Source: Patescibacteria group bacterium (GTDB taxonomy: Bacteria; Patescibacteriota; Minisyncoccia; Phycocordibacterales; PALSA-1337). From it: DNA of 64,000 nucleotides. A program made the translations under genes and the position numbers. The stretch spans positions 65,260-129,259 of the forward strand of contig JANLHG010000005.1 of NCBI GenBank assembly GCA_024654575.1, read 5' to 3'. Below are positions 1-64,000 of this stretch, piece after piece; the first letter of the stretch is position 1; each line of letters starts with the position of its first letter. The notes beneath the pieces were generated by a model that searched no databases, was not told the DNA's origin, and was given only the letters and a program-made list of their open reading frames with translations.

Positions 1-895
1 TTCCCAATCCAATACCATAACACCCCATCACCACTACTTTTTTCTCTCCATTTTCATCTTGATAAGTAAGGTCCAACGCTTCTGAAAATCTTGTACCCAA
101 ATTAAATATATTTCCAACTTCCACCGCTTTATCTTGTTTCAAATCTTTATTAGTACATATCGGACAAGCTATCTCTTCACCTTTTATTTCAGCATTAACG
201 GCAATATGACATTTTTCACAAATATGAATAATGTCTTCTCCAGCTGATGTTGTTGTCTGGAACTCATGAGAATATTTCGAAAATATTCCACCAGAAGCAT
301 GTGTAATGTATGTTTTTTCACCGATACCCATTCTGTTAAAAATATTCACATACGCCTGTTTGGCTTTTTCATAAAATTCCGCATGAGACTTTTCATCTTT
401 TGAAAATGAATATAAATCCTTCATCAAAAACTCTCTACCTCGCATTATCCCACTTTTAGCTCTTGCTTCATTTCTAAATTTTGTTTGAATTTGATATGTG
501 TAAACAGGCAAATCTCTCCACGAACGAATATAGTCCCGCATCAATGCTGTCAATTCTTCTTCGTGAGTGGAACCAAGTCCGATTTCAGTTCCATTTTTAA
601 GTTTTGTTTTGAACCAATTATCCACTTTTCCATCATCCCATCTATCTGTTTTTTCCCAAAGATTTTTATCTTGTAAAACCGTTAAAAAAATTTCTTGCCC
701 ACCAATAGCATTCATTTCGTGGCGAATAATATTACTTATTTTATTCATCACTCTCAAACCAAGTGGTAAAAAAGAATAGACCCCAGCCATTTCTTTATGA
801 ATATAACCGGCTCTTATTAATAACTGAGCATTTAAAGCCACCTCGTCTTTAGGCGCTTCCTTTCTAGTTTTTGTAAATAATTTAGACTGCAACAT
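1..895 (-). CDS. proS: Prolyl-tRNA synthetase (class II), N-terminal ~298 aa; 3' end runs off window start
   Basis: Reverse-strand translation from ATG at 895..893: MLQSKLFTKTRKEAPKDEVALNAQLLIRAGYIHKEMAGVYSFLPLGLRV...LGSTHEEELTALMRDYIRSWRDLPVYTYQIQTKFRNEARAKSGIMRGREFLMKDLYSF..SHEFQ; colinear with bacterial ProRS motifs 1/2. Not in ORF track because no stop within window. Confidence 0.85.
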   Translation of the reverse strand, partial: MLQSKLFTKTRKEAPKDEVALNAQLLIRAGYIHKEMAGVYSFLPLGLRVMNKISNIIRHEMNAIGGQEIFLTVLQDKNLWEKTDRWDDGKVDNWFKTKLKNGTEIGLGSTHEEELTALMRDYIRSWRDLPVYTYQIQTKFRNEARAKSGIMRGREFLMKDLYSFSKDEKSHAEFYEKAKQAYVNIFNRMGIGEKTYITHASGGIFSKYSHEFQTTTSAGEDIIHICEKCHIAVNAEIKGEEIACPICTNKDLKQDKAVEVGNIFNLGTRFSEALDLTYQDENGEKKVVVMGCYGIGLG

Positions 896-910
896 AGGTG
901 TATTATACAC

Positions 911-2023
911 TTATTGCACCAATTTCAAAATATCTCTATAAGTAACGACTATCATAAGTAAGATAAGCAAAGCAAAGCCAATCATATTGAGTAAATTAGC
1001 GATTTGTGGCGGAATTTCTTTTCTACGTATTGCTTCTATAAGCACAAACAGGAGTCGTCCCCCATCAAGCGCAGGAAAAGGAATCAAATTTATAATAGCC
1101 AGATTAATTGAAATAATTGCAGTAAAACTCAAAAGATAAGAAAAACCGAGTTTTGTGGCATCACCAACTAGACCAACAATTCCCACAGGACCAGATATTG
1201 ATGAGAAATTAGCACTACCAGTAAAGATCTGGTAAATAAAATTACCTAAACCCATACTCACACCAACTATCATATGCCCAGTTAAACGAGCTCCTTCCCA
1301 AACAGCCGTCTGTAACGGCAAGTGTAAAGTTCCTACATCATCCATAGCAATACCTATAGCTACCCTACCTTCCACAATCCCGTTTTTCGGCATAACAGTT
1401 TTTTTGATTGTCTCCCCATTTCTTTCTAATGTTAAAATCAAATTTTTATTAGTATGAGATGAAATAAATCCTTGAATGGCTTCAACATTCACCGCCATCC
1501 CGCGAATTTCATCTTTTGTCACATCATCTTGAATTGAAACGATAGCATCTCCAGCTTTTATTCCCACTATATCCGCCGGTGTGTCTTTATTCACTCCGAT
1601 TACAGCAGTATGTGGATTGACAAAATTATCTCCGTATTTAGCATAATCAGAAGATGAAGCCAAAATACCTGTCATAAAAGAAAAAGAAATGAGAATCCAC
1701 GCAAAAAGAAGATTAAAAGCAATTCCAGCTATTAAAACTGAAGCTTGAATCATTCTGTTTTTATTCACAAAACTTCTACTACTATCTGGACCAGTCGTTG
1801 ATTCAGCATCTGGATTTTCACCAAAAATTTTTACGAACCCTCCGAAAGGAATCCAGTTTAAAGAATAAGTCGTTTCTCCATATTTTTTACTCCAAATTCT
1901 AGGCGGAAAACCTAAACCAAATTCATCAACTCTAATTCCAGATTTTTTAGCAACTATAAAATGGCCGAATTCATGCACTAAAATAAGCGCTGCCAAAATG
2001 ATTAAAAATATTATTATAGACAT
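911..2023 (-). CDS. rseP: RIP zinc metalloprotease RseP/site-2 protease (HEFGH motif, PDZ domain, NxxPxxxLDGG motif)
   Basis: HEFGHFIVAK zinc motif near N-term, central PDZ-like segment, C-terminal NLIPFPALDGGR motif; 4 TM segments. Confidence 0.85.
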   Translation of the reverse strand: MSIIIFLIILAALILVHEFGHFIVAKKSGIRVDEFGLGFPPRIWSKKYGETTYSLNWIPFGGFVKIFGENPDAESTTGPDSSRSFVNKNRMIQASVLIAGIAFNLLFAWILISFSFMTGILASSSDYAKYGDNFVNPHTAVIGVNKDTPADIVGIKAGDAIVSIQDDVTKDEIRGMAVNVEAIQGFISSHTNKNLILTLERNGETIKKTVMPKNGIVEGRVAIGIAMDDVGTLHLPLQTAVWEGARLTGHMIVGVSMGLGNFIYQIFTGSANFSSISGPVGIVGLVGDATKLGFSYLLSFTAIISINLAIINLIPFPALDGGRLLFVLIEAIRRKEIPPQIANLLNMIGFALLILLMIVVTYRDILKLVQ

Positions 2024-2024
2024 A

Positions 2025-2573
2025 TTAATTCAAAATTTCTTTTTCCTTTTTTGCGAATAATTCTTCCAACATTTTATTTGCTCCATCTACATTCTTTTGC
2101 AATTCGTTCTTAAAACGAAGTGCGTCATCTTTTCCCATGTCCTTTTCTTTCTCTTTCATCTGAATATCTCTCACTACTGTATCACGCTGTATTCTTATAG
2201 AAACTTTAGCTTGTTCTAATCTTTCTTTAGCAATTTTTACTATCTGTTCTCTTCGTTCGGCAGTTAATTCTGGAAAAGAAACTCTCACACCTTTATCATC
2301 AAGAGCTACAGCAACACCCAAATTAGCCATACCGATAGCTCTTTCAATTTCTTTTGACATAGATGAGTCCCAAGGCGTAATGCGTATGCTTCTAGAGTCC
2401 TCAACAGAAACATTTGCTACTTGATTTATTGGTGTTTTTGAACCATATGATTCTACAAAAATACCATCAAGAAGCGACGGATTTGCTCGCCCAGTTCTTA
2501 TTCCAGAAAATTCCTTTTTCAACCATTCCTCAATCTCTTTTATTTTTTGTTTAAATTTTGAAAAATCGTACAT
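2025..2573 (-). CDS. frr: Ribosome recycling factor
   Basis: 182 aa; GIRTGRANPSLLDGIFVESYGSKTPINQVANVSVEDSRSIRITPWD aligns to Frr over full length. Confidence 0.9.
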   Translation of the reverse strand: MYDFSKFKQKIKEIEEWLKKEFSGIRTGRANPSLLDGIFVESYGSKTPINQVANVSVEDSRSIRITPWDSSMSKEIERAIGMANLGVAVALDDKGVRVSFPELTAERREQIVKIAKERLEQAKVSIRIQRDTVVRDIQMKEKEKDMGKDDALRFKNELQKNVDGANKMLEELFAKKEKEILN

Positions 2574-2579
2574 GAGAGT

Positions 2580-2590
2580 ATTATATCACA
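2580..2590 (-). promoter_or_regulatory. Extended -10 (TGaTATAAT) 6 nt upstream of frr ATG; leaderless-type promoter
   Basis: Minus-strand reads ...aaatgTGaTATAATactctcATG; no Shine-Dalgarno sequence. Confidence 0.5.
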
Positions 2591-2693
2591 TTTGGATTTA
2601 TAGCCTATAAAATCGAAACCCCGCAAAAGCGGGGTTTCTCGGAGGCCGAAGCCATAATACTTATTATATTAGCAAATACAAAAAATATGTCAA

Positions 2694-2730
2694 GAAAAAA
2701 CACCTCCGAGTCGAAACTCGAAGGTGTTAG
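2694..2730 (-). terminator. Rho-independent terminator (12-bp stem + U7) on minus strand
   Basis: Minus strand: aacaccttcgag-tttcga-ctcggaggtgtt followed by ttttttc; directly followed by TTGACA..TAATATAAT promoter-like sequence upstream of frr. Confidence 0.6.
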
Positions 2731-2940
2731 GTTTTAATGGAACCGATGTTCCATAAGTAGTTTTTTCTGCCGACAACCGCCGGGAAGTAAGTCATACTCA
2801 GGACTTAATTGTTGTAATTGGAATTCATACTTTCATTCTTGCACATAATTCCACTAATTATACAAGAACTATCGCTGTTAATACCTATTGAATTTCAATA
2901 GATCAACCGGGACCCGCGAAACGATATATCCGATTCCACT
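2694..2940 (-). ncRNA. Candidate ~240-nt non-coding RNA between holB and frr (own promoter and terminator, no ORF)
   Basis: Near-consensus promoter TTGACA-16nt-TATACT (plus coords 2945..2972) right after holB stop; strong intrinsic terminator at 2694..2730; no ORF >=60 aa either strand; no recognisable tmRNA/RNase P/SRP motifs. Confidence 0.3.
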
Positions 2941-2944
2941 ATAA

Positions 2945-2972
2945 AGTATAGCATACCCAGTTTTATTGTCAA
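2945..2972 (-). promoter_or_regulatory. Sigma70-like promoter TTGACA-16-TATACT on minus strand
   Basis: Minus strand: cTTGACAataaaactgggtatgcTATACTttatag. Confidence 0.5.
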
Positions 2973-2983
2973 GCGTTTAACTA

Positions 2984-3631
2984 TCAAACAATTAATGCTA
3001 CGTGTTCTAAAATCATTTTGACTGAGGGAGCCCTGTCTGATAGATAATTTTTAAACTTGATGATTTCTTCAATATGGCGAAAATCTTTTTTAGCGACAAG
3101 CTCTCTTTCAATACCATTGATAAATTCAATAGCATCCATTTTTTCAACAATCAATTTTGTCATTGCTAACCGTTCTGAAATAGCTAATTTTATAAACTTT
3201 TTAGCATTATCATTTATTTTTAAAGTAGACAAAAAAGGAGAAAACATTAGTCGTGAACGCAATGTAGGCATAAATATTTCTGATGACGGAGTTATTATAA
3301 AAAAATGATTTCCCGAAAATGGTTCCTCAAAAATCTTTAAGAGAGCATTTTGAGCTTCGCGAGTAATAAAATTAGTGGAAATTATGAAAATTTTTTTACT
3401 AGATTCATCAAATGATTTAGAAAGATGAAATTCTTTTATTTCCCTACTATCATCAATAGTCAATGTGTCATACTGGCGAACCCAAAGGTCTGGATTGCCA
3501 AATAATTTAATTTGAAAATCTTCCTCAAGAAATCTGTGTAATTCCTTAAGAATATCGTCCCTATTCCCTTCAATACAATAGGCGTGATGAAGTGTGCCGG
3601 TATTTTTAAGAGTATCAATAATCAATTGCAT
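2984..3631 (-). CDS. holB: DNA polymerase III delta' subunit (short form)
   Basis: MQLIIDTLKNTGTLHHAYCIEGNRDD...KKIFIISTNFITREAQNALLKIFEEPFSGNHFFIITPSSEIFMPTLRSRLMF: clamp-loader delta' box motifs. ORF track extends to 3763, but the first 44 aa look spurious; start at ATG 3631 is preceded by TGtTATACT + 6 nt. Confidence 0.6.
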   Translation of the reverse strand: MQLIIDTLKNTGTLHHAYCIEGNRDDILKELHRFLEEDFQIKLFGNPDLWVRQYDTLTIDDSREIKEFHLSKSFDESSKKIFIISTNFITREAQNALLKIFEEPFSGNHFFIITPSSEIFMPTLRSRLMFSPFLSTLKINDNAKKFIKLAISERLAMTKLIVEKMDAIEFINGIERELVAKKDFRHIEEIIKFKNYLSDRAPSVKMILEHVALIV

Positions 3632-3664
3632 TAAAAAAGTATAACATATGCTACAATTGCCCGT

Positions 3665-4567
3665 ATGAATTTTAATTTTACAAAATATAAAACCAAAGAA
3701 AATAAAAAAATCGCCATAATAGCTATAATTATAGCGATTATAGCAGGTGGTAGTGAATACCAATATTACTCCCTTATTATCAAAATAGACGATAATAATA
3801 AAAAAATAGCCTCTACGACAACAGAATTTGAAGTCAGAATAAAATCACTAGAAGACGGAGTAATCGGTGTAAAAAATGACAATAAAACTCTGAGCGATGT
3901 CGTCCAAAGTAAGACCAGTTCTTATGATGCACAAATAGGAAATATTGCTGGAACTGTCGGTTCTCTTGATAAACTTTCAAAAACTGACCCACAATTAATA
4001 GAAAAATATTCAAAGGTCTTTTTTCTAAATGAACACTACTCTCCATCTACACTAGCCACAATAACCCCAGAATTTCTTTTAAACGAAGAAGCTAGATTAC
4101 AATTTCACGCTAGTGCCTACCCTTTTTTATTAAAACTTCTACAATCAGCTAAAAACGATAAAATAGAACTCAAAGTTATTTCTGCCTATCGTTCATTTGG
4201 AAAACAATCTTCTTTAAAGAAAAGTTACAATTTTATTTACGGTGCAGGCACAGCAAATCAATTTTCTGCTGATCAGGGATATTCTGAACACCAACTTGGT
4301 ACCACAATAGATTTTACCACCCCAGAAGTCGGTTCAAGTTTTAATAATTTTGAGAAAACAGAGGCCTATGACTGGCTTCTTAATAATGCTTATAAATATG
4401 GCTTTATCCTTTCTTATCCAGAAAAAAATACATACTATGAATTTGAACCATGGCATTGGCGATTTGTTGGTGTTGATCTTGCACAAAAATTAGAACGCGA
4501 ACATATGACTTTTTATAATACCGATCAAAGAGAACTAGATAAATATCTTCTTCTTATTTTTAACTAA
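3665..4567 (+). CDS. Membrane-anchored peptidase M15 (VanY / D-Ala-D-Ala carboxypeptidase-like)
   Basis: N-terminal TM (IAIIAIIIAIIAGG); C-terminal SAYRS..Q, SEHQLGTTIDF and EPWHWRF motifs (LAS-family H-x-D..H zinc ligands). TGcTACAAT -10 lies 7 nt before ATG. Confidence 0.7.
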   Translation: MNFNFTKYKTKENKKIAIIAIIIAIIAGGSEYQYYSLIIKIDDNNKKIASTTTEFEVRIKSLEDGVIGVKNDNKTLSDVVQSKTSSYDAQIGNIAGTVGSLDKLSKTDPQLIEKYSKVFFLNEHYSPSTLATITPEFLLNEEARLQFHASAYPFLLKLLQSAKNDKIELKVISAYRSFGKQSSLKKSYNFIYGAGTANQFSADQGYSEHQLGTTIDFTTPEVGSSFNNFEKTEAYDWLLNNAYKYGFILSYPEKNTYYEFEPWHWRFVGVDLAQKLEREHMTFYNTDQRELDKYLLLIFN

Positions 4568-5689
4568 CTATTCTTCAATATCTGGTTTATCAATAGCTAT
4601 TGTCTCCATTTCTTGTGAGATTCCCGTTATACGTAATACATCTTTGTCTATTTTTTTAAATTCTTTGTTTGAATTATTAAAATGACTAACGACTGTTCCC
4701 AGTGAAGTGCCTAATTTTTTATGATAATCTTCAAAACTTTTCAAGTGTTTACCTAGTTGTTCTACTCTAACAATAATATCTTTTGCCGTTTCTTCAATCT
4801 GAAGAGCTTTAAGACCTTGAAGAACTGTTTGCAAAAAAGCCAGAAAAGAAGTTGGCGAAACAATAAGGACATGTTTTTCTTTAAATGCATACTCAATTAA
4901 ATCACGAGTATTTATTTTTACTCCCCCTACTTGAGCGACCAATAAATCATAATAAATTGCTTCGTGCGGAATAAACATAAAAGCAAAATCCATAGTACCT
5001 TCTGCTGGTTTTACATATTTTGCCGTTTCATCAATTCGCCCTTTTAAATCGTTTTTAAAAGCTTTTTCCAATCGCTCTCGTTCTGTTGGATCTTTTTCTT
5101 CAACTAATCTATTATAATTCTCAAGAGAAAATTTTGAATCAATAGGAATAATTTTTTCTTTAACAAAAACTACTGCGTCTACAATTGTTCCATCAGTAAA
5201 TGGATATTGCATTTGATAGCTACCCGGAGGCAAAACATTTTTTAATAATGTTTCTAAATAATATTCACCTAAAATCCCTCGTTGTTTCGGATTCTTCAAA
5301 ATATCTTGCAAATTTTGCAACTGGTCAGCAAAAGAAACCACTTGGCGATTTGTTTCATCAAGTTTTGTCAAACCTTGAGTGACTTCTTTTATCAGTTTTT
5401 GTGATTCTGAAAATTGTCGATGAACAGCATCACCCATATCACGAGCTGTTTGACCCATTTTAGTATCAACAGTTCTGGCTAAATCATTTACTTGTTGAAG
5501 AATAAGTTTAAAACCGGTATCATCTTGTTTAGGTAATTCTTTTTTTCCACGACTAAAAAGCAGATAGACTAATACCAGATTAACAATAAAAAGAATGATA
5601 ATAAAGAAAGTAATTGTATCCACAGACACAATTATATCAGAATATGCTATAATATAAACATGTCTCTTTATAATGATATAAAAAACCAA
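4568..5689 (-). CDS. rmuC: DNA recombination protein RmuC
   Basis: N-terminal TM + long coiled coil + C-terminal RmuC-type nuclease-like domain (DFAFMFIPHEAIYYDLL). True start is probably GTG at 5623/5629, which would avoid a 30-bp head-on overlap with the divergent gene at 5660. Confidence 0.7.
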   Translation of the reverse strand: MVFYIIIKRHVYIIAYSDIIVSVDTITFFIIILFIVNLVLVYLLFSRGKKELPKQDDTGFKLILQQVNDLARTVDTKMGQTARDMGDAVHRQFSESQKLIKEVTQGLTKLDETNRQVVSFADQLQNLQDILKNPKQRGILGEYYLETLLKNVLPPGSYQMQYPFTDGTIVDAVVFVKEKIIPIDSKFSLENYNRLVEEKDPTERERLEKAFKNDLKGRIDETAKYVKPAEGTMDFAFMFIPHEAIYYDLLVAQVGGVKINTRDLIEYAFKEKHVLIVSPTSFLAFLQTVLQGLKALQIEETAKDIIVRVEQLGKHLKSFEDYHKKLGTSLGTVVSHFNNSNKEFKKIDKDVLRITGISQEMETIAIDKPDIEE

Positions 5690-6109
5690 ATAAAAGACGC
5701 CATGCGTGCTAGAGATGCGATTAGACTAAATGCTCTACGCAACCTTGCTGCTGGATTACAAACAGAACTTATAGCCAAAAAAACCACTGACGTTGAATTG
5801 AAAGATGACGAAACTCTAGCGGTGATAAGACGTTTAGTTAAACAACGAAAAGATTCTATTGAACAATTTACCAAAGGTGGACGCGATGATTTAGTTAATG
5901 ATGAAAAAGCTGAATTAGCGATACTTGAAACATATCTACCCGCAATGATGAATCAAGAAGATATTAAAAAAATTGCTGAAGCTAAAAAAACAGAACTAGG
6001 AGTAACTGACAAAACAAAAACTGGTATTCTCATGTCGGTAATAATGAAAGAATTGAAAGGTAAAGCTGATGGAGCTGATGTTAAAGCAGTAGTGGAAAGT
6101 TTATTTTAG
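5660..6109 (+). CDS. GatB/YqeY domain-containing protein
   Basis: 149 aa; IKDAMRARDAIRLNALRNLAAGLQTELIAKK...LETYLP pattern typical of YqeY; TATAAT 6 nt upstream of ATG. Confidence 0.7.
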   Translation: MSLYNDIKNQIKDAMRARDAIRLNALRNLAAGLQTELIAKKTTDVELKDDETLAVIRRLVKQRKDSIEQFTKGGRDDLVNDEKAELAILETYLPAMMNQEDIKKIAEAKKTELGVTDKTKTGILMSVIMKELKGKADGADVKAVVESLF

Positions 6110-6113
6110 TATA

Positions 6114-7082
6114 CTAAACTATAAAATTTTTGACTGAATAAAGGTCTTCTTCTTTATTTTCTTCTATTATTATTTCCTCTTTAGGACGATCGTCTATCGG
6201 TTTTTCGCCTTCAGTAATAAATCGTTCCATCATTTCCGTCTTCGGTTTTAATTTATTTGAATTCACTAAATCTAAAATAACTCTCAAATCATTAATTGAA
6301 AAGAAATCAATAGTAATTTTGCCTCCCACTTCCCTTTTTTCAATATGCACTCTAGTGCCCAATGATTCCGATAATTTCGTTTCTAGTTCAATGGTTTCTG
6401 GATTTAAAAAAGTTTCTTTTTTTCGTGTTTTTTCAACGGCAATTCTTCTTGCTATATTTTCGGACTCTCTAACAGAAAGTTTTTTAAATAAAATTTCTTT
6501 AAAAAGAGTTCCTCTTTCTTCTGGACGGTCATTTAACATAAGCAACGGTCTTGTGTGTCCCTCAGAAATTTTTCCTTCAGAAAGAGCAACTATAATATCC
6601 TCAGGTAATGCAAGTATTCTAATTGAATTTGAAACATATTCCCTACTTTTACCCATTTTTTCTGCAATCTGCAGATGCTTCATATTAAACTCTTTAACAA
6701 GTTGTTCAAATGCTCTAGCGCGGTCAACTGCATTTAAATCTTCTCTTTGTAAATTTTCAATAATAGCAAGTTCTAATTTAACCCTAGCATCTTCCTCGCC
6801 ATTTCTAATAATAGCTGGTACTTGTATCAATCCTGCTAGTTTTGCTCCACGTAGTCGTCTTTCACCTGAAATAAGCTCATATTCAACTGCAAGTCCGCCA
6901 TCTTCTTTAGCAAATTCTTTTCTAGTTACAACGAGAGGTTGGAGAATTCCATACATGCGAATTGACTCCGATAAATCTTTAAGTCGAGCTTCATCAAATT
7001 CTCGACGTGGTTGATATGGATTAGGTTTTACTTTCTCCACTTCAATCCAAAATATTGAGTCCCCATAAAATTGAGATGTCAT
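6114..7082 (-). CDS. parB: Chromosome partitioning protein ParB/Spo0J
   Basis: GILQPLVVTR...YELISGERRLRGAKLAGL...HTH segment KHLQIAEKMGKSREYVSNSIRIL; ParB box motifs. Confidence 0.8.
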   Translation of the reverse strand: MTSQFYGDSIFWIEVEKVKPNPYQPRREFDEARLKDLSESIRMYGILQPLVVTRKEFAKEDGGLAVEYELISGERRLRGAKLAGLIQVPAIIRNGEEDARVKLELAIIENLQREDLNAVDRARAFEQLVKEFNMKHLQIAEKMGKSREYVSNSIRILALPEDIIVALSEGKISEGHTRPLLMLNDRPEERGTLFKEILFKKLSVRESENIARRIAVEKTRKKETFLNPETIELETKLSESLGTRVHIEKREVGGKITIDFFSINDLRVILDLVNSNKLKPKTEMMERFITEGEKPIDDRPKEEIIIEENKEEDLYSVKNFIV

Positions 7083-7148
7083 AGAAATATTATAACATAC
7101 TAATTTATGATAGCTGAAAACTCAAGTATGTTGTATATTATATTCATT

Positions 7149-7233
7149 GCCGGGATGGCGGAATTGGTAGACGCACACGACTCAAAATCGTGCGGAGTGA
7201 TCCATGAGAGTTCGATTCTCTCTCCCGGCACCA
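7149..7233 (+). tRNA. tRNA-Leu (anticodon CAA), long variable arm, encoded CCA
   Basis: Acceptor stem gccggga/tcccggc, anticodon loop ctCAAaa, long extra arm, T-arm gttcgattc, then a-cca. Confidence 0.85.
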
Positions 7234-7264
7234 ACGGTGGATTTTATGATATAATTAAAAAATA

Positions 7265-8341
7265 ATGCGCTTCGTACAGCCAAACATTTTTTTATACTTT
7301 TTTCTTCTAATTTTGGGAATCAGTGGTTTCTTTTTTGCAGTTATTTGGCCTCAAGCAATAGGATTTTACGCTTTTATCACTTTTGCGGCAGCTGGAGGGC
7401 TTGGTGTAACACTATATATTTACCACACAAAAAAAAATCATAGACAACTTGTTTGCCCAATCGGTTCGAACTGCAATGCCGTCATAACCAGCCGATACTC
7501 TAAATTTTTAGGCGTGCCACTAGAATATTGGGGAATGTTTTATTACTCTATTATTTTTATCACTTATATCATTTTAATTTTCGCTCCTTTTTTATTTTCT
7601 AAGTTTTTTTTGTCTGGATTAGTAATGTTTACCGCCACTGCGTTTCTTTTTTCTTTGTATCTTTTGTTTGTACAAGGATTTCTTTTGCGTCAATGGTGCA
7701 TTTGGTGTCTTCTTTCCGCAACACTCTCTATCGGAATTTTTATTGTTTCTCTTGCAAGTGTTGATTTCGTAGTAGCTTTTTTGGCTGATATAATAATTAT
7801 TATCCAAGCGATTCACTCTTTGGGATTCATACTTGGAATAGGTGGGGCTACAGCAACTTTGTTTCTTTTCTTCAAATTTTTACACGATTTAGATATTAAT
7901 GAAAGCGAATCACAAATACTTAAAGGAATTTCAGAATTGGTATGGTTCGGTCTTGCTCTTACTTTGATAAGTCAGTTTGCCTTTTATATTGTCTCTGCTA
8001 AAACACTAGCTTTTTCTGGCCCATTTTTAGCTCAAACTATTGCCCTTTTTATGGTCGCGATTAGTAATGCTGTTTTAATGATAATTTTTGCGCCATTTTT
8101 AGCAATGATTCCATTTAATGAAATAACAGAAGAACATCGCTATTCCCCTCTTAAATCTCTAAAAAAGCCATTTTTTCTTATAGGAGCAATCGCGCTTTCA
8201 TCTTGGTATTTTTCTTTTTTAATGAATTATTCACCAGAATATGAATTGATTGTTTTGTTTTCAGTATATATTATAGTTATCATAATATCGGTCGGAACAG
8301 CATTGTTTTTGGAAAAAAGTATTAGTAAGGCCAAGATTTAA
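7265..8341 (+). CDS. Vitamin K epoxide reductase (VKOR) family membrane protein with additional C-terminal TM domain
   Basis: Polytopic membrane protein; loop cysteines CPIGSNC and CxxC active site (CIWC) in a TM helix, as in bacterial VKOR/DsbB analogues. Confidence 0.55.
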   Translation: MRFVQPNIFLYFFLLILGISGFFFAVIWPQAIGFYAFITFAAAGGLGVTLYIYHTKKNHRQLVCPIGSNCNAVITSRYSKFLGVPLEYWGMFYYSIIFITYIILIFAPFLFSKFFLSGLVMFTATAFLFSLYLLFVQGFLLRQWCIWCLLSATLSIGIFIVSLASVDFVVAFLADIIIIIQAIHSLGFILGIGGATATLFLFFKFLHDLDINESESQILKGISELVWFGLALTLISQFAFYIVSAKTLAFSGPFLAQTIALFMVAISNAVLMIIFAPFLAMIPFNEITEEHRYSPLKSLKKPFFLIGAIALSSWYFSFLMNYSPEYELIVLFSVYIIVIIISVGTALFLEKSISKAKI

Positions 8342-8362
8342 GTTAGAACATCTTTACAAATT

Positions 8363-9283
8363 ATGCAGAAACTCCTAGTAATACTCGGTCCTACAGCTTC
8401 AGGAAAATCGACACTCGCCGTGGAATTAGCAAAAAAACTAAATGGCCTGCATGCGCAGGCATGTGAAGTTATTTCTGCTGATTCTCGTCAGGTCTATAAA
8501 GGACTTGATATTGGTACTGGAAAAATTACTCAAAAAGAAATGGACGGGGTTGTTCATCATATGCTTGATGTAGAAAATCCAAAAAATCGTTTTGATATAA
8601 CAAAATACCAAAAACTCGCTAAACAAAAAATAGAAGAAATTTTATCTAGAGGACATCTCCCGATTATTTGTGGTGGTACTGGATTTTATATCAGCTCTAT
8701 TGTAAACAATCTTTCTTTTCCTCCTGTCCCACCAAATAAAAAACTTCGAGAAAAACTTTCTAAATATTCTACAGAAACACTTTTTGAAAAACTTGAAAAG
8801 TTAGACCCTGTTCGTGCTTCTTCAATTGATTCTAAAAATAAAATTCGCCTTATTCGGGCTTTAGAAATAATCCAATCTATCGGTAAAGTTCCTCAAAACT
8901 CAAACACCGAGTGTTTGAGTTTTGACACATTACAAATAGGTATTGAGACTTCCCCAGAAAAATTAAAGGAAAATATTAATAAAAGATTGATATCTAGGAT
9001 AAAAGTCGGAATGATTGAGGAAGCAGAAAAACTTCATAACCCACCAACGGGCAAAGGACTATCGTGGAAAAGAATGGAAGAGTTAGGTCTTGAATATCGT
9101 TATCTTGCCTATTATTTACAAAAAAAGATAACTAAAGAAGAAATGATAACCAAACTTCAGACAGAAATTTGGCATTATGCAAAACGTCAAATGACGTGGT
9201 TTAAAAAAGATAAAAGGATTAAGTGGTTTAAAATTGAGGAGAAAGATGATATTATCTTATTGTGTAAAAGGGCGATTAGTTAA
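8363..9283 (+). CDS. miaA: tRNA dimethylallyltransferase
   Basis: GPTASGKS P-loop, ISADSRQVYKGLDIGTGK, ICGGTGFY motifs. Confidence 0.85.
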   Translation: MQKLLVILGPTASGKSTLAVELAKKLNGLHAQACEVISADSRQVYKGLDIGTGKITQKEMDGVVHHMLDVENPKNRFDITKYQKLAKQKIEEILSRGHLPIICGGTGFYISSIVNNLSFPPVPPNKKLREKLSKYSTETLFEKLEKLDPVRASSIDSKNKIRLIRALEIIQSIGKVPQNSNTECLSFDTLQIGIETSPEKLKENINKRLISRIKVGMIEEAEKLHNPPTGKGLSWKRMEELGLEYRYLAYYLQKKITKEEMITKLQTEIWHYAKRQMTWFKKDKRIKWFKIEEKDDIILLCKRAIS

Positions 9284-9329
9284 GTGGTATAATAGACGTC
9301 TCCAAAACGTCGGTCGGGGGTTCGATTCC
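9259..9329 (+). tRNA. tRNA-Trp (anticodon CCA)
   Basis: gggcgat...atcgccc acceptor stem, anticodon loop ctCCAaa, gggggttcgattccctc T-arm; 5' 25 nt overlap the miaA stop region. Confidence 0.8.
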
Positions 9330-9330
9330 C

Positions 9331-10494
9331 TCATCGCCCGCCGTGAAATCTACTGGGGTCAGGCATGATTGATTTATAAAGTTCTATAAGTTTTTTCGCA
9401 ATAATATTACTTGAAAATTGTTTAGAGGTTTCCATAGCTCCAATAGACAAACTCTCACGAAGATTTTTATCTTTAAGTATCTGTCCTGCTTTTTCAATTG
9501 CTTCTGCTTGAGAAGTAACCAAAAAACCATTCTCACCATTTTTTATAATTTCTGGAGCGACACCAATTGGATACACGATAGGTACTAACCCTTGAGACAT
9601 TCCTTCTATCAAACTTAAAGAAAAACCTTCGTAACGTGATGGAATAAATAAAATACTTCCACGAAGTGGTCTAATCAACTCTGGTAGTTTATCCTTTCCA
9701 GTGTTAGAAAATACCGTACTATGAGAAATTTTTGTATGAAGCCATGTCGTCAGTTTTTGATTTTTCGTCATACAAAAAGTAATTTTTGGAACATTTGGAA
9801 AATGTTGATAAAAATTAATAAGACGATCTAACCCTTTAAGTTTTAAAGTAAAAGCATCCCCACCAAGACGTCCGAGAAAAACCAAACTTGGTTCTGGTGC
9901 GAAATCTTGCCCCGATGGTTCAAGCCAATAATCTTCTATAGCATTATGAATAAGCTGAATTTTTTCTTTTTTAACACCAGATGTAAGTAATTCAGTACGC
10001 ACATTTTCAGATGTAGCCACAACTGCAGTCGCACGAGATGCTACATATTCCTCTATATCAGCAATATCACGCATCGGTCTACGTGTTTTTATATTTAATT
10101 CACTTATAACACCATCTTTTTTTAATCTATACCAAATTTTTTTACATCCATTTTCTAATTTATTAGCCATCGGAGTTGAATTCAAAAATCCTCTTGTAGT
10201 AGAACCAAAATGACTAACTACAGGAACTGGATAGGCTAAAAAAGGTAAAGGTGTATAAGTAGTACCTTGAATAACATTGAATTTTAAAATTTCTCTTCGA
10301 CGTTCAAGTAATGAATAAAAAAATAAAATACTTTTGAGACCGCCTAAATGTACAGGTGTATCAACGAGAGATGTTTTTGGATAAAAATTTTTAATATCCA
10401 AACCAGAACCTTTTAACTTAAGAGACATCAAGTCGTTTATGTAATGTGCGCCTGTACCAAGTTTTTTTTCATTATGTATAAAGGCAATCTTCAT
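9331..10494 (-). CDS. Glycosyltransferase family 1 (GT4-like)
   Basis: C-terminal FIPSRYEGFSLSLIEGMSQGLVPIV...GENGFLV signature of GT-B family 1 glycosyltransferases. Confidence 0.7.
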   Translation of the reverse strand: MKIAFIHNEKKLGTGAHYINDLMSLKLKGSGLDIKNFYPKTSLVDTPVHLGGLKSILFFYSLLERRREILKFNVIQGTTYTPLPFLAYPVPVVSHFGSTTRGFLNSTPMANKLENGCKKIWYRLKKDGVISELNIKTRRPMRDIADIEEYVASRATAVVATSENVRTELLTSGVKKEKIQLIHNAIEDYWLEPSGQDFAPEPSLVFLGRLGGDAFTLKLKGLDRLINFYQHFPNVPKITFCMTKNQKLTTWLHTKISHSTVFSNTGKDKLPELIRPLRGSILFIPSRYEGFSLSLIEGMSQGLVPIVYPIGVAPEIIKNGENGFLVTSQAEAIEKAGQILKDKNLRESLSIGAMETSKQFSSNIIAKKLIELYKSIMPDPSRFHGGR

Positions 10495-10500
10495 TAATTG

Positions 10501-10659
10501 TTATTTTTTAGCTTCTTTATGAATAGTGTTTTTCTTACACCAATTACAAAACTTCTTTAGTTCAATTTTTCGTTCCACTTTTTTCTTATTTTTACTAGTC
10601 ATGTAATTCATCCTCTTACAATCCTTACAGACCATTTTTATGAGTCGTTCTTGAGACAT
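10501..10659 (-). CDS. rpmG: 50S ribosomal protein L33 (52 aa; missed by >=60-aa ORF track)
   Basis: Minus-strand ORF MSQERLIKMVCKDCKRMNYMTSKNKKKVERKIELKKFCNWCKKNTIHKEAKK*: CxxC...CxxC zinc ribbon and TSKNKK..ERIELKKF..KHTxHKE L33 consensus. Confidence 0.7.
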   Translation of the reverse strand: MSQERLIKMVCKDCKRMNYMTSKNKKKVERKIELKKFCNWCKKNTIHKEAKK

Positions 10660-10701
10660 ATTGTTTAAATTTAATGTTTTTTAACTATAACTTATATAAT
10701 C

Positions 10702-12027
10702 TTAAAACACAATACATTTCACAAATTTCTCTCCCCTATCAAATTCATTTTTAAACATGCCAAAAGAAGCAAAAGCGGGGCTCAATAAAATATTATCGCC
10801 AGATTGAGCCATATTTATAGATTTTTGTACTGCTTCTTCTAATGTTTTTACAAAAACCACTCTGGTATTTTGAAATGTCTTTAATTCATTTTTAATCCTA
10901 TTTGTTCCAGTTCCCGGAAGTACAAAAATTGCTTTACAATGTTTAGGAATAGTTTCAATCAAATTATTCATATTGAGATTTTTATCAGCTCCTCCCATTA
11001 TGAGAATAATATTTTTATCAAGCGCTTTAATTCCTGCAATCGTTGCTTCAGGAGTAGTAGCTGTAGTGTCATTATATATATTTACCCCATTAATAGAGTT
11101 TATGAGTTCAAGTCGTCCCGATACACCCACAAAATCTTCAACAACTTTTTTTATTATATTTTTTGGTACTTTAAGTATGTCAGCGACGCTAATAGCTAAC
11201 GCGATATTATATTTATTATGTTCTCCTAAAAGTTTCGATTTTATTTCAAGAAACGAAGTAATATCTGGAATAATTATTTTTGACTTGATTTTGTCTTTAT
11301 ATTTTTTCAAAACAATCTCAGAGGCTTGACTGCCAATAATTAAAAAATCTTCGGATTTTTGATTTATAAAAATGTTAGCTTTATCTGCAAGGTATATATC
11401 AAGATTATTTTTATAGTAATTTAAATGATCTGGGAAAAAAGTGGTAAACACTGAAATATGTGGACTTATCTTTATTTCACCAAATCCTTGTAATTGCCAT
11501 GAATCCAATTCCAAAACTGCAATATCTCTTTCTTGAGCTTCTTTAATAAATGGTAAAGTTGCCACTCCTTTAACATTACCTCCTAAAAAAATATTTTTAT
11601 CTGGAAATGCTGTTTTTAAAATTTCATAAAGAAGATGTGTCACTGTAGATTTACCACGAGTACCTGTAATACCAACAATCATTGCTGGAGTCAGTCTAGC
11701 AAAAAGAGAGGTACTCATTTCTATAGGTATATTGTTTTTTCTAGCTTCTTCAATATACATTGAATCCATAGGCACTCCAGCTGATTTAATTATCATATCT
11801 CTATTCTTAAAGTCTTCTAAGCGGTGTTCACCTAATGTAAACTTTATATTTTTATAAGACGACAAAAGAATCAAGCTTTCAACTAGTTGTTCTTCAGTTT
11901 TTAAGTCAGTGACAATTAAATCAGCTCCACATTCTGCTAAAAATTTAACGTCATTAATCCCTCGCCCAAGAAGTCCTAAACCCATCACTGTAATTTTTTT
12001 GTTTTTAAAAAGATTTTGTATAGTCAT
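10702..12027 (-). CDS. murD: UDP-N-acetylmuramoylalanine--D-glutamate ligase
   Basis: N-terminal ITVMGLGLLGRG Rossmann motif; GITGTRGKSTVTHL P-loop; Mur ligase middle and C domains. Confidence 0.85.
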   Translation of the reverse strand: MTIQNLFKNKKITVMGLGLLGRGINDVKFLAECGADLIVTDLKTEEQLVESLILLSSYKNIKFTLGEHRLEDFKNRDMIIKSAGVPMDSMYIEEARKNNIPIEMSTSLFARLTPAMIVGITGTRGKSTVTHLLYEILKTAFPDKNIFLGGNVKGVATLPFIKEAQERDIAVLELDSWQLQGFGEIKISPHISVFTTFFPDHLNYYKNNLDIYLADKANIFINQKSEDFLIIGSQASEIVLKKYKDKIKSKIIIPDITSFLEIKSKLLGEHNKYNIALAISVADILKVPKNIIKKVVEDFVGVSGRLELINSINGVNIYNDTTATTPEATIAGIKALDKNIILIMGGADKNLNMNNLIETIPKHCKAIFVLPGTGTNRIKNELKTFQNTRVVFVKTLEEAVQKSINMAQSGDNILLSPAFASFGMFKNEFDRGEKFVKCIVF

Positions 12028-12856
12028 TGAATAGTTTCATCATTTTTTTAGTACCAACACCAACTGAACTAGAGCCGATTTTTTTATTATCAATACTAAT
12101 AATAGGCACAATATCTTTAAAACTGCCAGTAATAAAAATCTCATCAGCATTTGTGACTTCTTTCACACTCACCAATCTTTCCTCAATTTTGAAATGTTTT
12201 TGAGCCAACTCAAGTATAACTTTTCGTGTAATACCTTGAAAAATACTTTCTTTGGATGTTATAAGTTTATCACTTTTAAACATAAAAAAATTACTCATTG
12301 AAGCTTCAAGAACCTTATCTTTAGAAGTAAAAAGTACTTCAATAGCGTTATGTTTTTCTCGATAATCCTGAAGAGAAATAGCTCTAATGTAATTAATGGT
12401 TTTAATTTCTGGCAATAATCTTTGGTGCTCAAAAGTAACAAGTGATGCTCCTTCTGTATATATTTTTTTAGGAAGAGATTTCCATTCTTCAGCGAGAATA
12501 TAAAATGTTGGCTTTTCTTTATGATAACAAACACCTTTTTCTGTTTTACCACCAGTCAAAATAAGTCTAAAATTAGTACGTTTAAAATTATGTTTTTTAA
12601 TAAGTTCTTCTAAAACTTCAGCAATTTTTTTTCTAGAATAAGGAATTTTTAAATTAAGTGTTTTTGCAGATTTTTCAAATTGATCAAAATGGTCATCTAA
12701 TCTAAATGGTTTGCTATTTGCAGTTGTAATTCCTGCATAAATACCATAACCACGCAAAAGGCCGATATCTTCAATTGATACTTTGGCCTCTTCTGTAGGC
12801 ATAATTACATTATTTAAAAAACAATATCGCATTTGTCTTATACTATATGATATCAT
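12005..12856 (-). CDS. Class IV (D-amino-acid/branched-chain) aminotransferase; likely D-amino acid transaminase
   Basis: Fold-type IV PLP enzyme pattern (RGYGIYAGI, ILTGGKTE, catalytic K region). Probable true start at MPTEE (12799). Context between murD and alr suggests a D-Ala to D-Glu transaminase. Confidence 0.65.
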   Translation of the reverse strand: MISYSIRQMRYCFLNNVIMPTEEAKVSIEDIGLLRGYGIYAGITTANSKPFRLDDHFDQFEKSAKTLNLKIPYSRKKIAEVLEELIKKHNFKRTNFRLILTGGKTEKGVCYHKEKPTFYILAEEWKSLPKKIYTEGASLVTFEHQRLLPEIKTINYIRAISLQDYREKHNAIEVLFTSKDKVLEASMSNFFMFKSDKLITSKESIFQGITRKVILELAQKHFKIEERLVSVKEVTNADEIFITGSFKDIVPIISIDNKKIGSSSVGVGTKKMMKLFNDYTKSF

Positions 12857-12862
12857 TACATT

Positions 12863-13999
12863 ATGGTCAAAAGACTCATACGCTATTTACGAGCATTACA
12901 ATTTCACTACACTCCACTTGTAGAAATTACTATTTCCAAAGGACGAATGCTTCATAACTTACATACTTTTCAAAAAATAAATTCTGAAGTAAAAATTGCT
13001 CCGGTACTAAAAAGTAATGCTTACGGTCATGACCTAAAAATTATTGCCAAAATAATAGATAGAGAAAATATCCCTTTTATTGTTGTTGACTCCTATCATG
13101 AAGCTATGATTCTCCGTAATGAAAGAATACAATCGTCAATTCTGATTATTGGCTACACAGCGATTGAAAACATTATTTATAATAAACTTCCTAACACCAC
13201 TTTTGTTATTACGGGATTTGAACAGTTACAAGAAATAGTGGCGTTAGTCACGAAACCCACTCATTTTCATATAAAAATTGATACCGGAATGCATAGACAA
13301 GGAATAATCTCTAATCAAATTAGTGAAGCACACGAACTAATAAATACAAATAAAAATATTATTATTGATGGGGTTTGTTCTCATTTTGCAGACGCAGACG
13401 GTAAAGATCTAGACTTCACTAAAATTCAGATTAATGAATGGAATAAATTAGTAAAACAAGTTATACAGGAATTTCCAATGATAAAATATCGACATATTTC
13501 AGCAACCAGCGGTGCTTTATATATAAATGAAATAGATGCAAATGTTTTGCGACTTGGTATTGGACTTTATGGTGTGGATCCAAATGGTAAATTAGACCTT
13601 AAGCCAGTTTTAGAAATGAAATCAATAATAAGTGGAACAAAGATAATAGAAAAAGATCAAAAAATAGGTTACAACTGCACATATGAAGCTAAAGAAAAAA
13701 TGAAAATTGCTATTATTCCCGCTGGATATTATGAAGGAATTGATAGACGACTTTCTAATAAAGGTTTTTTAAAAATAGATAATATATTTTGTCCCATTGT
13801 AGGAAATATCAGTATGAATATAACCGCAATTGATATTACCAATGTTCCTAATGCAAAATTCAAAACACCTGTTACCATCATCAGTTCAAACCCTGGAGAT
13901 AAAAATTCAATTGAAAATATTGCTAGAATAAACAGTGCAATCCCCTATGACATTATGGCTCACATTCCACAACAATTGCGACGAAAAGTCACTACATAG
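12863..13999 (+). CDS. alr: Alanine racemase
   Basis: KIAPVLKSNAYGHDL PLP-lysine motif (AVxKAnAYGHG consensus); two-domain length of 378 aa. Confidence 0.85.
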   Translation: MVKRLIRYLRALQFHYTPLVEITISKGRMLHNLHTFQKINSEVKIAPVLKSNAYGHDLKIIAKIIDRENIPFIVVDSYHEAMILRNERIQSSILIIGYTAIENIIYNKLPNTTFVITGFEQLQEIVALVTKPTHFHIKIDTGMHRQGIISNQISEAHELINTNKNIIIDGVCSHFADADGKDLDFTKIQINEWNKLVKQVIQEFPMIKYRHISATSGALYINEIDANVLRLGIGLYGVDPNGKLDLKPVLEMKSIISGTKIIEKDQKIGYNCTYEAKEKMKIAIIPAGYYEGIDRRLSNKGFLKIDNIFCPIVGNISMNITAIDITNVPNAKFKTPVTIISSNPGDKNSIENIARINSAIPYDIMAHIPQQLRRKVTT

Positions 14000-14018
14000 G
14001 AAACTCCTATGTAGTGAC
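13988..14018. terminator. Perfect 13-bp hairpin overlapping alr stop; bidirectional terminator between alr and tRNA-Tyr
   Basis: gtcactacatagg-aaact-cctatgtagtgac. Confidence 0.5.
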
Positions 14019-14024
14019 TAATTG

Positions 14025-14106
14025 TGCGCCGGGTTGGACTCGAACCAACGATGCCCGAAGGCCGGAGATTTACAGTCTCCTGGAATAGCCGCTATCCGAC
14101 CGGCGC
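14025..14106 (-). tRNA. tRNA-Tyr (anticodon GTA), long variable arm
   Basis: Reverse complement gcgccgg...ggagactGTAaatctcc...long extra arm...ggttcgagtcc...ccggcgc-a. Confidence 0.85.
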
Positions 14107-14143
14107 ATAACATATAGAATATCATAAAAAACTCAAAAATCCA

Positions 14144-16840
14144 CTAGACAGAAGTTACTTCCAATTCCCTCTTCTCAAAAAAAGTTCCATTTCTTCTACC
14201 TTTTTTTATGTCAAAAGCAAATTCACCATTTTTTATGTAGATACTTATAACCCCACCTTTCAAAACATTTTGAGAAATAATCATATTAGCTACAGGTGTA
14301 AGAATTTTATTTTGAATAATTCTTTTTAGTGGTCGTGCACCGTATTGCGGATTATATCCCTCTTTAGTTAAATAAGATAAAACTTCTTCTGAAATTTCGA
14401 GAGTAATTTCTTTCACTTTCAGACGTTCTTTTACGAGCTCAACTTGAATTTTAACAATATCTTCAATAGCTTTAGAAGAAAGCACATCAAAAACAATAAT
14501 ATCATCTAGACGATTCAAAAACTCCGGACGAAAATGGTCTTTAAGATTACTCAAAACTTTATCTTTCATTCCAACATAATCATCCACTTTTGTAGCGTCG
14601 GAGGTAGTAAAACCAATTTTCTGCATTCGTTCAATGTATTGAGCACCGACATTTGAGGTCATTATTATGACAGTATTCTTAAAATTAACTGTTCGTCCTT
14701 TTGAATCAGTCAATCGCCCATTATCAAGAACTTGAAGAAGAACATTAAAAACTTCCGGATGAGCTTTTTCAATTTCATCAAAAAGAATTACCGCATAAGG
14801 TCTGCGTCTGATTATTTCAGTTAATCCTCCACCCTCATCATGACCAACATATCCTGGTGGTGCACCGATAAGTTTTGAAACGGAATGTTTTTCCATATAT
14901 TCCGACATATCAACACGAACAAGAGCTTTTTCATCATCAAACATAAATTCTGCCAAAGCTTTCGTAAGTTCAGTTTTTCCAACTCCTGTTGGACCTAAAA
15001 ATATAAACGAACCAATAGGTCGATTAGGATCAGATATTCCCGCTCTAGACCTTTTAACCGTATCAGCTATTTTTCTGACGGCTTCATCCTGTCCAATAAT
15101 CCGTTTTTTGATTTCCTTGTCCATACGATTTAGTTTTTGTGCTTCCTCTTCAAGCATTCTAGACACAGGAATGCCAGTCCATCTAGCTACGACTTCCGCA
15201 ATATCCTGCTCTGTAATTTCTTCTTTCAAAATTCGTCTTGATGATTGAAGTTTTTTCAATCTCTTTGATTTATTATCAAGTTCTTTTTCTAAAGTCGGGA
15301 TTTTTCCATATCTTATCTCTGCTGCTTTACCTAAATCAGCCCGTGATTCAGCACCTTCAGCTTCTAGTCGCAAAGTTTCTAAATCTTTTTTATCTTTTTT
15401 GATACCCATCAACATTTCCTTTTCATTTTTCCACTTCAATTCAAGTTCACTAGTTTTTTCTTTCAAATCACCGATTTCTTGCTCAATTTTTTTAATTCGC
15501 GCTTTAGCATTTTTGTTTGCCTGCGTAGGCAGGGTTGTCTCTTTTTTGAGAGCTTCTTTTTCAATTTCCAAACGCATAACTTTTCTACGAGTTTCTTCTA
15601 GAATAGGAGGCATATTTTCTAAAGATATTTTTAAACCAGATGCTGCTTCATCTATTAAATCCACGACTTTATCTGGTAAAAATCTATCCGTGATATATCT
15701 TGATGCCAAATTGACAGCAGAAATAATAGCATCATCAGTAATTCTCACTCCGTGAAAAAGTTCATATTTTTCTTTAAGTCCACGAAGAATAGCGATAGCA
15801 TCAGTATCTGTTGGTTCATTAACATAAACAGGTTGAAAACGACGAGTTAATGCTGGATCTTTTTCAATATGTTTTTGATACTCACGAAGTGTTGTAGCTC
15901 CGATAGCTCTTAATTCACCTTTGGATAAAGCTGGTTTCAACATATTTGAAGCATCCATAGAACCTTCTGCAGCACCTGCTCCAACAATAGTATGAATTTC
16001 ATCTATAAAAAGAATAACTTTTCCTTCAGAACGTTCCACTTCTTTTAAAATATTTTTTAATCTTTCTTCAAATTCTCCACGATACTTTGTACCAGCAATT
16101 AAAGAACCTAGATCAAGTGAAATAAGTTCTTTATCACGAAGTGATTCTGGTACATCACCCATAGCAACACGAATAGCCAAACCTTCCACAATAGCTGTTT
16201 TACCGACACCAGCTTCACCTATTAAAATAGGATTATTTTTTGTACGACGAGAAAGAATTTGAATAATTCTAGAAATTTCATTATCTCTACCAATGACTGG
16301 ATCAAGTTTATTTTCTCTCGCTAATTTTGTTAAACTTCTAGCGTATTTTGCTAGTGCTCTAAATTTTTTTGGCTGACCAACATCCGTAACTTTAGTATTT
16401 TTTAATTCTTGCACAACATTCAACACAGCTGTTCTTTCTATTCTAAAACGATTAAGAATTTCTCTTGCTGAGCTCGGAATATCAAACATAGCTAAAAATA
16501 AATGTTCAGTAGAAATGAATTCATCTTTAAGGGCTAGAGCAACTTTTGCTCCACCTTCAATAACTTGAGCTAAATCTGGAGTTAAATAAATTTGATATGA
16601 CGGTGAAAGAGTATTACCTCCTTCCGGAGCATCTAAACTTTCAATGAGTGAATCAGTCAAAAGCATTGTATCTACTTCTAATCGGTCCAAAATTGACGCC
16701 ACCATACTCTCCTCTTGAAGAATGAGAGCTGTGAGTAAATGAATGGGATTAACATGATTTTGACCACGTTCTATCGCCAGCTCATGAGCTTTTCGTACGG
16801 CCTCTTTTGCTTTTGTAGTAAAATGGCTAAATGGTGGCAT
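14144..16840 (-). CDS. clpB: ATP-dependent chaperone ClpB (two AAA+ modules + middle coiled-coil)
   Basis: 898 aa; N-domain repeats, Walker A GEAGVGKT and GPTGVGKT, long M-domain coiled coil between NBD1 and NBD2. Confidence 0.9.
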
Positions 16841-16856
16841 ATTTAATTAAATTGTA

Positions 16857-17675
16857 CTACTTATTTATACTATCTGTCAATAAATTTGCAATAATAGCTG
16901 AAGGGAGATAGAAACTTTTGATTTCATTATCTGAATTAAGTTTTGTAATTTTTAATCCAACAACTTCACCAGAAAGATTAATGAGTGGGCTTCCATTTAA
17001 AGAAGAACGACTATCAATATCTGTTTTGATTGCTGACGCAGTTTTATCAGTAGTTGTCGCATTATCATCTCCGATTACTTCAGAAACAATACCCATAGCG
17101 ACATTCATAGTTATTTTACCACCTAGTGAAAGTACACTTTGACCAAGATGTGCTGGAATTTTAGAAAGAATAACAGGAACAAACGGTCCTGTTGACGTAA
17201 TACTAAATAGAGCAAGACCTTCATCAGAAGTTTTTTGTAATTGAAGCGGATAATTTTTTCCTCCAGAAACAAGAGCTACATAATTTCCTTGAGCTGACAC
17301 AACATCTTTATCTGCAATAATTTTTCCATCTTTAGTAACAAAAACACCGAGACCTAAAAAACTATCAGGTGTAGTAGAAGAAGTGGTTGAATTTGTGGAA
17401 TAGATACGAACCACACTATCAGAGTTTTTATTTATGGCCTCAATGGCTTGGTCCTCCGAACGTACAACAATTGTTTCTTTTGTAACTACAGCGGCACTTT
17501 GTGTATTAGGTACTACCTTTTCAATAGTCCTTTCAACTACTCGATTGACTACCTGAGGTACACTTGGGGTACTCTGATCCACAAGAGAAACTGTCACAAT
17601 CCCAGTAGTAATAGAAGTGACAAAAGCCACCAATAAAGCTACGAGTACGATTTGATGTTTAGTAAGATGTTCCAT
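16857..17675 (-). CDS. Membrane-anchored HtrA/trypsin-fold protein with substituted catalytic His and Ser (putative pseudo-protease)
   Basis: Aligns to DegP S1C core, but TNNHVV -> ADKDVV and GNSGG -> LNGSP; the Asp motif DEGLALFSI is retained; no PDZ domain. Confidence 0.45.
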   Translation of the reverse strand: MEHLTKHQIVLVALLVAFVTSITTGIVTVSLVDQSTPSVPQVVNRVVERTIEKVVPNTQSAAVVTKETIVVRSEDQAIEAINKNSDSVVRIYSTNSTTSSTTPDSFLGLGVFVTKDGKIIADKDVVSAQGNYVALVSGGKNYPLQLQKTSDEGLALFSITSTGPFVPVILSKIPAHLGQSVLSLGGKITMNVAMGIVSEVIGDDNATTTDKTASAIKTDIDSRSSLNGSPLINLSGEVVGLKITKLNSDNEIKSFYLPSAIIANLLTDSINK

Positions 17676-17693
17676 AATTAATTTTAATATCTA

Positions 17694-18773
17694 TTATACA
17701 TGCTTTTTAACCACTTTGACAAGTTTGTCAATGTTTTTCTTAGTTGTGTCTCTACCTAAAGTAATCCTAATCGCATTTTTAGGATTACTATTCCCTATCG
17801 CTTTCAAAACGTAAGATTCGTTTTCATCCTTCAAACAAGAGCTTTTTGTGGAAACTGCAATACCTTCAGCATCAAGTTGTAAAGTTAAAAATTCTGTATC
17901 AATATTAGAAATAGAAATATTGATATTATTAGCTATTCTTTTTTTTCTGTCTCCATTTAACTTTGCTCCACATTCTTTTTCTAATTTTTGAATACAATAA
18001 TCTCGCAATTCGCAAAGTCGTGTTACTTCTTTTTGTTGTTCATTTTTTGCTAATTCAACAGCTTTTACAAAACCTTTTACTGCTGGCAGATTTTCTGTAC
18101 CCAATTTCAATTCTTTTTCCATTATCGTTCTTCTTTTTATGTAAAGCGCTCCAATTCCTTTTGGACCATAAACTTTATGACCGTCCATAGAAAGCATATC
18201 TACACCTAATTTATCTATATTAATATCTAAATATAGTAATGCTTGAGAAGCATCAGTGTGAAATAAAATTGATAAACCACTTTTACGAATTATGTGTGCG
18301 ATTTCTGAAATTGGCTGTATTGTTCCGATTTCATTATTGACAAGCATTATAGATATCAAGACAGTTTCTTTTTTAAGACTATCTTTTAATTCTTTCAAAT
18401 CAATAATTCCGTTTTCATCAACATTTACATACGTAACGCTTAATCCTCTTTTTTCTAATTCTTTAAATACTCTAAGAACTGACGAATGTTCTATAGTTGA
18501 AGTGATAGCGTGCTTTCCTTCCAATTTCATACCTAAAATAGCTAAATTATTAGCTTCTGTTCCATTACTCGTAAAAATTATCTCATCGGAATGAGCGTTA
18601 ATGGAAAAAGCCAAAGATTTTTTTGCTTCTTCTAGAGCTTTTTTAGCATTTACCCCTTCAGTATGAATTGATGAAGGATTTCCATATTCATATCCATAAT
18701 ACTTTACCATTTCCTTCAAAACTTCCTTTCTGGTGGGAGTAATGGATGCATTGTCTAAATATATCCTTTTCAT
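17694..18773 (-). CDS. Cysteine desulfurase (class V aminotransferase; IscS/NifS-like)
   Basis: YLDNASITP...; SMDGHKVYGPKGIGALYIKR PLP-lysine region; catalytic-Cys loop SSCL near C-term. Confidence 0.85.
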   Translation of the reverse strand: MKRIYLDNASITPTRKEVLKEMVKYYGYEYGNPSSIHTEGVNAKKALEEAKKSLAFSINAHSDEIIFTSNGTEANNLAILGMKLEGKHAITSTIEHSSVLRVFKELEKRGLSVTYVNVDENGIIDLKELKDSLKKETVLISIMLVNNEIGTIQPISEIAHIIRKSGLSILFHTDASQALLYLDINIDKLGVDMLSMDGHKVYGPKGIGALYIKRRTIMEKELKLGTENLPAVKGFVKAVELAKNEQQKEVTRLCELRDYCIQKLEKECGAKLNGDRKKRIANNINISISNIDTEFLTLQLDAEGIAVSTKSSCLKDENESYVLKAIGNSNPKNAIRITLGRDTTKKNIDKLVKVVKKHV

Positions 18774-18802
18774 TACTTATTATGATATACTATTTATTTA
18801 TA

Positions 18803-19290
18803 TGATGCATCTTATAGACACAATCACTAATCATGTGGGGATAATCCTCATATCCCTCATCATCCTGTTGATAACACTAGCTTTTTGGTTAATTTATCTA
18901 CAACTTAAAATAAATAAACTTCTACTTGGAACTGGCTCAAAAAACATAGGAGACTCCTTGGTACACATAGATAATAATTTAAAAGATGTAGCTAAGTTTA
19001 GAATTGAATTAGAAGAATATCTACGAACAGTAGAAAAAAGAGTGCGGAAAAGTACACAAGGTATTCATACTGTTCGTTTTAATCCATTCAAAGGTACAGG
19101 TGACGGAAGTAATCAAAGTTTTGCAACAGCTTTGATAAATCAAGAAGGAAATGGAGTTGTCTTTTCTAGTATTTATTCTAGAGACAGAGTAAGTGTCTTT
19201 TCTAAACCATTGATTGCTCATAAATCTGAATTTGAACTTTCTAAAGAAGAATTAGACGCTATTTCAGAAGCTGTAAAAAAATTACAATAA
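18803..19290 (+). CDS. DUF4446-like membrane protein
   Basis: N-terminal TM then RFNPFKGTGDGSNQSFATALINQEGNGVVFSSIYSRDRVSVFSKP pattern typical of DUF4446. ORF track starts at 18733, but that overlaps the divergent desulfurase start; ATG at 18803 is more likely. Confidence 0.45.
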
Positions 19291-19293
19291 ACT

Positions 19294-20808
19294 ATGGAAA
19301 AAACATCTTCAGCTCAAAATAATATTGGTATTTCGCGTCCTCCAATTGTCGTCATAATGGGACATATTGATCATGGAAAATCCACCTTACTTGATTACAT
19401 AAGAAAATCAAATACAACATCTGGTGAAGCAGGAGGTATTACGCAACACTTAGGAGCTTATGAAGTAACACAAGCAAGTAAAAAAATCACCTTTTTAGAC
19501 ACCCCCGGACATGAAGCATTTTGTGGAATTAGAACTAGAGGAGCAAATGTTGCTGATTTAGCTATTTTAGTTGTGTCAGCGGAAGATGGAGTCAAAACTC
19601 AAACACTTGAAGCATTACAATGTATCAAAAGTGCTGAACTTCCATATATTGTAGCTATAAATAAAATTGACAAACCAGAAGCCAATGTGGAAAGAATAAA
19701 ACAAAACTTAGCCGAGAACGAAATATATCTTGAAGGTTATGGAGGAGACATCCCGTATGTTCCAATATCAGCCATTACAGGTGATGGAATTCCAGAGCTT
19801 CTTGATACCATACTTCTTGTCGCAGAAATGGAAGAATTAAAAGCAGAACCAAATAAACCAGCAGAAGGTTTTGTTATAGAAGCTAACCTTGATAACAAAA
19901 AAGGAGTATCCGCCACCCTTCTCATAAAAAATGGCACAATTAAAACTGGAATGTACATAGTAATCGGTGATACTTTTTCTCCAATAAGAAATATTGAAGA
20001 TTTCCAAGGTAAAAAAATAAAGGAAGCGACATTTTCAAGTCCAGTCAAAATATTAGGATTTAATAAAGTTCCCGAAGTTGGTTCATCATTCGTAACTTGT
20101 AAAACAAAAAAGGAAGCTGAAAATTTGGCAGAAAAAAATAAAATTTCTGAAATATCATCAAAAAAAGTAACCACCTCCACCGAGGGATTCGGCGAGCCAA
20201 ACAGAATAATCATTCCCATAATTATAAAAACAGATGTTACTGGTAGTATGGAAGGAGTTAAACATGAACTTAACAAAATAAAACTTGAACGGGTTGCGAT
20301 TAAAATAATTCAAGAAGGCATAGGTGATATTACTGAAAATGATATAAAAATTGCGGATGGTATGAAAGATATAATCATAATAGGATTTAATGTGTCGGTT
20401 GATTCAAAAGCTAGAACTCTAGCAGAAAGATTGGGAGTGAGTATAGAAATATTTAAAGTAATTTATAAAATAAATGAATATGTTGAAAAAATTGCTTTAG
20501 GAAGAACACCTAAAATTAAAACTGAAGAAACTACTGGTACCGCTAAAATCATAAGAGTATTTAGTAAAAATAAAGATAAACAAATACTAGGTGGAAAAGT
20601 ACAAACAGGCATACTTAATGTAGGTTCAGAAGTTAAAATAATAAGAAGAGAAACGGAAATCGCAATAGGTAAAATACGAGAACTTCAATCTCAAAAATTA
20701 AGAGTTTCAGAAGTGAAAGAAGGATTTGAATTTGGAACAATGATTGAATCTAAAATAGAAATTATGCCCGGAGATAAAATTGAGGCCTTTAAGATAATTG
20801 AAAAATAA
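19294..20808 (+). CDS. infB: Translation initiation factor IF-2 (short form: G domain through C2)
   Basis: [29 protein letters not shown]-motifs; C-terminal beta-barrels; followed by rbfA. Confidence 0.85.
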
Positions 20809-20810
20809 TT

Positions 20811-21134
20811 ATGAAAGACATCAAAGGACTAAAAATAAAAGCTCAAATTCATGAACTTGCCTCAAAGTTTCTTCAACGAGAATCAAATCACCTCTCGCTT
20901 ATCACAGTCACGGATATTATGATAAGCAAAGATAGTAAACGAATGACTATCTTTTTTACTGTCCTTCCAGAAACAAAAGAAAAAGCAGCTTTAGATTTTA
21001 CAAAAAGAAAAAGAAGTGAATTTAGAGAATATGTTAAAAATAATTCACGAATGCAACGAATTCCCTTTTTTGATTTTGCCATAGATGGTGGTGAAAAAAA
21101 TCGACAAAAAATTGACGAGATAGCAAGATTGTAG
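20811..21134 (+). CDS. rbfA: Ribosome-binding factor A
   Basis: 107 aa; KH-like RbfA pattern; conserved infB-rbfA synteny. Confidence 0.75.
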   Translation: MKDIKGLKIKAQIHELASKFLQRESNHLSLITVTDIMISKDSKRMTIFFTVLPETKEKAALDFTKRKRSEFREYVKNNSRMQRIPFFDFAIDGGEKNRQKIDEIARL

Positions 21135-21177
21135 AATTTTGATAATATATTGAAAGGATCGTTGAAAGAGAAATATG

Positions 21178-21248
21178 GCCATGTAGACAAGTGGTAAGTC
21201 AGCAGTCTGCAAAACTGCTATACGCGAGTTCGATTCTCGCCATGGCCT
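21178..21248 (+). tRNA. tRNA-Cys (anticodon GCA)
   Basis: ggccatg.../catggcc acceptor stem, anticodon loop ctGCAaa. Confidence 0.85.
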
Positions 21249-21317
21249 CCCTAAAACAATTTGCTAGCAAATTGTTCGGGCGAATAATTCGTCCGAAAGA
21301 CGAATTGTTTTAGCCAA

Positions 21318-21402
21318 GCCCGAGTGGTGGAACTGGTATACACGCACGACTTAAAATCGTGTCTCGTAAGGGATGTGGGTTCGATTCCCACCTCGGGCAC
21401 CA
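21318..21402 (+). tRNA. tRNA-Leu (anticodon TAA), long variable arm, encoded CCA
   Basis: gcccgag.../ctcgggc-a-cca; anticodon loop ctTAAaa. Confidence 0.85.
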
Positions 21403-21433
21403 AAATAGAAAAAAGCATAATAATCTAATACAC

Positions 21434-21462
21434 TTGACACAAAGTCAAGATGGGTGTATACT
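21434..21462 (+). promoter_or_regulatory. Consensus sigma70 promoter TTGACA-17-TATACT
   Basis: cTTGACAcaaagtcaagatgggtgTATACTagag, just downstream of tRNA-Leu(TAA). Confidence 0.55.
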
Positions 21463-21507
21463 AGAGAATGGTAATAGAGTTCCTTGTCATCAACCAAAAA
21501 ACTAACT

Positions 21508-21696
21508 ATGAAGAAATGTCTTCTCATCGGAGGGGTTCTAGTTGTGCTTTTGGGAGCTTTGCTCCCAAAACTCACTGAGACTCCTACTCACCAACCTCAA
21601 TCCATCAACAAAACTAGCTCCTCTGTCTCGCCTGTTGCGAAAACAGAGAAAGTGTATCGCTTCCACCTTACGGGTGTTAAAGCGGTTGCAGAATAA
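21508..21696 (+). CDS. Small predicted secreted/membrane protein (62 aa, signal peptide), ~48% GC
   Basis: MKKCLLIGGVLVVLLGALLPKL...; compositionally atypical; unknown function. Confidence 0.35.
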   Translation: MKKCLLIGGVLVVLLGALLPKLTETPTHQPQSINKTSSSVSPVAKTEKVYRFHLTGVKAVAE

Positions 21697-21737
21697 ATAC
21701 GGAAAACAAACAGAAAATCAAGAAAGAAAAAAATAGA

Positions 21738-22817
21738 ATGAAAAAGTTAATTGCAGTACTTATCGGACTTCTTATCATCCCAGTGACATTCGCGCAGGCC
21801 GCGGATCAACTTCCGCCGACCTTGCCGATTGATTCGCCGGAAATGCTTATCGCCAACGCGAAACGGATGGTGACAAGCGTTTCGGTTTGGGTGAATTCTC
21901 AAGGGTTCATGCATGATGAAAGCACGGTCACCAGTTTCAACAAGCCGTACACGCCGTCGCTTGAAGGTCAGGCGGATTTCGCAGAAATTCTAAACATCGC
22001 CAGTTTGGCGGAGTTTAATTTCAAAACACGAAATCCGAAGGACTGGATATCACTTTCAGTCGCATTCCGCGGTGTCGTGGGAAATGAGTACGAAAAGCAG
22101 GAGATTGATCTTTTCAATGGCGGGACAGGGTTTAATCTGATTGAAAAGAATGGAACCTATTCTTTGCCGGAACCGCCATTCCTTGTGTCGGTTTATCCGA
22201 ACGGGCAGTTGCCACTTATCATTCCCGGTGCTAATGACGCTGAAGTTGCGTTTTTAGACCATCGTGGACAAACAGTGCAAACGGAATGGTTGGAACAGAT
22301 TGCTCCTGGAGTATTTTTGTTCAACCGCTACTGGGCGGGACAAAAAAATGTTCAGGTCATGGCCACAAGTTACGGCAACGATGGTCAGTCAAGCCGAGCA
22401 GTTTACAACGCTCTCACGGGAGAGCGCGAAGAAATTCGTCAAGCAAAATTGACAGCATCGGCGAGAATGGAAGAAATTGTTATTATCCCGACGGACCAGA
22501 ATACCGTCATGATAAATATGACAGACGCGCAGAGTGCGCGGTCGCTGAAAAATGGCGTGTCGCCACTCGTGCAGGTTCGGTTCACCGAGCCCAAAATGCT
22601 CGCCTTCTATGCAGAAGTCCAAGACGAAGTCGCGAATGGTTTTTGGATTCGGCGTGCCGACACAAATACCTGGGTATATTTTTCGATTACCCAGGGAGCA
22701 TTGGCTGAGGTTTCCGTTCCGGAAGCGGGTGTCTACGACATTGTGATTGACTGGCCGACATTTGGGAAGCAACAGCAGACCTTCGGGGACTACTGCTGTG
22801 GAGAAGGAAAAGGTTAG
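21738..22817 (+). CDS. Secreted hypothetical protein; compositionally foreign (about 55-60% GC body after an AT-rich signal-peptide region)
   Basis: 359 aa with Sec signal peptide (..VTFAQA|AD); GC jumps from about 35% to about 60% near nt 21790; several spurious overlapping ORFs in other frames, as expected for high-GC DNA. Confidence 0.65.
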   Translation: MKKLIAVLIGLLIIPVTFAQAADQLPPTLPIDSPEMLIANAKRMVTSVSVWVNSQGFMHDESTVTSFNKPYTPSLEGQADFAEILNIASLAEFNFKTRNPKDWISLSVAFRGVVGNEYEKQEIDLFNGGTGFNLIEKNGTYSLPEPPFLVSVYPNGQLPLIIPGANDAEVAFLDHRGQTVQTEWLEQIAPGVFLFNRYWAGQKNVQVMATSYGNDGQSSRAVYNALTGEREEIRQAKLTASARMEEIVIIPTDQNTVMINMTDAQSARSLKNGVSPLVQVRFTEPKMLAFYAEVQDEVANGFWIRRADTNTWVYFSITQGALAEVSVPEAGVYDIVIDWPTFGKQQQTFGDYCCGEGKG

Positions 22818-22952
22818 GTTTGGTTGATTAAACACAGAGGGCGCACTTGGATTTACAAATCCTTGTGCGCCTTTTCTTTTTGAAAATCAATTTGATATTC
22901 CTTTAAAAATCTGTTACATTTTATGTTGTTGCTCTAATAGATGTTATAAATT

Positions 22953-23025
22953 GCGCCTATAGCTCAGTTGGTAGAGCAACCGCCTCTTAAGCGGTGGGTC
23001 CATGGTTCGAATCCATGTGGGCGCA
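22953..23025 (+). tRNA. tRNA-Lys (anticodon CTT)
   Basis: gcgccta...tgggcgc-a; anticodon loop ctCTTaa; ggttcgaatcc T-loop. Confidence 0.85.
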
Positions 23026-23026
23026 C

Positions 23027-23076
23027 AGACTTTAAAAAAATATAAACTGCTTTATATTTTTTTAAAGTCTGTGCGA
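23027..23076. terminator. Long perfect palindrome (about 21-bp stem) after tRNA-Lys
   Basis: cagactttaaaaaaatataaa-ctg-ctttatatttttttaaagtctg. Confidence 0.5.
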
Positions 23077-23186
23077 AGCGCAGTGATGTTTTTGTTTGAG
23101 CGAAGCGAAAGGCAAAAACCACGAGCTGGGGTCGCGAGATTTTTTCGTCAGAAAAAATACTTGTGACCACCAGTTAAAAAATATAT

Positions 23187-23270
23187 GCCGGGGTGGCGAA
23201 ATGGCAGACGCACTTGCCTTAGGAGCAAGCGGAGTAATCCATGGAGGTTCGAGTCCTCTCCCCGGCACCA
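23187..23270 (+). tRNA. tRNA-Leu (anticodon TAG), long variable arm, encoded CCA
   Basis: gccgggg.../ccccggc-a-cca; anticodon loop ctTAGga. Confidence 0.85.
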
Positions 23271-23338
23271 GAAGTAACTTGTTCGGAATTAAGAATATTG
23301 ATAATTTGATAAATTTAAATTTTGGAAGAAAAAATAAC

Positions 23339-24382
23339 ATGAACCACCAAAAATCAGAACTTTATTTTTTACTTATTCTACTTTCAGGAATTTTTGTTCT
23401 TGCCTTTTTCATTTTTAAGCCATTTTTCTATGCGTTTATATTAGCAATAGTTTTTGCGACCGTTTTTGGACCATTGCACAAAAAAATACTCACTGTAACG
23501 CGAGAAAAAAGGGGTCTGGCGGCACTCCTCGCCACTCTCTCCGTTCTCGTCGTCGTTGTTGTACCCCTCGCGTTTTTAGGCATACAGATTTTTCAGGAAG
23601 CATCGGGAATCTACTCTTCTCTTGCACAAAACAGCGACGCAACTGATCTTTCTCGCAGTATAGGCGAATACTTACAGAACCTCACCAGATTTTCTCCTGT
23701 GCCGGTAGAGACCTCTTTTGATGTTAGTCAGTACTTAAAACAGGGATTAAGTTTGTTGCTCCAACATCTTGGTCCGCTCTTTGCGAATATTGTGCAAGCA
23801 ATGTTGAGTGTTTTTATATTCCTCGTCACTCTGTATTACTTGTTTAAGGATGGCCACAAACTGAAAAGAGTCGTCGTCACTTTAAGCCCCTTGCAAGATA
23901 TCCACGATGAAACAATTTTTAATAAACTTTCCTTGGCAATTAACTCGGTCATCAGGGGAAATCTTGTAGTGGCACTTGTCCAAGGAACATTAACCGCAAT
24001 CGGGTTTGCCATTTTCGGAATTCCCAATGCGGTGCTTTGGGGTAGTATTGCGACAATAACCGCGTTAATCCCCGGCATTGGAACAGCACTGGTACTCCTT
24101 CCAGCAATTCTCTACCTATACTTCAGCGGAGCGACGCTTTCCGCGGGCGGTCTTCTTCTTTGGGGGATGACGGCAGTGGGGCTCGTTGATAACTTTTTGG
24201 GGCCAAAGCTTATTGAACGAGGAATGCGGCTCCATCCATTTCTTATTCTTCTTTCTATCCTGGGTGGTATTGGATTTTTCGGGCCTCTTGGATTCCTACT
24301 GGGACCGCTTGTTCTTAGCTTGCTATTCGCTTTTCTTGAGATTTATTTTACGATTAGAAAAAATATAAGCGAAATGAATTGA
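23339..24382 (+). CDS. AI-2E family transporter (PerM/YdiK/UPF0118-like); internal segment about 58-63% GC
   Basis: 347 aa polytopic membrane protein matching AI-2E topology. ORF track start 23096 overlaps tRNA-Leu(TAG); ATG 23339 is used instead. GC about 30% for the first about 170 nt and last about 75 nt, about 60% between about 23505 and 24310. Confidence 0.7.
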   Translation: MNHQKSELYFLLILLSGIFVLAFFIFKPFFYAFILAIVFATVFGPLHKKILTVTREKRGLAALLATLSVLVVVVVPLAFLGIQIFQEASGIYSSLAQNSDATDLSRSIGEYLQNLTRFSPVPVETSFDVSQYLKQGLSLLLQHLGPLFANIVQAMLSVFIFLVTLYYLFKDGHKLKRVVVTLSPLQDIHDETIFNKLSLAINSVIRGNLVVALVQGTLTAIGFAIFGIPNAVLWGSIATITALIPGIGTALVLLPAILYLYFSGATLSAGGLLLWGMTAVGLVDNFLGPKLIERGMRLHPFLILLSILGGIGFFGPLGFLLGPLVLSLLFAFLEIYFTIRKNISEMN

Positions 24383-24431
24383 CTTATTTTTATATATGTG
24401 ATACTGTATCATCAGTAGTAGAAAGCACATT

Positions 24432-24776
24432 ATGAAAAAAATTCTAATCGTAGAAGATGACGGGCCTATCTTGAATATCCTTTCAGAACTTCTAAAAGCC
24501 ATTGGACATGAAATCCTGACCGCTGAAAACGCGGAAAAAGGATTGGAAGTGTTTCAAAATAACAAAGACATTGATGTTGTTTTAACAGACGATGCGATGC
24601 CTGTAGAGGGCGACGGGTGTAAACTCGTCGCAAAGATACGTCATCAACTCGGTTTTCAAGGAAAAATCATCATGATGTCTGGGACGATTTGCGAAGAAAT
24701 GGCTTTGACGGTAGGAGCTAACTGCTTCTTGTCAAAACCATTTCTGCCAAAAGAGATTTTTTCCGCAGTTCAATAA
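24432..24776 (+). CDS. Stand-alone response-regulator receiver (CheY-like) domain protein
   Basis: ILIVEDDGPIL...VVLTDDAMPVEGDG...KPF receiver-domain pattern (phospho-acceptor D in LTDDAMP). No output domain, no adjacent kinase. Confidence 0.7.
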   Translation: MKKILIVEDDGPILNILSELLKAIGHEILTAENAEKGLEVFQNNKDIDVVLTDDAMPVEGDGCKLVAKIRHQLGFQGKIIMMSGTICEEMALTVGANCFLSKPFLPKEIFSAVQ

Positions 24777-24798
24777 CATCCACCGATGAGGTGGAAAC

Positions 24799-24835
24799 CA
24801 AGCCAGTTCTCACGAACTGGCTTGACTTTATTTAG
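24799..24835 (+). terminator. Intrinsic terminator (10-bp stem) whose 3' arm overlaps the next promoter's -35 (cTTGACT)
   Basis: caagccagtt-ctcacg-aactggcttg + actttattt. Confidence 0.55.
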
Positions 24836-24899
24836 TATATGTGATAGTATATAAGAGAAGCAGATTTTTGACATAAACATACCAACAGAAGGAAAAAAA

Positions 24900-25613
24900 A
24901 TGAAAGTAAAAACATCGAAACAGGTGGCAACTCCTCCTCCACTGCCACCGACGCCAGTAAATATCCCTCAACAAACAGGATCACAAGGACAACAGTCATC
25001 ACCCCCGGCAAATTTAGTAAAAACATACAAACAGGAGATAGGTTTGAGCATCTTGATTCTCCTGTTGGCGTTCTGCTTCTTCTACTTCCTGTTACCTTGG
25101 ATGAAAAACAAGGGAACTTCGGCACTGCCAAAAGTATTAGAAGTGCAAGCTGGACAAAGTCCATTACCAGCACCTTCCACCGGTAGCAATGGAACAACTT
25201 ACTACATTGTGGACCCCAAAGTTCTCGCTGAATTGATTTCTACAAATGTTGCCGGGGGAATTCATATAACACAAATTGCGACACAAACTGTAGATGGACA
25301 AAGAGCAAATGGTAGCAATACCACCAATACTACTGCTCCATCGACAACAACAACCAATTCACAGCAAGTTGAAAAGCAACCTGTGAATGTAGAAATCCAT
25401 GAACTTGCAAATTGCGGATCATTCTATGAGTTTGAGGTTCCTGACGAACAAAATGTTCGTTGGGATCAAACTGAGGGAAGCAAGATGATCGTCTATGTAG
25501 ACGGCTTCACCTACACTGGAACAGCTACGGCATTCCAGACAGGCAAAAAAATTAAGTTCGTCTCGCAGACAACCTTCCCTTTTAAGATAAGGCTACGGTT
25601 CTACGAGAAATAG
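24900..25613 (+). CDS. Hypothetical membrane-anchored protein with proline-rich N-terminus and Thr/Asn-rich linker
   Basis: PPPLPPTPVNIPQ low-complexity, one TM (LSILILLLAFCFFYFLLPW), then extracytoplasmic domain; no recognised family. Confidence 0.45.
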   Translation: MKVKTSKQVATPPPLPPTPVNIPQQTGSQGQQSSPPANLVKTYKQEIGLSILILLLAFCFFYFLLPWMKNKGTSALPKVLEVQAGQSPLPAPSTGSNGTTYYIVDPKVLAELISTNVAGGIHITQIATQTVDGQRANGSNTTNTTAPSTTTTNSQQVEKQPVNVEIHELANCGSFYEFEVPDEQNVRWDQTEGSKMIVYVDGFTYTGTATAFQTGKKIKFVSQTTFPFKIRLRFYEK

Positions 25614-25751
25614 ATCTTCGCTCATTGCTATGAGCTCACGAAAGGGATTGACTTCGGTCTCTCCCTTTTTTTATTGACTTTTTTACAGATATACTGTATT
25701 ATATAAAGAGATCGATAAACACTTTGATCCTTGAAACCTTAAAATTTACCT

Positions 25752-26630
25752 ATGAAAGTTATTACAAATCTAGTGATATGGGCTTTTACTCTTATCCTAT
25801 TGTTAGCGCTCGAAAATCACATCCTCTGGCCAACCGCCAGTCCTGTGATTAGCATCGTTGTATTGATACTTATACTGTTTGCAACACGAAAGTGGTGGTT
25901 CGTACTTACCGAAGGTAATACGGGAGTTGTGTTATTTGATCCCATGTTCAATCATCTTTCTGAAATTTCAGGTGGGTTGAGTATGAAATTGCCATGGGAG
26001 AGTATATACAAAACCATAGATACTCGCAAGGATATCTTTACAATGAAACATTTAGACGGAGAAAACTATCCGACAGCCAATGGATTCTTGCTTGAAGTAA
26101 AATGGATTGTGGTAATTTCTCCAAATATTGGCCATTTAGTCAATTTTGTGAGATTTAAACCAGAAGATGCTCAAACGCAGGTCCGTGCTCGAGTCACTGC
26201 ATTTCTCAATGCATACATAAATCAACGTAGTGATAATGAAGTGATTGGTGGTATAAAAAAAAGGTCAGTGCCCGGATTTCATACTCTACGAAACGATTTT
26301 GAAAATTTATTTAATGGACAAAATCTCCACCAGATAGAAAAAGATTATGGCATTTGGACTGGCAAACCAGAGGTGTTTGATGTAGACCGCGATGCAGAAT
26401 CGCAAAAAACACGAGCAACTAAAGGAAAAGTAGAAGCTCTTAAAGAAGCAGCTGATTTTCTAGTAGAGAGTTCTAAAGTTAAAGGTAAACCAACACTAAC
26501 ATATAAGGAGGCATTAAAAATCGCCCAAACAGAACACGAGACAAGAAAAGCTGAGAGTATTGATTTGGATGTTTCAGGATTACCAGGTGGAATCCAATCA
26601 TTCATTGTACCAATGAAGGGAAAAACTTAA
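25752..26630 (+). CDS. SPFH/band-7 (prohibitin/stomatin-like) domain membrane protein, paralog 1
   Basis: N-terminal 2 TM; then VVLFDP..LPWESIYKTIDTRKDIF..YPTANGFLLEVKWIVVIS..VRF.PEDAQTQVRARVTAFL..SDNEVIGG, colinear with SPFH core, then alanine-rich coiled-coil tail. Confidence 0.5.
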   Translation: MKVITNLVIWAFTLILLLALENHILWPTASPVISIVVLILILFATRKWWFVLTEGNTGVVLFDPMFNHLSEISGGLSMKLPWESIYKTIDTRKDIFTMKHLDGENYPTANGFLLEVKWIVVISPNIGHLVNFVRFKPEDAQTQVRARVTAFLNAYINQRSDNEVIGGIKKRSVPGFHTLRNDFENLFNGQNLHQIEKDYGIWTGKPEVFDVDRDAESQKTRATKGKVEALKEAADFLVESSKVKGKPTLTYKEALKIAQTEHETRKAESIDLDVSGLPGGIQSFIVPMKGKT

Positions 26631-26720
26631 AAAACAAAGGGTAGACATTTATTTTTGATGTCTACCCTTTTATTGACACACACATAACTATATACTACTC
26701 TTTGAAATAGAAAGGTAAAC

Positions 26721-27581
26721 ATGAGACTACTAACAAACTTAATGATATGGATTCTGTCCTTTGTCATCACGGTATCTTTAGCTACTTTAATCATCCCCTC
26801 CGTTGGAGGGGCAATAATCGGTGCCATAATCTGGCTCATTGTCTTTAGCAAGACATTCAAACACTTCGTCGTGTCTGTTGGAAACAACGAGGGTTGGGTT
26901 ATTTTTGACCCACTCTTTAATATGCAACACGAACTCTCATCAGGATGGTGTTGTAAATTCTTTTGGGAAAAATTCTACGAAAAAATTGATATGAGGAAAA
27001 AAATACTTGTAGAAAATAACCCATGCGAAATATACCCAACCATCAACGGAGTAACCATTAAAATAAAATGGATAATACGCTTACAACCACTTAAAGGTTA
27101 CTTGATAAACTTCACTTCTTTTCATCAAAAAAATGTAGAAACTCAATTAAGATCAAAAATAAAAGCGTTTCTGAATGGTTATATTACCACTAGAAGTGAT
27201 GACGAAATTATTGGAGGAAAAAATAAAAATCCAAACAAAGGATTTGAAGAACTCCATAAGGCGTTCGAACTTTTATTTAATGAAAAAAAAATAAACGACT
27301 GGAAAAAGGAATGTGGTATTTGGACTGGTATACCGGACCTTTACGATGCTGATCGTGATGTTGAGGCACAAAAAGCATTGGCAACCAAGCAACTGGCGCT
27401 TGCTCTCGAGGAGACAGCTAAAGCTTTAGTAGAGGCATCTAAAGTAAACAACATTGCCACTATAACCTTTGAAAATGCTTTTGAAAAAGCAATGATTCTT
27501 AATAAATCCACAGCATCTTCAACGGTCAGGTATGAAGGATTACCGCAAGATGCAAAAACACTCATAGTTGGACAAAAATAA
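26721..27581 (+). CDS. SPFH/band-7 domain membrane protein, paralog 2
   Basis: Same architecture and conserved blocks as 25752..26630 (WVIFDPLFN, YPTINGVTIKIKWII, RSKIKAFLNGYITTRSDDEIIGG); own TTGACA promoter and terminator. Confidence 0.5.
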   Translation: MRLLTNLMIWILSFVITVSLATLIIPSVGGAIIGAIIWLIVFSKTFKHFVVSVGNNEGWVIFDPLFNMQHELSSGWCCKFFWEKFYEKIDMRKKILVENNPCEIYPTINGVTIKIKWIIRLQPLKGYLINFTSFHQKNVETQLRSKIKAFLNGYITTRSDDEIIGGKNKNPNKGFEELHKAFELLFNEKKINDWKKECGIWTGIPDLYDADRDVEAQKALATKQLALALEETAKALVEASKVNNIATITFENAFEKAMILNKSTASSTVRYEGLPQDAKTLIVGQK

Positions 27582-27641
27582 AGAAAAACAAAAAGGTGTC
27601 GCACAAAGCGACGCCTTTTATTTATCCCGCCTTGGCGGGAT

Positions 27642-27899
27642 TTATACCCCGATAGTTCCTTTAATTATATTAATTATCCCATAAGCACCAAACATAATAA
27701 CCATACCAACAAGTCCCCAGAGAATATGCTGACTACCTGTCACCCTAGCAGTCGGGTCATTTGATTTTACAAAATACTCAAAAACACCATAAAGAAAGAA
27801 AATGAGAGCTAAAGCAAACATCAAGCCAATTGCCGGATTGACTATGTAGTCAGCAATTTTTGTTAAAACTTGAGTAATAGCTGGATTTTCTTTAGACAC
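27642..27899 (-). CDS. Small 2-TM protein, paralog family member 1 (VirB2/TrbC-like topology)
   Basis: 85 aa; GTG start overlaps upstream TAG (TAGTG); shares ..hVxYh...(G/K)..h.WGhhGhhhhhu.WGLhN core with four neighbours. Confidence 0.45.
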   Translation of the reverse strand: MSKENPAITQVLTKIADYIVNPAIGLMFALALIFFLYGVFEYFVKSNDPTARVTGSQHILWGLVGMVIMFGAYGIINIIKGTIGV

Positions 27900-28279
27900 T
27901 AAATAGTTTGATTAATTCTTAATACATTAGGAATTTGATTTTGGTCAACAATATTATTCAAACCAAATGTTTGAACTAAGATATTTACCAATCCCCAAAT
28001 GGAAAGAATAACAAACAAACCTATCACTCCCCATTTTATATGGCTCTTACCAACTTCTTTATCATCTTCATTACCTGCAACTACATATTTTACGATTGCG
28101 TATATAAGCCAAACTACTGCAACAGAAATAAGTATAGGAATAATGGCGTTAAGAATAGTATTAACCTTTCCAAATAAACTATTTGCATCAAGAACACGAC
28201 TATAGGTAGGTACTACCTGTTGAGCGAAAGCTATGATAGGTAAAACAAACAAAGAAACTGCCGTGATTATTTTTTTCAT
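27899..28279 (-). CDS. Small secreted 2-TM protein, paralog 2 (VirB2/TrbC-like)
   Basis: 126 aa; Sec signal peptide MKKIITAVSLFVLPIIAFAQQ; ..AVVWLIYAIVKYVVAGNEDDKEVGKSHIKWGVIGLFVILSIWGLVNILVQTFGLNN. Confidence 0.45.
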   Translation of the reverse strand: MKKIITAVSLFVLPIIAFAQQVVPTYSRVLDANSLFGKVNTILNAIIPILISVAVVWLIYAIVKYVVAGNEDDKEVGKSHIKWGVIGLFVILSIWGLVNILVQTFGLNNIVDQNQIPNVLRINQTI

Positions 28280-28382
28280 TTTTATTTATCCCGCCTTGGC
28301 GAGATTGATTACTAATAATTAATAAATTACTTATTTTCATTATACCAACACCTAATTATATAACAATAGCGAGGTGTGGATA

Positions 28383-28823
28383 CTAAGGTCTATAAAAAGT
28401 ATCTTGAAGGTCAAGTTTGTAGCCACCTAAATTGTCAGGACTATTAACACCACCTGTTTGATTAAGTACAGAACTTGGACTATCAACACCACCTGTTTGA
28501 GTAAAATTACCTCCACAAGCCGATACACCACTCTGACTCCCTGGAGTTACTCCGGGTAATTGATTATTAAAACCAAATGTCTTCACAAGAACATTAACCA
28601 AACCCCACACAGAAAACATGACAAAAAGACCGATAATACCCCACAAAATAAGACTTCGTGCTTCCTCTTTTTTTTCCTGCACAAAAATATATTTAACAAT
28701 ACCAAAAATAAATACCACTAAAGCCACAGAAAAAAGAAGTGGGATGGTATAACCAAGATAGGTATTTACGAGACACATGACATCTTTGAGAGTACTAAGT
28801 TGTGGTGTGGCGACATTATTCAT
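28383..28823 (-). CDS. Small 2-TM protein, paralog 3, with Gly/Ser-rich C-terminal tail
   Basis: 146 aa; ..FSVALVVFIFGIVKYIF....EARSLILWGIIGLFVMFSVWGLVNVLVKTFGFNN then GVTPGSQSG..TGGV repeats. Confidence 0.45.
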   Translation of the reverse strand: MNNVATPQLSTLKDVMCLVNTYLGYTIPLLFSVALVVFIFGIVKYIFVQEKKEEARSLILWGIIGLFVMFSVWGLVNVLVKTFGFNNQLPGVTPGSQSGVSACGGNFTQTGGVDSPSSVLNQTGGVNSPDNLGGYKLDLQDTFYRP

Positions 28824-28834
28824 ATTTTTTATAA

Positions 28835-29098
28835 TTAACCTTTAATTTGTTTAATTGTAGCATCTATTACTCCAGCGATCACTGAAGCTCCTAAAAGCAC
28901 GGCAGTGCCGACCACTGTCCATAAAAATGTACTCTTTGCATCTGTCAGTTTTTTTGGATCGCCTCGAGCAGTCACAAAAAGAAAACCAGAGTATATAATA
29001 AATACTACTGCCACAGGCAAACCAATTTGAAGAACCAAACCTAGTATTGAATTAATAAGTTCACTAATCGTTTTTACTTGAAGAGGGTTTTCAATCAT
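28835..29098 (-). CDS. Small 2-TM protein, paralog 4
   Basis: 87 aa; LPVAVVFIIYSGFLFVTARGDPKKLTDAKSTFLWTVVGTAVLLGASVIAGVI. Confidence 0.45.
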   Translation of the reverse strand: MIENPLQVKTISELINSILGLVLQIGLPVAVVFIIYSGFLFVTARGDPKKLTDAKSTFLWTVVGTAVLLGASVIAGVIDATIKQIKG

Positions 29099-29505
29099 TG
29101 TTTCTCTATATTATAGTATTTTTCTGGTTCTTTTAAAAGTGCCCCAGTGATAGTATGCACAATAAGCCAAGCAGAAAACATTAGAATAAGTCCTACGACG
29201 ACTATTCTAAAAATTTTATGAGCTTGAGCTAATTTTCCAGTATCTCCTGATGCTGTCATATATAAAAATCCAGCATAAGCAAAGGATACAGTAGCAAGTG
29301 GAACCGCCAAGTAAATTATAAACTGAATAAGGCCGTTTATCCCATTAATGAGGTCATTAAAACCACAATCTGTATCACAAGGGATCAATCCTCCATCGCC
29401 GAACGGGGCAAAACCAGGGCCTAGGACGTATAAAATTAAAGTAAACATAAAATTATTGTGTAATAAGATTATTAATTTGATTTGAACCCCGTGTAATGGC
29501 CTCAC
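29095..29505 (-). CDS. Small 2-TM protein, paralog 5 (start probably at internal Met, about 29448)
   Basis: AVPLATVSFAYAGFLYMTASGDTGKLAQAHKIFRIVVVGLILMFSAWLIVHTI; the 5' 53 nt of the ORF-track model overlaps the upstream substrate-binding protein gene, so a shorter model is likely. Confidence 0.4.
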   Translation of the reverse strand: MRPLHGVQIKLIILLHNNFMFTLILYVLGPGFAPFGDGGLIPCDTDCGFNDLINGINGLIQFIIYLAVPLATVSFAYAGFLYMTASGDTGKLAQAHKIFRIVVVGLILMFSAWLIVHTITGALLKEPEKYYNIEKQ

Positions 29506-30694
29506 TAATTATCTCCTTTCCACTGACAATATTTTCAACCATGCTTTGAAAAATCATGGATGTATCATTAGCCGAAGGGTCAAGCCATCCTTTAGCTATA
29601 AGTGCTGAATCATAAAATATAGAAAGATAAGGGTCGGCAGGTTTTACCGTGAGCATATCTCTTCTAACTGGAGGTAAGTAAGTTAATTCTGTCCATTTTA
29701 ATAAAGCTGATTGTCCAGATAAAATAGAGAGTACGCTATATGCCGTGTTGAAATTGGGAGAACTGCGAGGAAAAGCAAAACCCAATATCGTACCAAACGT
29801 GGCTTTAATTTGAGCATTTTTTGATTGAGGCATAGGGGCTACATCAAAATTAAGCTGAGGATTTTTTGTTCTGATATCTGTAATTTCACTAGCAAAACCA
29901 AAATATAAAGCGAGGTCTCCAGAAATAAAGAAATTTTTTGATTGAGGTAAAGCCCTGTTCCAAGAATATGTTTCTTTGGTCGGATTAGAAAATTGAGTAT
30001 AAAAATCAAGTGTCGACTCCGCGGATTTTGATGAAAGTCCAATTACTGAATTCCCTGCCTGCATAAGAAGGGATAGTATTATTTCTTTAGCATGAGTGAC
30101 ATTTCTAAACTCTCCAAAAGCTAACCCACTTTGACTTATATTTTTAGCATTATCTTTATTTGTCACTTTTTTAGAAAGTGTTGTTACTTCATCCCAAGTA
30201 CTTGGATAACGAGCAAAACCAGCTCCAGATAAAGTGTCTCTGTTCCAATACATCACTAATGGGTCAAGGGCAAATGGGATAGCTAAAATACCATTATCAG
30301 TCAAATACAACTCTGCTTCTTGAATAAAGGTATTCTTAAAATCCCTCTGAGAAAAGGAAGTATAAGGGATAGCTATCAGTTTATCTTTTTCTTTAAGAAT
30401 CAAGTCCTGGGGCAAAATTATAGCATCTGGACCCTTTCCTGTAGCCAATGCTTCCACAAACTCTTGATGAAAAGTGTCTGGTCGCTTTTGTACATATGAA
30501 ATATTTAGAGGAGTAGCTTGTTCTAAATTAAAATCAGTAAGAAATTTATTAAAAAGATCCTCTTTTATAGTTCCCCACAACACGATAGTCGGAACATCCT
30601 GCGAACTATTACCTTTTAGACTAGCAAAAACAACCACACCTATTATTATGAAAAAAATGAAAATACCAGTTAATACAATTTGAAAATTAGACAT
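29453..30694 (-). CDS. Membrane-anchored extracellular solute-binding protein (family 1, sugar-type ABC substrate-binding protein-like), orphan
   Basis: N-terminal TM anchor; PDAIILPQDL, ALDPLVMYWNRD, YFGFASE blocks typical of MalE-like solute-binding proteins; no adjacent permease or ATPase genes. Confidence 0.55.
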   Translation of the reverse strand: MSNFQIVLTGIFIFFIIIGVVVFASLKGNSSQDVPTIVLWGTIKEDLFNKFLTDFNLEQATPLNISYVQKRPDTFHQEFVEALATGKGPDAIILPQDLILKEKDKLIAIPYTSFSQRDFKNTFIQEAELYLTDNGILAIPFALDPLVMYWNRDTLSGAGFARYPSTWDEVTTLSKKVTNKDNAKNISQSGLAFGEFRNVTHAKEIILSLLMQAGNSVIGLSSKSAESTLDFYTQFSNPTKETYSWNRALPQSKNFFISGDLALYFGFASEITDIRTKNPQLNFDVAPMPQSKNAQIKATFGTILGFAFPRSSPNFNTAYSVLSILSGQSALLKWTELTYLPPVRRDMLTVKPADPYLSIFYDSALIAKGWLDPSANDTSMIFQSMVENIVSGKEIISEAITRGSNQINNLITQ

Positions 30695-31253
30695 TGTGTT
30701 TATTAAATATTAGCCCATAATGATGTTCCCCAGCTGATATTGATGAATCAAAATCAAAACCAGCTTTTTCAAATAATGATTTTGTAATTGCTTCTGGAAC
30801 AAGTGTTTTTGGACCAAGTGGACTTTTGTCTGACCAATCAACAATCAAAACTTTTCCTCCCGGTTTAAGAATACGCTTTATTTCCAAACAAAAATTATCT
30901 TTATGTTCAACCTGAAAAAGAATATTAGAAGCAATAGCTTTGTCAATTGAACCATCTCTCAAGCGAGTACCTCCTATGTTTTCAACATCTCCTAAAATCA
31001 CTTCTACATTAAAAAGATGTTCGTGAACTGCGTTGGTTTTTAATTTTTCTAATAAATCTTTTTGTACTTCTATAGCATAAACTTTGCCCGCTCCTCCAAC
31101 TTTTCTAGCTGATTCAATTGTGTAAAAACCACTCCCAGCACCCAGGTCAGCCACTTGCATCCCGTGTCCTATTTTAAATTGAGTAACATTTTTTTCTGGG
31201 TCACTAAAAAACATGTGGTAATTATAGCATAAAATAAAAACAACCCCCTGCAT
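30687..31253 (-). CDS. Class I SAM-dependent methyltransferase
   Basis: VADLGAGSGFYT (motif I), KVYAIEVQ (motif II), ILKPGGKVLIVDW (post-II/III). Confidence 0.7.
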   Translation of the reverse strand: MQGVVFILCYNYHMFFSDPEKNVTQFKIGHGMQVADLGAGSGFYTIESARKVGGAGKVYAIEVQKDLLEKLKTNAVHEHLFNVEVILGDVENIGGTRLRDGSIDKAIASNILFQVEHKDNFCLEIKRILKPGGKVLIVDWSDKSPLGPKTLVPEAITKSLFEKAGFDFDSSISAGEHHYGLIFNKHNV

Positions 31254-31307
31254 TTTGCCCCCTTAATAAAGGGGGTCTAGCCTGCCTGTGCAGGCAGGGG
31301 GAGGATT

Positions 31308-31559
31308 TTAAGAATTAGGAATATTCCTATTTTTATCTTTTCCGTAAATCCAGCCGATGACTAATCCCAACAAAAAAACTAATATTGCAATTTCCTGCCA
31401 TATTCCATTTACAATAAGTGAATAACAAACAGGTTGATCTGTAGGATATGCAGGACCAATTCTATAAAAATCAGAACAAATACTAGAAGTAACCAATACA
31501 ACAAAAATACTAGCTATTAAACCTACAATCCCTCCCCTTAACCAATATCTTTTTTGCAT
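31308..31559 (-). CDS. Small membrane protein (83 aa), unknown
   Basis: Two hydrophobic helices flanking a Cys-containing loop; no family assignment. Confidence 0.35.
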   Translation of the reverse strand: MQKRYWLRGGIVGLIASIFVVLVTSSICSDFYRIGPAYPTDQPVCYSLIVNGIWQEIAILVFLLGLVIGWIYGKDKNRNIPNS

Positions 31560-31610
31560 AATTTTTTTATTACTTTATAAATTAATATATCTAAATTATC
31601 CCACAAAAAA

Positions 31611-31901
31611 CTAAAATATTGCCATTTTTAATCCTAAACCACCTACAACTTTCTTCAAAAAAGATAATGTAGGATTTGCCCGTCCAGCTTCAAAACGAGC
31701 TAATACCGATTGTGCAATACCAATACGTTCTGCAAGTTCTCTTTGAGTCAAACCCTGTTTTCCTCGTGCTTTAATAATAGCTCTAATAATACTGAATTCG
31801 AATTCAAGATCTTCATAAGCCTTTTTAAATCCAGGCTTTTTCATAAGATCTTTATGAATCTCGTCAAAGGGAATAAGTTTTATATTATCTTTAGTTTTCA
31901 T
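31611..31901 (-). CDS. higA: HTH XRE-family antitoxin (HigA-like)
   Basis: GLTQRELAERIGIAQSVLARFEAGRANPTLSFLKKV: cro/C1 HTH; directly downstream of HigB-like toxin. Confidence 0.65.
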   Translation of the reverse strand: MKTKDNIKLIPFDEIHKDLMKKPGFKKAYEDLEFEFSIIRAIIKARGKQGLTQRELAERIGIAQSVLARFEAGRANPTLSFLKKVVGGLGLKMAIF

Positions 31902-31925
31902 ATTTATATGATACCATATATGGTA

Positions 31926-32237
31926 TCAAGAATGCAAGAGTTTTAAGCGATTTCGGGTGGTACTCAAATCTTTGAGTTTTAACTTTTGAGTTTTTTTATT
32001 AATAGCATGCAGTAAAACTATCTGATCTTCATAAAAAGTGTAGAAAATTCTAATATTTTGAAAACTTGAAATTCTTAGTTCATAAAGATTCTTTTCAATC
32101 TTTTTACTATATGGCATTGATAAATGGTATTCTTCAATAGATAAAAGTTTTATAGTGCTAGAAACTTTTGCACTTACCATATCCTCTAGAGAATTGAAAA
32201 ACAATTTAATATCGGGGTGGAAATAAAAAACTTTCAT
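31926..32237 (-). CDS. higB: RelE/ParE-superfamily toxin, HigB/Gp49-like
   Basis: 103 aa; ..NLYELRISSFQNIRIFYTFYEDQIVLLHAINKKTQK.. pattern of HigB/phage Gp49 family; toxin upstream of HTH antitoxin. Confidence 0.6.
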   Translation of the reverse strand: MKVFYFHPDIKLFFNSLEDMVSAKVSSTIKLLSIEEYHLSMPYSKKIEKNLYELRISSFQNIRIFYTFYEDQIVLLHAINKKTQKLKLKDLSTTRNRLKLLHS

Positions 32238-32252
32238 TTATTTTTTAATGTC

Positions 32253-34694
32253 TTACAAACAAATCATTGAAGCAATGGAATCCCCTTCGCGAAGTTTCAT
32301 AATACGAACACCTTGAGTTTGTCTACCGAGTGATGGAATTTCTTTAATATCTACACGAATGACTTGACTCTTTTTTGAAATGGCTACTAGTTCTTCATGT
32401 TCTTCTGTAACTACCTTTGCTCCGATAAGCTTTCCTGTTTTTGGAGTGACTTTCATTGTGATAATTCCAGAACCGGCTCTTTTTTGAATTTTATATTCTC
32501 CAACATCTGTTTTTTTTCCATAACCATTTCCACTAATAACAAGCAGATGTGCTTCTTTTACATTATTTTTAACAATATCAGCACTAATGATGAAATCATC
32601 TTTATCAAGTTTCATTCCTGTCACTCCAGAAGCTCCCCGTCCCATTTCTCTAACATCCGATTCTTTAAATCTAATAGCTTGTCCTTGACTAGTAGCAAGC
32701 ATCACACTATCTCCTTTACCACAAAAAGACACTGACACTAATTCATCATCATCTTTTAAAGTAATGGCAATCAAACCACTTCTTCGTACATCATGAAAAC
32801 TTTTCGCAGCCACTCTTTTAGCGACACCATTTTTTGTAACCATAATAAGAGATAACTCAGCAGTAGCTTTAGTTTCTTTAGGCATAGGTAAAATAGATGT
32901 TACTTTTTCATCTTCATTTAGAGAAAGAAAATTCATAATTGATTTACCTTTTGTGGCGCGTTTTCCTTCAGGAACATCATACATTTTTATTTGATAGGCC
33001 TTACCTTTATCAGTAAAAAATAGTAGGTCATTATGAGTAGAAGCCGTAATAAACTTTGTCACAAAATCTTCTTCTTTCGTATCAAGGTCAACAACTCCAA
33101 CCCCACCACGTCTTTGTTTACGATATTCTTCAGGGTCAGTTCTTTTAATATATCCTCCAGAAGTATAAACCAACACACTCTCAACATCTGGAATTAAATC
33201 TTCATCCGAAATTGTTTTTACTCCACTTTTTATGACTTTTGTTTTCCTGTCATCTCCATACTTTTGACCGATTTCTTGTAGTTCTGATTTTATAATCTCC
33301 TGTATTTTTTTATTACTTCCCAAAATCTCTTTGAGTTTTGCTATTAATTCTTGCATTTCCTTCAATTCATCTTCAATTTTCTTTCTTTCAAGACCGGCAA
33401 GTTTTTGAAGTCGCATTTCAAGAATAGCTGTAGCTTGTTTATCAGAAAATTTAAATTCTTTCATTAAAGCGGTATGAGCTTCAGAAACATCTTTTGATTT
33501 TCTAATAAGTGAAATAATTTTATCAATATGGTCAAGAGCTTTCTTTAAACCAATTAAAATATGCTCTCGTTCTTCCGCTTTGTTTAAATCAAACTTTGTT
33601 CGTCTTCTTACTACATTAGCTCTATGTAAAATAAATTCTTCAAGCATTGATTTTAGAGACAATGTCTGAGGAATACCATTAACCAGTGCTACCACATTAA
33701 AATGAAAAGCTTCTTCCAACTGTGTATGTTTATAAATATAATTTAAAACTTTTTGAGGATGAGCACCTTGTTTTAAATCAATAGCAATTCTAATATCTTT
33801 AGCGGATTCATCACGGAGTCCTTTGATACCTTCAAGTTGTTTATCGCGTACTAAACCTGCAATTTTTTCTATCAACTCCGCCTTGTTCACTCTGTATGGA
33901 ATTGAAGTGATTATAATTTGAAATGTTCCTTTTTTATCTTCTACTACTTCTGCTTCACCACGACAAACAACCCCTCCACGACCAGTAGCATAAGCGTGAT
34001 GCATATCTTTTTCACTATAAACAAGTCCTCCTGTTGGAAAATCTGGTCCTTTTATAAATTGAAGTAAATCTTCTGTCGTAGCATCTTTATTATCTATAAG
34101 ATGAACAGTGGCATTAACGACTTCCCTGAGATTATGAGGAGGGACATTAGTCGCCATTCCAACCGCGATACCCAAAGTTCCATTCAACAAAAGATTTGGA
34201 ACAGATGCTGGAAGAACTTCCGGTTCTTTTCTTGTACCGTCATAATTAGGTCTCCAGTCAACGGTTTCTTTTTCCAAATCTCGAAGAATTTCAGAAGACA
34301 GACGAGACATTTTAGCTTCGGTATAACGCATTGCCGCCGCTGCATCTCCATCAATAGAACCAAAATTTCCTTGACCAATAATCAAAGGGTATCTAAAAGA
34401 GAACTCTTGAGCCATTTTGACCATAGAATCATAAACAGCAACATCTCCGTGAGGATGGTATTTTCCGAGTACATCTCCCACTACCGCCGCTGATTTTCTA
34501 AATCGTCCACCAGCAGTCAAACTCATTTCATTCATTGAGAACAAAATTCTTCTATGAACGGGTTTTAAACCATCTCTAATATCGGGTAATGCTCTAGCAG
34601 TAATAACCGACATTGCGTAGTCAAGATACGACTCTCGCATTTCAGTAGTTATATTACGAGCAATGATGCCCTTATTTTCACCTTCTTTAGCCAT
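32253..34694 (-). CDS. gyrA: DNA gyrase subunit A
   Basis: [12 protein letters not shown], active-site Tyr region AAMRYTE, GyrA-box QRRGGVG in C-terminal beta-pinwheel; 813 aa. Confidence 0.9.
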
Positions 34695-34717
34695 ATTACT
34701 ATGTATTATAGCATACT

Positions 34718-35665
34718 TTACTCTATTGAGTTAGTTATAGAATCAATAATCGGGTCAAGGTCGCCGGCCATAATTTTTTCAATATTATGCCAAGATTCTT
34801 TGATACGATGGTCCGTAATTCTATCTTGTAATATGTTATAAGTTCTAATTTTTTCTGAACGATCACCTGTGCCGATTTGTCCTTTTCGTTCTGCAGAGAA
34901 TTTTTTTGCGTCTTCTTCCTCTTTTTGTGCTTCAAGTTTTGCGATAAGAATACTCATCGCTTTATCGCGATTTTTAGCTTGACTTCGTTCTGATGTTGAA
35001 CGAACATCAATACCAGTTGGTTTATGAATTAAACGCACTGCGGTTTCTACCTTGTTGACATTTTGTCCACCAGCCCCTCCAGAACGTGAAAATTCCATTT
35101 CAATATCCGTTGGTTTTATTTCCATTAAATTTTTTTTGCGAATTGGTAAAATAGCCACCGAAGCAGTTGAAGTATGTACTCTACCCATTTTTTCAGTTGC
35201 AGGAACTCTTTGAACACGGTGGACTCCAGTCTCGTATCGCAATTTAGTAAAAGCATTTTTACCAGAAATCTCAAATGAAGCTTCTTTGTATCCTCCAGAC
35301 GCACTTTTTGATTCCTCCAATGTTTTAAACTTCCACCCACATTTTTCAGCATATTTTTTATACATTGTTGCTAGTTCTTCAGCAAACAAAGAAGCTTCAT
35401 CCCCACCCGCACCAGCACGAACTTCAAGAATGAGCTCTGTAGGCATTTCTTCAGCAGTTTTGACCACTTCTGCAATTTCTCGCATTTGCTTTTCAAGTGC
35501 TTCTTTTTGAATAACAATATTTTTTAAATCTTCATCAACTAATCCACGAAAAGAAACATCACTTATCTCCATTTCTTTTAAATCTTTTTCTTCAGCCAAA
35601 AGACGCTCGTATGTTTCTGCGAGATAACTGGTCTTATGATTTTTTTTAAATTCATCTAGGTTCAT
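34718..35665 (-). CDS. prfA: Peptide chain release factor 1
   Basis: PAT tripeptide (RVQRVPATE) and GGQ ([11 protein letters not shown]); strong Shine-Dalgarno (aaaggagggattaagggagg) upstream. Confidence 0.9.
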
Positions 35666-35791
35666 AAAATCCTCCCTTAATCCCTCCTTTAAAAAGTAGG
35701 GAAAACACGGAAGCGAAAGTGTTTTTTAAAGGTCTGGCCGACTAGAAGGAGGAGATCCGAGGACCTTTCAAAAAACACTTTCGCTGAAGTA

Positions 35792-36001
35792 TTATTTCTT
35801 CTTTTTAGAAGCTCTTTTTTTGAATTTATCCACTCTTCCTGCCGAGTCAAGAACCTTATCATTTCCCGTATAGTACGGATGACAGCTACTACAAATTTCC
35901 ACCTCTACCTTTTCTTTAGTAGAGCCAATATGCATCTTTTTGCCACAGGCACAGGAAAACACTGCCTTTGGGAAATACTCTGGATGTGTGTCTTTTTTCA
36001 T
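35792..36001 (-). CDS. rpmE: 50S ribosomal protein L31
   Basis: MKKDTHPEYFPKAVFSCACGKKMHIGSTKEKVEVEICSSCHPYYTG: CxxC...CxxH L31 signature. Confidence 0.85.
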   Translation of the reverse strand: MKKDTHPEYFPKAVFSCACGKKMHIGSTKEKVEVEICSSCHPYYTGNDKVLDSAGRVDKFKKRASKKKK

Positions 36002-36019
36002 AAGATATACTCTACACTA

Positions 36020-37372
36020 CTAATTATTCTGAATCAAGTTAATCATATTTTCTTGAATATTCGTCGCAAGAGCCATTACACTATTTCCATAAAAAGTATT
36101 ACCTTTTTTTGCTCCGCAACTTGAACCAGAATAATACTTACAAGCGGAATTTCTTTCGGCACTATATGTTTGAACATCCGCCCCTAAGTCAGAAAGATAC
36201 ATTGCTGATGCCATAAAAGCATCACGAGGTTCCCAAGGGTTTGGTGTACTAACTTTAAGCATACTAGCAAGTCTAGATTTGACAGATTGCCAGGTGGAAG
36301 GAATAAATTGTGCTGGCCCCATCGCTCCTCCGTAACCGATAGAGAGTGGGCATGATACTTTAGTTTGTAATGGATCAATACCTAATTCTGAGGTTATCTC
36401 TCTAAATGGTCCGATATCTCTAGTAGGTTTCATTACATTTTTTACTGCCGAATTAGAGGTAACACGAATTCCCGCTCCTGTATCAAAATTTGTTACCAAA
36501 CAAGAACCAACATTCTTACCCAAATTAGATTCTTGGGTCAAAATAGCCAAAAGAAATGCAGGACGAACACCAGTTTGCTGAGAAGCTATCGTCGCGTATT
36601 CAAAAGCTTTAGCAAAAGGAATAGCTGAACTATCTCGCAAAGCGAATAATGCACTTCTTATTTCTGATGCACGTCTAGCTTTATCATCTAATAAGGCCTG
36701 ATAACTTTTCTCTTGAGTTTTACTAAAACTTAACAATCTATTAACTTCAGTTTGGTTCTTTTCAATAGCCCGCTTATTCGCCTGAATTGCTGTCTGTGCA
36801 TCTGTTTCTGAATTTCTTTTAACTTCTAAACCTTGTTTTTGAGTTTTTGTTTCATCTTTAGCTTGTCTCAGTTCTTCAAAAGAATTTTTCAAACTTTGTT
36901 TTACCGAATCGAAATTATCCAAATCAAGAAAAAAAGATGAGATGTCATCTTGAGACAAAAGCATCTCTGGCAAAGAATATGACTCTATTTCATTTGTTTT
37001 TCGTAGAAGTTGTGCAAGTGATTCTTGTTCTTTAATAATTTTATCAGAAAGACTGACAATAACTGTTTGTTTTTTGGTAATATCTTTTGATAATCCCTGT
37101 ATAATAATTGTTTTTGCTCTAATATCTAACTTCGCTTTTTCAATTTTAGCGTTCAATATGGCAATATCACGAGAAAGTGACGCACTCTGATTTTTTTGAT
37201 TATTTAATATAGCATCCTGTTGGGCTATTTCAATATTTACTCTATCAAGCTCCTTTTGACATATAACTCGTTGTTCCGCCGTTAAAGGTTGTCCGTTGGT
37301 AGGGCAAGTTTCTTGTGCGTAAGCAAAAGTTGCAGAAAATAATATAACAAGCGTAATTAATATACGATACAT
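36020..37372 (-). CDS. Secreted coiled-coil protein with C-terminal lytic transglycosylase (SLT-like) domain
   Basis: Signal peptide, about 230-aa coiled coil, then LLAILTQESNLGKN...GAMGPAQFIPSTW resembling SLT catalytic E-S and GLMQ motifs. Confidence 0.55.
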   Translation of the reverse strand: MYRILITLVILFSATFAYAQETCPTNGQPLTAEQRVICQKELDRVNIEIAQQDAILNNQKNQSASLSRDIAILNAKIEKAKLDIRAKTIIIQGLSKDITKKQTVIVSLSDKIIKEQESLAQLLRKTNEIESYSLPEMLLSQDDISSFFLDLDNFDSVKQSLKNSFEELRQAKDETKTQKQGLEVKRNSETDAQTAIQANKRAIEKNQTEVNRLLSFSKTQEKSYQALLDDKARRASEIRSALFALRDSSAIPFAKAFEYATIASQQTGVRPAFLLAILTQESNLGKNVGSCLVTNFDTGAGIRVTSNSAVKNVMKPTRDIGPFREITSELGIDPLQTKVSCPLSIGYGGAMGPAQFIPSTWQSVKSRLASMLKVSTPNPWEPRDAFMASAMYLSDLGADVQTYSAERNSACKYYSGSSCGAKKGNTFYGNSVMALATNIQENMINLIQNN

Positions 37373-37390
37373 CTAGATATTATAGCACTT

Positions 37391-38122
37391 TTATTTTCCC
37401 TCTTTAGTTTCTTTTTCTTCACCCTCTACTGGAGCTTCACCCTCTTTAGCTTCTTTACCTTTCTTTTCAACTTCAATAGCAGACATATCTATAGGTACAG
37501 TTTCTTCTACCACTTCTTCTTTAGCTATATCAATAAGGGCGACCACTTCTTCTGGAGATATCTTAAGTTCTACCCCATCAGGTAATATAATATCTTTAGC
37601 CAAAATCTGACTTTCAAGTGTTTCAAGTTTAGATATATCAACATTTATTTCTCTAGGTAAATCTTTCGGCAAAGCTTCAATTTCAATCTCGTGGAGTACT
37701 TTAACCAAAATACCTTCCAAATCTTTTACTGCTGGAGATACTCCGATAAAATTAATAGGTACTTTTATTTCAAGTTTTTTACCTTTTTCAACCACATAAA
37801 AATCAACATGTCTTGGTACACTAGTAACTGGATGAACATCAACTTCCTTAATAAGAGATTCGTGACTATCAGAAACTCCTTTAAGTTCTACTATTGATGA
37901 TTCACCAGCTTTTTTCCATATTTTCAAGAAATCAACGGAAGATAAAGTAATGGGAGTAGATTTTTCTTTTCTACCATAAAACACAGCGGGTATTTTACCG
38001 TTTTTTCTAAGTGTTTCCAATTTTTGAGTTTTATCCCTCGTCTCATAATTTATTGTAAGCATAAAGAACAGTATACAGAAATGTATTATAAAATCAAGAA
38101 ACCTTGCCTTTATTACTACCAA
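37391..38122 (-). CDS. rplY: 50S ribosomal protein L25/general stress protein Ctc
   Basis: TRDKTQKLETLRKNGKIPAVFYGR... full L25 N-domain plus Ctc-type C-terminal extension, acidic tail; probable start at MLTINYE (38062). Confidence 0.75.
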   Translation of the reverse strand: MVVIKARFLDFIIHFCILFFMLTINYETRDKTQKLETLRKNGKIPAVFYGRKEKSTPITLSSVDFLKIWKKAGESSIVELKGVSDSHESLIKEVDVHPVTSVPRHVDFYVVEKGKKLEIKVPINFIGVSPAVKDLEGILVKVLHEIEIEALPKDLPREINVDISKLETLESQILAKDIILPDGVELKISPEEVVALIDIAKEEVVEETVPIDMSAIEVEKKGKEAKEGEAPVEGEEKETKEGK

Positions 38123-38265
38123 ATGTTAATATATACAAGTACTCATGAATCGCAAGGTTTGTTCGGCTAAATGAATTTCATAAGCCGAAAGTGAGTACAT
38201 CAAAACAGCTCTCATTTTGAGGGCTTTTTTGTTTTCTTATCCCCCTTCTTCCAAACGCCATTTTG

Positions 38266-38559
38266 TCATTTTAAAAATCCTACAGATCTCCAGATTTCAT
38301 CCTCTGATTTACCACTCAATCTTAACAAAGATTTAAATATACTTTCATTCATATTTTTGTGTAAATTATTTGGCACTACAGTAATAAGACTTGCTTTACC
38401 GTCATCATCAGGCATATTTGGATTTCTAATAGTTGACGGATGTTTTGACCCACGACAAACTCGCAAACCAAGTTTTTCACCAGCTTTCATCCATTCCTCA
38501 ACCCTTTTTATATTTCCAAGTCTAATATATAAATCTTTCCGCTTTATATCATTAGACAT
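38266..38559 (-). CDS. hicA: HicA-like mRNA interferase toxin (YcfA family), N-terminally extended
   Basis: ..GLRVCRGSKHPSTIRNPN....KASLITVVPNNLHKNMNESIFKSLLRLSG resembles HicA GSH..VVP.H...L..GTL..IL core. Confidence 0.5.
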   Translation of the reverse strand: MSNDIKRKDLYIRLGNIKRVEEWMKAGEKLGLRVCRGSKHPSTIRNPNMPDDDGKASLITVVPNNLHKNMNESIFKSLLRLSGKSEDEIWRSVGFLK

Positions 38560-38571
38560 GAAAATTTATAT

Positions 38572-38892
38572 TTAAGCTATTGCAGGAGTTTCTTGTTGTT
38601 TGAATTCTTGAAAAGAAAAAAATGGAGTTTCTTCAATCTCTACACTAAAAGCAGCATATATAGATTCTCTAATCTGAGATTTTATTTCTGAATCAGTAGG
38701 ATTAGTATTTGTCCCTCCAGCAATCACTCCATCAATTTCATTACATTCAGCCATCCAACCATTCTCATTTTTTAAAAACTTAAAAGTCAACATTTTACCA
38801 ATTTTTCTCAATTCGTTTTCCACTCTAACTCTTTCACTTGGTGAAATATTTGTATCTCCCTCGAATATAAGCCCTATTTTTTGATTTTCCAT
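38572..38892 (-). CDS. hicB: HicB-like antitoxin (UPF0150/RNase H-like fold)
   Basis: IGLIFEGD....WMAECNEIDGVIAGGTN..SEIKSQIRESI pattern of HicB N-domain; gene pair with hicA-like downstream (antitoxin-first order). Confidence 0.5.
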   Translation of the reverse strand: MENQKIGLIFEGDTNISPSERVRVENELRKIGKMLTFKFLKNENGWMAECNEIDGVIAGGTNTNPTDSEIKSQIRESIYAAFSVEIEETPFFSFQEFKQQETPAIA

Positions 38893-39028
38893 ATATTTTA
38901 TATTATACCTTGCAGGTAAATAGGTACACTAGCATAACTGTGCATAACTATGCAACTAATTATACCACCCCATAGGCAAGACCTATGGGGTATACACAAT
39001 AACTTTTATAGTATAAAATGCTTTCATT

Positions 39029-39595
39029 ATGGCATTGCTTGAATATAGTGAAGTAGTTGAGAGAAAATACATCATTCTTGATGGGCAACCATATGAGGTT
39101 ATTTCTTCGCATGTTTTTAGAAAACAACAAAGAAAACCGGTAAACGCCACCAAATTAAAAAATCTGATGACTGGTAAAGTAACTGAACACTCATATCATC
39201 AATCAGAAAAAATAGAAGAAGCGGAAATCGAAAAACGACCAGTAAAATTTTTATATCAAAATCGCGGAGAATACTGGTTTTGCGAAAATGATAATCCAAG
39301 CAAAAGATTTAAAGTTACAAATGAGAAAACGGGTCCTCAGGGCAAATTTTTGAAAGCTAATTCTGTAGTAGATATGCTTACCTTTAAAGAACAATTTATT
39401 GGTTTCAAATTCCCTATCACTGTTGATTTAAAAGTTACAGAAGCTGCTCCTTCTGTCAAAGGAAATACCGTTACTGGAGGACTAAAAATTGTTACTTTAG
39501 AAACAGGAGCAACGATAAATGTCCCCTTGTTTGTAAACGAAGGGGACATTATCCGAATCAATACCGAAACTGCAGAATACAGAGAAAGAATCTAA
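39029..39595 (+). CDS. efp: Elongation factor P
   Basis: 188 aa three-domain EF-P; KPVNATKLKNLMTGKV (lysine loop region), C-terminal OB folds. Confidence 0.85.
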   Translation: MALLEYSEVVERKYIILDGQPYEVISSHVFRKQQRKPVNATKLKNLMTGKVTEHSYHQSEKIEEAEIEKRPVKFLYQNRGEYWFCENDNPSKRFKVTNEKTGPQGKFLKANSVVDMLTFKEQFIGFKFPITVDLKVTEAAPSVKGNTVTGGLKIVTLETGATINVPLFVNEGDIIRINTETAEYRERI

Positions 39596-39596
39596 T

Positions 39597-40499
39597 CTAC
39601 TTTAATTCATTAAGCTTTGCTCTAGTCTTTGGACCGACAGTACCATATCCGGGATCTCCAGGATTAGCTACACCGTATTTGACTTGAAATCTTCCTACAG
39701 CATCTTCCGTAAGAGAACCGAAGAAATCTGTTTCATTACCAATTGAACCAACTCCTGTTTGAGCAATACGAGTGTCACTATCCGAGTTTAATATAACCTG
39801 TAATGTTTTTACATCATCACCAGATATTCCTTTAGATAAATGTCGAGTAAAATTCGCTGACGACGGAACGCTTATTGTCATTGAAGCACCAGTACCCATA
39901 AGCGATGCTTGGACATTTGCTATTGTCGTTGCTTCAGCTCCAAATGACTGGAGTAATCCTATGATTGCAGAAATTTGAACAGATGTAAGTTTTGAAGAAA
40001 CTGTTGAAGTAACAACGGGTATTACTGGTACGACAACTGGAGCTACATAGGCTACGGTTGAACCTCCACCTCCCCCACCTCTACTACTACTACCTGAACC
40101 AGAAGTTCCTGAAGAAAAACTACAATTGACATTAGCATCTGGTGTAACTGTAACGGTAGCTGTTGCTCCACCAGTAGGTGAAGAAAGTACAAGGCCAGAA
40201 TAAGTATCGGTACATTCTTCTGTTACATACAAACTTGAAGAATCGGTATTAAGTTGATATCTATTTCCAGACCTAACGGTAAGGGTAGAACCAGCATCGA
40301 GAGTTACTGAAAAATGGTCTGTATCCACAGTAATGCTATCTACAGCATCTGACGAACCACTTACGGCTAGAGATGTACTACTAAGACTAATGGTAGCATC
40401 TGTGGTCAAACTAACATCATTATACGAACCAGCAAACACCATCACTGGAAATAGCAAGATAACCCCTATACCTATTCTTAATTGATAATATTTAGACAT
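39597..40499 (-). CDS. Secreted Ser/Thr/Gly-rich surface protein with C-terminal peptidoglycan-binding domain (PG_binding_1)
   Basis: Signal peptide; low-complexity S/T/G region (GGGGGG run); C-terminal DVKTLQVILN...FGSLTEDAVGRFQ...GTVGPKT pattern of PGBD. Confidence 0.55.
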   Translation of the reverse strand: MSKYYQLRIGIGVILLFPVMVFAGSYNDVSLTTDATISLSSTSLAVSGSSDAVDSITVDTDHFSVTLDAGSTLTVRSGNRYQLNTDSSSLYVTEECTDTYSGLVLSSPTGGATATVTVTPDANVNCSFSSGTSGSGSSSRGGGGGGSTVAYVAPVVVPVIPVVTSTVSSKLTSVQISAIIGLLQSFGAEATTIANVQASLMGTGASMTISVPSSANFTRHLSKGISGDDVKTLQVILNSDSDTRIAQTGVGSIGNETDFFGSLTEDAVGRFQVKYGVANPGDPGYGTVGPKTRAKLNELK

Positions 40500-40508
40500 A
40501 GGAATAAT

Positions 40509-41045
40509 TTAACGAATAATAAGATAGTTAGTTGAAGAGCCAAAAGTTAAAACTGATGAAGGAATTCTGTCTGCACCAGTCAAATTAAGAAGTGTAACAT
40601 CAACAATACCTGTAGCTGTTGTTGAAGCTTGTGCTCCCTGCACAATAAACTGTGCTCCTATACCACCTACTCCACTAGTCGTTGTGGTTGCAAGAGTAAT
40701 AAATACTATATCTCCTGATGTAACATTTGAGATTGCGCACCAAGCACTACCCGTTGAAGTTGCTATAATAGATTGATCAGCTTTTAACGTACAAGTACCT
40801 TTTAGAACTTGTGTAAGTGCTGTTCCACTTGAACCAATAGCAACAGTTGAACTGTGAGTTGTTGCACCCGCAACAGCCAAAGTTGAACTCAAAGTAGTTG
40901 CACCAGTTACTGAAAGTGTCCCCGCAGTAGTAATGTTAGTGCTGATAGTAGTAGCAGCTGAAAGTGAAGCTGTAACCAGAAGTACTCCTACGACTACAGA
41001 AAGTACTACTGTAGAAAACTTTGCGTTTGATAAAAATTTTTTCAT
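40509..41045 (-). CDS. Secreted Thr/Ser/Ala-rich repeat protein
   Basis: Signal peptide + T/S/A/G low-complexity (TTAGTLSVTGATTLSSTLAVAGATTHSSTVAIG). Confidence 0.45.
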   Translation of the reverse strand: MKKFLSNAKFSTVVLSVVVGVLLVTASLSAATTISTNITTAGTLSVTGATTLSSTLAVAGATTHSSTVAIGSSGTALTQVLKGTCTLKADQSIIATSTGSAWCAISNVTSGDIVFITLATTTTSGVGGIGAQFIVQGAQASTTATGIVDVTLLNLTGADRIPSSVLTFGSSTNYLIIR

Positions 41046-41156
41046 ACAATGAACAAATTAAAAACTATTAATAATTAAAAACCTTCTAAGACAATATTTA
41101 GTATACATCTAAACTATATATATATAAAAAATATAAAAGTGGATAACTCAGAAAAG

Positions 41157-41366
41157 TTATCTAGACACAAAAGGAAGAAGCCCAATAAACCTAGCTTGTT
41201 TTACAGCAATGGAAAGTTTTCTTTGAAAATGAGCACTTAGACCTGTTTTTTTTCTAGAAAGCATTCGTCCATGTGGATTCAAAAACTTTTTAAGAATATC
41301 AACATCTTTATAATCAACGTGTTTTATATTATTTTGCGAAAAATAGCATTGTTTCATAGTAGTCAT
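41157..41366 (-). CDS. rpsR: 30S ribosomal protein S18
   Basis: DYKDVDILKKFLNPHGRMLSRKKTGLSAHFQRKLSIAVKQARFIGLLPF. Confidence 0.85.
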   Translation of the reverse strand: MTTMKQCYFSQNNIKHVDYKDVDILKKFLNPHGRMLSRKKTGLSAHFQRKLSIAVKQARFIGLLPFVSR

Positions 41367-41376
41367 AAAATTTTAA

Positions 41377-41817
41377 TTAAAATGGTATATCTTCTGGATT
41401 AATTTCCTCTTCTGGATACTCTATAGCCCCCTCAGCTGGTGCATCTACAGCTGACGATGGTGTAGCCATAGCTGGTGATCCAGTACCACCAGATTTTGGA
41501 CCAAACTGAAATCTTTCTGCCACTACTTCTGTCCTATATTTCTTTTGACCTTCTTTATCTTGCCAACTTCTATTTTGAATTCTACCTTCCACAAACACTC
41601 CTGCTCCTTTTTTCAAGTACTGTGCAGCAGTTTCTGCTTGTCTACCAAATAAAACAATATTATGAAAATCTGTAGATTCTTGTTTTGCTCCATTTTTATC
41701 TTTCCAGACACGATTAGTAGCGATACTAAAAGAAGTGACTTTAATACCAGATGGAAGAGCTCGAACCTCAGGGTCACGAGTAATATTTCCATATAATAAT
41801 ACTTTGTTTAAATACAT
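41377..41817 (-). CDS. ssb: Single-stranded DNA-binding protein
   Basis: OB-fold N-domain (NKVLLYGNITRDPEVR..), acidic C-terminal tail ending EEDIPF. Confidence 0.85.
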   Translation of the reverse strand: MYLNKVLLYGNITRDPEVRALPSGIKVTSFSIATNRVWKDKNGAKQESTDFHNIVLFGRQAETAAQYLKKGAGVFVEGRIQNRSWQDKEGQKKYRTEVVAERFQFGPKSGGTGSPAMATPSSAVDAPAEGAIEYPEEEINPEDIPF

Positions 41818-41830
41818 AAAATTAATTATA

Positions 41831-42271
41831 TTATACTTCTTTCACCATTGCATCAATTTTCATATCAATTTCTTCGACAGAAATAAGTTTTTTATCTTCA
41901 TCTTTTTCAACTACCACTATAGGCTTTTGCGAAGCAAGAGTGCTTTCTTTAACTGTAGAAATAAGAAGATACCTTAAAATATTACTTTGAGAATCAAGAG
42001 CTTTTTTAATAGAATCAATTAAAGAAGATTGAATTTCAAATTTAACCCAACCAAAATAACCCTCATCGTGTTTGTTTATATTATAAGCAAGAGGTTGTAA
42101 TTTTGGAGTATCGCTAGAGATAATAACTCCACCCTCTTTTGTTACTATAGAATGAATAATTTCCATTTCTTCCAAAGCCTTATTTTCTGGAATAGAAGGA
42201 ACTAAAAAATAGCCCACCTCGTAGATCTTGTCACTATCTGTTATTTTGTTGCCTTCTTTTATATCTACCAT
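41831..42271 (-). CDS. rpsF: 30S ribosomal protein S6
   Basis: YEVGYFLVPSIPE...LAYNINKHDEGYFGWVKFE...NILRYLLI; classic rpsF-ssb-rpsR operon order. Confidence 0.8.
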   Translation of the reverse strand: MVDIKEGNKITDSDKIYEVGYFLVPSIPENKALEEMEIIHSIVTKEGGVIISSDTPKLQPLAYNINKHDEGYFGWVKFEIQSSLIDSIKKALDSQSNILRYLLISTVKESTLASQKPIVVVEKDEDKKLISVEEIDMKIDAMVKEV

Positions 42272-43501
42272 TTATTGGTACACATTATCATAGATAATCT
42301 TTCTTGCAAGTATAAGACCAGACACTATAAAAAGTCCTAATGAAAAACCCCCAATAACATCACTAAACCAGTGTACATTCAGGTAGACCCTACTAAAACC
42401 AATTATAAGAAATGAAAATATAGAAACAAGGCCTATAATCTCTCTAGCAAACTTACGTTTTGTGTGAGATTGTAAAATGTAAAATAATAGACAGAAAAAC
42501 ACTATCGAAAAAACAGCATGTCCTGAAGGAAAACTATATCCTGTATCAAGATACAAGGCATTTTCAGGACGGGTTCTTTCAACTAAATATTTAACGAAAG
42601 TAACCATCACTGCACTGGCTCCGATTGATGAAATAAAAAGAAAAAAATTATCCCATATTTTTTTATATGCTAATACCGCAACTATAATAATAGTGAAAAT
42701 TGTAATATTTAAAGGTGAAAAATAATTGGTTACAAAAAACATCATTTCTGTCAAAAATGGTGTTTGAATTACCGTCATTTTTAAATTAAACCAGACATCT
42801 AATTGAGCAAAAACAGACTTCTCACTAAAACTATCATCAAGCATTTTAAAGAAAACATACAAAGAAGCGATGTTAATTCCAAGAGTAAAAAGATGATATC
42901 TAGCAAAAATATGTCTACGATTATTTATGTATTTATAACCCCATATAATTAAAATAGATAATACAATAGCGATAAAAATAAATCGACCAACATATCTTGA
43001 GACAATCTCATAGCTAGCTCCAAATACATACCCAATGATTATAGATGAGACAGCCCAACTAATACCTCCTAGAATATTAAATATCCAAAATTTTTTGATA
43101 TGGACTCCTCCAGCACCAGCTAAATAAGGAGTAAACGGTCTAGCGATTGGATTAAACCTACTTAAAATAAGGGCTTTACCACTATGCATATGCATAATTT
43201 CTTTTATTTTTTCAATATAATTCTTTTTTATAAAAAAACGATGTCCGTATTTTTCTAAAAACGAATAACCATATTTCTTACCAAGTTTATAACCAATAAT
43301 ATCCCCACAAATAGCCCCCAGTGAAACAAAAAACATCAGTGGTAATAATTTTAGTATTCCAAGTTTCGCTAAAAATCCAGAAAAAAATACAATAGTATGA
43401 CCAGGAATAAAAGAACCTACGACGGGAGTAGCCTCAAGTACAGATACCACAAAAACAATCCAATATCCGCCATGTTCTAAAATAAGACGCAAAAATTCCA
43501 T
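42272..43501 (-). CDS. DedA/SNARE-associated domain fused to PAP2 (type-2 phosphatidic acid phosphatase) domain membrane protein
   Basis: N-terminal DedA pattern (YWIVFVVSVLEATPVVGSFIPG...); C-terminal PAP2 motifs KxxxxRxRP-like (ERTRPE), FPSGHA, SRVYLNVHWFSDV. Confidence 0.65.
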   Translation of the reverse strand: MEFLRLILEHGGYWIVFVVSVLEATPVVGSFIPGHTIVFFSGFLAKLGILKLLPLMFFVSLGAICGDIIGYKLGKKYGYSFLEKYGHRFFIKKNYIEKIKEIMHMHSGKALILSRFNPIARPFTPYLAGAGGVHIKKFWIFNILGGISWAVSSIIIGYVFGASYEIVSRYVGRFIFIAIVLSILIIWGYKYINNRRHIFARYHLFTLGINIASLYVFFKMLDDSFSEKSVFAQLDVWFNLKMTVIQTPFLTEMMFFVTNYFSPLNITIFTIIIVAVLAYKKIWDNFFLFISSIGASAVMVTFVKYLVERTRPENALYLDTGYSFPSGHAVFSIVFFCLLFYILQSHTKRKFAREIIGLVSIFSFLIIGFSRVYLNVHWFSDVIGGFSLGLFIVSGLILARKIIYDNVYQ

Positions 43502-43510
43502 ATTTTTTAA

Positions 43511-44386
43511 TTATATCATATACAAATCTTGATTATATCCACCAACCCCAACATAATACGCATCTCCAGCAATAATTTTTTCAAAAGGTTTACAAAAAAA
43601 GCAACCTTCATTTCCTTTCTGACAAAATAAAGTTTTTGAATCACGAGATGACTTTAGTTTTGAAGCAATTTCAATAACACGATTATACGAATCTTCCACT
43701 GAAGGTAATTTTACAGAAATCGGTTCGTTATCACGATCTAAATACCAGTAACTCGCTCCACTAACCTTTCTTTTCTGTAAATTTTTTAAAAGTAATTGAT
43801 AAATAGGCAATTGAAGTGAATCTTCACTTTCATCGTTTTTTCCAGTTTTGAAATCAAGAACATGAACACTATTGTCATCTGGAACATACGATAACCAATC
43901 TATTTTGCCACATAAAATAATATTTTGGTCTTCCGATAAAAAATAGCTAGGCAATTCCTGTTTTATTTTTACGGTTTTTTTGATAAGAATACCGGGATTA
44001 TTCATAACCCTTTTTATCATTTCTCTAGCTTTATCTTTTACTAATAATTCTTCCTTTTTATTTTTAAATCCACCCATTTTACCAGAAACTTTTTTCCAAG
44101 CTTCTTCCAATTTTTCTAAATTACAATGTTTCATTCTTTCTTCAGCACTAAAATTACTCAAATTTTCCAAAACTTCATGGACAGCTATTCCGAGCGCTAA
44201 AGAAGGATTTATTATATTTATTTTTCTACCAGTATTCGGATTTTTATAAACATTGTGTAGATAATAAGCGCGAGGACACTTCAAAAAATCTCCCATCGAG
44301 GAATGCGATACCCACGTTGCTGTATATTTATCTTTAGACATATTTTTTTGTTCCACTAGCTTTTGTAATAAAGGCCTTATGTACAT
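43511..44386 (-). CDS. PD-(D/E)xK nuclease with 4-Cys cluster (Cas4/RecB/Dna2-nuclease-like)
   Basis: N-terminal Cys in LKCPRAYY; motif II ILCGKIDWL; motif III VHVLDFKTGK; QLPIYQLL (QhxxY); C-terminal CQKGNEGCFFC. Likely start at internal MSKDKY (about 44341) immediately after the helicase stop. Confidence 0.65.
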   Translation of the reverse strand: MYIRPLLQKLVEQKNMSKDKYTATWVSHSSMGDFLKCPRAYYLHNVYKNPNTGRKINIINPSLALGIAVHEVLENLSNFSAEERMKHCNLEKLEEAWKKVSGKMGGFKNKKEELLVKDKAREMIKRVMNNPGILIKKTVKIKQELPSYFLSEDQNIILCGKIDWLSYVPDDNSVHVLDFKTGKNDESEDSLQLPIYQLLLKNLQKRKVSGASYWYLDRDNEPISVKLPSVEDSYNRVIEIASKLKSSRDSKTLFCQKGNEGCFFCKPFEKIIAGDAYYVGVGGYNQDLYMI

Positions 44387-45665
44387 CTTTCTTTTCTCCA
44401 GCAGAAAATGAATCTATATAATTTCTAGATTTCATTGAATTTTCTTTAAGAATTCTATCAAAAGCAAGAGCATTTTTATCTATCATGAGAGCTACATCAT
44501 TAAAACCAATTAATTTTAAACCCGCTAATGTTCGTACTCGTGAAAGGGCTACGTATCCCTGCCCTGCCACAAATGATTTTGAAAGATCAATTTCAGCTCT
44601 ATCCAAACTCATTCCCTGACTTTTATGAACCGTAATAGCCCAAGCTAAACGTAATGGAATTTGTTCAATTCCCGCCTTAATTTTACCATCTTCTTCTATG
44701 GTCCAAGTTTCTCTCTCAACAATAATTTTCCGACCAGAAAGTGTTTTTACTATCGGCATATTATTTTTAAAATCTACTATTTTACCCAAGGTCCCATTAA
44801 CATAATCCAATTCATAATTATTTTTAACAAACATCACACTGGCTCCTTTTTTCAGACGTAATTTTTCTGGTGCTAAACAACTTTTTTTAATACTTTCCAC
44901 TAAATTCGCCGAACCTCTACTGGTCATAGTATATGTTTCTATCTCACCATCTAATTTATTTAATTCTTCATCATTAATTGAATCAACATCGGCATTGTGA
45001 GTATAAAGTTTTGTCGCCATATCAAGCTTCACATTCATTCTTGATTCCAATAGTTTTTTTAATTCATCTGTGACTTTTCCAGCTCGAATGTGATTCAAAA
45101 ACTTAGTAAAATCATCATCAGATTGACGATGCTGTTCGTGTAAGTAACAAATTCTTATATCAGAATTTTTCCAAGCTTTTGAATTATGTGCTGACTCTGA
45201 ATTTTGATTTCTTGAAATAGGTGGTAACTGAAAAAAATCTCCACAAAGAACAACTTGCATACCACCAAACGGTTCATTATTTCTTTTAAATAACCGACAA
45301 ACCCTTTCTACCATATCCAATCGAGTGGCTTCAAGCATTGAAATCTCATCGATAATCAAAACATTTGTTTTTTTAAAATGGTTCCAGAGGTATTGTTTCT
45401 GTTCAATGTGGTCAATATCATAATCAGAAAGAAAATCTTTGATACCAATACCCGTCCATGAATGAATAGTTGTTCCGTTCATATGAGTAGCAGCGATACC
45501 TGTTGAAGCTGTAACACCGACACCAACATCGTGAGTTTTTAAATATTTAATATATTGATTCAAAACATAAGTTTTCCCACTTCCCGCTGAACCAGTTAAG
45601 TAAACATTATGTCCCATTTTTAAAATATCTAGAGCATCTTTTTGAGTCATAATATTAAATACCAA
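44334..45665 (-). CDS. Pif1-family SF1B DNA helicase
   Basis: VYLTGSAGSGKTYVLNQYIKYLK (Walker A, Pif1-like), DEISML (Walker B), GDFFQLPPI (Pif1 motif III), C-terminal 2B/SH3-like region. Confidence 0.75.
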   Translation of the reverse strand: MVFNIMTQKDALDILKMGHNVYLTGSAGSGKTYVLNQYIKYLKTHDVGVGVTASTGIAATHMNGTTIHSWTGIGIKDFLSDYDIDHIEQKQYLWNHFKKTNVLIIDEISMLEATRLDMVERVCRLFKRNNEPFGGMQVVLCGDFFQLPPISRNQNSESAHNSKAWKNSDIRICYLHEQHRQSDDDFTKFLNHIRAGKVTDELKKLLESRMNVKLDMATKLYTHNADVDSINDEELNKLDGEIETYTMTSRGSANLVESIKKSCLAPEKLRLKKGASVMFVKNNYELDYVNGTLGKIVDFKNNMPIVKTLSGRKIIVERETWTIEEDGKIKAGIEQIPLRLAWAITVHKSQGMSLDRAEIDLSKSFVAGQGYVALSRVRTLAGLKLIGFNDVALMIDKNALAFDRILKENSMKSRNYIDSFSAGEKKDVHKAFITKASGTKKYV

Positions 45666-45809
45666 CTAATTTTATAGCTAGATAAAGAACAGCTACTCCA
45701 ATTAATGATTATCATAATGGCTTATTATAATTCAATTTCTGTTTTTATTCTATTATTGACAATAAAATTAACTAATGTTAGCGTATGAAATAGAAAGGAG
45801 GTGAGAAAT

Positions 45810-46169
45810 GTGAAAGTTGGACAAATAATCAATCAACTGGAATTACAACGAGGACATCGTAACGAAGAAAGAGTGGTAAACGCAGTATTGTCTGCAAATC
45901 TACCATGGATTCATTCGGTTCAACTAGCAAACAAAGAAGAAGATTGTCATGGTATTGATGTAGTCATTAATACCGATGTAGGAAAACTTTTTTTTCAAAT
46001 TAAAAGCTCCTATTACGGGAAAAAAAAGTTTCTTTATACACATAGAAAGTCTCGGACTCGGATCGCCATCATTGTCCTTAATCGTTATTTAACAGAAAAA
46101 GAGTTTCAAAAAATAGTAGAAGAAGCGATTCAGTCAGAGTATCAAACAATCCTCGCTATGCGAGAATAA
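45810..46169 (+). CDS. Hypothetical small protein (about 119 aa), possible PD-(D/E)xK-like core
   Basis: GTG start 9 nt after perfect Shine-Dalgarno aaggagg; ..CHGIDVVINTD..KLFFQIKSS.. reminiscent of D..(E/Q)xK nuclease cores; no confident family. Confidence 0.35.
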   Translation: MKVGQIINQLELQRGHRNEERVVNAVLSANLPWIHSVQLANKEEDCHGIDVVINTDVGKLFFQIKSSYYGKKKFLYTHRKSRTRIAIIVLNRYLTEKEFQKIVEEAIQSEYQTILAMRE

Positions 46170-46229
46170 AGTTAAAACCCTTCACAGTCGCATATTGTGG
46201 GGGGATTTTTACTTGTAGGAGCCAGGCTC

Positions 46230-48737
<2,508 letters not shown>

Positions 48738-48741
<4 letters not shown>

Positions 48742-49220
48742 GGTGTCGGTGCAAAAATATCCATCATATTTTCTTGTATAGTAAATGTTTGTGTAAATAA
48801 ACTAGTATTCCAAGAAATTTTAACCTCTATCATCGCATTATTTTCTACTGTATCATCAATATTAATAGTACGAGTAAAACCAGATTTAATTCCTCCATTA
48901 CCATAACCATACTGACCATTACTGCTATTATAAAGTAATTCTCCAGAATTACTTTTTGTGCCTGCAATAGTATCAATCATACAATCTGTATTTAAACACA
49001 AATCAAGTTCTTCAAGCCAAGATTTTGATGCTAAAAAATTACCATCTCTTACACTTCTAATATACTCAACAGCATCTTGAGCTAAATAATATGCTGTAAC
49101 TTGGTCTTTAGCATAAAGTGCAGATTGCACACCTCTATGAGCAATAGTAAGAGGACCTGTGACAGCCAACATCATTATCGCAACGGCTACTAATGTTTCT
49201 ATAAGTGTAAATCCTTTCAT
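48738..49220 (-). CDS. Type IV minor pilin (prepilin N-terminal methylation motif)
   Basis: MKGFTLIETLVAVAIMMLAVTG: G|FTLIE class III signal. Confidence 0.6.
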
Positions 49221-49221
49221 A

Positions 49222-49785
49222 TTAAAAATCTAAAGCTCTCTGAGTTATTGTTGTTTGTAAATTAAAATTTGTTTGATTTTTCAGCTTATCAAGCCCCGCG
49301 TAACCTTGAATTATCATAAAAATTTTAGGTTGCAAACTATCTCCCGGAGTAGTACCTGTCGAAACAAACTCAACATTGGTAATTTTCACTTCCGGAGCAG
49401 TGATGGGGATAGCTATAGAAGCTCCTTTCACTTTTTCAAATTCAATTCTATTTTGAGCTTCATTAAATATATATTTTGATGTCACGGATTCATAACCATT
49501 ACTAAATGCAACACCCTTTCCATCCGGGTCTACTACATAATCTTTACCTATTCTCAAATTTCTTGACATATCTTCCATAGCAAAATTGAGATTATTAATA
49601 ACTGATTTAAGAGCTTGAGTTTTTTTAGCTCCGCTAATAATTGAAAGCAATGCACCCGCTGCTACCAAAACCACAATACTAAAAACTGCTAAAGAAACCA
49701 TAATTTCAATTAATGAAAATCCTTTATTTTTATTTAAATAATTATTGACCATTTTGAATTGATATTTGACCTGTCTCTTGTACAA
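49222..49785 (-). CDS. Type IV minor pilin (start likely internal Met about 49752)
   Basis: NKGFSLIEIMVSLAVFSIVVLVAAGALLSI prepilin motif. Confidence 0.55.
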   Translation of the reverse strand: MYKRQVKYQFKMVNNYLNKNKGFSLIEIMVSLAVFSIVVLVAAGALLSIISGAKKTQALKSVINNLNFAMEDMSRNLRIGKDYVVDPDGKGVAFSNGYESVTSKYIFNEAQNRIEFEKVKGASIAIPITAPEVKITNVEFVSTGTTPGDSLQPKIFMIIQGYAGLDKLKNQTNFNLQTTITQRALDF

Positions 49786-50356
49786 TTATATCCTTTATCA
49801 CACCATTTCCTGAAGCCTTTACTTGAATTCGAGCATAACCGTAATAGTTTCCAGAAGTAGCATTAATGACAGCTGATGGGTCTGGACGATTAAATGTAAT
49901 ATCTAAAAATGTATCATCACAAACTTCCGTAAGACCCCCTATGTTACCAATACTACTACCCACACAAAACTTTTCTACAACAATCCCTTTTTTTAATATA
50001 AAAGTATTCACTTTCGTATCATTACCACTAGTTCCTCCATCATATTTACCATCTCCAGTACTTATTCCCGTATCTTTATTCGCGTTATTTAAATCTTGCT
50101 TATCAGTAAATACAACAAAAGATTTATCATTACTACTATCAAAATGAACTCCGTAAGCCACATTAAAATCATTCAAATTCCCTTTAACATTTATTCCGTA
50201 GGTTTGTGTTTCGCGAATGGTGAGTGCTATCTCATAAGCCAAATTTGTTAAAATAATTCCTCCATTAAAAGATTGATATTTCGCTAACACAAGTCCTGTG
50301 ACCACTGCAAATATGGAAATTGAGACTAAAAGCTCTATTAGAGTAAAACCTTTCAT
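49742..50356 (-). CDS. Type IV minor pilin (PilV/FimT-like)
   Basis: MKGFTLIELLVSISIFAVVTGLVLAKY. Confidence 0.6.
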   Translation of the reverse strand: MKGFTLIELLVSISIFAVVTGLVLAKYQSFNGGIILTNLAYEIALTIRETQTYGINVKGNLNDFNVAYGVHFDSSNDKSFVVFTDKQDLNNANKDTGISTGDGKYDGGTSGNDTKVNTFILKKGIVVEKFCVGSSIGNIGGLTEVCDDTFLDITFNRPDPSAVINATSGNYYGYARIQVKASGNGVIKDIIVQETGQISIQNGQ

Positions 50357-50359
50357 ACT

Positions 50360-51097
50360 CTATATTATAACATTAATATGAAAAAAGAATGTTATCAGCA
50401 TACCTAGGATAAGATATGGAGCAAAAGGTATTTCTGTCTTCATACCAATATGTTTACCAAAAATAGAAGAAATTCCTATCCACAAAAGTCCAGCTACTGC
50501 ACCAATCCAAAAACCCAAAATTATTGAAGAAACTCCTTCAGTAAACCCCATAAAAAAACCTATACCTATAGCCAATTTTGCATCACCAAAACCCATCCAT
50601 TTACCTTTTGATAAATACCATAATAAAAAGAATGGAGTGAAAAGAATTGGACCAGCTAATAAATCAAAAATGCTAGTATAATAAAAAAGTTTTAAAGCAC
50701 TTAAAGCGATAAAAGTGTAAACTAACCCATCTGGAATAATTTTATGTCGTAAATCATAAACAGTGATAATTATAAGAATAGAAAAAATAGTTAAATAATA
50801 TGGAAAAAATTCTATTGGGAAAAAAGCAACATATGATGCAAAAATAAAACCCGTAAAAAGTTCAACCAAAGGATACTGTAGAGAAATCTTCGCTTTACAT
50901 TGAGAACATCTACCTTGCAATAATAAAAAACTTAATATTGGGAAAAGTTCATACCACTCCAGTTTTTTACCACAAGAAAAACATCCTGACCGTCCAGTTA
51001 TGGATACACCAGTGTTATATCTCAAAATAACAACATTAAGAAAAGAACCGATTATGATACCAAAAATAAAAAAAGATGTGAGATAAAAAAAATCCAT
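50360..51097 (-). CDS. pilD: Prepilin peptidase (A24 family)
   Basis: N-terminal CxxC...CxxC zinc-binding (RSGCFSCGKKL...CSQCKAKI), DLRHKIIPDG and downstream Asp-containing TM; 8 TM. Confidence 0.8.
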   Translation of the reverse strand: MDFFYLTSFFIFGIIIGSFLNVVILRYNTGVSITGRSGCFSCGKKLEWYELFPILSFLLLQGRCSQCKAKISLQYPLVELFTGFIFASYVAFFPIEFFPYYLTIFSILIIITVYDLRHKIIPDGLVYTFIALSALKLFYYTSIFDLLAGPILFTPFFLLWYLSKGKWMGFGDAKLAIGIGFFMGFTEGVSSIILGFWIGAVAGLLWIGISSIFGKHIGMKTEIPFAPYLILGMLITFFFHINVII

Positions 51098-51098
51098 T

Positions 51099-51509
51099 TT
51101 ACGGCTTCACACGATGATTACCTGTTGCAGAAGTACCACACTGAGTAAGAATATTTGTATTATTTGTATTTTCAAGAGTGGCACTCATACAATAATCTTT
51201 CGTTCCATTTAGTACATATGAATAGACAACATGTGTAGAAGGGTCAGTGGGAATTGAAGAAATAAATATACCGAGATCTGTTCCCGTTCCACAACCTGTA
51301 GCTTCAGTAATATTGAGTGCATTAGGATATTGTTTACAAGCATCAAAATATGATTCAAGAGCAAGTTGAAGTTGAGCAACATCCGAAAGTCGTTTACCAT
51401 CTCTAGAATTTGCCCTAACACTATTTAAAGAAGTGAGTACAATAGCACTCAGAATACCAATGATGGCGATGACCACCAAAAGCTCAATAAGTGTAAAACC
51501 TTTTTTCAT
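51099..51509 (-). CDS. Type IV major-pilin-like protein, paralog A
   Basis: MKKGFTLIELLVVIAIIGILSAIVL + C-terminal Cys pair. Confidence 0.7.
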   Translation of the reverse strand: MKKGFTLIELLVVIAIIGILSAIVLTSLNSVRANSRDGKRLSDVAQLQLALESYFDACKQYPNALNITEATGCGTGTDLGIFISSIPTDPSTHVVYSYVLNGTKDYCMSATLENTNNTNILTQCGTSATGNHRVKP

Positions 51510-51524
51510 ACTACAAGTATATCA

Positions 51525-51992
51525 TTAGTTACATTGTGTTGCACCAACAGTAGTGTGAGCAGCGGTAGCAGAACCAGTAAGAGCTGTGTAAGGAGTACCG
51601 TCTACTGTAGTTCCACGTGAAGTATTTTTATCATCTACACACCACGCCGTATTTCCGGGAGTGCCTTGAAGTGTTGCTGCTACAGAATATTCATTTTGGG
51701 AATCACCACAATCTATTTCTGTTGCTGTAGGATAAGATGATGTTTGAAGAAGTGAATAAAGACCTGAGTTGTCATCTGACGCAACGGCACATAAACCTGC
51801 ATAAGTATCATCTCTATCTACATAAACACTTGTTGCTGAACGAAGATTAGCAAGCTGACTTTTTACTTTTGCATCATTACCCTTTTTCCTACCTTGATTC
51901 AAAGCTCCAAGCACAATAGAAGCCAATATGCCTATGATAGCGATAACAACAAGAAGCTCGATGAGTGTGAATCCTTTATTTTTATTAATCAT
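51525..51992 (-). CDS. Type IV major-pilin-like protein, paralog B
   Basis: NKGFTLIELLVVIAIIGILASIVL; C-terminal disulfide Cys (CGD...C...CN). Confidence 0.7.
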   Translation of the reverse strand: MINKNKGFTLIELLVVIAIIGILASIVLGALNQGRKKGNDAKVKSQLANLRSATSVYVDRDDTYAGLCAVASDDNSGLYSLLQTSSYPTATEIDCGDSQNEYSVAATLQGTPGNTAWCVDDKNTSRGTTVDGTPYTALTGSATAAHTTVGATQCN

Positions 51993-52021
51993 ATTGATGA
52001 TATTAAAACTATAATTAATTA

Positions 52022-53587
52022 TTATAACGCATATACTACAAAATTACCATCTTCAAATATCATTTTTGTATCATATTTCTTAAGAAGATTGGACTGTTTT
52101 GATTCTATAAAATAATCAACATTATATTTTGTTCCAATCGACATCAATTTTTCAGCAGATAAACGTGAATTAGCAAAATCGTCTAAACGGTCCGGAATAC
52201 GAATATATTGTCCAGCGAAAAAACTCCACATTACATAATTTTTGGTATAGAAAGGAATGATACTCGATAATTCATAAGGAGCTGAAATTATAGTGTCAGG
52301 AGATATATTATTTTTTATCCAATTAAGTACAGGCACATATCTTTGACTTTTTTCAGCATATGGCAACCAATGTACATATGATGAATACTGAACAAGTATT
52401 CCATTAGCAATCCCTAATAATATTAGTAAATATAAAATATATTGATATCTTGTATTATGACTATTACTTAAAAATATCCACGAAAAATAAACAATCGCAA
52501 CAACAAAAATAGGACTAAAAAAATACCATTCGTAATGAGAATACTGCATAATCGCACCAGTAATAATATGTTGATTTCTCATAATAAAACACGACAAGAC
52601 AAGTATCGTAACAAAGTATGTACTAACCTTATTTTTTTTAATCTTCAAAAGAGATAAGGCAAAAATAACTATAAAAAGTCCAAATAAAATAATACCGATT
52701 AATGTAAAATCAGGAGTATGTGTTTTAATCAAATATTCTGTTGGAATGGTTGAATAATATGGATGATGAAACACTTTATATATCTCAATAATTACTGGCA
52801 CACCAATAATTAATCCTAATATCGTTGATACAATAGATTTAAATATACTGGAATATTCTTTGTGTAATAAAAATAATCCAATCAGTACTCCTTGTACTAA
52901 AGTAATAAAAGTATAAGTAAAAAAATAAATATAAAATGAAAACCCATAAACTAAAGCAAGTGTAATGAACCATTTCCACGTCTTTTTCATCATTGTGGAA
53001 AGTAAAACGTGAAGATATACAAAAAATATTAATGAACTAAACTGAGGATTCACAGGACGAGAAAATTGTAAAAATGAGGTCTCGTTAGTTTTCCATTTAA
53101 AAATATTACCGAAATCAATAAAACTTATTAAATCAACATCGTTGATAAGATTGTATCCCAATACAATAAATACTGAACCAAAAACCGACCAAGCAACACT
53201 ACTTGTTAAACGAAAAATAAGAGAATAAATAAGTAAAGAAAGTACAAAAGGTAAAAAAAACTCATAAAATACTTTCAGTGCAGGCACCGAAATATTTAAA
53301 ATAACCCCAGGAATTGCAAGAATGGTCTCAGAAATAGATGGATCAAAAAATGGGTATTTATTACCATATTCCTTAATATAAGGATTACAACTAACTATAC
53401 ACCCCTTATAAACAGCATTGATACGAGATAAATACAACGATTCTGCATCAGAGTATACCATTGGTAAACCTTTGTATGAAGTAGAATTAACAAAAAATAG
53501 ATTCGGACCAACAACAATTAATCCTGAGAACAAAGCAAAAATCACTCCAACCCAATGTCTCCTAAATAGACTAAATAAACTCCACAT
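52022..53587 (-). CDS. Large polytopic membrane protein (>=12 TM) embedded in pilin cluster; possible pilin-modifying glycosyl/oligosaccharyl transferase (inference)
   Basis: 521 aa, highly hydrophobic with Trp/Tyr/Phe-rich helices and extracytoplasmic loops; position between pilin genes parallels TfpW/PglL-type pilin glycosylation genes; no motif confirmed. Confidence 0.3.
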   Translation of the reverse strand: MWSLFSLFRRHWVGVIFALFSGLIVVGPNLFFVNSTSYKGLPMVYSDAESLYLSRINAVYKGCIVSCNPYIKEYGNKYPFFDPSISETILAIPGVILNISVPALKVFYEFFLPFVLSLLIYSLIFRLTSSVAWSVFGSVFIVLGYNLINDVDLISFIDFGNIFKWKTNETSFLQFSRPVNPQFSSLIFFVYLHVLLSTMMKKTWKWFITLALVYGFSFYIYFFTYTFITLVQGVLIGLFLLHKEYSSIFKSIVSTILGLIIGVPVIIEIYKVFHHPYYSTIPTEYLIKTHTPDFTLIGIILFGLFIVIFALSLLKIKKNKVSTYFVTILVLSCFIMRNQHIITGAIMQYSHYEWYFFSPIFVVAIVYFSWIFLSNSHNTRYQYILYLLILLGIANGILVQYSSYVHWLPYAEKSQRYVPVLNWIKNNISPDTIISAPYELSSIIPFYTKNYVMWSFFAGQYIRIPDRLDDFANSRLSAEKLMSIGTKYNVDYFIESKQSNLLKKYDTKMIFEDGNFVVYAL

Positions 53588-53595
53588 TCAATAAA

Positions 53596-54045
53596 CTAGT
53601 TGGCTGGACAAACTGTAGCTCCTGCCACCATCGCGGTAGTAACTTTTTTAGATACTCCAGTACTATCCACACACCAATAAGCTGCAGTTCCTCCTAAAGT
53701 CGTTGGTAATTGAGCTTGTGCTGCCCAAACCAACGCACCACTACCAGCGGTATGGGTTGTAGTATTAGTATTAATACCAGTTAAAATTGCTTGAACATTT
53801 GCATCAGCAGAGGCCCATGTATTGTTTGTTGTAAATAAATTAGCGAAACTATTTGAATTATTACTTGCGTAAATCTCAGCTTGAGACCTTAAGCTTGAAA
53901 GTTCGCCTTGAACCGCTGCATCTCTTCCTTTATTTCTCGCAGTACTCAAAGAGGCAAGAACAATGGATGACAAAATACCAATAATAGCGATGACCACCAA
54001 CAGTTCAATAAGTGTAAAACCTGATTTTTTATTCTTTTTGTTCAT
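53596..54045 (-). CDS. Type IV major-pilin-like protein, paralog C
   Basis: KSGFTLIELLVVIAIIGILSSIVLASL; Ala/Thr-rich globular domain; C-terminal CxxxxxxxC. Confidence 0.7.
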   Translation of the reverse strand: MNKKNKKSGFTLIELLVVIAIIGILSSIVLASLSTARNKGRDAAVQGELSSLRSQAEIYASNNSNSFANLFTTNNTWASADANVQAILTGINTNTTTHTAGSGALVWAAQAQLPTTLGGTAAYWCVDSTGVSKKVTTAMVAGATVCPAN

Positions 54046-54114
54046 TTTAATAAATGATTAATAATTTAATAAAGTCATTATAACAAACATACAATAATAA
54101 ACACAAGTGGATAA

Positions 54115-55320
54115 TTATATCCCCGCGGATATATTGTAAATCGGTATAAGAACAGCAGCGAGTAGAAAACCAACACCCAATCCAAGCATAACTATCATCA
54201 CCGGTTCTATAAGGTCAACCAAAGTATCCACGGCATTATTGACTTCACGAGTGTAGAATTTAGCCAGTGTCTTCAAAATATTACCCAATTCTCCTGTTTC
54301 CTCACCAATTTTCATCATTTGAATCATAATACCTGGTATTTCATTATTTCTAGAAAGTGCTTCTGACACAGAACTTCCACCTTTCACTAGCTCAAGTGCA
54401 TTTTCCAGTATATTTTTATAAACTTGATTATCTATAACAGAAGATGTTAATTCAAGCACCCTAATCATTGGAATTCCAGAAAGAAGCATGGTATTCATAT
54501 TATCTGAAATGCGTGCCAAATAAAGTTTCTTATACAAAACACTAACAAACGGTATAGAAATTTTAAATCTATCAAGAGAAAGTCTACCAGCATCCGTTTG
54601 AATGAAACGCCAAAGAAAAAAACTTCCAATAACCACAATTGCTGCCAAAATAAGTCCGTAATTCACAAAAAAATCGCTAATACCAAGTATTACTTCCGTA
54701 TAAATAGGAATCGTCTGACCAGATTCTTTTAAAATTCCACTGATTTTAGGAATAACGAGAGTAAGCATCAAAACCATTACAGTAATAAAAGTAAAAACCA
54801 CGAATGCAGGATAAATAAGAGCATTTCTAGCCTTAGAAGATACCTCATAAGTTCTATCGAGATAATCGGCTAGATAAAGAAATGTCTCATCTAGTCGGCC
54901 AGATTCTTCACCTGATTTAACCATATTAATATAAAACTCAGAAAAAACTTTAGGGTGTTTTGCTAAAGCATTGGAAATAGAACTACCTCCTTGCAAATCA
55001 CTTGAGACTTCTTCAAGCGTTTTTCTTAAAAAGGCATTTTCTGTTTCAGCAGAAAGTAATCTAAAAACTCGCAAAGCAGAAACTTGAGCTTCAAACAGGG
55101 TTGCCATTTGTCTTGAAAGAATAACCACATCTTTGTTTGATACTCTATCAAAAAAAGAAAGATTTCTTTTAAAAATACCGCCCTCTTCATCACCTTTTAT
55201 AGAAGAAATAACAAAACCTCGTCGTTGAAGCGATGCGATAGCCACATCTAAATTTATAGCATCTATACTGCCTTGTTTTTCTCCGCCATCTTGGTCTATT
55301 GCTTTATAATTAAATAACAT
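54115..55320 (-). CDS. pilC: Type IV pilus assembly platform protein PilC (T2SS F-domain x2)
   Basis: 401 aa, two GspF repeats, 3 TM. Confidence 0.8.
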   Translation of the reverse strand: MLFNYKAIDQDGGEKQGSIDAINLDVAIASLQRRGFVISSIKGDEEGGIFKRNLSFFDRVSNKDVVILSRQMATLFEAQVSALRVFRLLSAETENAFLRKTLEEVSSDLQGGSSISNALAKHPKVFSEFYINMVKSGEESGRLDETFLYLADYLDRTYEVSSKARNALIYPAFVVFTFITVMVLMLTLVIPKISGILKESGQTIPIYTEVILGISDFFVNYGLILAAIVVIGSFFLWRFIQTDAGRLSLDRFKISIPFVSVLYKKLYLARISDNMNTMLLSGIPMIRVLELTSSVIDNQVYKNILENALELVKGGSSVSEALSRNNEIPGIMIQMMKIGEETGELGNILKTLAKFYTREVNNAVDTLVDLIEPVMIVMLGLGVGFLLAAVLIPIYNISAGI

Positions 55321-55324
55321 AATT

Positions 55325-56386
55325 TTATATCAATTTTTCCAATGTTTTTGGATTAAGCGAATTAAGATAGGCATTTTCAATAGTAATTTCTCCAGCTCTT
55401 ACTAAATCAGCTAATGAACGGTTCATATCTATCATTCCCTCTCCTGAACTTGTTTCTATCACATTACTAACCTCATAAATCCTTTTTTCTCTAATTAAAT
55501 TAGATACTGCATTATTATTTATCAAAAGCTCATAAGCAGGAACAAGACCACCAGATACTCTCGAAATAAGTCTTTGAGAAAAAATTCCCGAAAGTGAACC
55601 AGCAAGCTGTACTCTAATCTGGTCTTGTTGTTCTGGAGGAAAAGAATCAATGATACGATTAATGGTTTGAGCTGCATTGTTGGTATGAAGTGTTGAAAAA
55701 ACTAAATGTCCAGTTTCAGCAGCGGTAACTGCTGTAGCAATAGTATCTATGCCTCTCATTTCACCAATCATCACCACATCAATATCTTCTCTAAACATAC
55801 TTATTAAAGCAGTATGAAAATCTTTCGTATCAATTCTAACTTCTCGTTGGTCAATAATTGATTTTTTAGGTTCATATTGATATTCAATTGGGTCTTCAAT
55901 AGTGAGAATATGTTCCGGACGAGACATATTTATCATTTCTACCATAGAAGCTAGAGTAGTAGTTTTTCCCTGACCAACCGGACCAACTACTAGAAAAAAT
56001 CCTTGCTGTTTTCTGGTAAACATTTCAAGTGAGCTTGGAAGATTAAGCTCAGCTAACGTTTTTATTTTTCTTGGAATAAGACGAAGAGCAATACTGATAC
56101 CTCCCTGTTGAAAATAACCATTACCTCTAAATCTTGCTTTATCTCCATATGCGTAAGAAAAATCGATTTCTTTTGTAGCCAAAAAACGTTCTAAATTTTC
56201 AGAAGTCAAAAGTTCTTTTAAATATCCACGAACATCATCTTTAGAAACCGCTTGTTTTTTTATTAGTGGAGTTAGAAAACCAGATACACGAATTGAAGGT
56301 GAACGTCCCTCCGATATGTGTAAATCGGAAGCCCCTTCTTTTATAACCGTATTAATAAGATCTTCTAGTTCTTTTTTATAATCCAT
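55325..56386 (-). CDS. pilT: Twitching-motility retraction ATPase PilT
   Basis: 353 aa; Walker A GPVGQGKTTT, Asp box, Walker B, His box (STLHTN); lacks the N-terminal GSPII_E_N extension, so PilT-type. Confidence 0.8.
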   Translation of the reverse strand: MDYKKELEDLINTVIKEGASDLHISEGRSPSIRVSGFLTPLIKKQAVSKDDVRGYLKELLTSENLERFLATKEIDFSYAYGDKARFRGNGYFQQGGISIALRLIPRKIKTLAELNLPSSLEMFTRKQQGFFLVVGPVGQGKTTTLASMVEMINMSRPEHILTIEDPIEYQYEPKKSIIDQREVRIDTKDFHTALISMFREDIDVVMIGEMRGIDTIATAVTAAETGHLVFSTLHTNNAAQTINRIIDSFPPEQQDQIRVQLAGSLSGIFSQRLISRVSGGLVPAYELLINNNAVSNLIREKRIYEVSNVIETSSGEGMIDMNRSLADLVRAGEITIENAYLNSLNPKTLEKLI

Positions 56387-56765
56387 GTTTTTTTATAATA
56401 TTCATAACTTCAGAAACTACTTCCGAAGGAATGGTTGTGGCTTTGACAATATATCCATCAGCTCCGAGCGTTTTCGCTCTTTCAATATCAGCAGACTGAT
56501 TTTGATTTGTAAGCATTATTATTATTGATTTACTTGCTAATTTTTCTTTTCTTATTGTTTCTAAAAGTTGTAAACCATCCATATTAGGCATTACAATATC
56601 AATCATTAACACATTCGGAGTTGCTCCATCTCGAAGAAGTTTAAGAGCATGTAAAGAATTACCAATAGCTTCAACGTTTAATCCAATTTTAGAAAACTTG
56701 ATTGAATACATATTAAGAAGCATTTTGTCATCATCAATAATTAGTATTGAATATTTATTTTCCAT
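56376..56765 (-). CDS. Single-domain response regulator (CheY/PilH-like) inside pilus operon
   Basis: ILIIDDDKMLL..., LMIDIVMPNMDG, K in ...YIVKA; 129 aa, no output domain. Confidence 0.7.
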   Translation of the reverse strand: MENKYSILIIDDDKMLLNMYSIKFSKIGLNVEAIGNSLHALKLLRDGATPNVLMIDIVMPNMDGLQLLETIRKEKLASKSIIIMLTNQNQSADIERAKTLGADGYIVKATTIPSEVVSEVMNIIKKHGL

Positions 56766-56777
56766 AAGATTATTATA

Positions 56778-58505
56778 CTATAGTTTATTCACTTCTTCAA
56801 AAGGTATTTCTTTATTCAAAGCTTTCAAAATAGCATCCTCTTTTAGAGTAAACATTCCCTTATTACGTAATAAACGTGTGATTTCAACTTCTGTTGGTTT
56901 ATTTAAAATAATATTCTCTAATTCTTTATCCATTTTAAAAGCTTCAAACACTGCCGTCCTACCACTTGTACCACTAGGAAATTCTTTTGTTGGTGATATT
57001 CCGTAAACACTTTTTGCTTGAGGAATTTCTTTTCTATAAGATTCTGGTAGATCGGCAAATTGTTTTTCCAACATAACTTTAATACTACCTTCAACAGGAA
57101 ATTCTACCCCAGAACCTGGACTTAATAATTTCACCAATCTTTGAGCCATTGCTAATATTAAAGTCGGTGCTATTAAGAAAGGGTCAACTCCCATATCTAT
57201 TAAACGAGGAATAACACCAACTGCATTATTTGTGTGCAAAGTGGAAAAAACAAGGTGACCTGTAAGTGCAGCTTGGACAGCTAGTTGGGCTGTTTCTTTA
57301 TCTCTAATTTCACCAACCATAATAACATCAGGGTCTTGACGTAACGTGGTGCGAAGACCCGTAGCAAATGTATAGCCAATTTCTGGTTTAACTTGTGACT
57401 GACTAATACCTTCAATATTATATTCAATCGGGTCTTCAAGAGAAAGAATGTTATTAGTTTCTTTATCAAGTTCGTTAAGCATAGAATACAGTGTAGTAGT
57501 TTTTCCGCTTCCAGTCGGACCAGTTATAAGAATTAGTCCATAAGGTCTACTTAGCGCCTCTCTTATGAGTGACAGATTTTTAGGAGTAAGTCCCATCTGA
57601 TCAAGTTTTTTAACTCCTTTTTCTTGATCAAGAATACGCATTTCTACTTTTTCTCCAAAATACGCTGGAAATGTTGAAACACGAAAATCAATTTTTCTTC
57701 CATCTATTCGAGCTGAAAAACGTCCGTCTTGCGGTTTACGTTTTTCATCAAGTTTCATATTGGAAAGAATTTTAATACGAGTCACAACCGCACTATGAAC
57801 TTTCATCGGCAATATCAAACTCGTATTAAGCACACCGTCCACTCGAAAACGCACTCTTATTTTATCTCTCATTGCTTCAATGTGGACGTCTGAAGCATTT
57901 CCTTCTGTAGCATAACGCAATATGGTAGCCACAATTTTAGTTACTGGAGCATCTTCAATAATACGCATTCCTTTAAGAGAAGAAGTGGAAACATCATCAC
58001 CTTTGTCGCTAGTTGAAATATTAATTTCTTCTGCAGAAAGCTCACTTTCCAATTCGGACAAAGCTTTTGTCACTTCTCCAGAAAGACCTTTATATGTTTC
58101 AAGTACTTTTTCGTAATCTTCCTCGGATATGATAAATATTTTATAAGTCAGGTCTAATTTTGAAGTGATAAAATTAAGAGCATCACGAGCTTCAATATTA
58201 TCTGGATCTACAAATCCCATTTCAAGAACCTTATCTTTTAAACCTATAGGCACAAATTTATAATGATTTGCCGATTCTTCAGAAATATATTCAAGAATAC
58301 TAAAAGGAATACTTTGATCACCTATGACACGAGTCGGAATATTTAAATATTCTCCTTTTGCCGAAAGAATATCTTCCGAAGATACCCCCTGTTCAATCAA
58401 AGCTTTATCTAAAGATATACCAGAATCAGATGCCTGTTTTTTAATAGAAGGAATATCTCCCTCTTTTATAATTTTTTTTTGAGAAAGTATTTCCAGAATA
58501 CTCAT
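56778..58505 (-). CDS. pilB: Type IV pilus assembly ATPase PilB (GspE family)
   Basis: 575 aa; N-terminal GSPII_E_N domain; Walker A GPTGSGKTTTLYSML; tetracysteine replaced; His box. Confidence 0.85.
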   Translation of the reverse strand: MSILEILSQKKIIKEGDIPSIKKQASDSGISLDKALIEQGVSSEDILSAKGEYLNIPTRVIGDQSIPFSILEYISEESANHYKFVPIGLKDKVLEMGFVDPDNIEARDALNFITSKLDLTYKIFIISEEDYEKVLETYKGLSGEVTKALSELESELSAEEINISTSDKGDDVSTSSLKGMRIIEDAPVTKIVATILRYATEGNASDVHIEAMRDKIRVRFRVDGVLNTSLILPMKVHSAVVTRIKILSNMKLDEKRKPQDGRFSARIDGRKIDFRVSTFPAYFGEKVEMRILDQEKGVKKLDQMGLTPKNLSLIREALSRPYGLILITGPTGSGKTTTLYSMLNELDKETNNILSLEDPIEYNIEGISQSQVKPEIGYTFATGLRTTLRQDPDVIMVGEIRDKETAQLAVQAALTGHLVFSTLHTNNAVGVIPRLIDMGVDPFLIAPTLILAMAQRLVKLLSPGSGVEFPVEGSIKVMLEKQFADLPESYRKEIPQAKSVYGISPTKEFPSGTSGRTAVFEAFKMDKELENIILNKPTEVEITRLLRNKGMFTLKEDAILKALNKEIPFEEVNKL

Positions 58506-58804
58506 AGAGGAGAAAATGGATTATCTCTACCTACCGCCTGAGGTACTATTGTAACAGAGAAATCGTTTAGACTATTGAAGACAGAATCTTTAAGTAGAGA
58601 ATCATCTAAGGTTATAGCATTCAAACGATTAAGAGCCATAAGTAAATCTTTACCCACAATTTGATCATTTTGAGTCTCTTCCACTTGCAATAATATGTCA
58701 CTATTATTGCCACTTGAAGATACATAAAAATACCCTATTAATCCTAATATAAGAACCAAAATAACTACTGATAATATTGTTTTATTTTTTGAAATTTGTT
58801 GCAT
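58502..58804 (-). CDS. Small membrane-anchored pilus-operon protein (PilP-like position), unknown
   Basis: 100 aa, one N-terminal TM; located between pilO and pilB; no motif. Confidence 0.35.
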   Translation of the reverse strand: MQQISKNKTILSVVILVLILGLIGYFYVSSSGNNSDILLQVEETQNDQIVGKDLLMALNRLNAITLDDSLLKDSVFNSLNDFSVTIVPQAVGRDNPFSPL

Positions 58805-58805
58805 A

Positions 58806-59333
58806 TTATTGTAACCAATATGTTCTAATACTAATTGTATATTCGTACGGCTCTTTATCTCCTGCTTTAAATGAAATAGAGATCACATCAAGTAATCGTA
58901 AACTTCTCTCTAAGTCCCCAAGAATATTTAAAAAATTATCATATGAAGCATTTAAAGCAAAACTTAAAATCATAGTTTTATATCCTGAATCACTTCTTTC
59001 TGTATCAATACTTGGAGTACTCAATTTAACATTTTTTATACTTGAACCATATTTTGATGTAATACTATTTATATCAATAATTAATCTAACATTATCTATA
59101 TTATCTGGAAGTAGTTTTTCTAAACGATTTAAATCTTCAGGTCTAAAACTGTTATATTTATCAAGTAAACCATCTCTAACTTCCAAAAGCTGATTAGATT
59201 GTTCTATAGCTTTATTATACTCAGCATTTGTAGCTTGTAATTCTTTAACTTTTTGCCATTGTGGGTCAACATAAAAGAAGAACATACCAACAGCTAGAAG
59301 TATTAAAATAATTGGACTTAAAAATTTGTTCAT
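58806..59333 (-). CDS. pilO: Pilus assembly protein PilO-like
   Basis: 175 aa; N-terminal TM, coiled coil, ferredoxin-like C-domain; operon position pilM-pilN-pilO. Confidence 0.55.
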   Translation of the reverse strand: MNKFLSPIILILLAVGMFFFYVDPQWQKVKELQATNAEYNKAIEQSNQLLEVRDGLLDKYNSFRPEDLNRLEKLLPDNIDNVRLIIDINSITSKYGSSIKNVKLSTPSIDTERSDSGYKTMILSFALNASYDNFLNILGDLERSLRLLDVISISFKAGDKEPYEYTISIRTYWLQ

Positions 59334-59977
59334 TGTGGTGTTGATGACGAGACATTAACTTCTATAACTGTAGGATTTACTACTGGCTCAGAAATGCTAC
59401 TATTTTTATAAAGCACCAAACTTGGGTCAATCGACGCACTAAAATCAAAACTCACATTTCCATTTTGCCCGACCACCAAATTTGAAATTATTGGATTTTT
59501 AAATAATTTACTCTTTCCAAATGCATCTGATTGCAAAGCGATACTACTAAAACTTTCTCCTTCTCCTTTCATAGTTACATTAACCTTATCATTACTGATG
59601 AGTGTATATTCAAAATCTTGAAAACGTACTGTCTTCAAAGTCATAGATTCTAATACTCCAAAAAAAGGTGAAACTGCTATGTGACTTCCCAACAGAGTTT
59701 TTCCCGTTTTAAATCTCGTATCTAGATTCGTAAGTGTATCTATAAGCGATGGGTCAAAAGCCTGCCGAGCTTTCTCAAGTGTTTGTTCACTCTGCGTAAT
59801 ACTTCTGTTTAAAAATTGCGTAGCTATAAAAACATACAACACCCCAGCGATAACCACTAAAAAAATAATTGACCCGATAAGAAAGAAAAAATTTATACTC
59901 CTATGATGAGTTTCTGGTCTGCCAGTTGGCACGAGAGGTTTTTTAGGAATAAATGATGATTGGAATTTTGTATCCAT
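59330..59977 (-). CDS. pilN: Pilus assembly protein PilN-like
   Basis: 215 aa; short cytoplasmic N-tail, single TM, periplasmic domain; follows pilM. Confidence 0.55.
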   Translation of the reverse strand: MDTKFQSSFIPKKPLVPTGRPETHHRSINFFFLIGSIIFLVVIAGVLYVFIATQFLNRSITQSEQTLEKARQAFDPSLIDTLTNLDTRFKTGKTLLGSHIAVSPFFGVLESMTLKTVRFQDFEYTLISNDKVNVTMKGEGESFSSIALQSDAFGKSKLFKNPIISNLVVGQNGNVSFDFSASIDPSLVLYKNSSISEPVVNPTVIEVNVSSSTPQ

Positions 59978-60018
59978 TTACTCTATTATAGTACCAATTA
60001 GCAAATTTCGTCTGTGGA

Positions 60019-61137
60019 TTACTCCAACTCACTCAACTTCCTCAAGGCAATTCCGAGGGCGACAGCAAATTCTGGACCAGCATTATTTAAAACTTCATCT
60101 AAAAACGCTGGAGTTTGAACTTTACTAAATGGATCAGCCAATACAACTTCCGTTTGAAAACTTTTTCTAGCCATCTCATCAAAACCATTCAATAACACTC
60201 CTCCGCCAGTCAAAACAACTTTGCTAATATCTTTATTATTCTTCTTTTGATAATTAAGCAAAACACGATTAGCTTCATAAAAAATATAATCGAGAGTAAG
60301 GGTGATTGTTTCATTCAATTGTTTATCCTCAGGTTTTGCGGAAAGTCCAATTGTCCTTTTTAAATTTTCTGCATCATTTACTTCCTTACTTAAAGAACGA
60401 GAAATAGCTAAAGTAATATCTTGTGAACCACGATTAATTGTGTGAGAACTTTGTAAAACACCTCGTTCTACTATGTATAATTTCGTTGTTCCTGCTCCCA
60501 TATCAAGTACCATAACTGATTCAATTCCTTGCTCAAGCGAAGAACGAATAGTGCTAAATATTTCAATTTCAAAAAAAGATGAATCCAAAGAAGCTTTAGC
60601 TGTAATATCTCGATACTTTGCGATTGCTTCATTGTGAATAGCGACTACCATAACATCAACATCTTTTTTTTCTGAACTAGAACTTTGCTCCATTCCCGTT
60701 TCAACAGGTACCGATTTGTCCTCTTTTGGAATTATCCACCAATCAAGCAAAACTTCACTAATAGGCACTGGAATATATTTTCTAGCTTCTATAGGAATCA
60801 TTTGTACAAGTTGTTTATTATCCAATGCTGGCATTTTTATAAACGTCACCAAACTAGAAGAAAGGGGAACAGCGATACCACATTTTTTTGTCGTCACGTG
60901 AGATTCTTTTACTAAATCAATAAGTCCTTCAATTATTTTTTCTGTTGGTAAATTAGTTGCTCTACCTATTTCCACTCCTCCATAAGGTCCTAAAGATAAT
61001 TCTCCATACGTTTCAAGTACAGCTCTTCCTTTTTTCTTCTTAATTTGAACAACTTTTATTGAAGACGAGCCGATATCTATACCAAGCACACTAGTATCGC
61101 TTCTTTTAAAAATTTTAAATATGTCTGAAAAAGGCAT
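60019..61137 (-). CDS. pilM: Type IV pilus assembly protein PilM (actin-like ATPase fold)
   Basis: LGIDIGSSSIKVVQ (phosphate-1), ..VLDMGAGTTKL.. (phosphate-2), GGG adenosine motif region; 372 aa. Confidence 0.75.
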   Translation of the reverse strand: MPFSDIFKIFKRSDTSVLGIDIGSSSIKVVQIKKKKGRAVLETYGELSLGPYGGVEIGRATNLPTEKIIEGLIDLVKESHVTTKKCGIAVPLSSSLVTFIKMPALDNKQLVQMIPIEARKYIPVPISEVLLDWWIIPKEDKSVPVETGMEQSSSSEKKDVDVMVVAIHNEAIAKYRDITAKASLDSSFFEIEIFSTIRSSLEQGIESVMVLDMGAGTTKLYIVERGVLQSSHTINRGSQDITLAISRSLSKEVNDAENLKRTIGLSAKPEDKQLNETITLTLDYIFYEANRVLLNYQKKNNKDISKVVLTGGGVLLNGFDEMARKSFQTEVVLADPFSKVQTPAFLDEVLNNAGPEFAVALGIALRKLSELE

Positions 61138-61174
61138 AATAATTATGGAACTAGTATAACATAATTAAGATGTT

Positions 61175-61822
61175 ATGCTTATCATCATGAACTTAAAAAA
61201 TTTCTTTGCAAAATTGCTAGATATAGTTTTTCCTCACTCACAATCTCTTATAAATCTAGAGAATATGAGTGAGGAAGAATTGCATAAATCAGTATCTAAA
61301 CCTAGAACTATTAGTCAAGAATTAAATATAATAGCTATTTTTGACTACCAAAACAAAATTATGAAAAATATGATTTGGCAATTAAAATATCGTCAAAATA
61401 TAAAAATCGCAAAACTTTTAGCTCATTGTTTATATCAAACACTTTTAATTGAAATAAAAGAGAAGTCAATTATTATACCTATGCCGTTGTCAAAAGAAAG
61501 ATTGCGAGAAAGACAATATAATCAAATGGAACTTCTCATAAATGAACTAGAAAAAATTGATATAAACAAAATATTTGAATACTCAAATTCAATTTTATAT
61601 AAAATAAAAAACACTCCTCATCAAACCTCTGTCAAAAGTCGAGAAGAAAGAATGAAAAATTTACGTGATTGTTTTAGTATAAAAGATAGTGAAAAAATAA
61701 AAGATAGAAATATAATTTTAATAGATGATGTAACTACTACCGGCACTACTTTATCACAAGCTCGTCGCGTTTTCCTACACTCCAGTGCTAAAAAAGTTTT
61801 TTGTGTAGCTCTAGCACATTAG
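61175..61822 (+). CDS. comFC: ComF family protein (ComFC-type phosphoribosyltransferase domain)
   Basis: C-terminal PRTase motif NIILIDDVTTTGTTL; competence context adjacent to pilus genes. Confidence 0.7.
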   Translation: MLIIMNLKNFFAKLLDIVFPHSQSLINLENMSEEELHKSVSKPRTISQELNIIAIFDYQNKIMKNMIWQLKYRQNIKIAKLLAHCLYQTLLIEIKEKSIIIPMPLSKERLRERQYNQMELLINELEKIDINKIFEYSNSILYKIKNTPHQTSVKSREERMKNLRDCFSIKDSEKIKDRNIILIDDVTTTGTTLSQARRVFLHSSAKKVFCVALAH

Positions 61823-61830
61823 TGGTAAAT

Positions 61831-62600
61831 GGGGACAGCCACCATTGTTTTACATTTTGTGTGTTGTAATAATATATCTTCACTCTTTTTTCTTCGGGCG
61901 TCCTGGAGATTTTAGTGTTGAATCAAGGTGATGTTTGGAAACCATCTTTTCTACCCATTGTTCTTTTCCATATGGTACATTCTTGTTTACTGAAATGCGA
62001 ACGGTATTTAAATCATTTAGTTTTTCCTGAGTATTAATCCATTTTATATAATTGTCTGGAAGTTGAAAAGATTTTTGATCAAGTAATTTTTTCTGTTGTG
62101 CTGTCCCATGTATACGTCTCCATGTGCTTCCCCATTGCCAATCTTCACAAGAGCGGACAAGCTTTGCACGCACTGCATTGCGTTCAACATATTTAATAAC
62201 CGCAAAAAGATAGCTGTCTTTATCGATAAGAAAAGATTTGTAACGACCTTGGTACAGGTGTCCACTACCGTTTGTGTTCGTGCGTGCATGTACTTTTCGA
62301 GTGTGCGCGTTACTTAATCTGTGCATAAATAAACCAAGGTCTCCATTGTTTCTTGGATAAAGCACTAAATGAAAGTGATTTGGCATTAACTCATATGCAA
62401 GTATACGCATATCAAAAATCTCTTTCGTCTCAAGTAAAAGTTGCTCAAAGAGTCTATAATCTTCGTCTTTATTAAAAATTTGGAGACGACCATTCGCACG
62501 ATTAATTACATGATATATTTCTCCTCCGACATCAACTCTTGCATTTCGTGGCATGGTTTTATTATACCATATTATTTAGGAAACAATGGTGGCTGTCCCC
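61831..62600. mobile_element. Compact mobile element: HuH Y1 transposase gene bounded by perfect 20-bp inverted repeats (IS200/IS605- or REP/RAYT-like)
   Basis: ggggacagccaccattgttt at 61831..61850 and its exact reverse complement at 62581..62600; element GC about 42% vs about 30% background; sits exactly in the comFC-pilin intergenic gap. Confidence 0.6.
61880..62554 (-). CDS. tnpA: IS200/IS605-family-like HuH tyrosine (Y1) transposase (Transposase_17/RAYT-like)
   Basis: HuH motif LMPNHFHLVL; conserved GHLYQGRYKS and YVERNAVRAKL helix with candidate catalytic Tyr; 224 aa. Confidence 0.65.
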   Translation of the reverse strand: MPRNARVDVGGEIYHVINRANGRLQIFNKDEDYRLFEQLLLETKEIFDMRILAYELMPNHFHLVLYPRNNGDLGLFMHRLSNAHTRKVHARTNTNGSGHLYQGRYKSFLIDKDSYLFAVIKYVERNAVRAKLVRSCEDWQWGSTWRRIHGTAQQKKLLDQKSFQLPDNYIKWINTQEKLNDLNTVRISVNKNVPYGKEQWVEKMVSKHHLDSTLKSPGRPKKKE

Positions 62601-62606
62601 TTTATC

Positions 62607-63143
62607 TTACCAACAAATACCACCAGGAGAGGAAACTTTTCTAGACCAAAAACCAGCACCATCTAGGACACATGGATTAGAACCACTATCTCTTGTAGGA
62701 TCAAAAAGAGTTGGTTGCGTAAGATAGCTAAAACCCACATCTACTATATTATGATCAAGAAGTGCATAATCAGTGCCGTTAGAGATATAAAGATAACAAC
62801 TAGTACTGTTTGTCTTGTCCATAGATGGATCAGTAGGAAAGCTAGATATATATGTCGGAACAAGACCAGGAATCACATTATCTGAAGCAAAACCACCCCA
62901 GCCATTACATTCACTTCGCCAGCCCCATCCAGGATTTGGATATGATGAATTATTAGAACTATAATACATTTCCAACGCAGTTTGAATTTGTCGAATATCA
63001 GAAAGTCGTTTTGCGTCTCTAGCTTTGGCACGGGCACTACTTAAACTAGCAAGAACCACACTTGAAAGTATACCTATAATAGCAATAACAACTAGAAGCT
63101 CAATTAATGTAAACCCCCGATTATTATTTTTATATAAATTCAT
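62607..63143 (-). CDS. Type IV pilin-like protein, paralog D (larger, Trp/Gly-rich C-domain)
   Basis: NRGFTLIELLVVIAIIGILSSVVLASL prepilin motif; 178 aa. Confidence 0.7.
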   Translation of the reverse strand: MNLYKNNNRGFTLIELLVVIAIIGILSSVVLASLSSARAKARDAKRLSDIRQIQTALEMYYSSNNSSYPNPGWGWRSECNGWGGFASDNVIPGLVPTYISSFPTDPSMDKTNSTSCYLYISNGTDYALLDHNIVDVGFSYLTQPTLFDPTRDSGSNPCVLDGAGFWSRKVSSPGGICW

Positions 63144-63147
63144 AATA

Positions 63148-63441
63148 TTATCTATTATTAGGAAGATTCTGAATCGTTGTATCTAGCACATTATCCATAG
63201 TATATTTCGGTGTAAAAGTAGTTTTTCTTCCCCAACCAAAAACCAAAAACAACGAAATAACAATTGCAATAACCGCAAACGCAATCAAAACATAATTCGC
63301 TTGATTTTCATTTTTAATAATTCCACCTGAATATTTAATAACCCATTGAACCATTTTCGGTACTGGTGTTTGAGTAGACAGAGGTCGTTTAAAATTCTCG
63401 CCTTCAAATACTATTTTTGGTGACTCATTATTTTGATCCAT
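63148..63441 (-). CDS. Small membrane protein (97 aa), unknown; co-directional with pilin paralog D
   Basis: Single TM (ANYVLIAFAVIAIVISLFLVFGW). Confidence 0.35.
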   Translation of the reverse strand: MDQNNESPKIVFEGENFKRPLSTQTPVPKMVQWVIKYSGGIIKNENQANYVLIAFAVIAIVISLFLVFGWGRKTTFTPKYTMDNVLDTTIQNLPNNR

Positions 63442-63476
63442 GCTACAATTTTACCACATAACCATATATTTATAAC

Positions 63477-64000
63477 AATGTTAAACTCATTCTTCAAAGA
63501 ATTTATAAGAAACTGGCGGGAAGTCGGGTCTATTGTTCCGAGTTCCAATTTTTTGATTAAAAAAATGCTCAAAACCATAGATTTTAAACGAGCAAAGATT
63601 ATTGTTGAATTCGGACCGGGTTCAGGTTGTATGACAAAAGAATTATTAAAAAAAATGAATTCAGACAGTAAACTTATTGTTTTTGAATCCAATAATAATT
63701 TTTGTCGCAGAATTAAAAATATAGACGACTCAAGAATAACAATTTTTAATGAATCCGCTCTTAATTTAAAAAAACACCTAAATAAACAACGTCCAAATTA
63801 CATAATTTCAGGAATTCCTCTAGCTAATCTTTCTGAAAGTGATAAAAAAAATCTTTTATTGTCATCTTATGATGCTTTAATACCAGAAGGGCGTTTTATT
63901 CAATTTCAATATTCCATAGAGTCCCTCAATAATTTAAAAAATACTTTTGATGATGTCTCCATTGATTTTACTATACTAAATATTCCCCCCGCCTTCGTCT
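63477..64000 (+). CDS. Class I SAM-dependent methyltransferase, N-terminal about 174 aa (runs off window end)
   Basis: Plus-strand ORF from ATG 63477 without stop: ..AKIIVEFGPGSGCMTKELLKKM..KLIVFESN..; motif I E/DxGxGxG. Not in ORF track because there is no stop within the window. Confidence 0.55.

Follow-up and report, generated by a model that had tools for sequence, protein, structure and literature searches.

An overlapping Pif1 helicase and Cas4-like nuclease gene pair in Patescibacteria: conserved module or product of genome compaction?

In the chromosome of a Paceibacteria/Taylorbacteria-like member of the Patescibacteria (CPR), the gene for a Pif1-family helicase runs into the start of a gene for a Cas4-like nuclease. 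The arrangement raises the question of whether the two proteins form a conserved helicase-nuclease module, resembling the eukaryotic Dna2 divided between two genes, or whether two ordinary genes have merely come to touch. The initial annotation of the window, the whole 64-kb stretch of DNA analysed here, leaned towards a module; its observations are confirmed, whilst its interpretation is partly supported. The reading that appears reasonably probable is that these are two ordinary chromosomal genome-maintenance genes, loosely linked, and that their overlap stems from a lineage-specific deletion and not from a conserved machine. GenBank already carries both annotations, and the features of the locus are collected in Table 1.

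Table 1. Coordinates, in the window, of the features of the helicase-nuclease locus.
Feature	Position	Strand	Basis
Stand-alone Cas4-like PD-(D/E)xK nuclease gene, 276 aa	43511..44341	-	PDDEXK_1, invariant columns, AF2/Foldseek
8-nt helicase-nuclease overlap ATGTCTAA	44334..44341	-	sequence read directly
Pif1-family SF1B helicase gene, 438 aa	44334..45650	-	Pfam PIF1, Pif1_2B_dom, PDB matches
AT-rich divergent intergenic region upstream of helicase	45651..45800	.	promoter-like hexamers 45735-45708, 45781-45752

The helicase and the nuclease

The longest open reading frame of the helicase is 44334..45665, with a TTG start at 45665. The true start is likely the ATG at 45650 (MTQKDALDILK), giving the 438-aa protein deposited in GenBank as P0121, 'PIF1 family DEAD/DEAH box helicase', with which the translation is identical. 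The initial annotation had recognised a bona fide Pif1 from the motifs GSAGSGKTY, DEISML and GDFFQLPP, and these are indeed present, within LTGSAGSGKTY, IIDEISML and CGDFFQLPP. Pfam PIF1 (PF05970) matches at E 9e-42 (143.6 bits, cut-off 25.9) and Pif1_2B_dom (PF21530) at 9e-9 (35.3 bits, cut-off 23.9). Human, yeast and Bacteroides Pif1 structures in the PDB match at 1e-76 to 1e-57, the extremes being the human PIF1 helicase domain (6hpt, E 1e-76) and the Bacteroides enzyme (1e-57). Human and yeast PIF1 align with residues 14-413 at E ~1e-76, whereas RecD2 reaches only 7e-5, and the NCBIfam RecD2 and RecD scores are far under their cut-offs. The Walker A (GSGKT) and Walker B (DEISM) motifs and DMVERVCRLFKRNNEPFGGMQ, the Pif1 signature motif lying between motifs II and III, are unchanged in all 15 orthologues compared. 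Judged by its sequence, the protein is a bona fide SF1B member of the Pif1 family and, by analogy with that family, would be a 5'->3' motor.

The helicase is a minimal form, without N- or C-terminal accessory domain. Most patescibacterial orthologues (~550 aa) carry a C-terminal HTH_40 domain (PF14493) that is absent here. A tie between loss of HTH_40 and adjacency to the nuclease was considered and rejected: for 15 of 21 short helicases, the flanking sequence at hand contains no nuclease, including those at L101, L117, L131, L161 and L164, for which 8 kb per side were covered.

The nuclease reading frame extends at its longest over 43511..44386; the ATG at 44341 (MSKDKY), where P0001 in GenBank and the homologues begin, gives 276 aa. 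Pfam PDDEXK_1 (PF12705) matches at E 7e-21 (75.7 bits, cut-off 22), and weak NCBIfam matches are to the C-termini of AddA, AddB and RecB-like proteins. The QhxxY, GxhD and hDhK motifs and the 1+3 cysteines from which a Cas4/AddB/Dna2-type enzyme was first proposed are borne out by an alignment of 27 sequences, in which the cysteine cluster and the catalytic D/E/K residues are kept throughout: C22, H55/E59, D148 (GKID), D163-x-K165 (LDFK), Q177..Y181 (QLPIY), C240, C247 and C250 are invariant. The cysteines, spaced C-x217-C-x6-C-x2-C, are predicted to form a 4Fe-4S 'iron staple'. An AF2 model (pLDDT 93) has as its best Foldseek matches ACE1, the AdnA nuclease domain and AddB, all of which contain a 4Fe-4S cluster. 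The likeness to Dna2 holds for the nuclease fold (Foldseek E 3e-4), but it is weaker than initially stated, Dna2 ranking 14th behind ACE1, AdnA and AddB. Conserved residues and fold together identify the protein as a Cas4/AddB/AdnA/Dna2-type PD-(D/E)xK enzyme. No signal peptide or membrane segment was detected in its sequence.

Stand-alone proteins of ~280 aa make up the family of the nuclease, which is large, CPR-wide, highly conserved and vertically inherited. It comprises 6091 clusters at 90% identity and, at 55-65% identity, occurs in no fewer than 511 GTDB species. The fused architecture that the initial annotation had suggested looking for elsewhere was sought by searching 1.84 billion representatives with a profile. 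Among the best 150 family representatives at 50% identity there was no helicase fusion, and all were of 378 aa or less. An origin in phage or mobile elements was also rejected: a tblastn search of 50,697 phage records gave no match to the nuclease, and PHROG matches were at family level only.

Surroundings of the pair and origin of the overlap

The window is core chromosome, encoding RmuC, ClpB, IF-2, GyrA, RF, L25, EF-P, SSB, S6, S18 and LigA, with a type IV pilus gene cluster 4-17 kb from the pair, and its GC content is even across the two genes. The region upstream of the helicase is, to judge from its sequence, the probable promoter of a co-directional Pif1-nuclease-(VTT/PAP2-S6-SSB-S18) string; a scan for promoters and terminators near the pair gave no excess over shuffled sequences. 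Beyond it lies a small divergent open reading frame (45801..46169), considered as a candidate third repair gene, with a counterpart in L081 at 61% identity. Database searches returned no homologue of this frame beyond itself; its sole Pfam match is RE_MjaI at 0.008, AF2 modelling from its sequence alone gave a poor result (pLDDT 62), and a Foldseek search with that model returned nothing significant.

The absence of CRISPR or cas genes nearby, part of the initial description, was upheld: no CRISPR-like or tandem repeats were found in the 64-kb window and no cas families among the open reading frames scanned. The nuclease also falls under both Cas4 family cut-offs, scoring 22.1 bits against 22.7 for PF01930 (Cas_Cas4) and 36.7 bits against 65 for TIGR00372, and a classical CRISPR Cas4 role is, as had been suggested, unlikely. 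Neighbouring and larger (>230 aa) open reading frames included no Argonaute, restriction-modification or other defence gene. The large ones encode ClpB, GyrA, LigA and pilus ATPases, and no unassigned frame of Argonaute size lies near the pair.

That the genes overlap or abut can be read directly from the DNA. The helicase stop codon TAA (44336-44334) sits within the start region of the nuclease, whose start codon is 5 nt upstream of the stop codon. This arrangement allows co-transcription, and coupling of translation through termination and reinitiation is possible.

The two closest relatives, L081 and L084, encode a helicase 87% identical and a nuclease 81-82% identical to those described here, yet in both the genes are separated by 1.46-1.6 kb. 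The intervening DNA holds an 80-aa gene and a gene for a Cys- and Q-rich secreted protein of 386 or 436 aa, unrelated to the pair. A Zip gene is also present upstream in these relatives; it and both intervening genes are missing from the window. The helicase ends ...ASGTKKYV* here, as against ...KSGGK* in L081. On a more distant Taylorbacteria contig, four genes separate helicase and nuclease. Because two unrelated genes split the pair in its two closest relatives, the overlap is best read as a lineage-specific deletion. The ancestral order would have been LigA ... Pif1 ... nuclease ... VTT/PAP2 - S6 - SSB - S18, with unrelated genes between helicase and nuclease. Loss of ~1.5 kb in this lineage would have removed the two intervening secreted-protein genes and welded the 3' end of the helicase gene to the start of the nuclease gene, creating the 8-nt overlap. 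Since the deletion joined the two genes, they would now be co-transcribed and possibly translationally coupled, the coupling being a by-product of genome compaction rather than a conserved design. The main lesson of the locus is that compaction can yield overlapping, seemingly 'translationally coupled' pairs that are not conserved modules, which counsels caution when function is inferred from gene neighbourhood in one genome only.

Linkage between the families and possible functions

A conserved split helicase-nuclease module, as first envisaged, is not what the wider comparison revealed: the two genes are largely not conserved as neighbours. Of 80 species loci carrying the nuclease, only 7 have Pif1 within ~6 kb and 73 do not; of 80 helicase-centred loci, only 2 have the nuclease in their flanks and 78 do not. 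The neighbours of the nuclease are varied housekeeping genes, among them cyclophilin (25/80), DHH/DHHA1 (22/80) and DedA (17/80), together with enolase, GatB and Obg. Nevertheless, the nine linked loci exceed the ~1.4 expected for 1-Mb genomes, although the helicase-centred sample alone (2 seen against 0.6 expected) is not significant. Linked loci are spread over ~5 clades of the nuclease tree and occur in both gene orders. Direct adjacency takes three forms. In L035 and L038 the helicase precedes the nuclease across a 19-nt spacer; in L070 and L074 the nuclease comes first, the two genes overlapping by 4 nt or standing 3 nt apart; and in this window, again with the helicase first, there is the 8-nt overlap. 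The linkage is a modest tendency, weak yet statistically real, commoner than chance and present in several clades. The number of clades is small, and the excess could derive in part from inherited synteny rather than selection.

Occasional cooperation between the two enzymes on 5'-tailed DNA is plausible. Both would act on 5'-tailed ssDNA at flaps, resected ends or stalled forks, Pif1 unwinding or translocating 5'->3' and the nuclease trimming the displaced 5' strand. The nuclease most likely cuts ssDNA threaded through a narrow channel, by analogy with ACE1 and the nuclease domains found in AdnA and in AddB; polarity and substrate are read here from distant relatives (16-17% identity). Helicase and nuclease may thus feed one another in some lineages without being obligate partners. 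Should the weak but recurrent linkage reflect real cooperation, the pair would be a candidate for a minimal Dna2-like 5'-strand processing system and would offer bacterial Pif1, whose physiological role is unknown (PMC3113762), a partner that can be tested. The roles of bacterial Pif1 and of 'solo' Cas4-like nucleases, unusually common in small-genome CPR, make this a modest question. In the cultivated patescibacterium Southlakia epibionticum, a Pif1 orthologue (K15255) is non-essential by Tn-seq (PMC10633639 supplement), an observation that is silent on any partnership with the nuclease.

A stronger version of this idea is that the proteins form an obligate two-subunit machine, akin to a split Dna2 or to RecD plus the AddB nuclease, which resects 5' strands for RecA-dependent repair or removes Okazaki flaps throughout Patescibacteria, with translational coupling here serving to fix its stoichiometry. 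Adjacency that recurs above chance, in both orders and several clades, would fit such a machine, as would a nuclease fold nearest to the 5'-strand-cutting domains of the motor-nucleases AdnA, AddB and Dna2, a 5'->3' SF1B motor comparable to RecD and to the helicase of Dna2, and the presence of LigA and SSB in the same neighbourhood. Yet more than 90% of loci are unlinked within 6-8 kb, unlike addAB and adnAB operons, unrelated genes split the pair in its closest relatives, and no fusion was seen in the 150 best family representatives. A single-chain UvrD-PDDEXK_1 helicase-nuclease (AddA/AdnB-like) moreover exists separately in the Patescibacteria L026 and L079, and in S. epibionticum (SEML1_0364; PMC10633639 supplement), so that in those lineages at least a resection enzyme already exists. 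An obligate machine is accordingly judged unlikely. It is rather doubtful, too, that these components make up a 'distributed' resection or flap system, in which a RecD-like Pif1 and an AddB/AdnA-like nuclease would serve the 5' strand, as a Dna2 split in two genes, and UvrD-PDDEXK_1 the 3' strand. Were this so, the partnership would have left its mark on the genome in the occasional operonic coupling here and in L035, L038, L070 and L074, and bacterial Pif1 would gain its first defined partner and pathway.

At the other extreme, the nuclease might have nothing to do with Pif1, acting as a housekeeping ssDNA nuclease in another process, with adjacency due purely to compaction. It might, for example, process or degrade ssDNA imported through competence proteins and the type IV pilus, for nucleotide salvage or transformation. 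Patescibacteria cannot make nucleotides and have been proposed to scavenge DNA via Com/T4P (PMC10633639), and a pilus cluster lies close by in the window; the family is almost universal in the phylum and strongly conserved, its other neighbours are unrelated housekeeping genes, and the overlap here is demonstrably derived. This account is nonetheless improbable, as Pif1 linkage exceeds chance in both orders, linkage to com or pil genes is likewise not conserved in the 80 loci, and the nuclease lacks a signal peptide or membrane segment. A role in defence, which had also been raised at the outset, is very improbable indeed and was rejected. An anti-phage or anti-plasmid pair would recall UvrD-Cas4 fusions, the Argonaute-associated ACE1, Druantia DruK or Hachiman-like systems; ACE1, the closest solved relative of the nuclease, is a defence accessory enzyme, and PADLOC gives domain-level matches for the helicase (PDC-S68, PDC-M16A, RecD-like) and the nuclease (Cas4, Aga_Cas4-like_Nuc, DruK). 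These matches are partial and generic, however, covering the P-loop or nuclease core (for PDC-S68, positions 705-824 of 1273), and no complete system is present by PADLOC-DB. The context is equally unsupportive: single-copy, vertically inherited genes of uniform GC lie among ribosomal-protein, SSB and LigA genes, no Argonaute, cas or restriction-modification gene was seen among the neighbouring and larger frames scanned, and the nuclease is unmatched in the phage records. Two loosely linked maintenance genes joined by deletion thus remain the preferred explanation.

Comparison with known systems

Cas4-like nucleases are repeatedly paired with helicases (UvrD, in fusions and operons, and COG1205), and CPR bacteria carry more than their share of solo Cas4-family genes, which are vertically inherited and of unknown function (Hudaiberdiev et al. 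2017, PMC5704561). Pif1 is not mentioned in that survey (0 occurrences), and searching the literature for a pairing of Pif1 with a Cas4-like protein, as well as for the recombination repertoire of CPR, brought up nothing specific. The helicase itself resembles human PIF1, S. cerevisiae Pif1 and Bacteroides BaPif1, its whole core aligning end to end with theirs.

The closest match to the nuclease, in structure (Foldseek E 5e-9, TM ~0.6) and in sequence among solved structures (profile E 7e-5, identity 15-17%), is ACE1, an Argonaute-associated Cas4 family enzyme. Both proteins are of ~275 aa and have a D-DxK triad as well as 1+3 cysteines, which bind 4Fe-4S in ACE1, an ssDNA endonuclease through whose narrow channel ssDNA is threaded. 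ACE1 is restricted to cyanobacteria and encoded beside long-A pAgo, whereas the present family is restricted to Patescibacteria and lies in housekeeping contexts, with no Argonaute found. CRISPR Cas4, of the same superfamily, goes with cas1/cas2 or an array; here the neighbours are Pif1, VTT/PAP2, S6, SSB and LigA. In AddB, Cas4 and Dna2 the cysteines are spaced C-x2-C-x5-C, as against C-x6-C-x2-C here.

The nuclease domains of AdnA, AddB and Dna2 have the same fold with an Fe-S 'iron staple' (AdnA and AddB at Foldseek E 2e-6 and 2e-5), and in AdnAB, AddAB and Dna2 this domain cuts the 5' strand fed to it by the motor (PMC12094033). In AddAB, AdnAB and RecBCD the nuclease is fused to a helicase or pseudohelicase within a conserved operon, and the AddAB/AdnAB motor is a UvrD-type SF1A enzyme; here a free protein lies in a neighbourhood that is not conserved, and the adjoining motor is Pif1 (SF1B). 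Dna2 carries its Fe-S nuclease fused N-terminal to an SF1B helicase, a combination found here as separate genes and with a more distant structural match (TMq 0.45). Only L070 and L074 show the Dna2-like order, with the nuclease ahead of the helicase.

The helicase and nuclease genes

The overlap, which the initial annotation had left open as an overlap or abutment, is 8 nt in length. The helicase stop codon TAA (44336-44334) lies inside ATGTCTAA, with the nuclease starting at ATG 44341, a position backed by the M-A/P-x-DKY N-termini of its homologues. The identical GenBank proteins, both encoded on a 129.5-kb contig of Patescibacteria group bacterium, are named 'PIF1 family DEAD/DEAH box helicase' and 'PD-(D/E)XK nuclease family protein'. 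GC is uniform across the pair and no paralogue of either gene was found in the window.

The helicase is a bona fide Pif1, as initially annotated: the quoted motifs are read in its translation and it matches Pfam PIF1 (E 9e-42) together with the Pif1 2B domain. Human, yeast and Bacteroides Pif1 structures align to it end to end (E 1e-76 to 1e-57), RecD2 reaching only 7e-5. The best 120 relatives are all from Patescibacteria, and some 110 of them are ~550 aa long with a C-terminal HTH_40 domain (PF14493), which is lacking from the window helicase and from P0122 (434 aa, 87% identical), the relative closest to it. Short helicases (410-470 aa) occur in several relatives' loci, e.g. L070, L074, L098, L101 and L117; loss of HTH_40 did not correlate with nuclease adjacency among the helicase loci. 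The role of bacterial Pif1 is still an open question (PMC3113762).

Features of the window and of relatives' loci (L numbers)
Feature	Position or locus	Strand	Remarks
Pif1 helicase gene	44334..45650	minus	438 aa, identical GenBank protein
Longest helicase ORF	44334..45665	minus	443 aa, TTG start
PD-(D/E)xK nuclease gene	43511..44341	minus	276 aa, identical GenBank protein
Longest nuclease ORF	43511..44386	minus	291 aa
Small divergent ORF	45801..46169	plus	between LigA and Pif1
Type IV pilus/pseudopilin cluster	48211..61137	minus	directly upstream of LigA
GC-rich region	21700..25700		GC 0.42-0.44
Protein in GC-rich region	21738..22817
Paralogous pair	25752..26630; 26721..27581
Two genes between Pif1 and nuclease	L081 7353..8758; L084 4437..5992	plus	missing from window
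Helicase, 19-nt spacer, nuclease	L035, L038	same	long helicase
Nuclease, 4-nt overlap, helicase	L070	same
Nuclease, 3-nt spacer, helicase	L074	same
Helicase, one gene, nuclease	L098	same
Helicase, two genes, nuclease	L045, L055, L081, L084	same
Nuclease, ~0.9 kb, helicase	L149	same
DUF2779 gene	L149 4198..6225; L020 ~4416..5972	plus	directly upstream of nuclease
DUF2779 gene	L098 2..472	plus	near Pif1 and nuclease
UvrD-PDDEXK_1 fusion	L026 675..3572; L079 262..3204	plus	~970 aa

Origin of the overlap and chromosomal setting

The two nearest relatives, L081 and L084, whose helicases are 87% and nucleases 81-82% identical to those here, share wider synteny with the window and have the order LigA, small divergent ORF, Zip, Pif1, 80-aa gene, 386/436-aa gene, nuclease, VTT/PAP2, S6, SSB, S18. 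The 80-aa gene encodes a small membrane protein; the 386/436-aa gene encodes a secreted, Cys-/Q-rich protein in which Cys-containing modules recur and the tail is rich in Q, M and P, and for which a Pfam search gave no match. Both genes and Zip are absent from the window, where the helicase ends in ...ASGTKKYV rather than the ...KSGGK of L081, the few extra codons running into the nuclease start. On a more distant Taylorbacteria contig, four genes separate Pif1 (554 aa, with HTH_40) from the nuclease. Judged from these gene orders, the most parsimonious origin of the overlap would be a ~1.5-kb deletion in the window's lineage.

The small divergent ORF (119-122 aa, GenBank hypothetical NUV47_00800) has 61% identity to its counterparts at the same position in L081 and L084. 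It carries a PD-(D/E)xK-like pattern (GID...FFQIKSS) with a predicted alpha-beta-beta-beta-beta-alpha topology; no database homologues were found and a fold search returned nothing significant.

The window is core chromosome. It encodes an M50 peptidase, RmuC, a MurD-like ligase, alanine racemase, ClpB, a cysteine desulfurase-type aminotransferase, IF-2, GyrA, RF, L25, EF-P, S18, SSB, S6, LigA and a type IV pilus cluster, with seven tRNA genes and no tandem repeats found. PADLOC gave only domain-level matches for the pair, and the nuclease had no match in a phage collection. The pilus cluster comprises pilin-like N-methyl proteins, a PilD-like A24 peptidase, PilC/T2SSF, two T2SSE ATPases and PilM, a layout typical of patescibacterial competence/pilus loci. 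Genes for tRNA-Cys, two tRNA-Leu and tRNA-Lys are scattered through the GC-rich region (GC ~0.33 elsewhere in the window), which may be an acquired islet; its proteins, like the paralogous pair, are secreted or of unknown function, without Pfam matches.

Linkage of Pif1 and nuclease in relatives

It was initially suggested that the genes form a split helicase-nuclease module. As neighbours, however, the two are mostly not conserved. Around the best 80 nuclease loci (~6 kb per side, tblastn with the helicase), Pif1 was present in seven, and the nuclease lay in the flanks of two of 80 Pif1-centred metagenome loci. The nuclease family is very large, with 6091 clusters (90% identity) and members in at least 511 GTDB species; the best 80 of these are all Patescibacteria-type MAGs at 55-65% identity, a few records titled otherwise. 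Its usual neighbours are unrelated housekeeping genes, most commonly cyclophilin (25/80), DHH/DHHA1 phosphoesterase (22/80) and DedA (17/80), then enolase, GatB and Obg. Nor was a fused architecture, also raised initially, encountered: a family profile search of 1.84 billion representatives gave 939 matches, the best 150 of which are all <=378 aa and thus include no helicase fusion.

A real linkage nevertheless exists, weakly. Over 755 kb + 612 kb of flanks, nine linked loci were observed versus ~1.4 expected by chance for a gene present once per 1-Mb genome (Poisson P ~1e-5), or P ~0.01 when counted as ~5 independent clades; in the helicase-centred sample alone it was not significant. DUF2779 proteins (675 aa, Pfam 2e-34 in L149), possibly related to nucleases, are another occasional neighbour of this stand-alone nuclease.

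The first observation, a Pif1 helicase with an overlapping nuclease, is correct, whilst its interpretation as a module is only partly supported and the pair is mostly not a conserved one. The best reading is of two housekeeping genome-maintenance genes that would have been welded together by a lineage-specific deletion. Their products may cooperate, non-obligately, on 5'-tailed ssDNA.

Nuclease fold and related enzymes

The nuclease matches Pfam PDDEXK_1 (7e-21), CRISPR Cas4 models scoring just or far under their cut-offs. The catalytic motifs and 1+3 Cys set described initially are borne out by columns invariant in 27 orthologues (C22, H55/E59, D148, D163/K165, Q177/Y181, C240, C247, C250). 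Its confident AlphaFold2 model (pLDDT 93) best matches the cyanobacterial Argonaute-associated Cas4-family enzyme ACE1 (E 5e-9, TM ~0.6), followed by the nuclease domains of AdnA, AddB and Dna2; canonical Cas4 (SSO0001) is a weak match. ACE1 was also the sole find of the family profile in the PDB by sequence (7e-5). ACE1 is a 4Fe-4S ssDNA endonuclease with a narrow channel through which ssDNA is threaded; the AdnA nuclease treats the 5' strand likewise (PMC12094033). By analogy, we infer that the nuclease would share this ssDNA-threading, 4Fe-4S chemistry.

According to Hudaiberdiev et al. 2017 (PMC5704561), CPR bacteria are enriched in solo Cas4-family genes, which are passed on vertically and have no known function; UvrD and COG1205 helicases are repeated associates of pfam12705 Cas4-like nucleases, and Pif1 is not mentioned there. 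In one Staskawiczbacteria-type lineage (L026, L079), the solo nuclease is preceded, at a distance of 2.4-2.8 kb, by an AddA/AdnB-like UvrD-PDDEXK_1 single-chain fusion, which has an ADDB_N match and a nuclease domain 24% identical to the window's nuclease. A comparable fusion, SEML1_0364, appears in the Tn-seq tables of S. epibionticum, a cultivated patescibacterium, as does a Pif1 orthologue, SEML1_0264 (K15255), which is non-essential (PMC10633639). Solo nuclease and Pif1 are therefore not the sole candidate resection activity in fusion-bearing lineages.

The C-terminal cysteines of the nuclease (residues 240-250) are spaced C-x6-C-x2-C, invariantly across the family. Apparently, this is the reverse of the C-x2-C-x5-C spacing of Cas4, AddB and Dna2.

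Follow-up and report, generated by a model that had tools for sequence, protein, structure and literature searches.

An intact TIRtron between comFC and a prepilin gene in a Patescibacteria genome, and its wider family

Introduction

What is the compact element that separates a ComF-family gene from a prepilin gene in a Patescibacteria group bacterium, and is it mobile? We analysed a 64-kb stretch of this genome (64,000 nucleotides; GCA_024654575.1, JANLHG010000005.1:65260-129259), referred to here as the window, with positions counted from its first nucleotide. A first-pass annotation, made from the sequence alone, had described a transposase gene between perfect inverted repeats at this locus, likened it to a RAYT arrangement and left it as either a recent insertion or a domesticated RAYT.

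RAYT-like genes that lie between long terminal inverted repeats, rather than between REPs, have been named TIRtrons, and their proteins TIRYTs (Di Nocera 2013, BMC Genomics 14:522, PMC3733652). Many TIRtron repeats share the outer motif GGGGWSAS, and the repeat families are moderately abundant, with single, dimeric or grouped copies (PMC3733652). In a classification of TnpA-Y1 proteins, 20 of 26 TIRYTs were assigned to subclass 2.1 (Quentin et al. 2018, PMC6006769), which corresponds to RAYT group 1 of Bertels et al. 2017 (PMC6006769). Subclass 2.1 proteins have a median length of 238 aa and a helix-turn-helix-like C-terminus (Bac_DnaA_C, HTH_23 or HTH_28). Their signatures are NHVH/NH[YF]H, W[EQ]/FQ, one of YIELNP, Y[IV]ELNP or Y[IV]HLNP, and SS after the core (PMC6006769 Table 1). 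RAYTs in general have housekeeping-like distributions (PMC5581495), and groups 1 and 6 are among the most IS-like, with duplicates and plasmid copies (Bertels et al., PMC5581495). No experimental work on any TIRYT was found in the literature that uses the term.

Here we report that the window locus is a genuine, intact TIRtron, and hence a member of an already named class rather than a new system. The earlier description of the arrangement as RAYT-like was essentially right; this exact arrangement already carries a name (PMC3733652, PMC6006769).

Results

A single TIRYT gene lies between inverted ends

We identified a TIRtron at 61828-62603 (minus strand), delimited by its inverted repeat and by comparison with 18 like-built elements in related genomes. 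Measured from GGGG to CCCC, the element comprises 770 bp (61831-62600). The window contains the 20-mer GGGGACAGCCACCATTGTTT at two places only, 61831-61850 (+) and 62581-62600 (−). These two arms are exact inverted copies 730 nt apart, as the first-pass annotation had stated. A third copy is absent from the window even when up to three mismatches are tolerated, and the 20-mer had no match in 100 shuffles.

Around these cores, an imperfect inverted repeat spans 45 nt (61828-61872 and 62559-62603, 76% complementary). The gene-distal (3'-side) terminal inverted repeat has its exact core at 61831-61850 (+), from which the weaker repeat runs on to 61872 (..TTTTGTGTGTTGTAATAA). At the gene-proximal (5'-side) terminal inverted repeat, the core at 62581-62600 (−) is followed by a weaker repeat that extends inward to 62559. 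Both ends begin with GGGGACAG, which fits the published GGGGWSAS motif. Beside each end is an A/T-rich trinucleotide (AAT and AAA, read 5' to 3' toward GGGG) that may be part of the TIRtron end. The DNA abutting the element reads CATTAGTGGTA(AAT) on one side and TTTATCTTACC on the other.

The TIRYT gene (61880-62554, −) is an intact open reading frame that encodes a 224-aa protein with a match to the Pfam family Y1_Tnp. The outer end of the element is 46 nt upstream of its ATG, and the other repeat is 29 nt downstream of its stop codon.

The window's ends lack a REP-type GTAG tag. We also considered a REP-like hairpin inside each end (a bulged 7-bp stem, AATGGGG-ACAG-CC(A)CCATT) and found no support for it as a defining trait. 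One end alone folds weakly (−3.3 kcal/mol, z about −2), and the hairpin is not part of the predicted fold at the gene-proximal end. End variants in related sites consist of loop changes or C-to-T changes and include no compensatory pairs.

The element fills a short spacer between convergent genes

The TIRtron fills the gap between two genes, as previously annotated. On its left is a ComF-family phosphoribosyltransferase gene (comFC, 61175-61822, +) and on its right a prepilin gene (62607-63143, −; stop codon 62607-62609). The element begins 8 nt past the ComF-family stop codon and ends 6 nt short of the pilin stop codon. It is placed harmlessly, in a 14-nt spacer between two convergent gene 3' ends.

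The first-pass annotation gave the element a GC content of about 42%, above that of its surroundings. The actual value is 36.8%, compared with a window mean of 33.9% (sd 3.7%). This value is equalled or exceeded by 16% of all 770-bp windows, and the neighbouring pilin gene reaches 37.1%. Since the TIRtron falls within the spread of the window, its GC content is no evidence of foreign origin, and we discarded composition as a sign of it.

Among the relatives compared, we found no clean empty site. The closest relative found, L090, encodes a ComF protein 77% identical to that of the window, at about 80% nucleotide identity. In L090, a methyltransferase gene starts 13 nt after comFC (L090 953-967). 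The window contains 1.65 kb of extra sequence (61823-63475) between comFC and its methyltransferase-like gene, and this segment includes the TIRtron, the prepilin gene (62607-63143) and a 97-aa membrane-protein open reading frame (63148-63441). Because L090 lacks all three together, it does not provide a clean empty site.

A preference for pilus loci was considered and rejected, as only the window, L029 and L039 have pilin genes nearby, about the number expected by chance among ~60 loci. L039, a Taylorbacteria contig, carries pilus genes 72-74% identical to those of the window (468-1740). Between two of its pilin genes are a truncated, degraded TIRYT gene (66% identity) and a gene for a second, distinct Y1 paralog, which has 226 aa and includes an insertion of 26 aa. 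The position of the L039 TIRYT is not orthologous to that of the window's.

The TIRYT is a Y1 transposase with a conserved C-terminal extension

The 224-aa protein scores 57.8 bits against Pfam Y1_Tnp (cut-off 23) and contains HFHLVL at residues 60-65, consistent with the Y1 HuH transposase originally annotated. Its best NCBIfam model is REP_Tyr_transpos (REP-associated tyrosine transposase), with 68.5 bits, below the cut-off of 80. The NCBIfam IS200 model gives 16.2 bits against a cut-off of 55. The HuH core is formed by H60-F-H62, and the tyrosine motif is YVERN (Y122 to N126), with Y122 the presumed catalytic tyrosine. H60, H62, Y122 and N126 are invariant among 44 homologs.

The only solved sequence relative found is E. 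coli TnpA_REP (4ER8, E 0.017). In this alignment, HFH is opposite HMH and YVERNA is opposite YIYINP. An AlphaFold model of the TIRYT built from 44 homologs (pLDDT 80.8, pTM 0.80) has 4ER8 as its top fold match in Foldseek (E 6e-8, TM 0.71 normalised to target). The next matches are the ISDra2, IS200 and IS608 TnpA structures. The nearest solved relative is 4ER8 and not a rolling-circle replication protein, and the first-pass annotation was right to class the protein with the Y1 HuH transposases.

The model further contains a helical C-terminal extension (residues about 143-208). At the C-terminus, an invariant G218-R219-P220 is followed by basic residues. Even at E<=10, Pfam yields no match for the last 90 residues, and resemblance to Bac_DnaA_C, HTH_23 or HTH_28 could not be detected in this part of the protein. 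The SPGRPKKKE ending (61880-61897, residues 218-224) resembles an AT-hook core, and a GRP(K/R) ending is also found in distant plasmid and Planctomycetota homologs.

A leaderless transcript probably starts at the gene-proximal end

An extended −10 promoter-like element, TGGTATAAT (62561-62569, −), can be read from the sequence of the gene-proximal end and terminates 6 nt upstream of the ATG (62554-62552). No Shine-Dalgarno sequence is visible before the TIRYT ATG. Most of the 18 aligned elements have a −10-like hexamer 6-8 nt ahead of the ATG. These features together make a leaderless transcript likely, and the TIRYT mRNA is probably leaderless and made from its own extended −10 promoter. A generic promoter scan did not report TGGTATAAT, because it has no −35 element.

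The inner part of the gene-distal end (61851-61872, +; TTTTGTGTGTTGTAATA) mirrors its promoter-bearing counterpart at the gene-proximal end and contains a weak, inward-facing −10-like TGTAAT preceded by TG, and an antisense promoter at this position is conceivable.

Homologs form a large family with uniform ends

We identified 2086 TIRYT homologs at E<=1e-5. The best 120 of these are all 68-86% identical to the window TIRYT and 209-243 aa long. Where the source gives a name, these 120 are all from Patescibacteria (Nomura-, Kaiser- and Yonathbacteria, Minisyncoccia). An exhaustive search returned 27,421 representative clusters at E<=1e-3, 265 of them at E<=1e-30; the wider family is therefore very large.

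The construction of the element is highly uniform. The exact 20-mer adjoins the TIRYT gene in all nine of the loci fetched first. The 18 full elements share one layout, with lengths of 748-775 bp except for one 853-bp element that contains Ns. Their outer end is 46-49 nt from the ATG, and the other end begins 8-38 nt past the stop codon (the element with Ns excepted). Nearly all of them have both ends unchanged over the first 16-20 nt. At the 3' ends, the first 16 nt are near-identical, with at most two mismatches.

Between the window gene and five homologs of equal length, 54-72% of synonymous sites and 9-15% of non-synonymous sites differ (dN/dS about 0.1). Judged from these alignments, synonymous sites in the TIRYT gene are nearly saturated. 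The low dN/dS, together with ends that are invariant despite this synonymous divergence, implies that protein and ends are both under purifying selection. As the ends are invariant across elements with 54-72% synonymous differences, the perfect repeats of the window copy say nothing about how recently it was inserted.

Several observations bear on mobility. Nine loci fetched via three homologs have entirely different neighbouring genes, and one identical protein (P0010) is found in two distinct contexts. At loci that share a host-gene homolog with the window, TIRYT identity is 74-81%, compared with 37-69% for the host proteins. For the ComF neighbour, identity has already fallen to ~40% at the tenth-best match. 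The excess of TIRYT identity over that of host proteins suggests that the gene spreads horizontally or is exceptionally constrained. Many homologs are on contigs of ~1 kb or at contig ends, as is typical of repeats. In one MAG, two contigs with unrelated flanks each end inside a copy, and another genome contains three full or fragmentary copies that are 92-98% identical in nucleotide sequence. Carriage by phages was considered and rejected, as the end sequence had no match among 2.9 million viral contigs.

Most of the end sites listed lack the TIRYT gene

We scanned one genome per species with the end sequence GGGGACAGCCACCATTNTTT and identified at least 80 stretches that contain it. Most of these are from Patescibacteria and a few are from other phyla. 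Full elements were detected by tblastn in 14 of the 80 stretches listed, and most sites are gene-less. The first-pass annotation had raised REP-like dispersion of the 20-mer: within the window this fails, with only the two flanking copies present, and in related genomes it is borne out. In several genomes, sites are found on three to five separate contigs.

Sites without the gene comprise single ends, inverted doublets with a spacing of 35-100 bp, direct arrays and a miniature element of 117 bp. As single strands, the doublets fold into hairpins (−24 to −34 kcal/mol, z about −9 to −10). The miniature consists of two ends joined by about 20 nt. It is present in MAG CAYPFT01 in five copies with unrelated flanks (L011 185-300, L011 1773-1888, L014 4754-4865, L024 3533-3651 and L071 6902-7017), and similarity among these copies starts and stops exactly at GGGG...CCCC. 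A target-site duplication was also sought, and we rejected it. The flanking A/T-rich trinucleotides are mostly inverted (AAT...ATT) and in some miniatures direct (AAT...AAT), with nothing consistent.

One 55-nt inverted end doublet (L029 5446-5500) lies in frame inside a 279-aa prepilin-peptidase-like open reading frame (4970-5809). It inserts about 18 residues (..GTATIVLYHAKQWWLSP..) and leaves the frame intact.

The identical 16-mer GGGGACAGCCACCATT was also observed in high-GC genomes (L063 7600-7675, L066 246-330 and L087 6100-6187). It forms a hairpin doublet in a 629-kb alphaproteobacterial contig with 71% GC, and in two Acidobacteriota contigs (66-68% GC) it adjoins GGGGACAGCC...GGCTGTCCCC hairpins. 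Since these genomes belong to other phyla, the end sequence is conserved well beyond Patescibacteria.

A further feature of the sites is the recurrence of terminus-like sequence outside the ends. GGGGAC is found within 80 nt outside the end at 49 of 156 sites, against an expectation of 0.009 per site. Outside many ends are nested direct copies of the terminus, truncated after 4 to >100 nt, and each copy restarts at the same short flank followed by GGGG (for example gattaaaGGGGACAGCCACCATA / gattaaaGGGGG / gattaaaGGGGACAG...). Such copies are present at L001 2056-2270, L008 10698-10830, L067 2737-2800, L046 1226-1300, L005 9871-9973 and L050 4814-4943, and the copy in L005 takes in the first 10 codons. 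The window's TIRtron has no nested terminus copies. Our guess is that nested truncated ends arise from repeated abortive copying or template switching.

Discussion

A horizontally spreading transposon is the best explanation

The locus is best explained as one intact TIRtron that is, most probably, a selfish, horizontally spreading single-strand DNA transposon, with ends that are the sites of its enzyme. The first-pass annotation suggested, as one of two alternatives, a domesticated RAYT. On this account, a vertically inherited RAYT-type gene is kept for a host function and maintains dispersed repeats, in a REPIN-RAYT-like manner, while itself immobile. Strong purifying selection (dN/dS about 0.1), the one copy in the window, gene-less hairpin doublets of the same ends in related genomes and the housekeeping-like distributions of RAYTs generally (PMC5581495) are all in keeping with such a gene. 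We nevertheless consider domestication unlikely. Some genomes contain several near-identical copies and 3' fragments, miniatures occur in related genomes, and many homologs are on ~1 kb contigs or at contig ends. The position of the gene is not syntenic between lineages, and TIRYT identity exceeds that of the host proteins compared at the same loci. Moreover, group 1 is, with group 6, among the most IS-like RAYTs (PMC5581495).

It is much less probable still that the locus is an ordinary IS200/IS605 insertion sequence, encoding TnpA only, with ends that are similar by chance. With 16 bits, the protein stays well below the cut-off of the NCBIfam IS200 model (55), and its tyrosine motif has N in place of Q at the last position (Y-x-x-x-N for Y-x-x-x-Q; PMC6006769 Table 1), so the annotators were justified in not calling the element a canonical IS200/IS605 member. 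At 224 aa, with its conserved C-terminal extension, the protein is longer than the core alone (about 150 aa), and in place of dissimilar subterminal hairpins on one strand the element has true inverted repeats at its ends. These differences outweigh the affinities to that family, namely the match to Pfam Y1_Tnp, which is the IS200-like family, and the significant fold similarity to IS200/IS605 TnpA structures. It is scarcely credible that the locus is what remains of a rolling-circle plasmid or phage, comprising a Rep or relaxase-type HuH protein and origin repeats. The HuH motif is common to such proteins, but no Rep or relaxase family was matched, and all fold and sequence relatives are Y1 transposases. 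In addition, the end sequence has 0 matches in 2.9 million viral contigs, and the context is chromosomal, between housekeeping and pilus genes.

A proposed mechanism acts on single-stranded DNA

For the TIRtron read as a transposon, a mechanism can be inferred by homology with E. coli TnpA_REP and the IS608/ISDra2 TnpA proteins. The mobile unit would be the single TIRYT gene with two inverted ends of ~45 bp, in which the outer 20 bp (GGGGACAGCCACCATTGTTT) would serve as conserved recognition and cleavage sites. The substrate of the HuH/Tyr enzyme would be single-stranded DNA, with the lagging-strand template as the likeliest source. In single-stranded form, the inverted ends could pair to form a panhandle in the full element or a hairpin in short derivatives. 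The enzyme would nick at the GGGG/CCCC boundaries via a 5'-phosphotyrosine on Y122, with H60 and H62 binding the metal. Strands would then be rejoined such that the segment is excised or copied and inserted elsewhere without target duplication. Any DNA between two ends would be mobilised in this way, which would explain the gene-less doublets and 117-bp miniatures in related genomes.

Several points run counter to this reading. With inverted ends, the same sequence lies on opposite strands, an arrangement with no simple counterpart in the same-strand cleavage of IS608. The 64-kb window contains only the two flanking end copies, and no empty site was found among the relatives compared. The hairpin within one end is weak, and the protein deviates from the published subclass 2.1 signatures and has a C-terminal part unmatched in Pfam.

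A more speculative possibility, itself rather unlikely, is that the Patescibacteria TIRtron clade transposes by a replicative, template-switching route rather than by simple single-strand cut-and-paste. Nested truncated ends, present at about a third of sites, would result if initiation at the nick recurred and copying was then aborted. If this is true, the nested arrays would be a natural record of TIRYT reaction intermediates.

As annotation, the single copy in the window carries little weight. Its relatives show that TIRtrons, earlier catalogued in a few cultivated phyla, make up a very large and uniform family in Patescibacteria, one that is apparently spreading horizontally. With their invariant 20 bp, nearly saturated synonymous sites in the gene between them and miniature non-autonomous derivatives, the ends represent a defined candidate substrate for the first TIRYT biochemistry. 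The TIRtron could also serve as a practical marker of assembly breaks and strain variation in the genomes of these organisms.

Comparison with known systems

The window element closely resembles published TIRtrons, which likewise have a single RAYT-like Y1 gene at fixed short distances from long inverted repeats that fit GGGGWSAS. TIRtron repeats are also found elsewhere in a genome as single, dimeric or grouped copies. This holds for related genomes, whereas the 64-kb window has only the two flanking copies. Published TIRtrons are from Proteobacteria, Acidobacteria and others, not from Patescibacteria. In the Patescibacteria clade, 16-20 nt of the ends are invariant across a very large clade, compared with 8 in published TIRtrons. 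Neither nested truncated ends nor an in-frame intragenic doublet is described by Di Nocera (2013).

The protein is probably a member of subclass 2.1. It resembles this subclass in size (224 aa, with 238 aa the subclass median), in its NH[YF]H motif (here NHFH) and in a conserved serine after the core. It too has a conserved C-terminal extension, in which the helix-turn-helix-like similarity of the subclass was not detected. The two also share the lack of GTAG-type REPs and the presence of IS-like duplicates. The window TIRYT differs in having LYQ for LW[EQ]/FQ, YVERNA for Y[IV]ELNP and WGS for WSS, which, at the level of sequence, are conservative variants of the subclass 2.1 signatures. Full-length alignments of the window TIRYT with proteins bearing every subclass 2.1 signature show 27-30% identity. 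A homolog on a P. aeruginosa plasmid (28.6% identity over 99% of the query) has NHVH, LWE, YIELNP and WSS, and its gene is flanked by perfect 32-bp repeats (AAAGGGGACAGATTT...) with the motif GGGGACAG. A homolog on an Iodobacter plasmid is flanked by 26-bp repeats that contain GGGGTCAG. The full-length alignment of the window protein with the P. aeruginosa, Iodobacter and Sedimentisphaerales homologs includes a C-terminal ...G..(F/W)......GRP block.

E. coli TnpA_REP and its REPtron (4ER8; subclass 2.2, RAYT group 2) represent the best solved relative by both structure and sequence. As in the window, the REPtron gene is flanked by inverted copies of its cognate repeats, and dispersed pairs form hairpins (REPIN-like). 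Unlike the REPtron, the window family has no GT[AG]G-tagged palindromic REPs, and a single end contains no strong palindrome. The window TIRYT has an extra C-terminal domain relative to TnpA_REP and scores below the REP_Tyr_transpos cut-off. Repeat numbers in the window family look tens of times lower than those of the REPtron.

The TnpA proteins of the IS200/IS605 family (IS608, ISDra2) share with the TIRYT a Y1 HuH fold and a single catalytic tyrosine. By analogy, the chemistry is presumably common to both, with single-strand cleavage and rejoining and no target duplication. IS200/IS605 proteins have a Y---Q motif and a ~150-aa core, whereas the window TIRYT has Y---N and 224 aa. Finally, IS200/IS605 elements end in differing subterminal hairpins on one strand, and the window TIRtron ends in inverted copies of one sequence.
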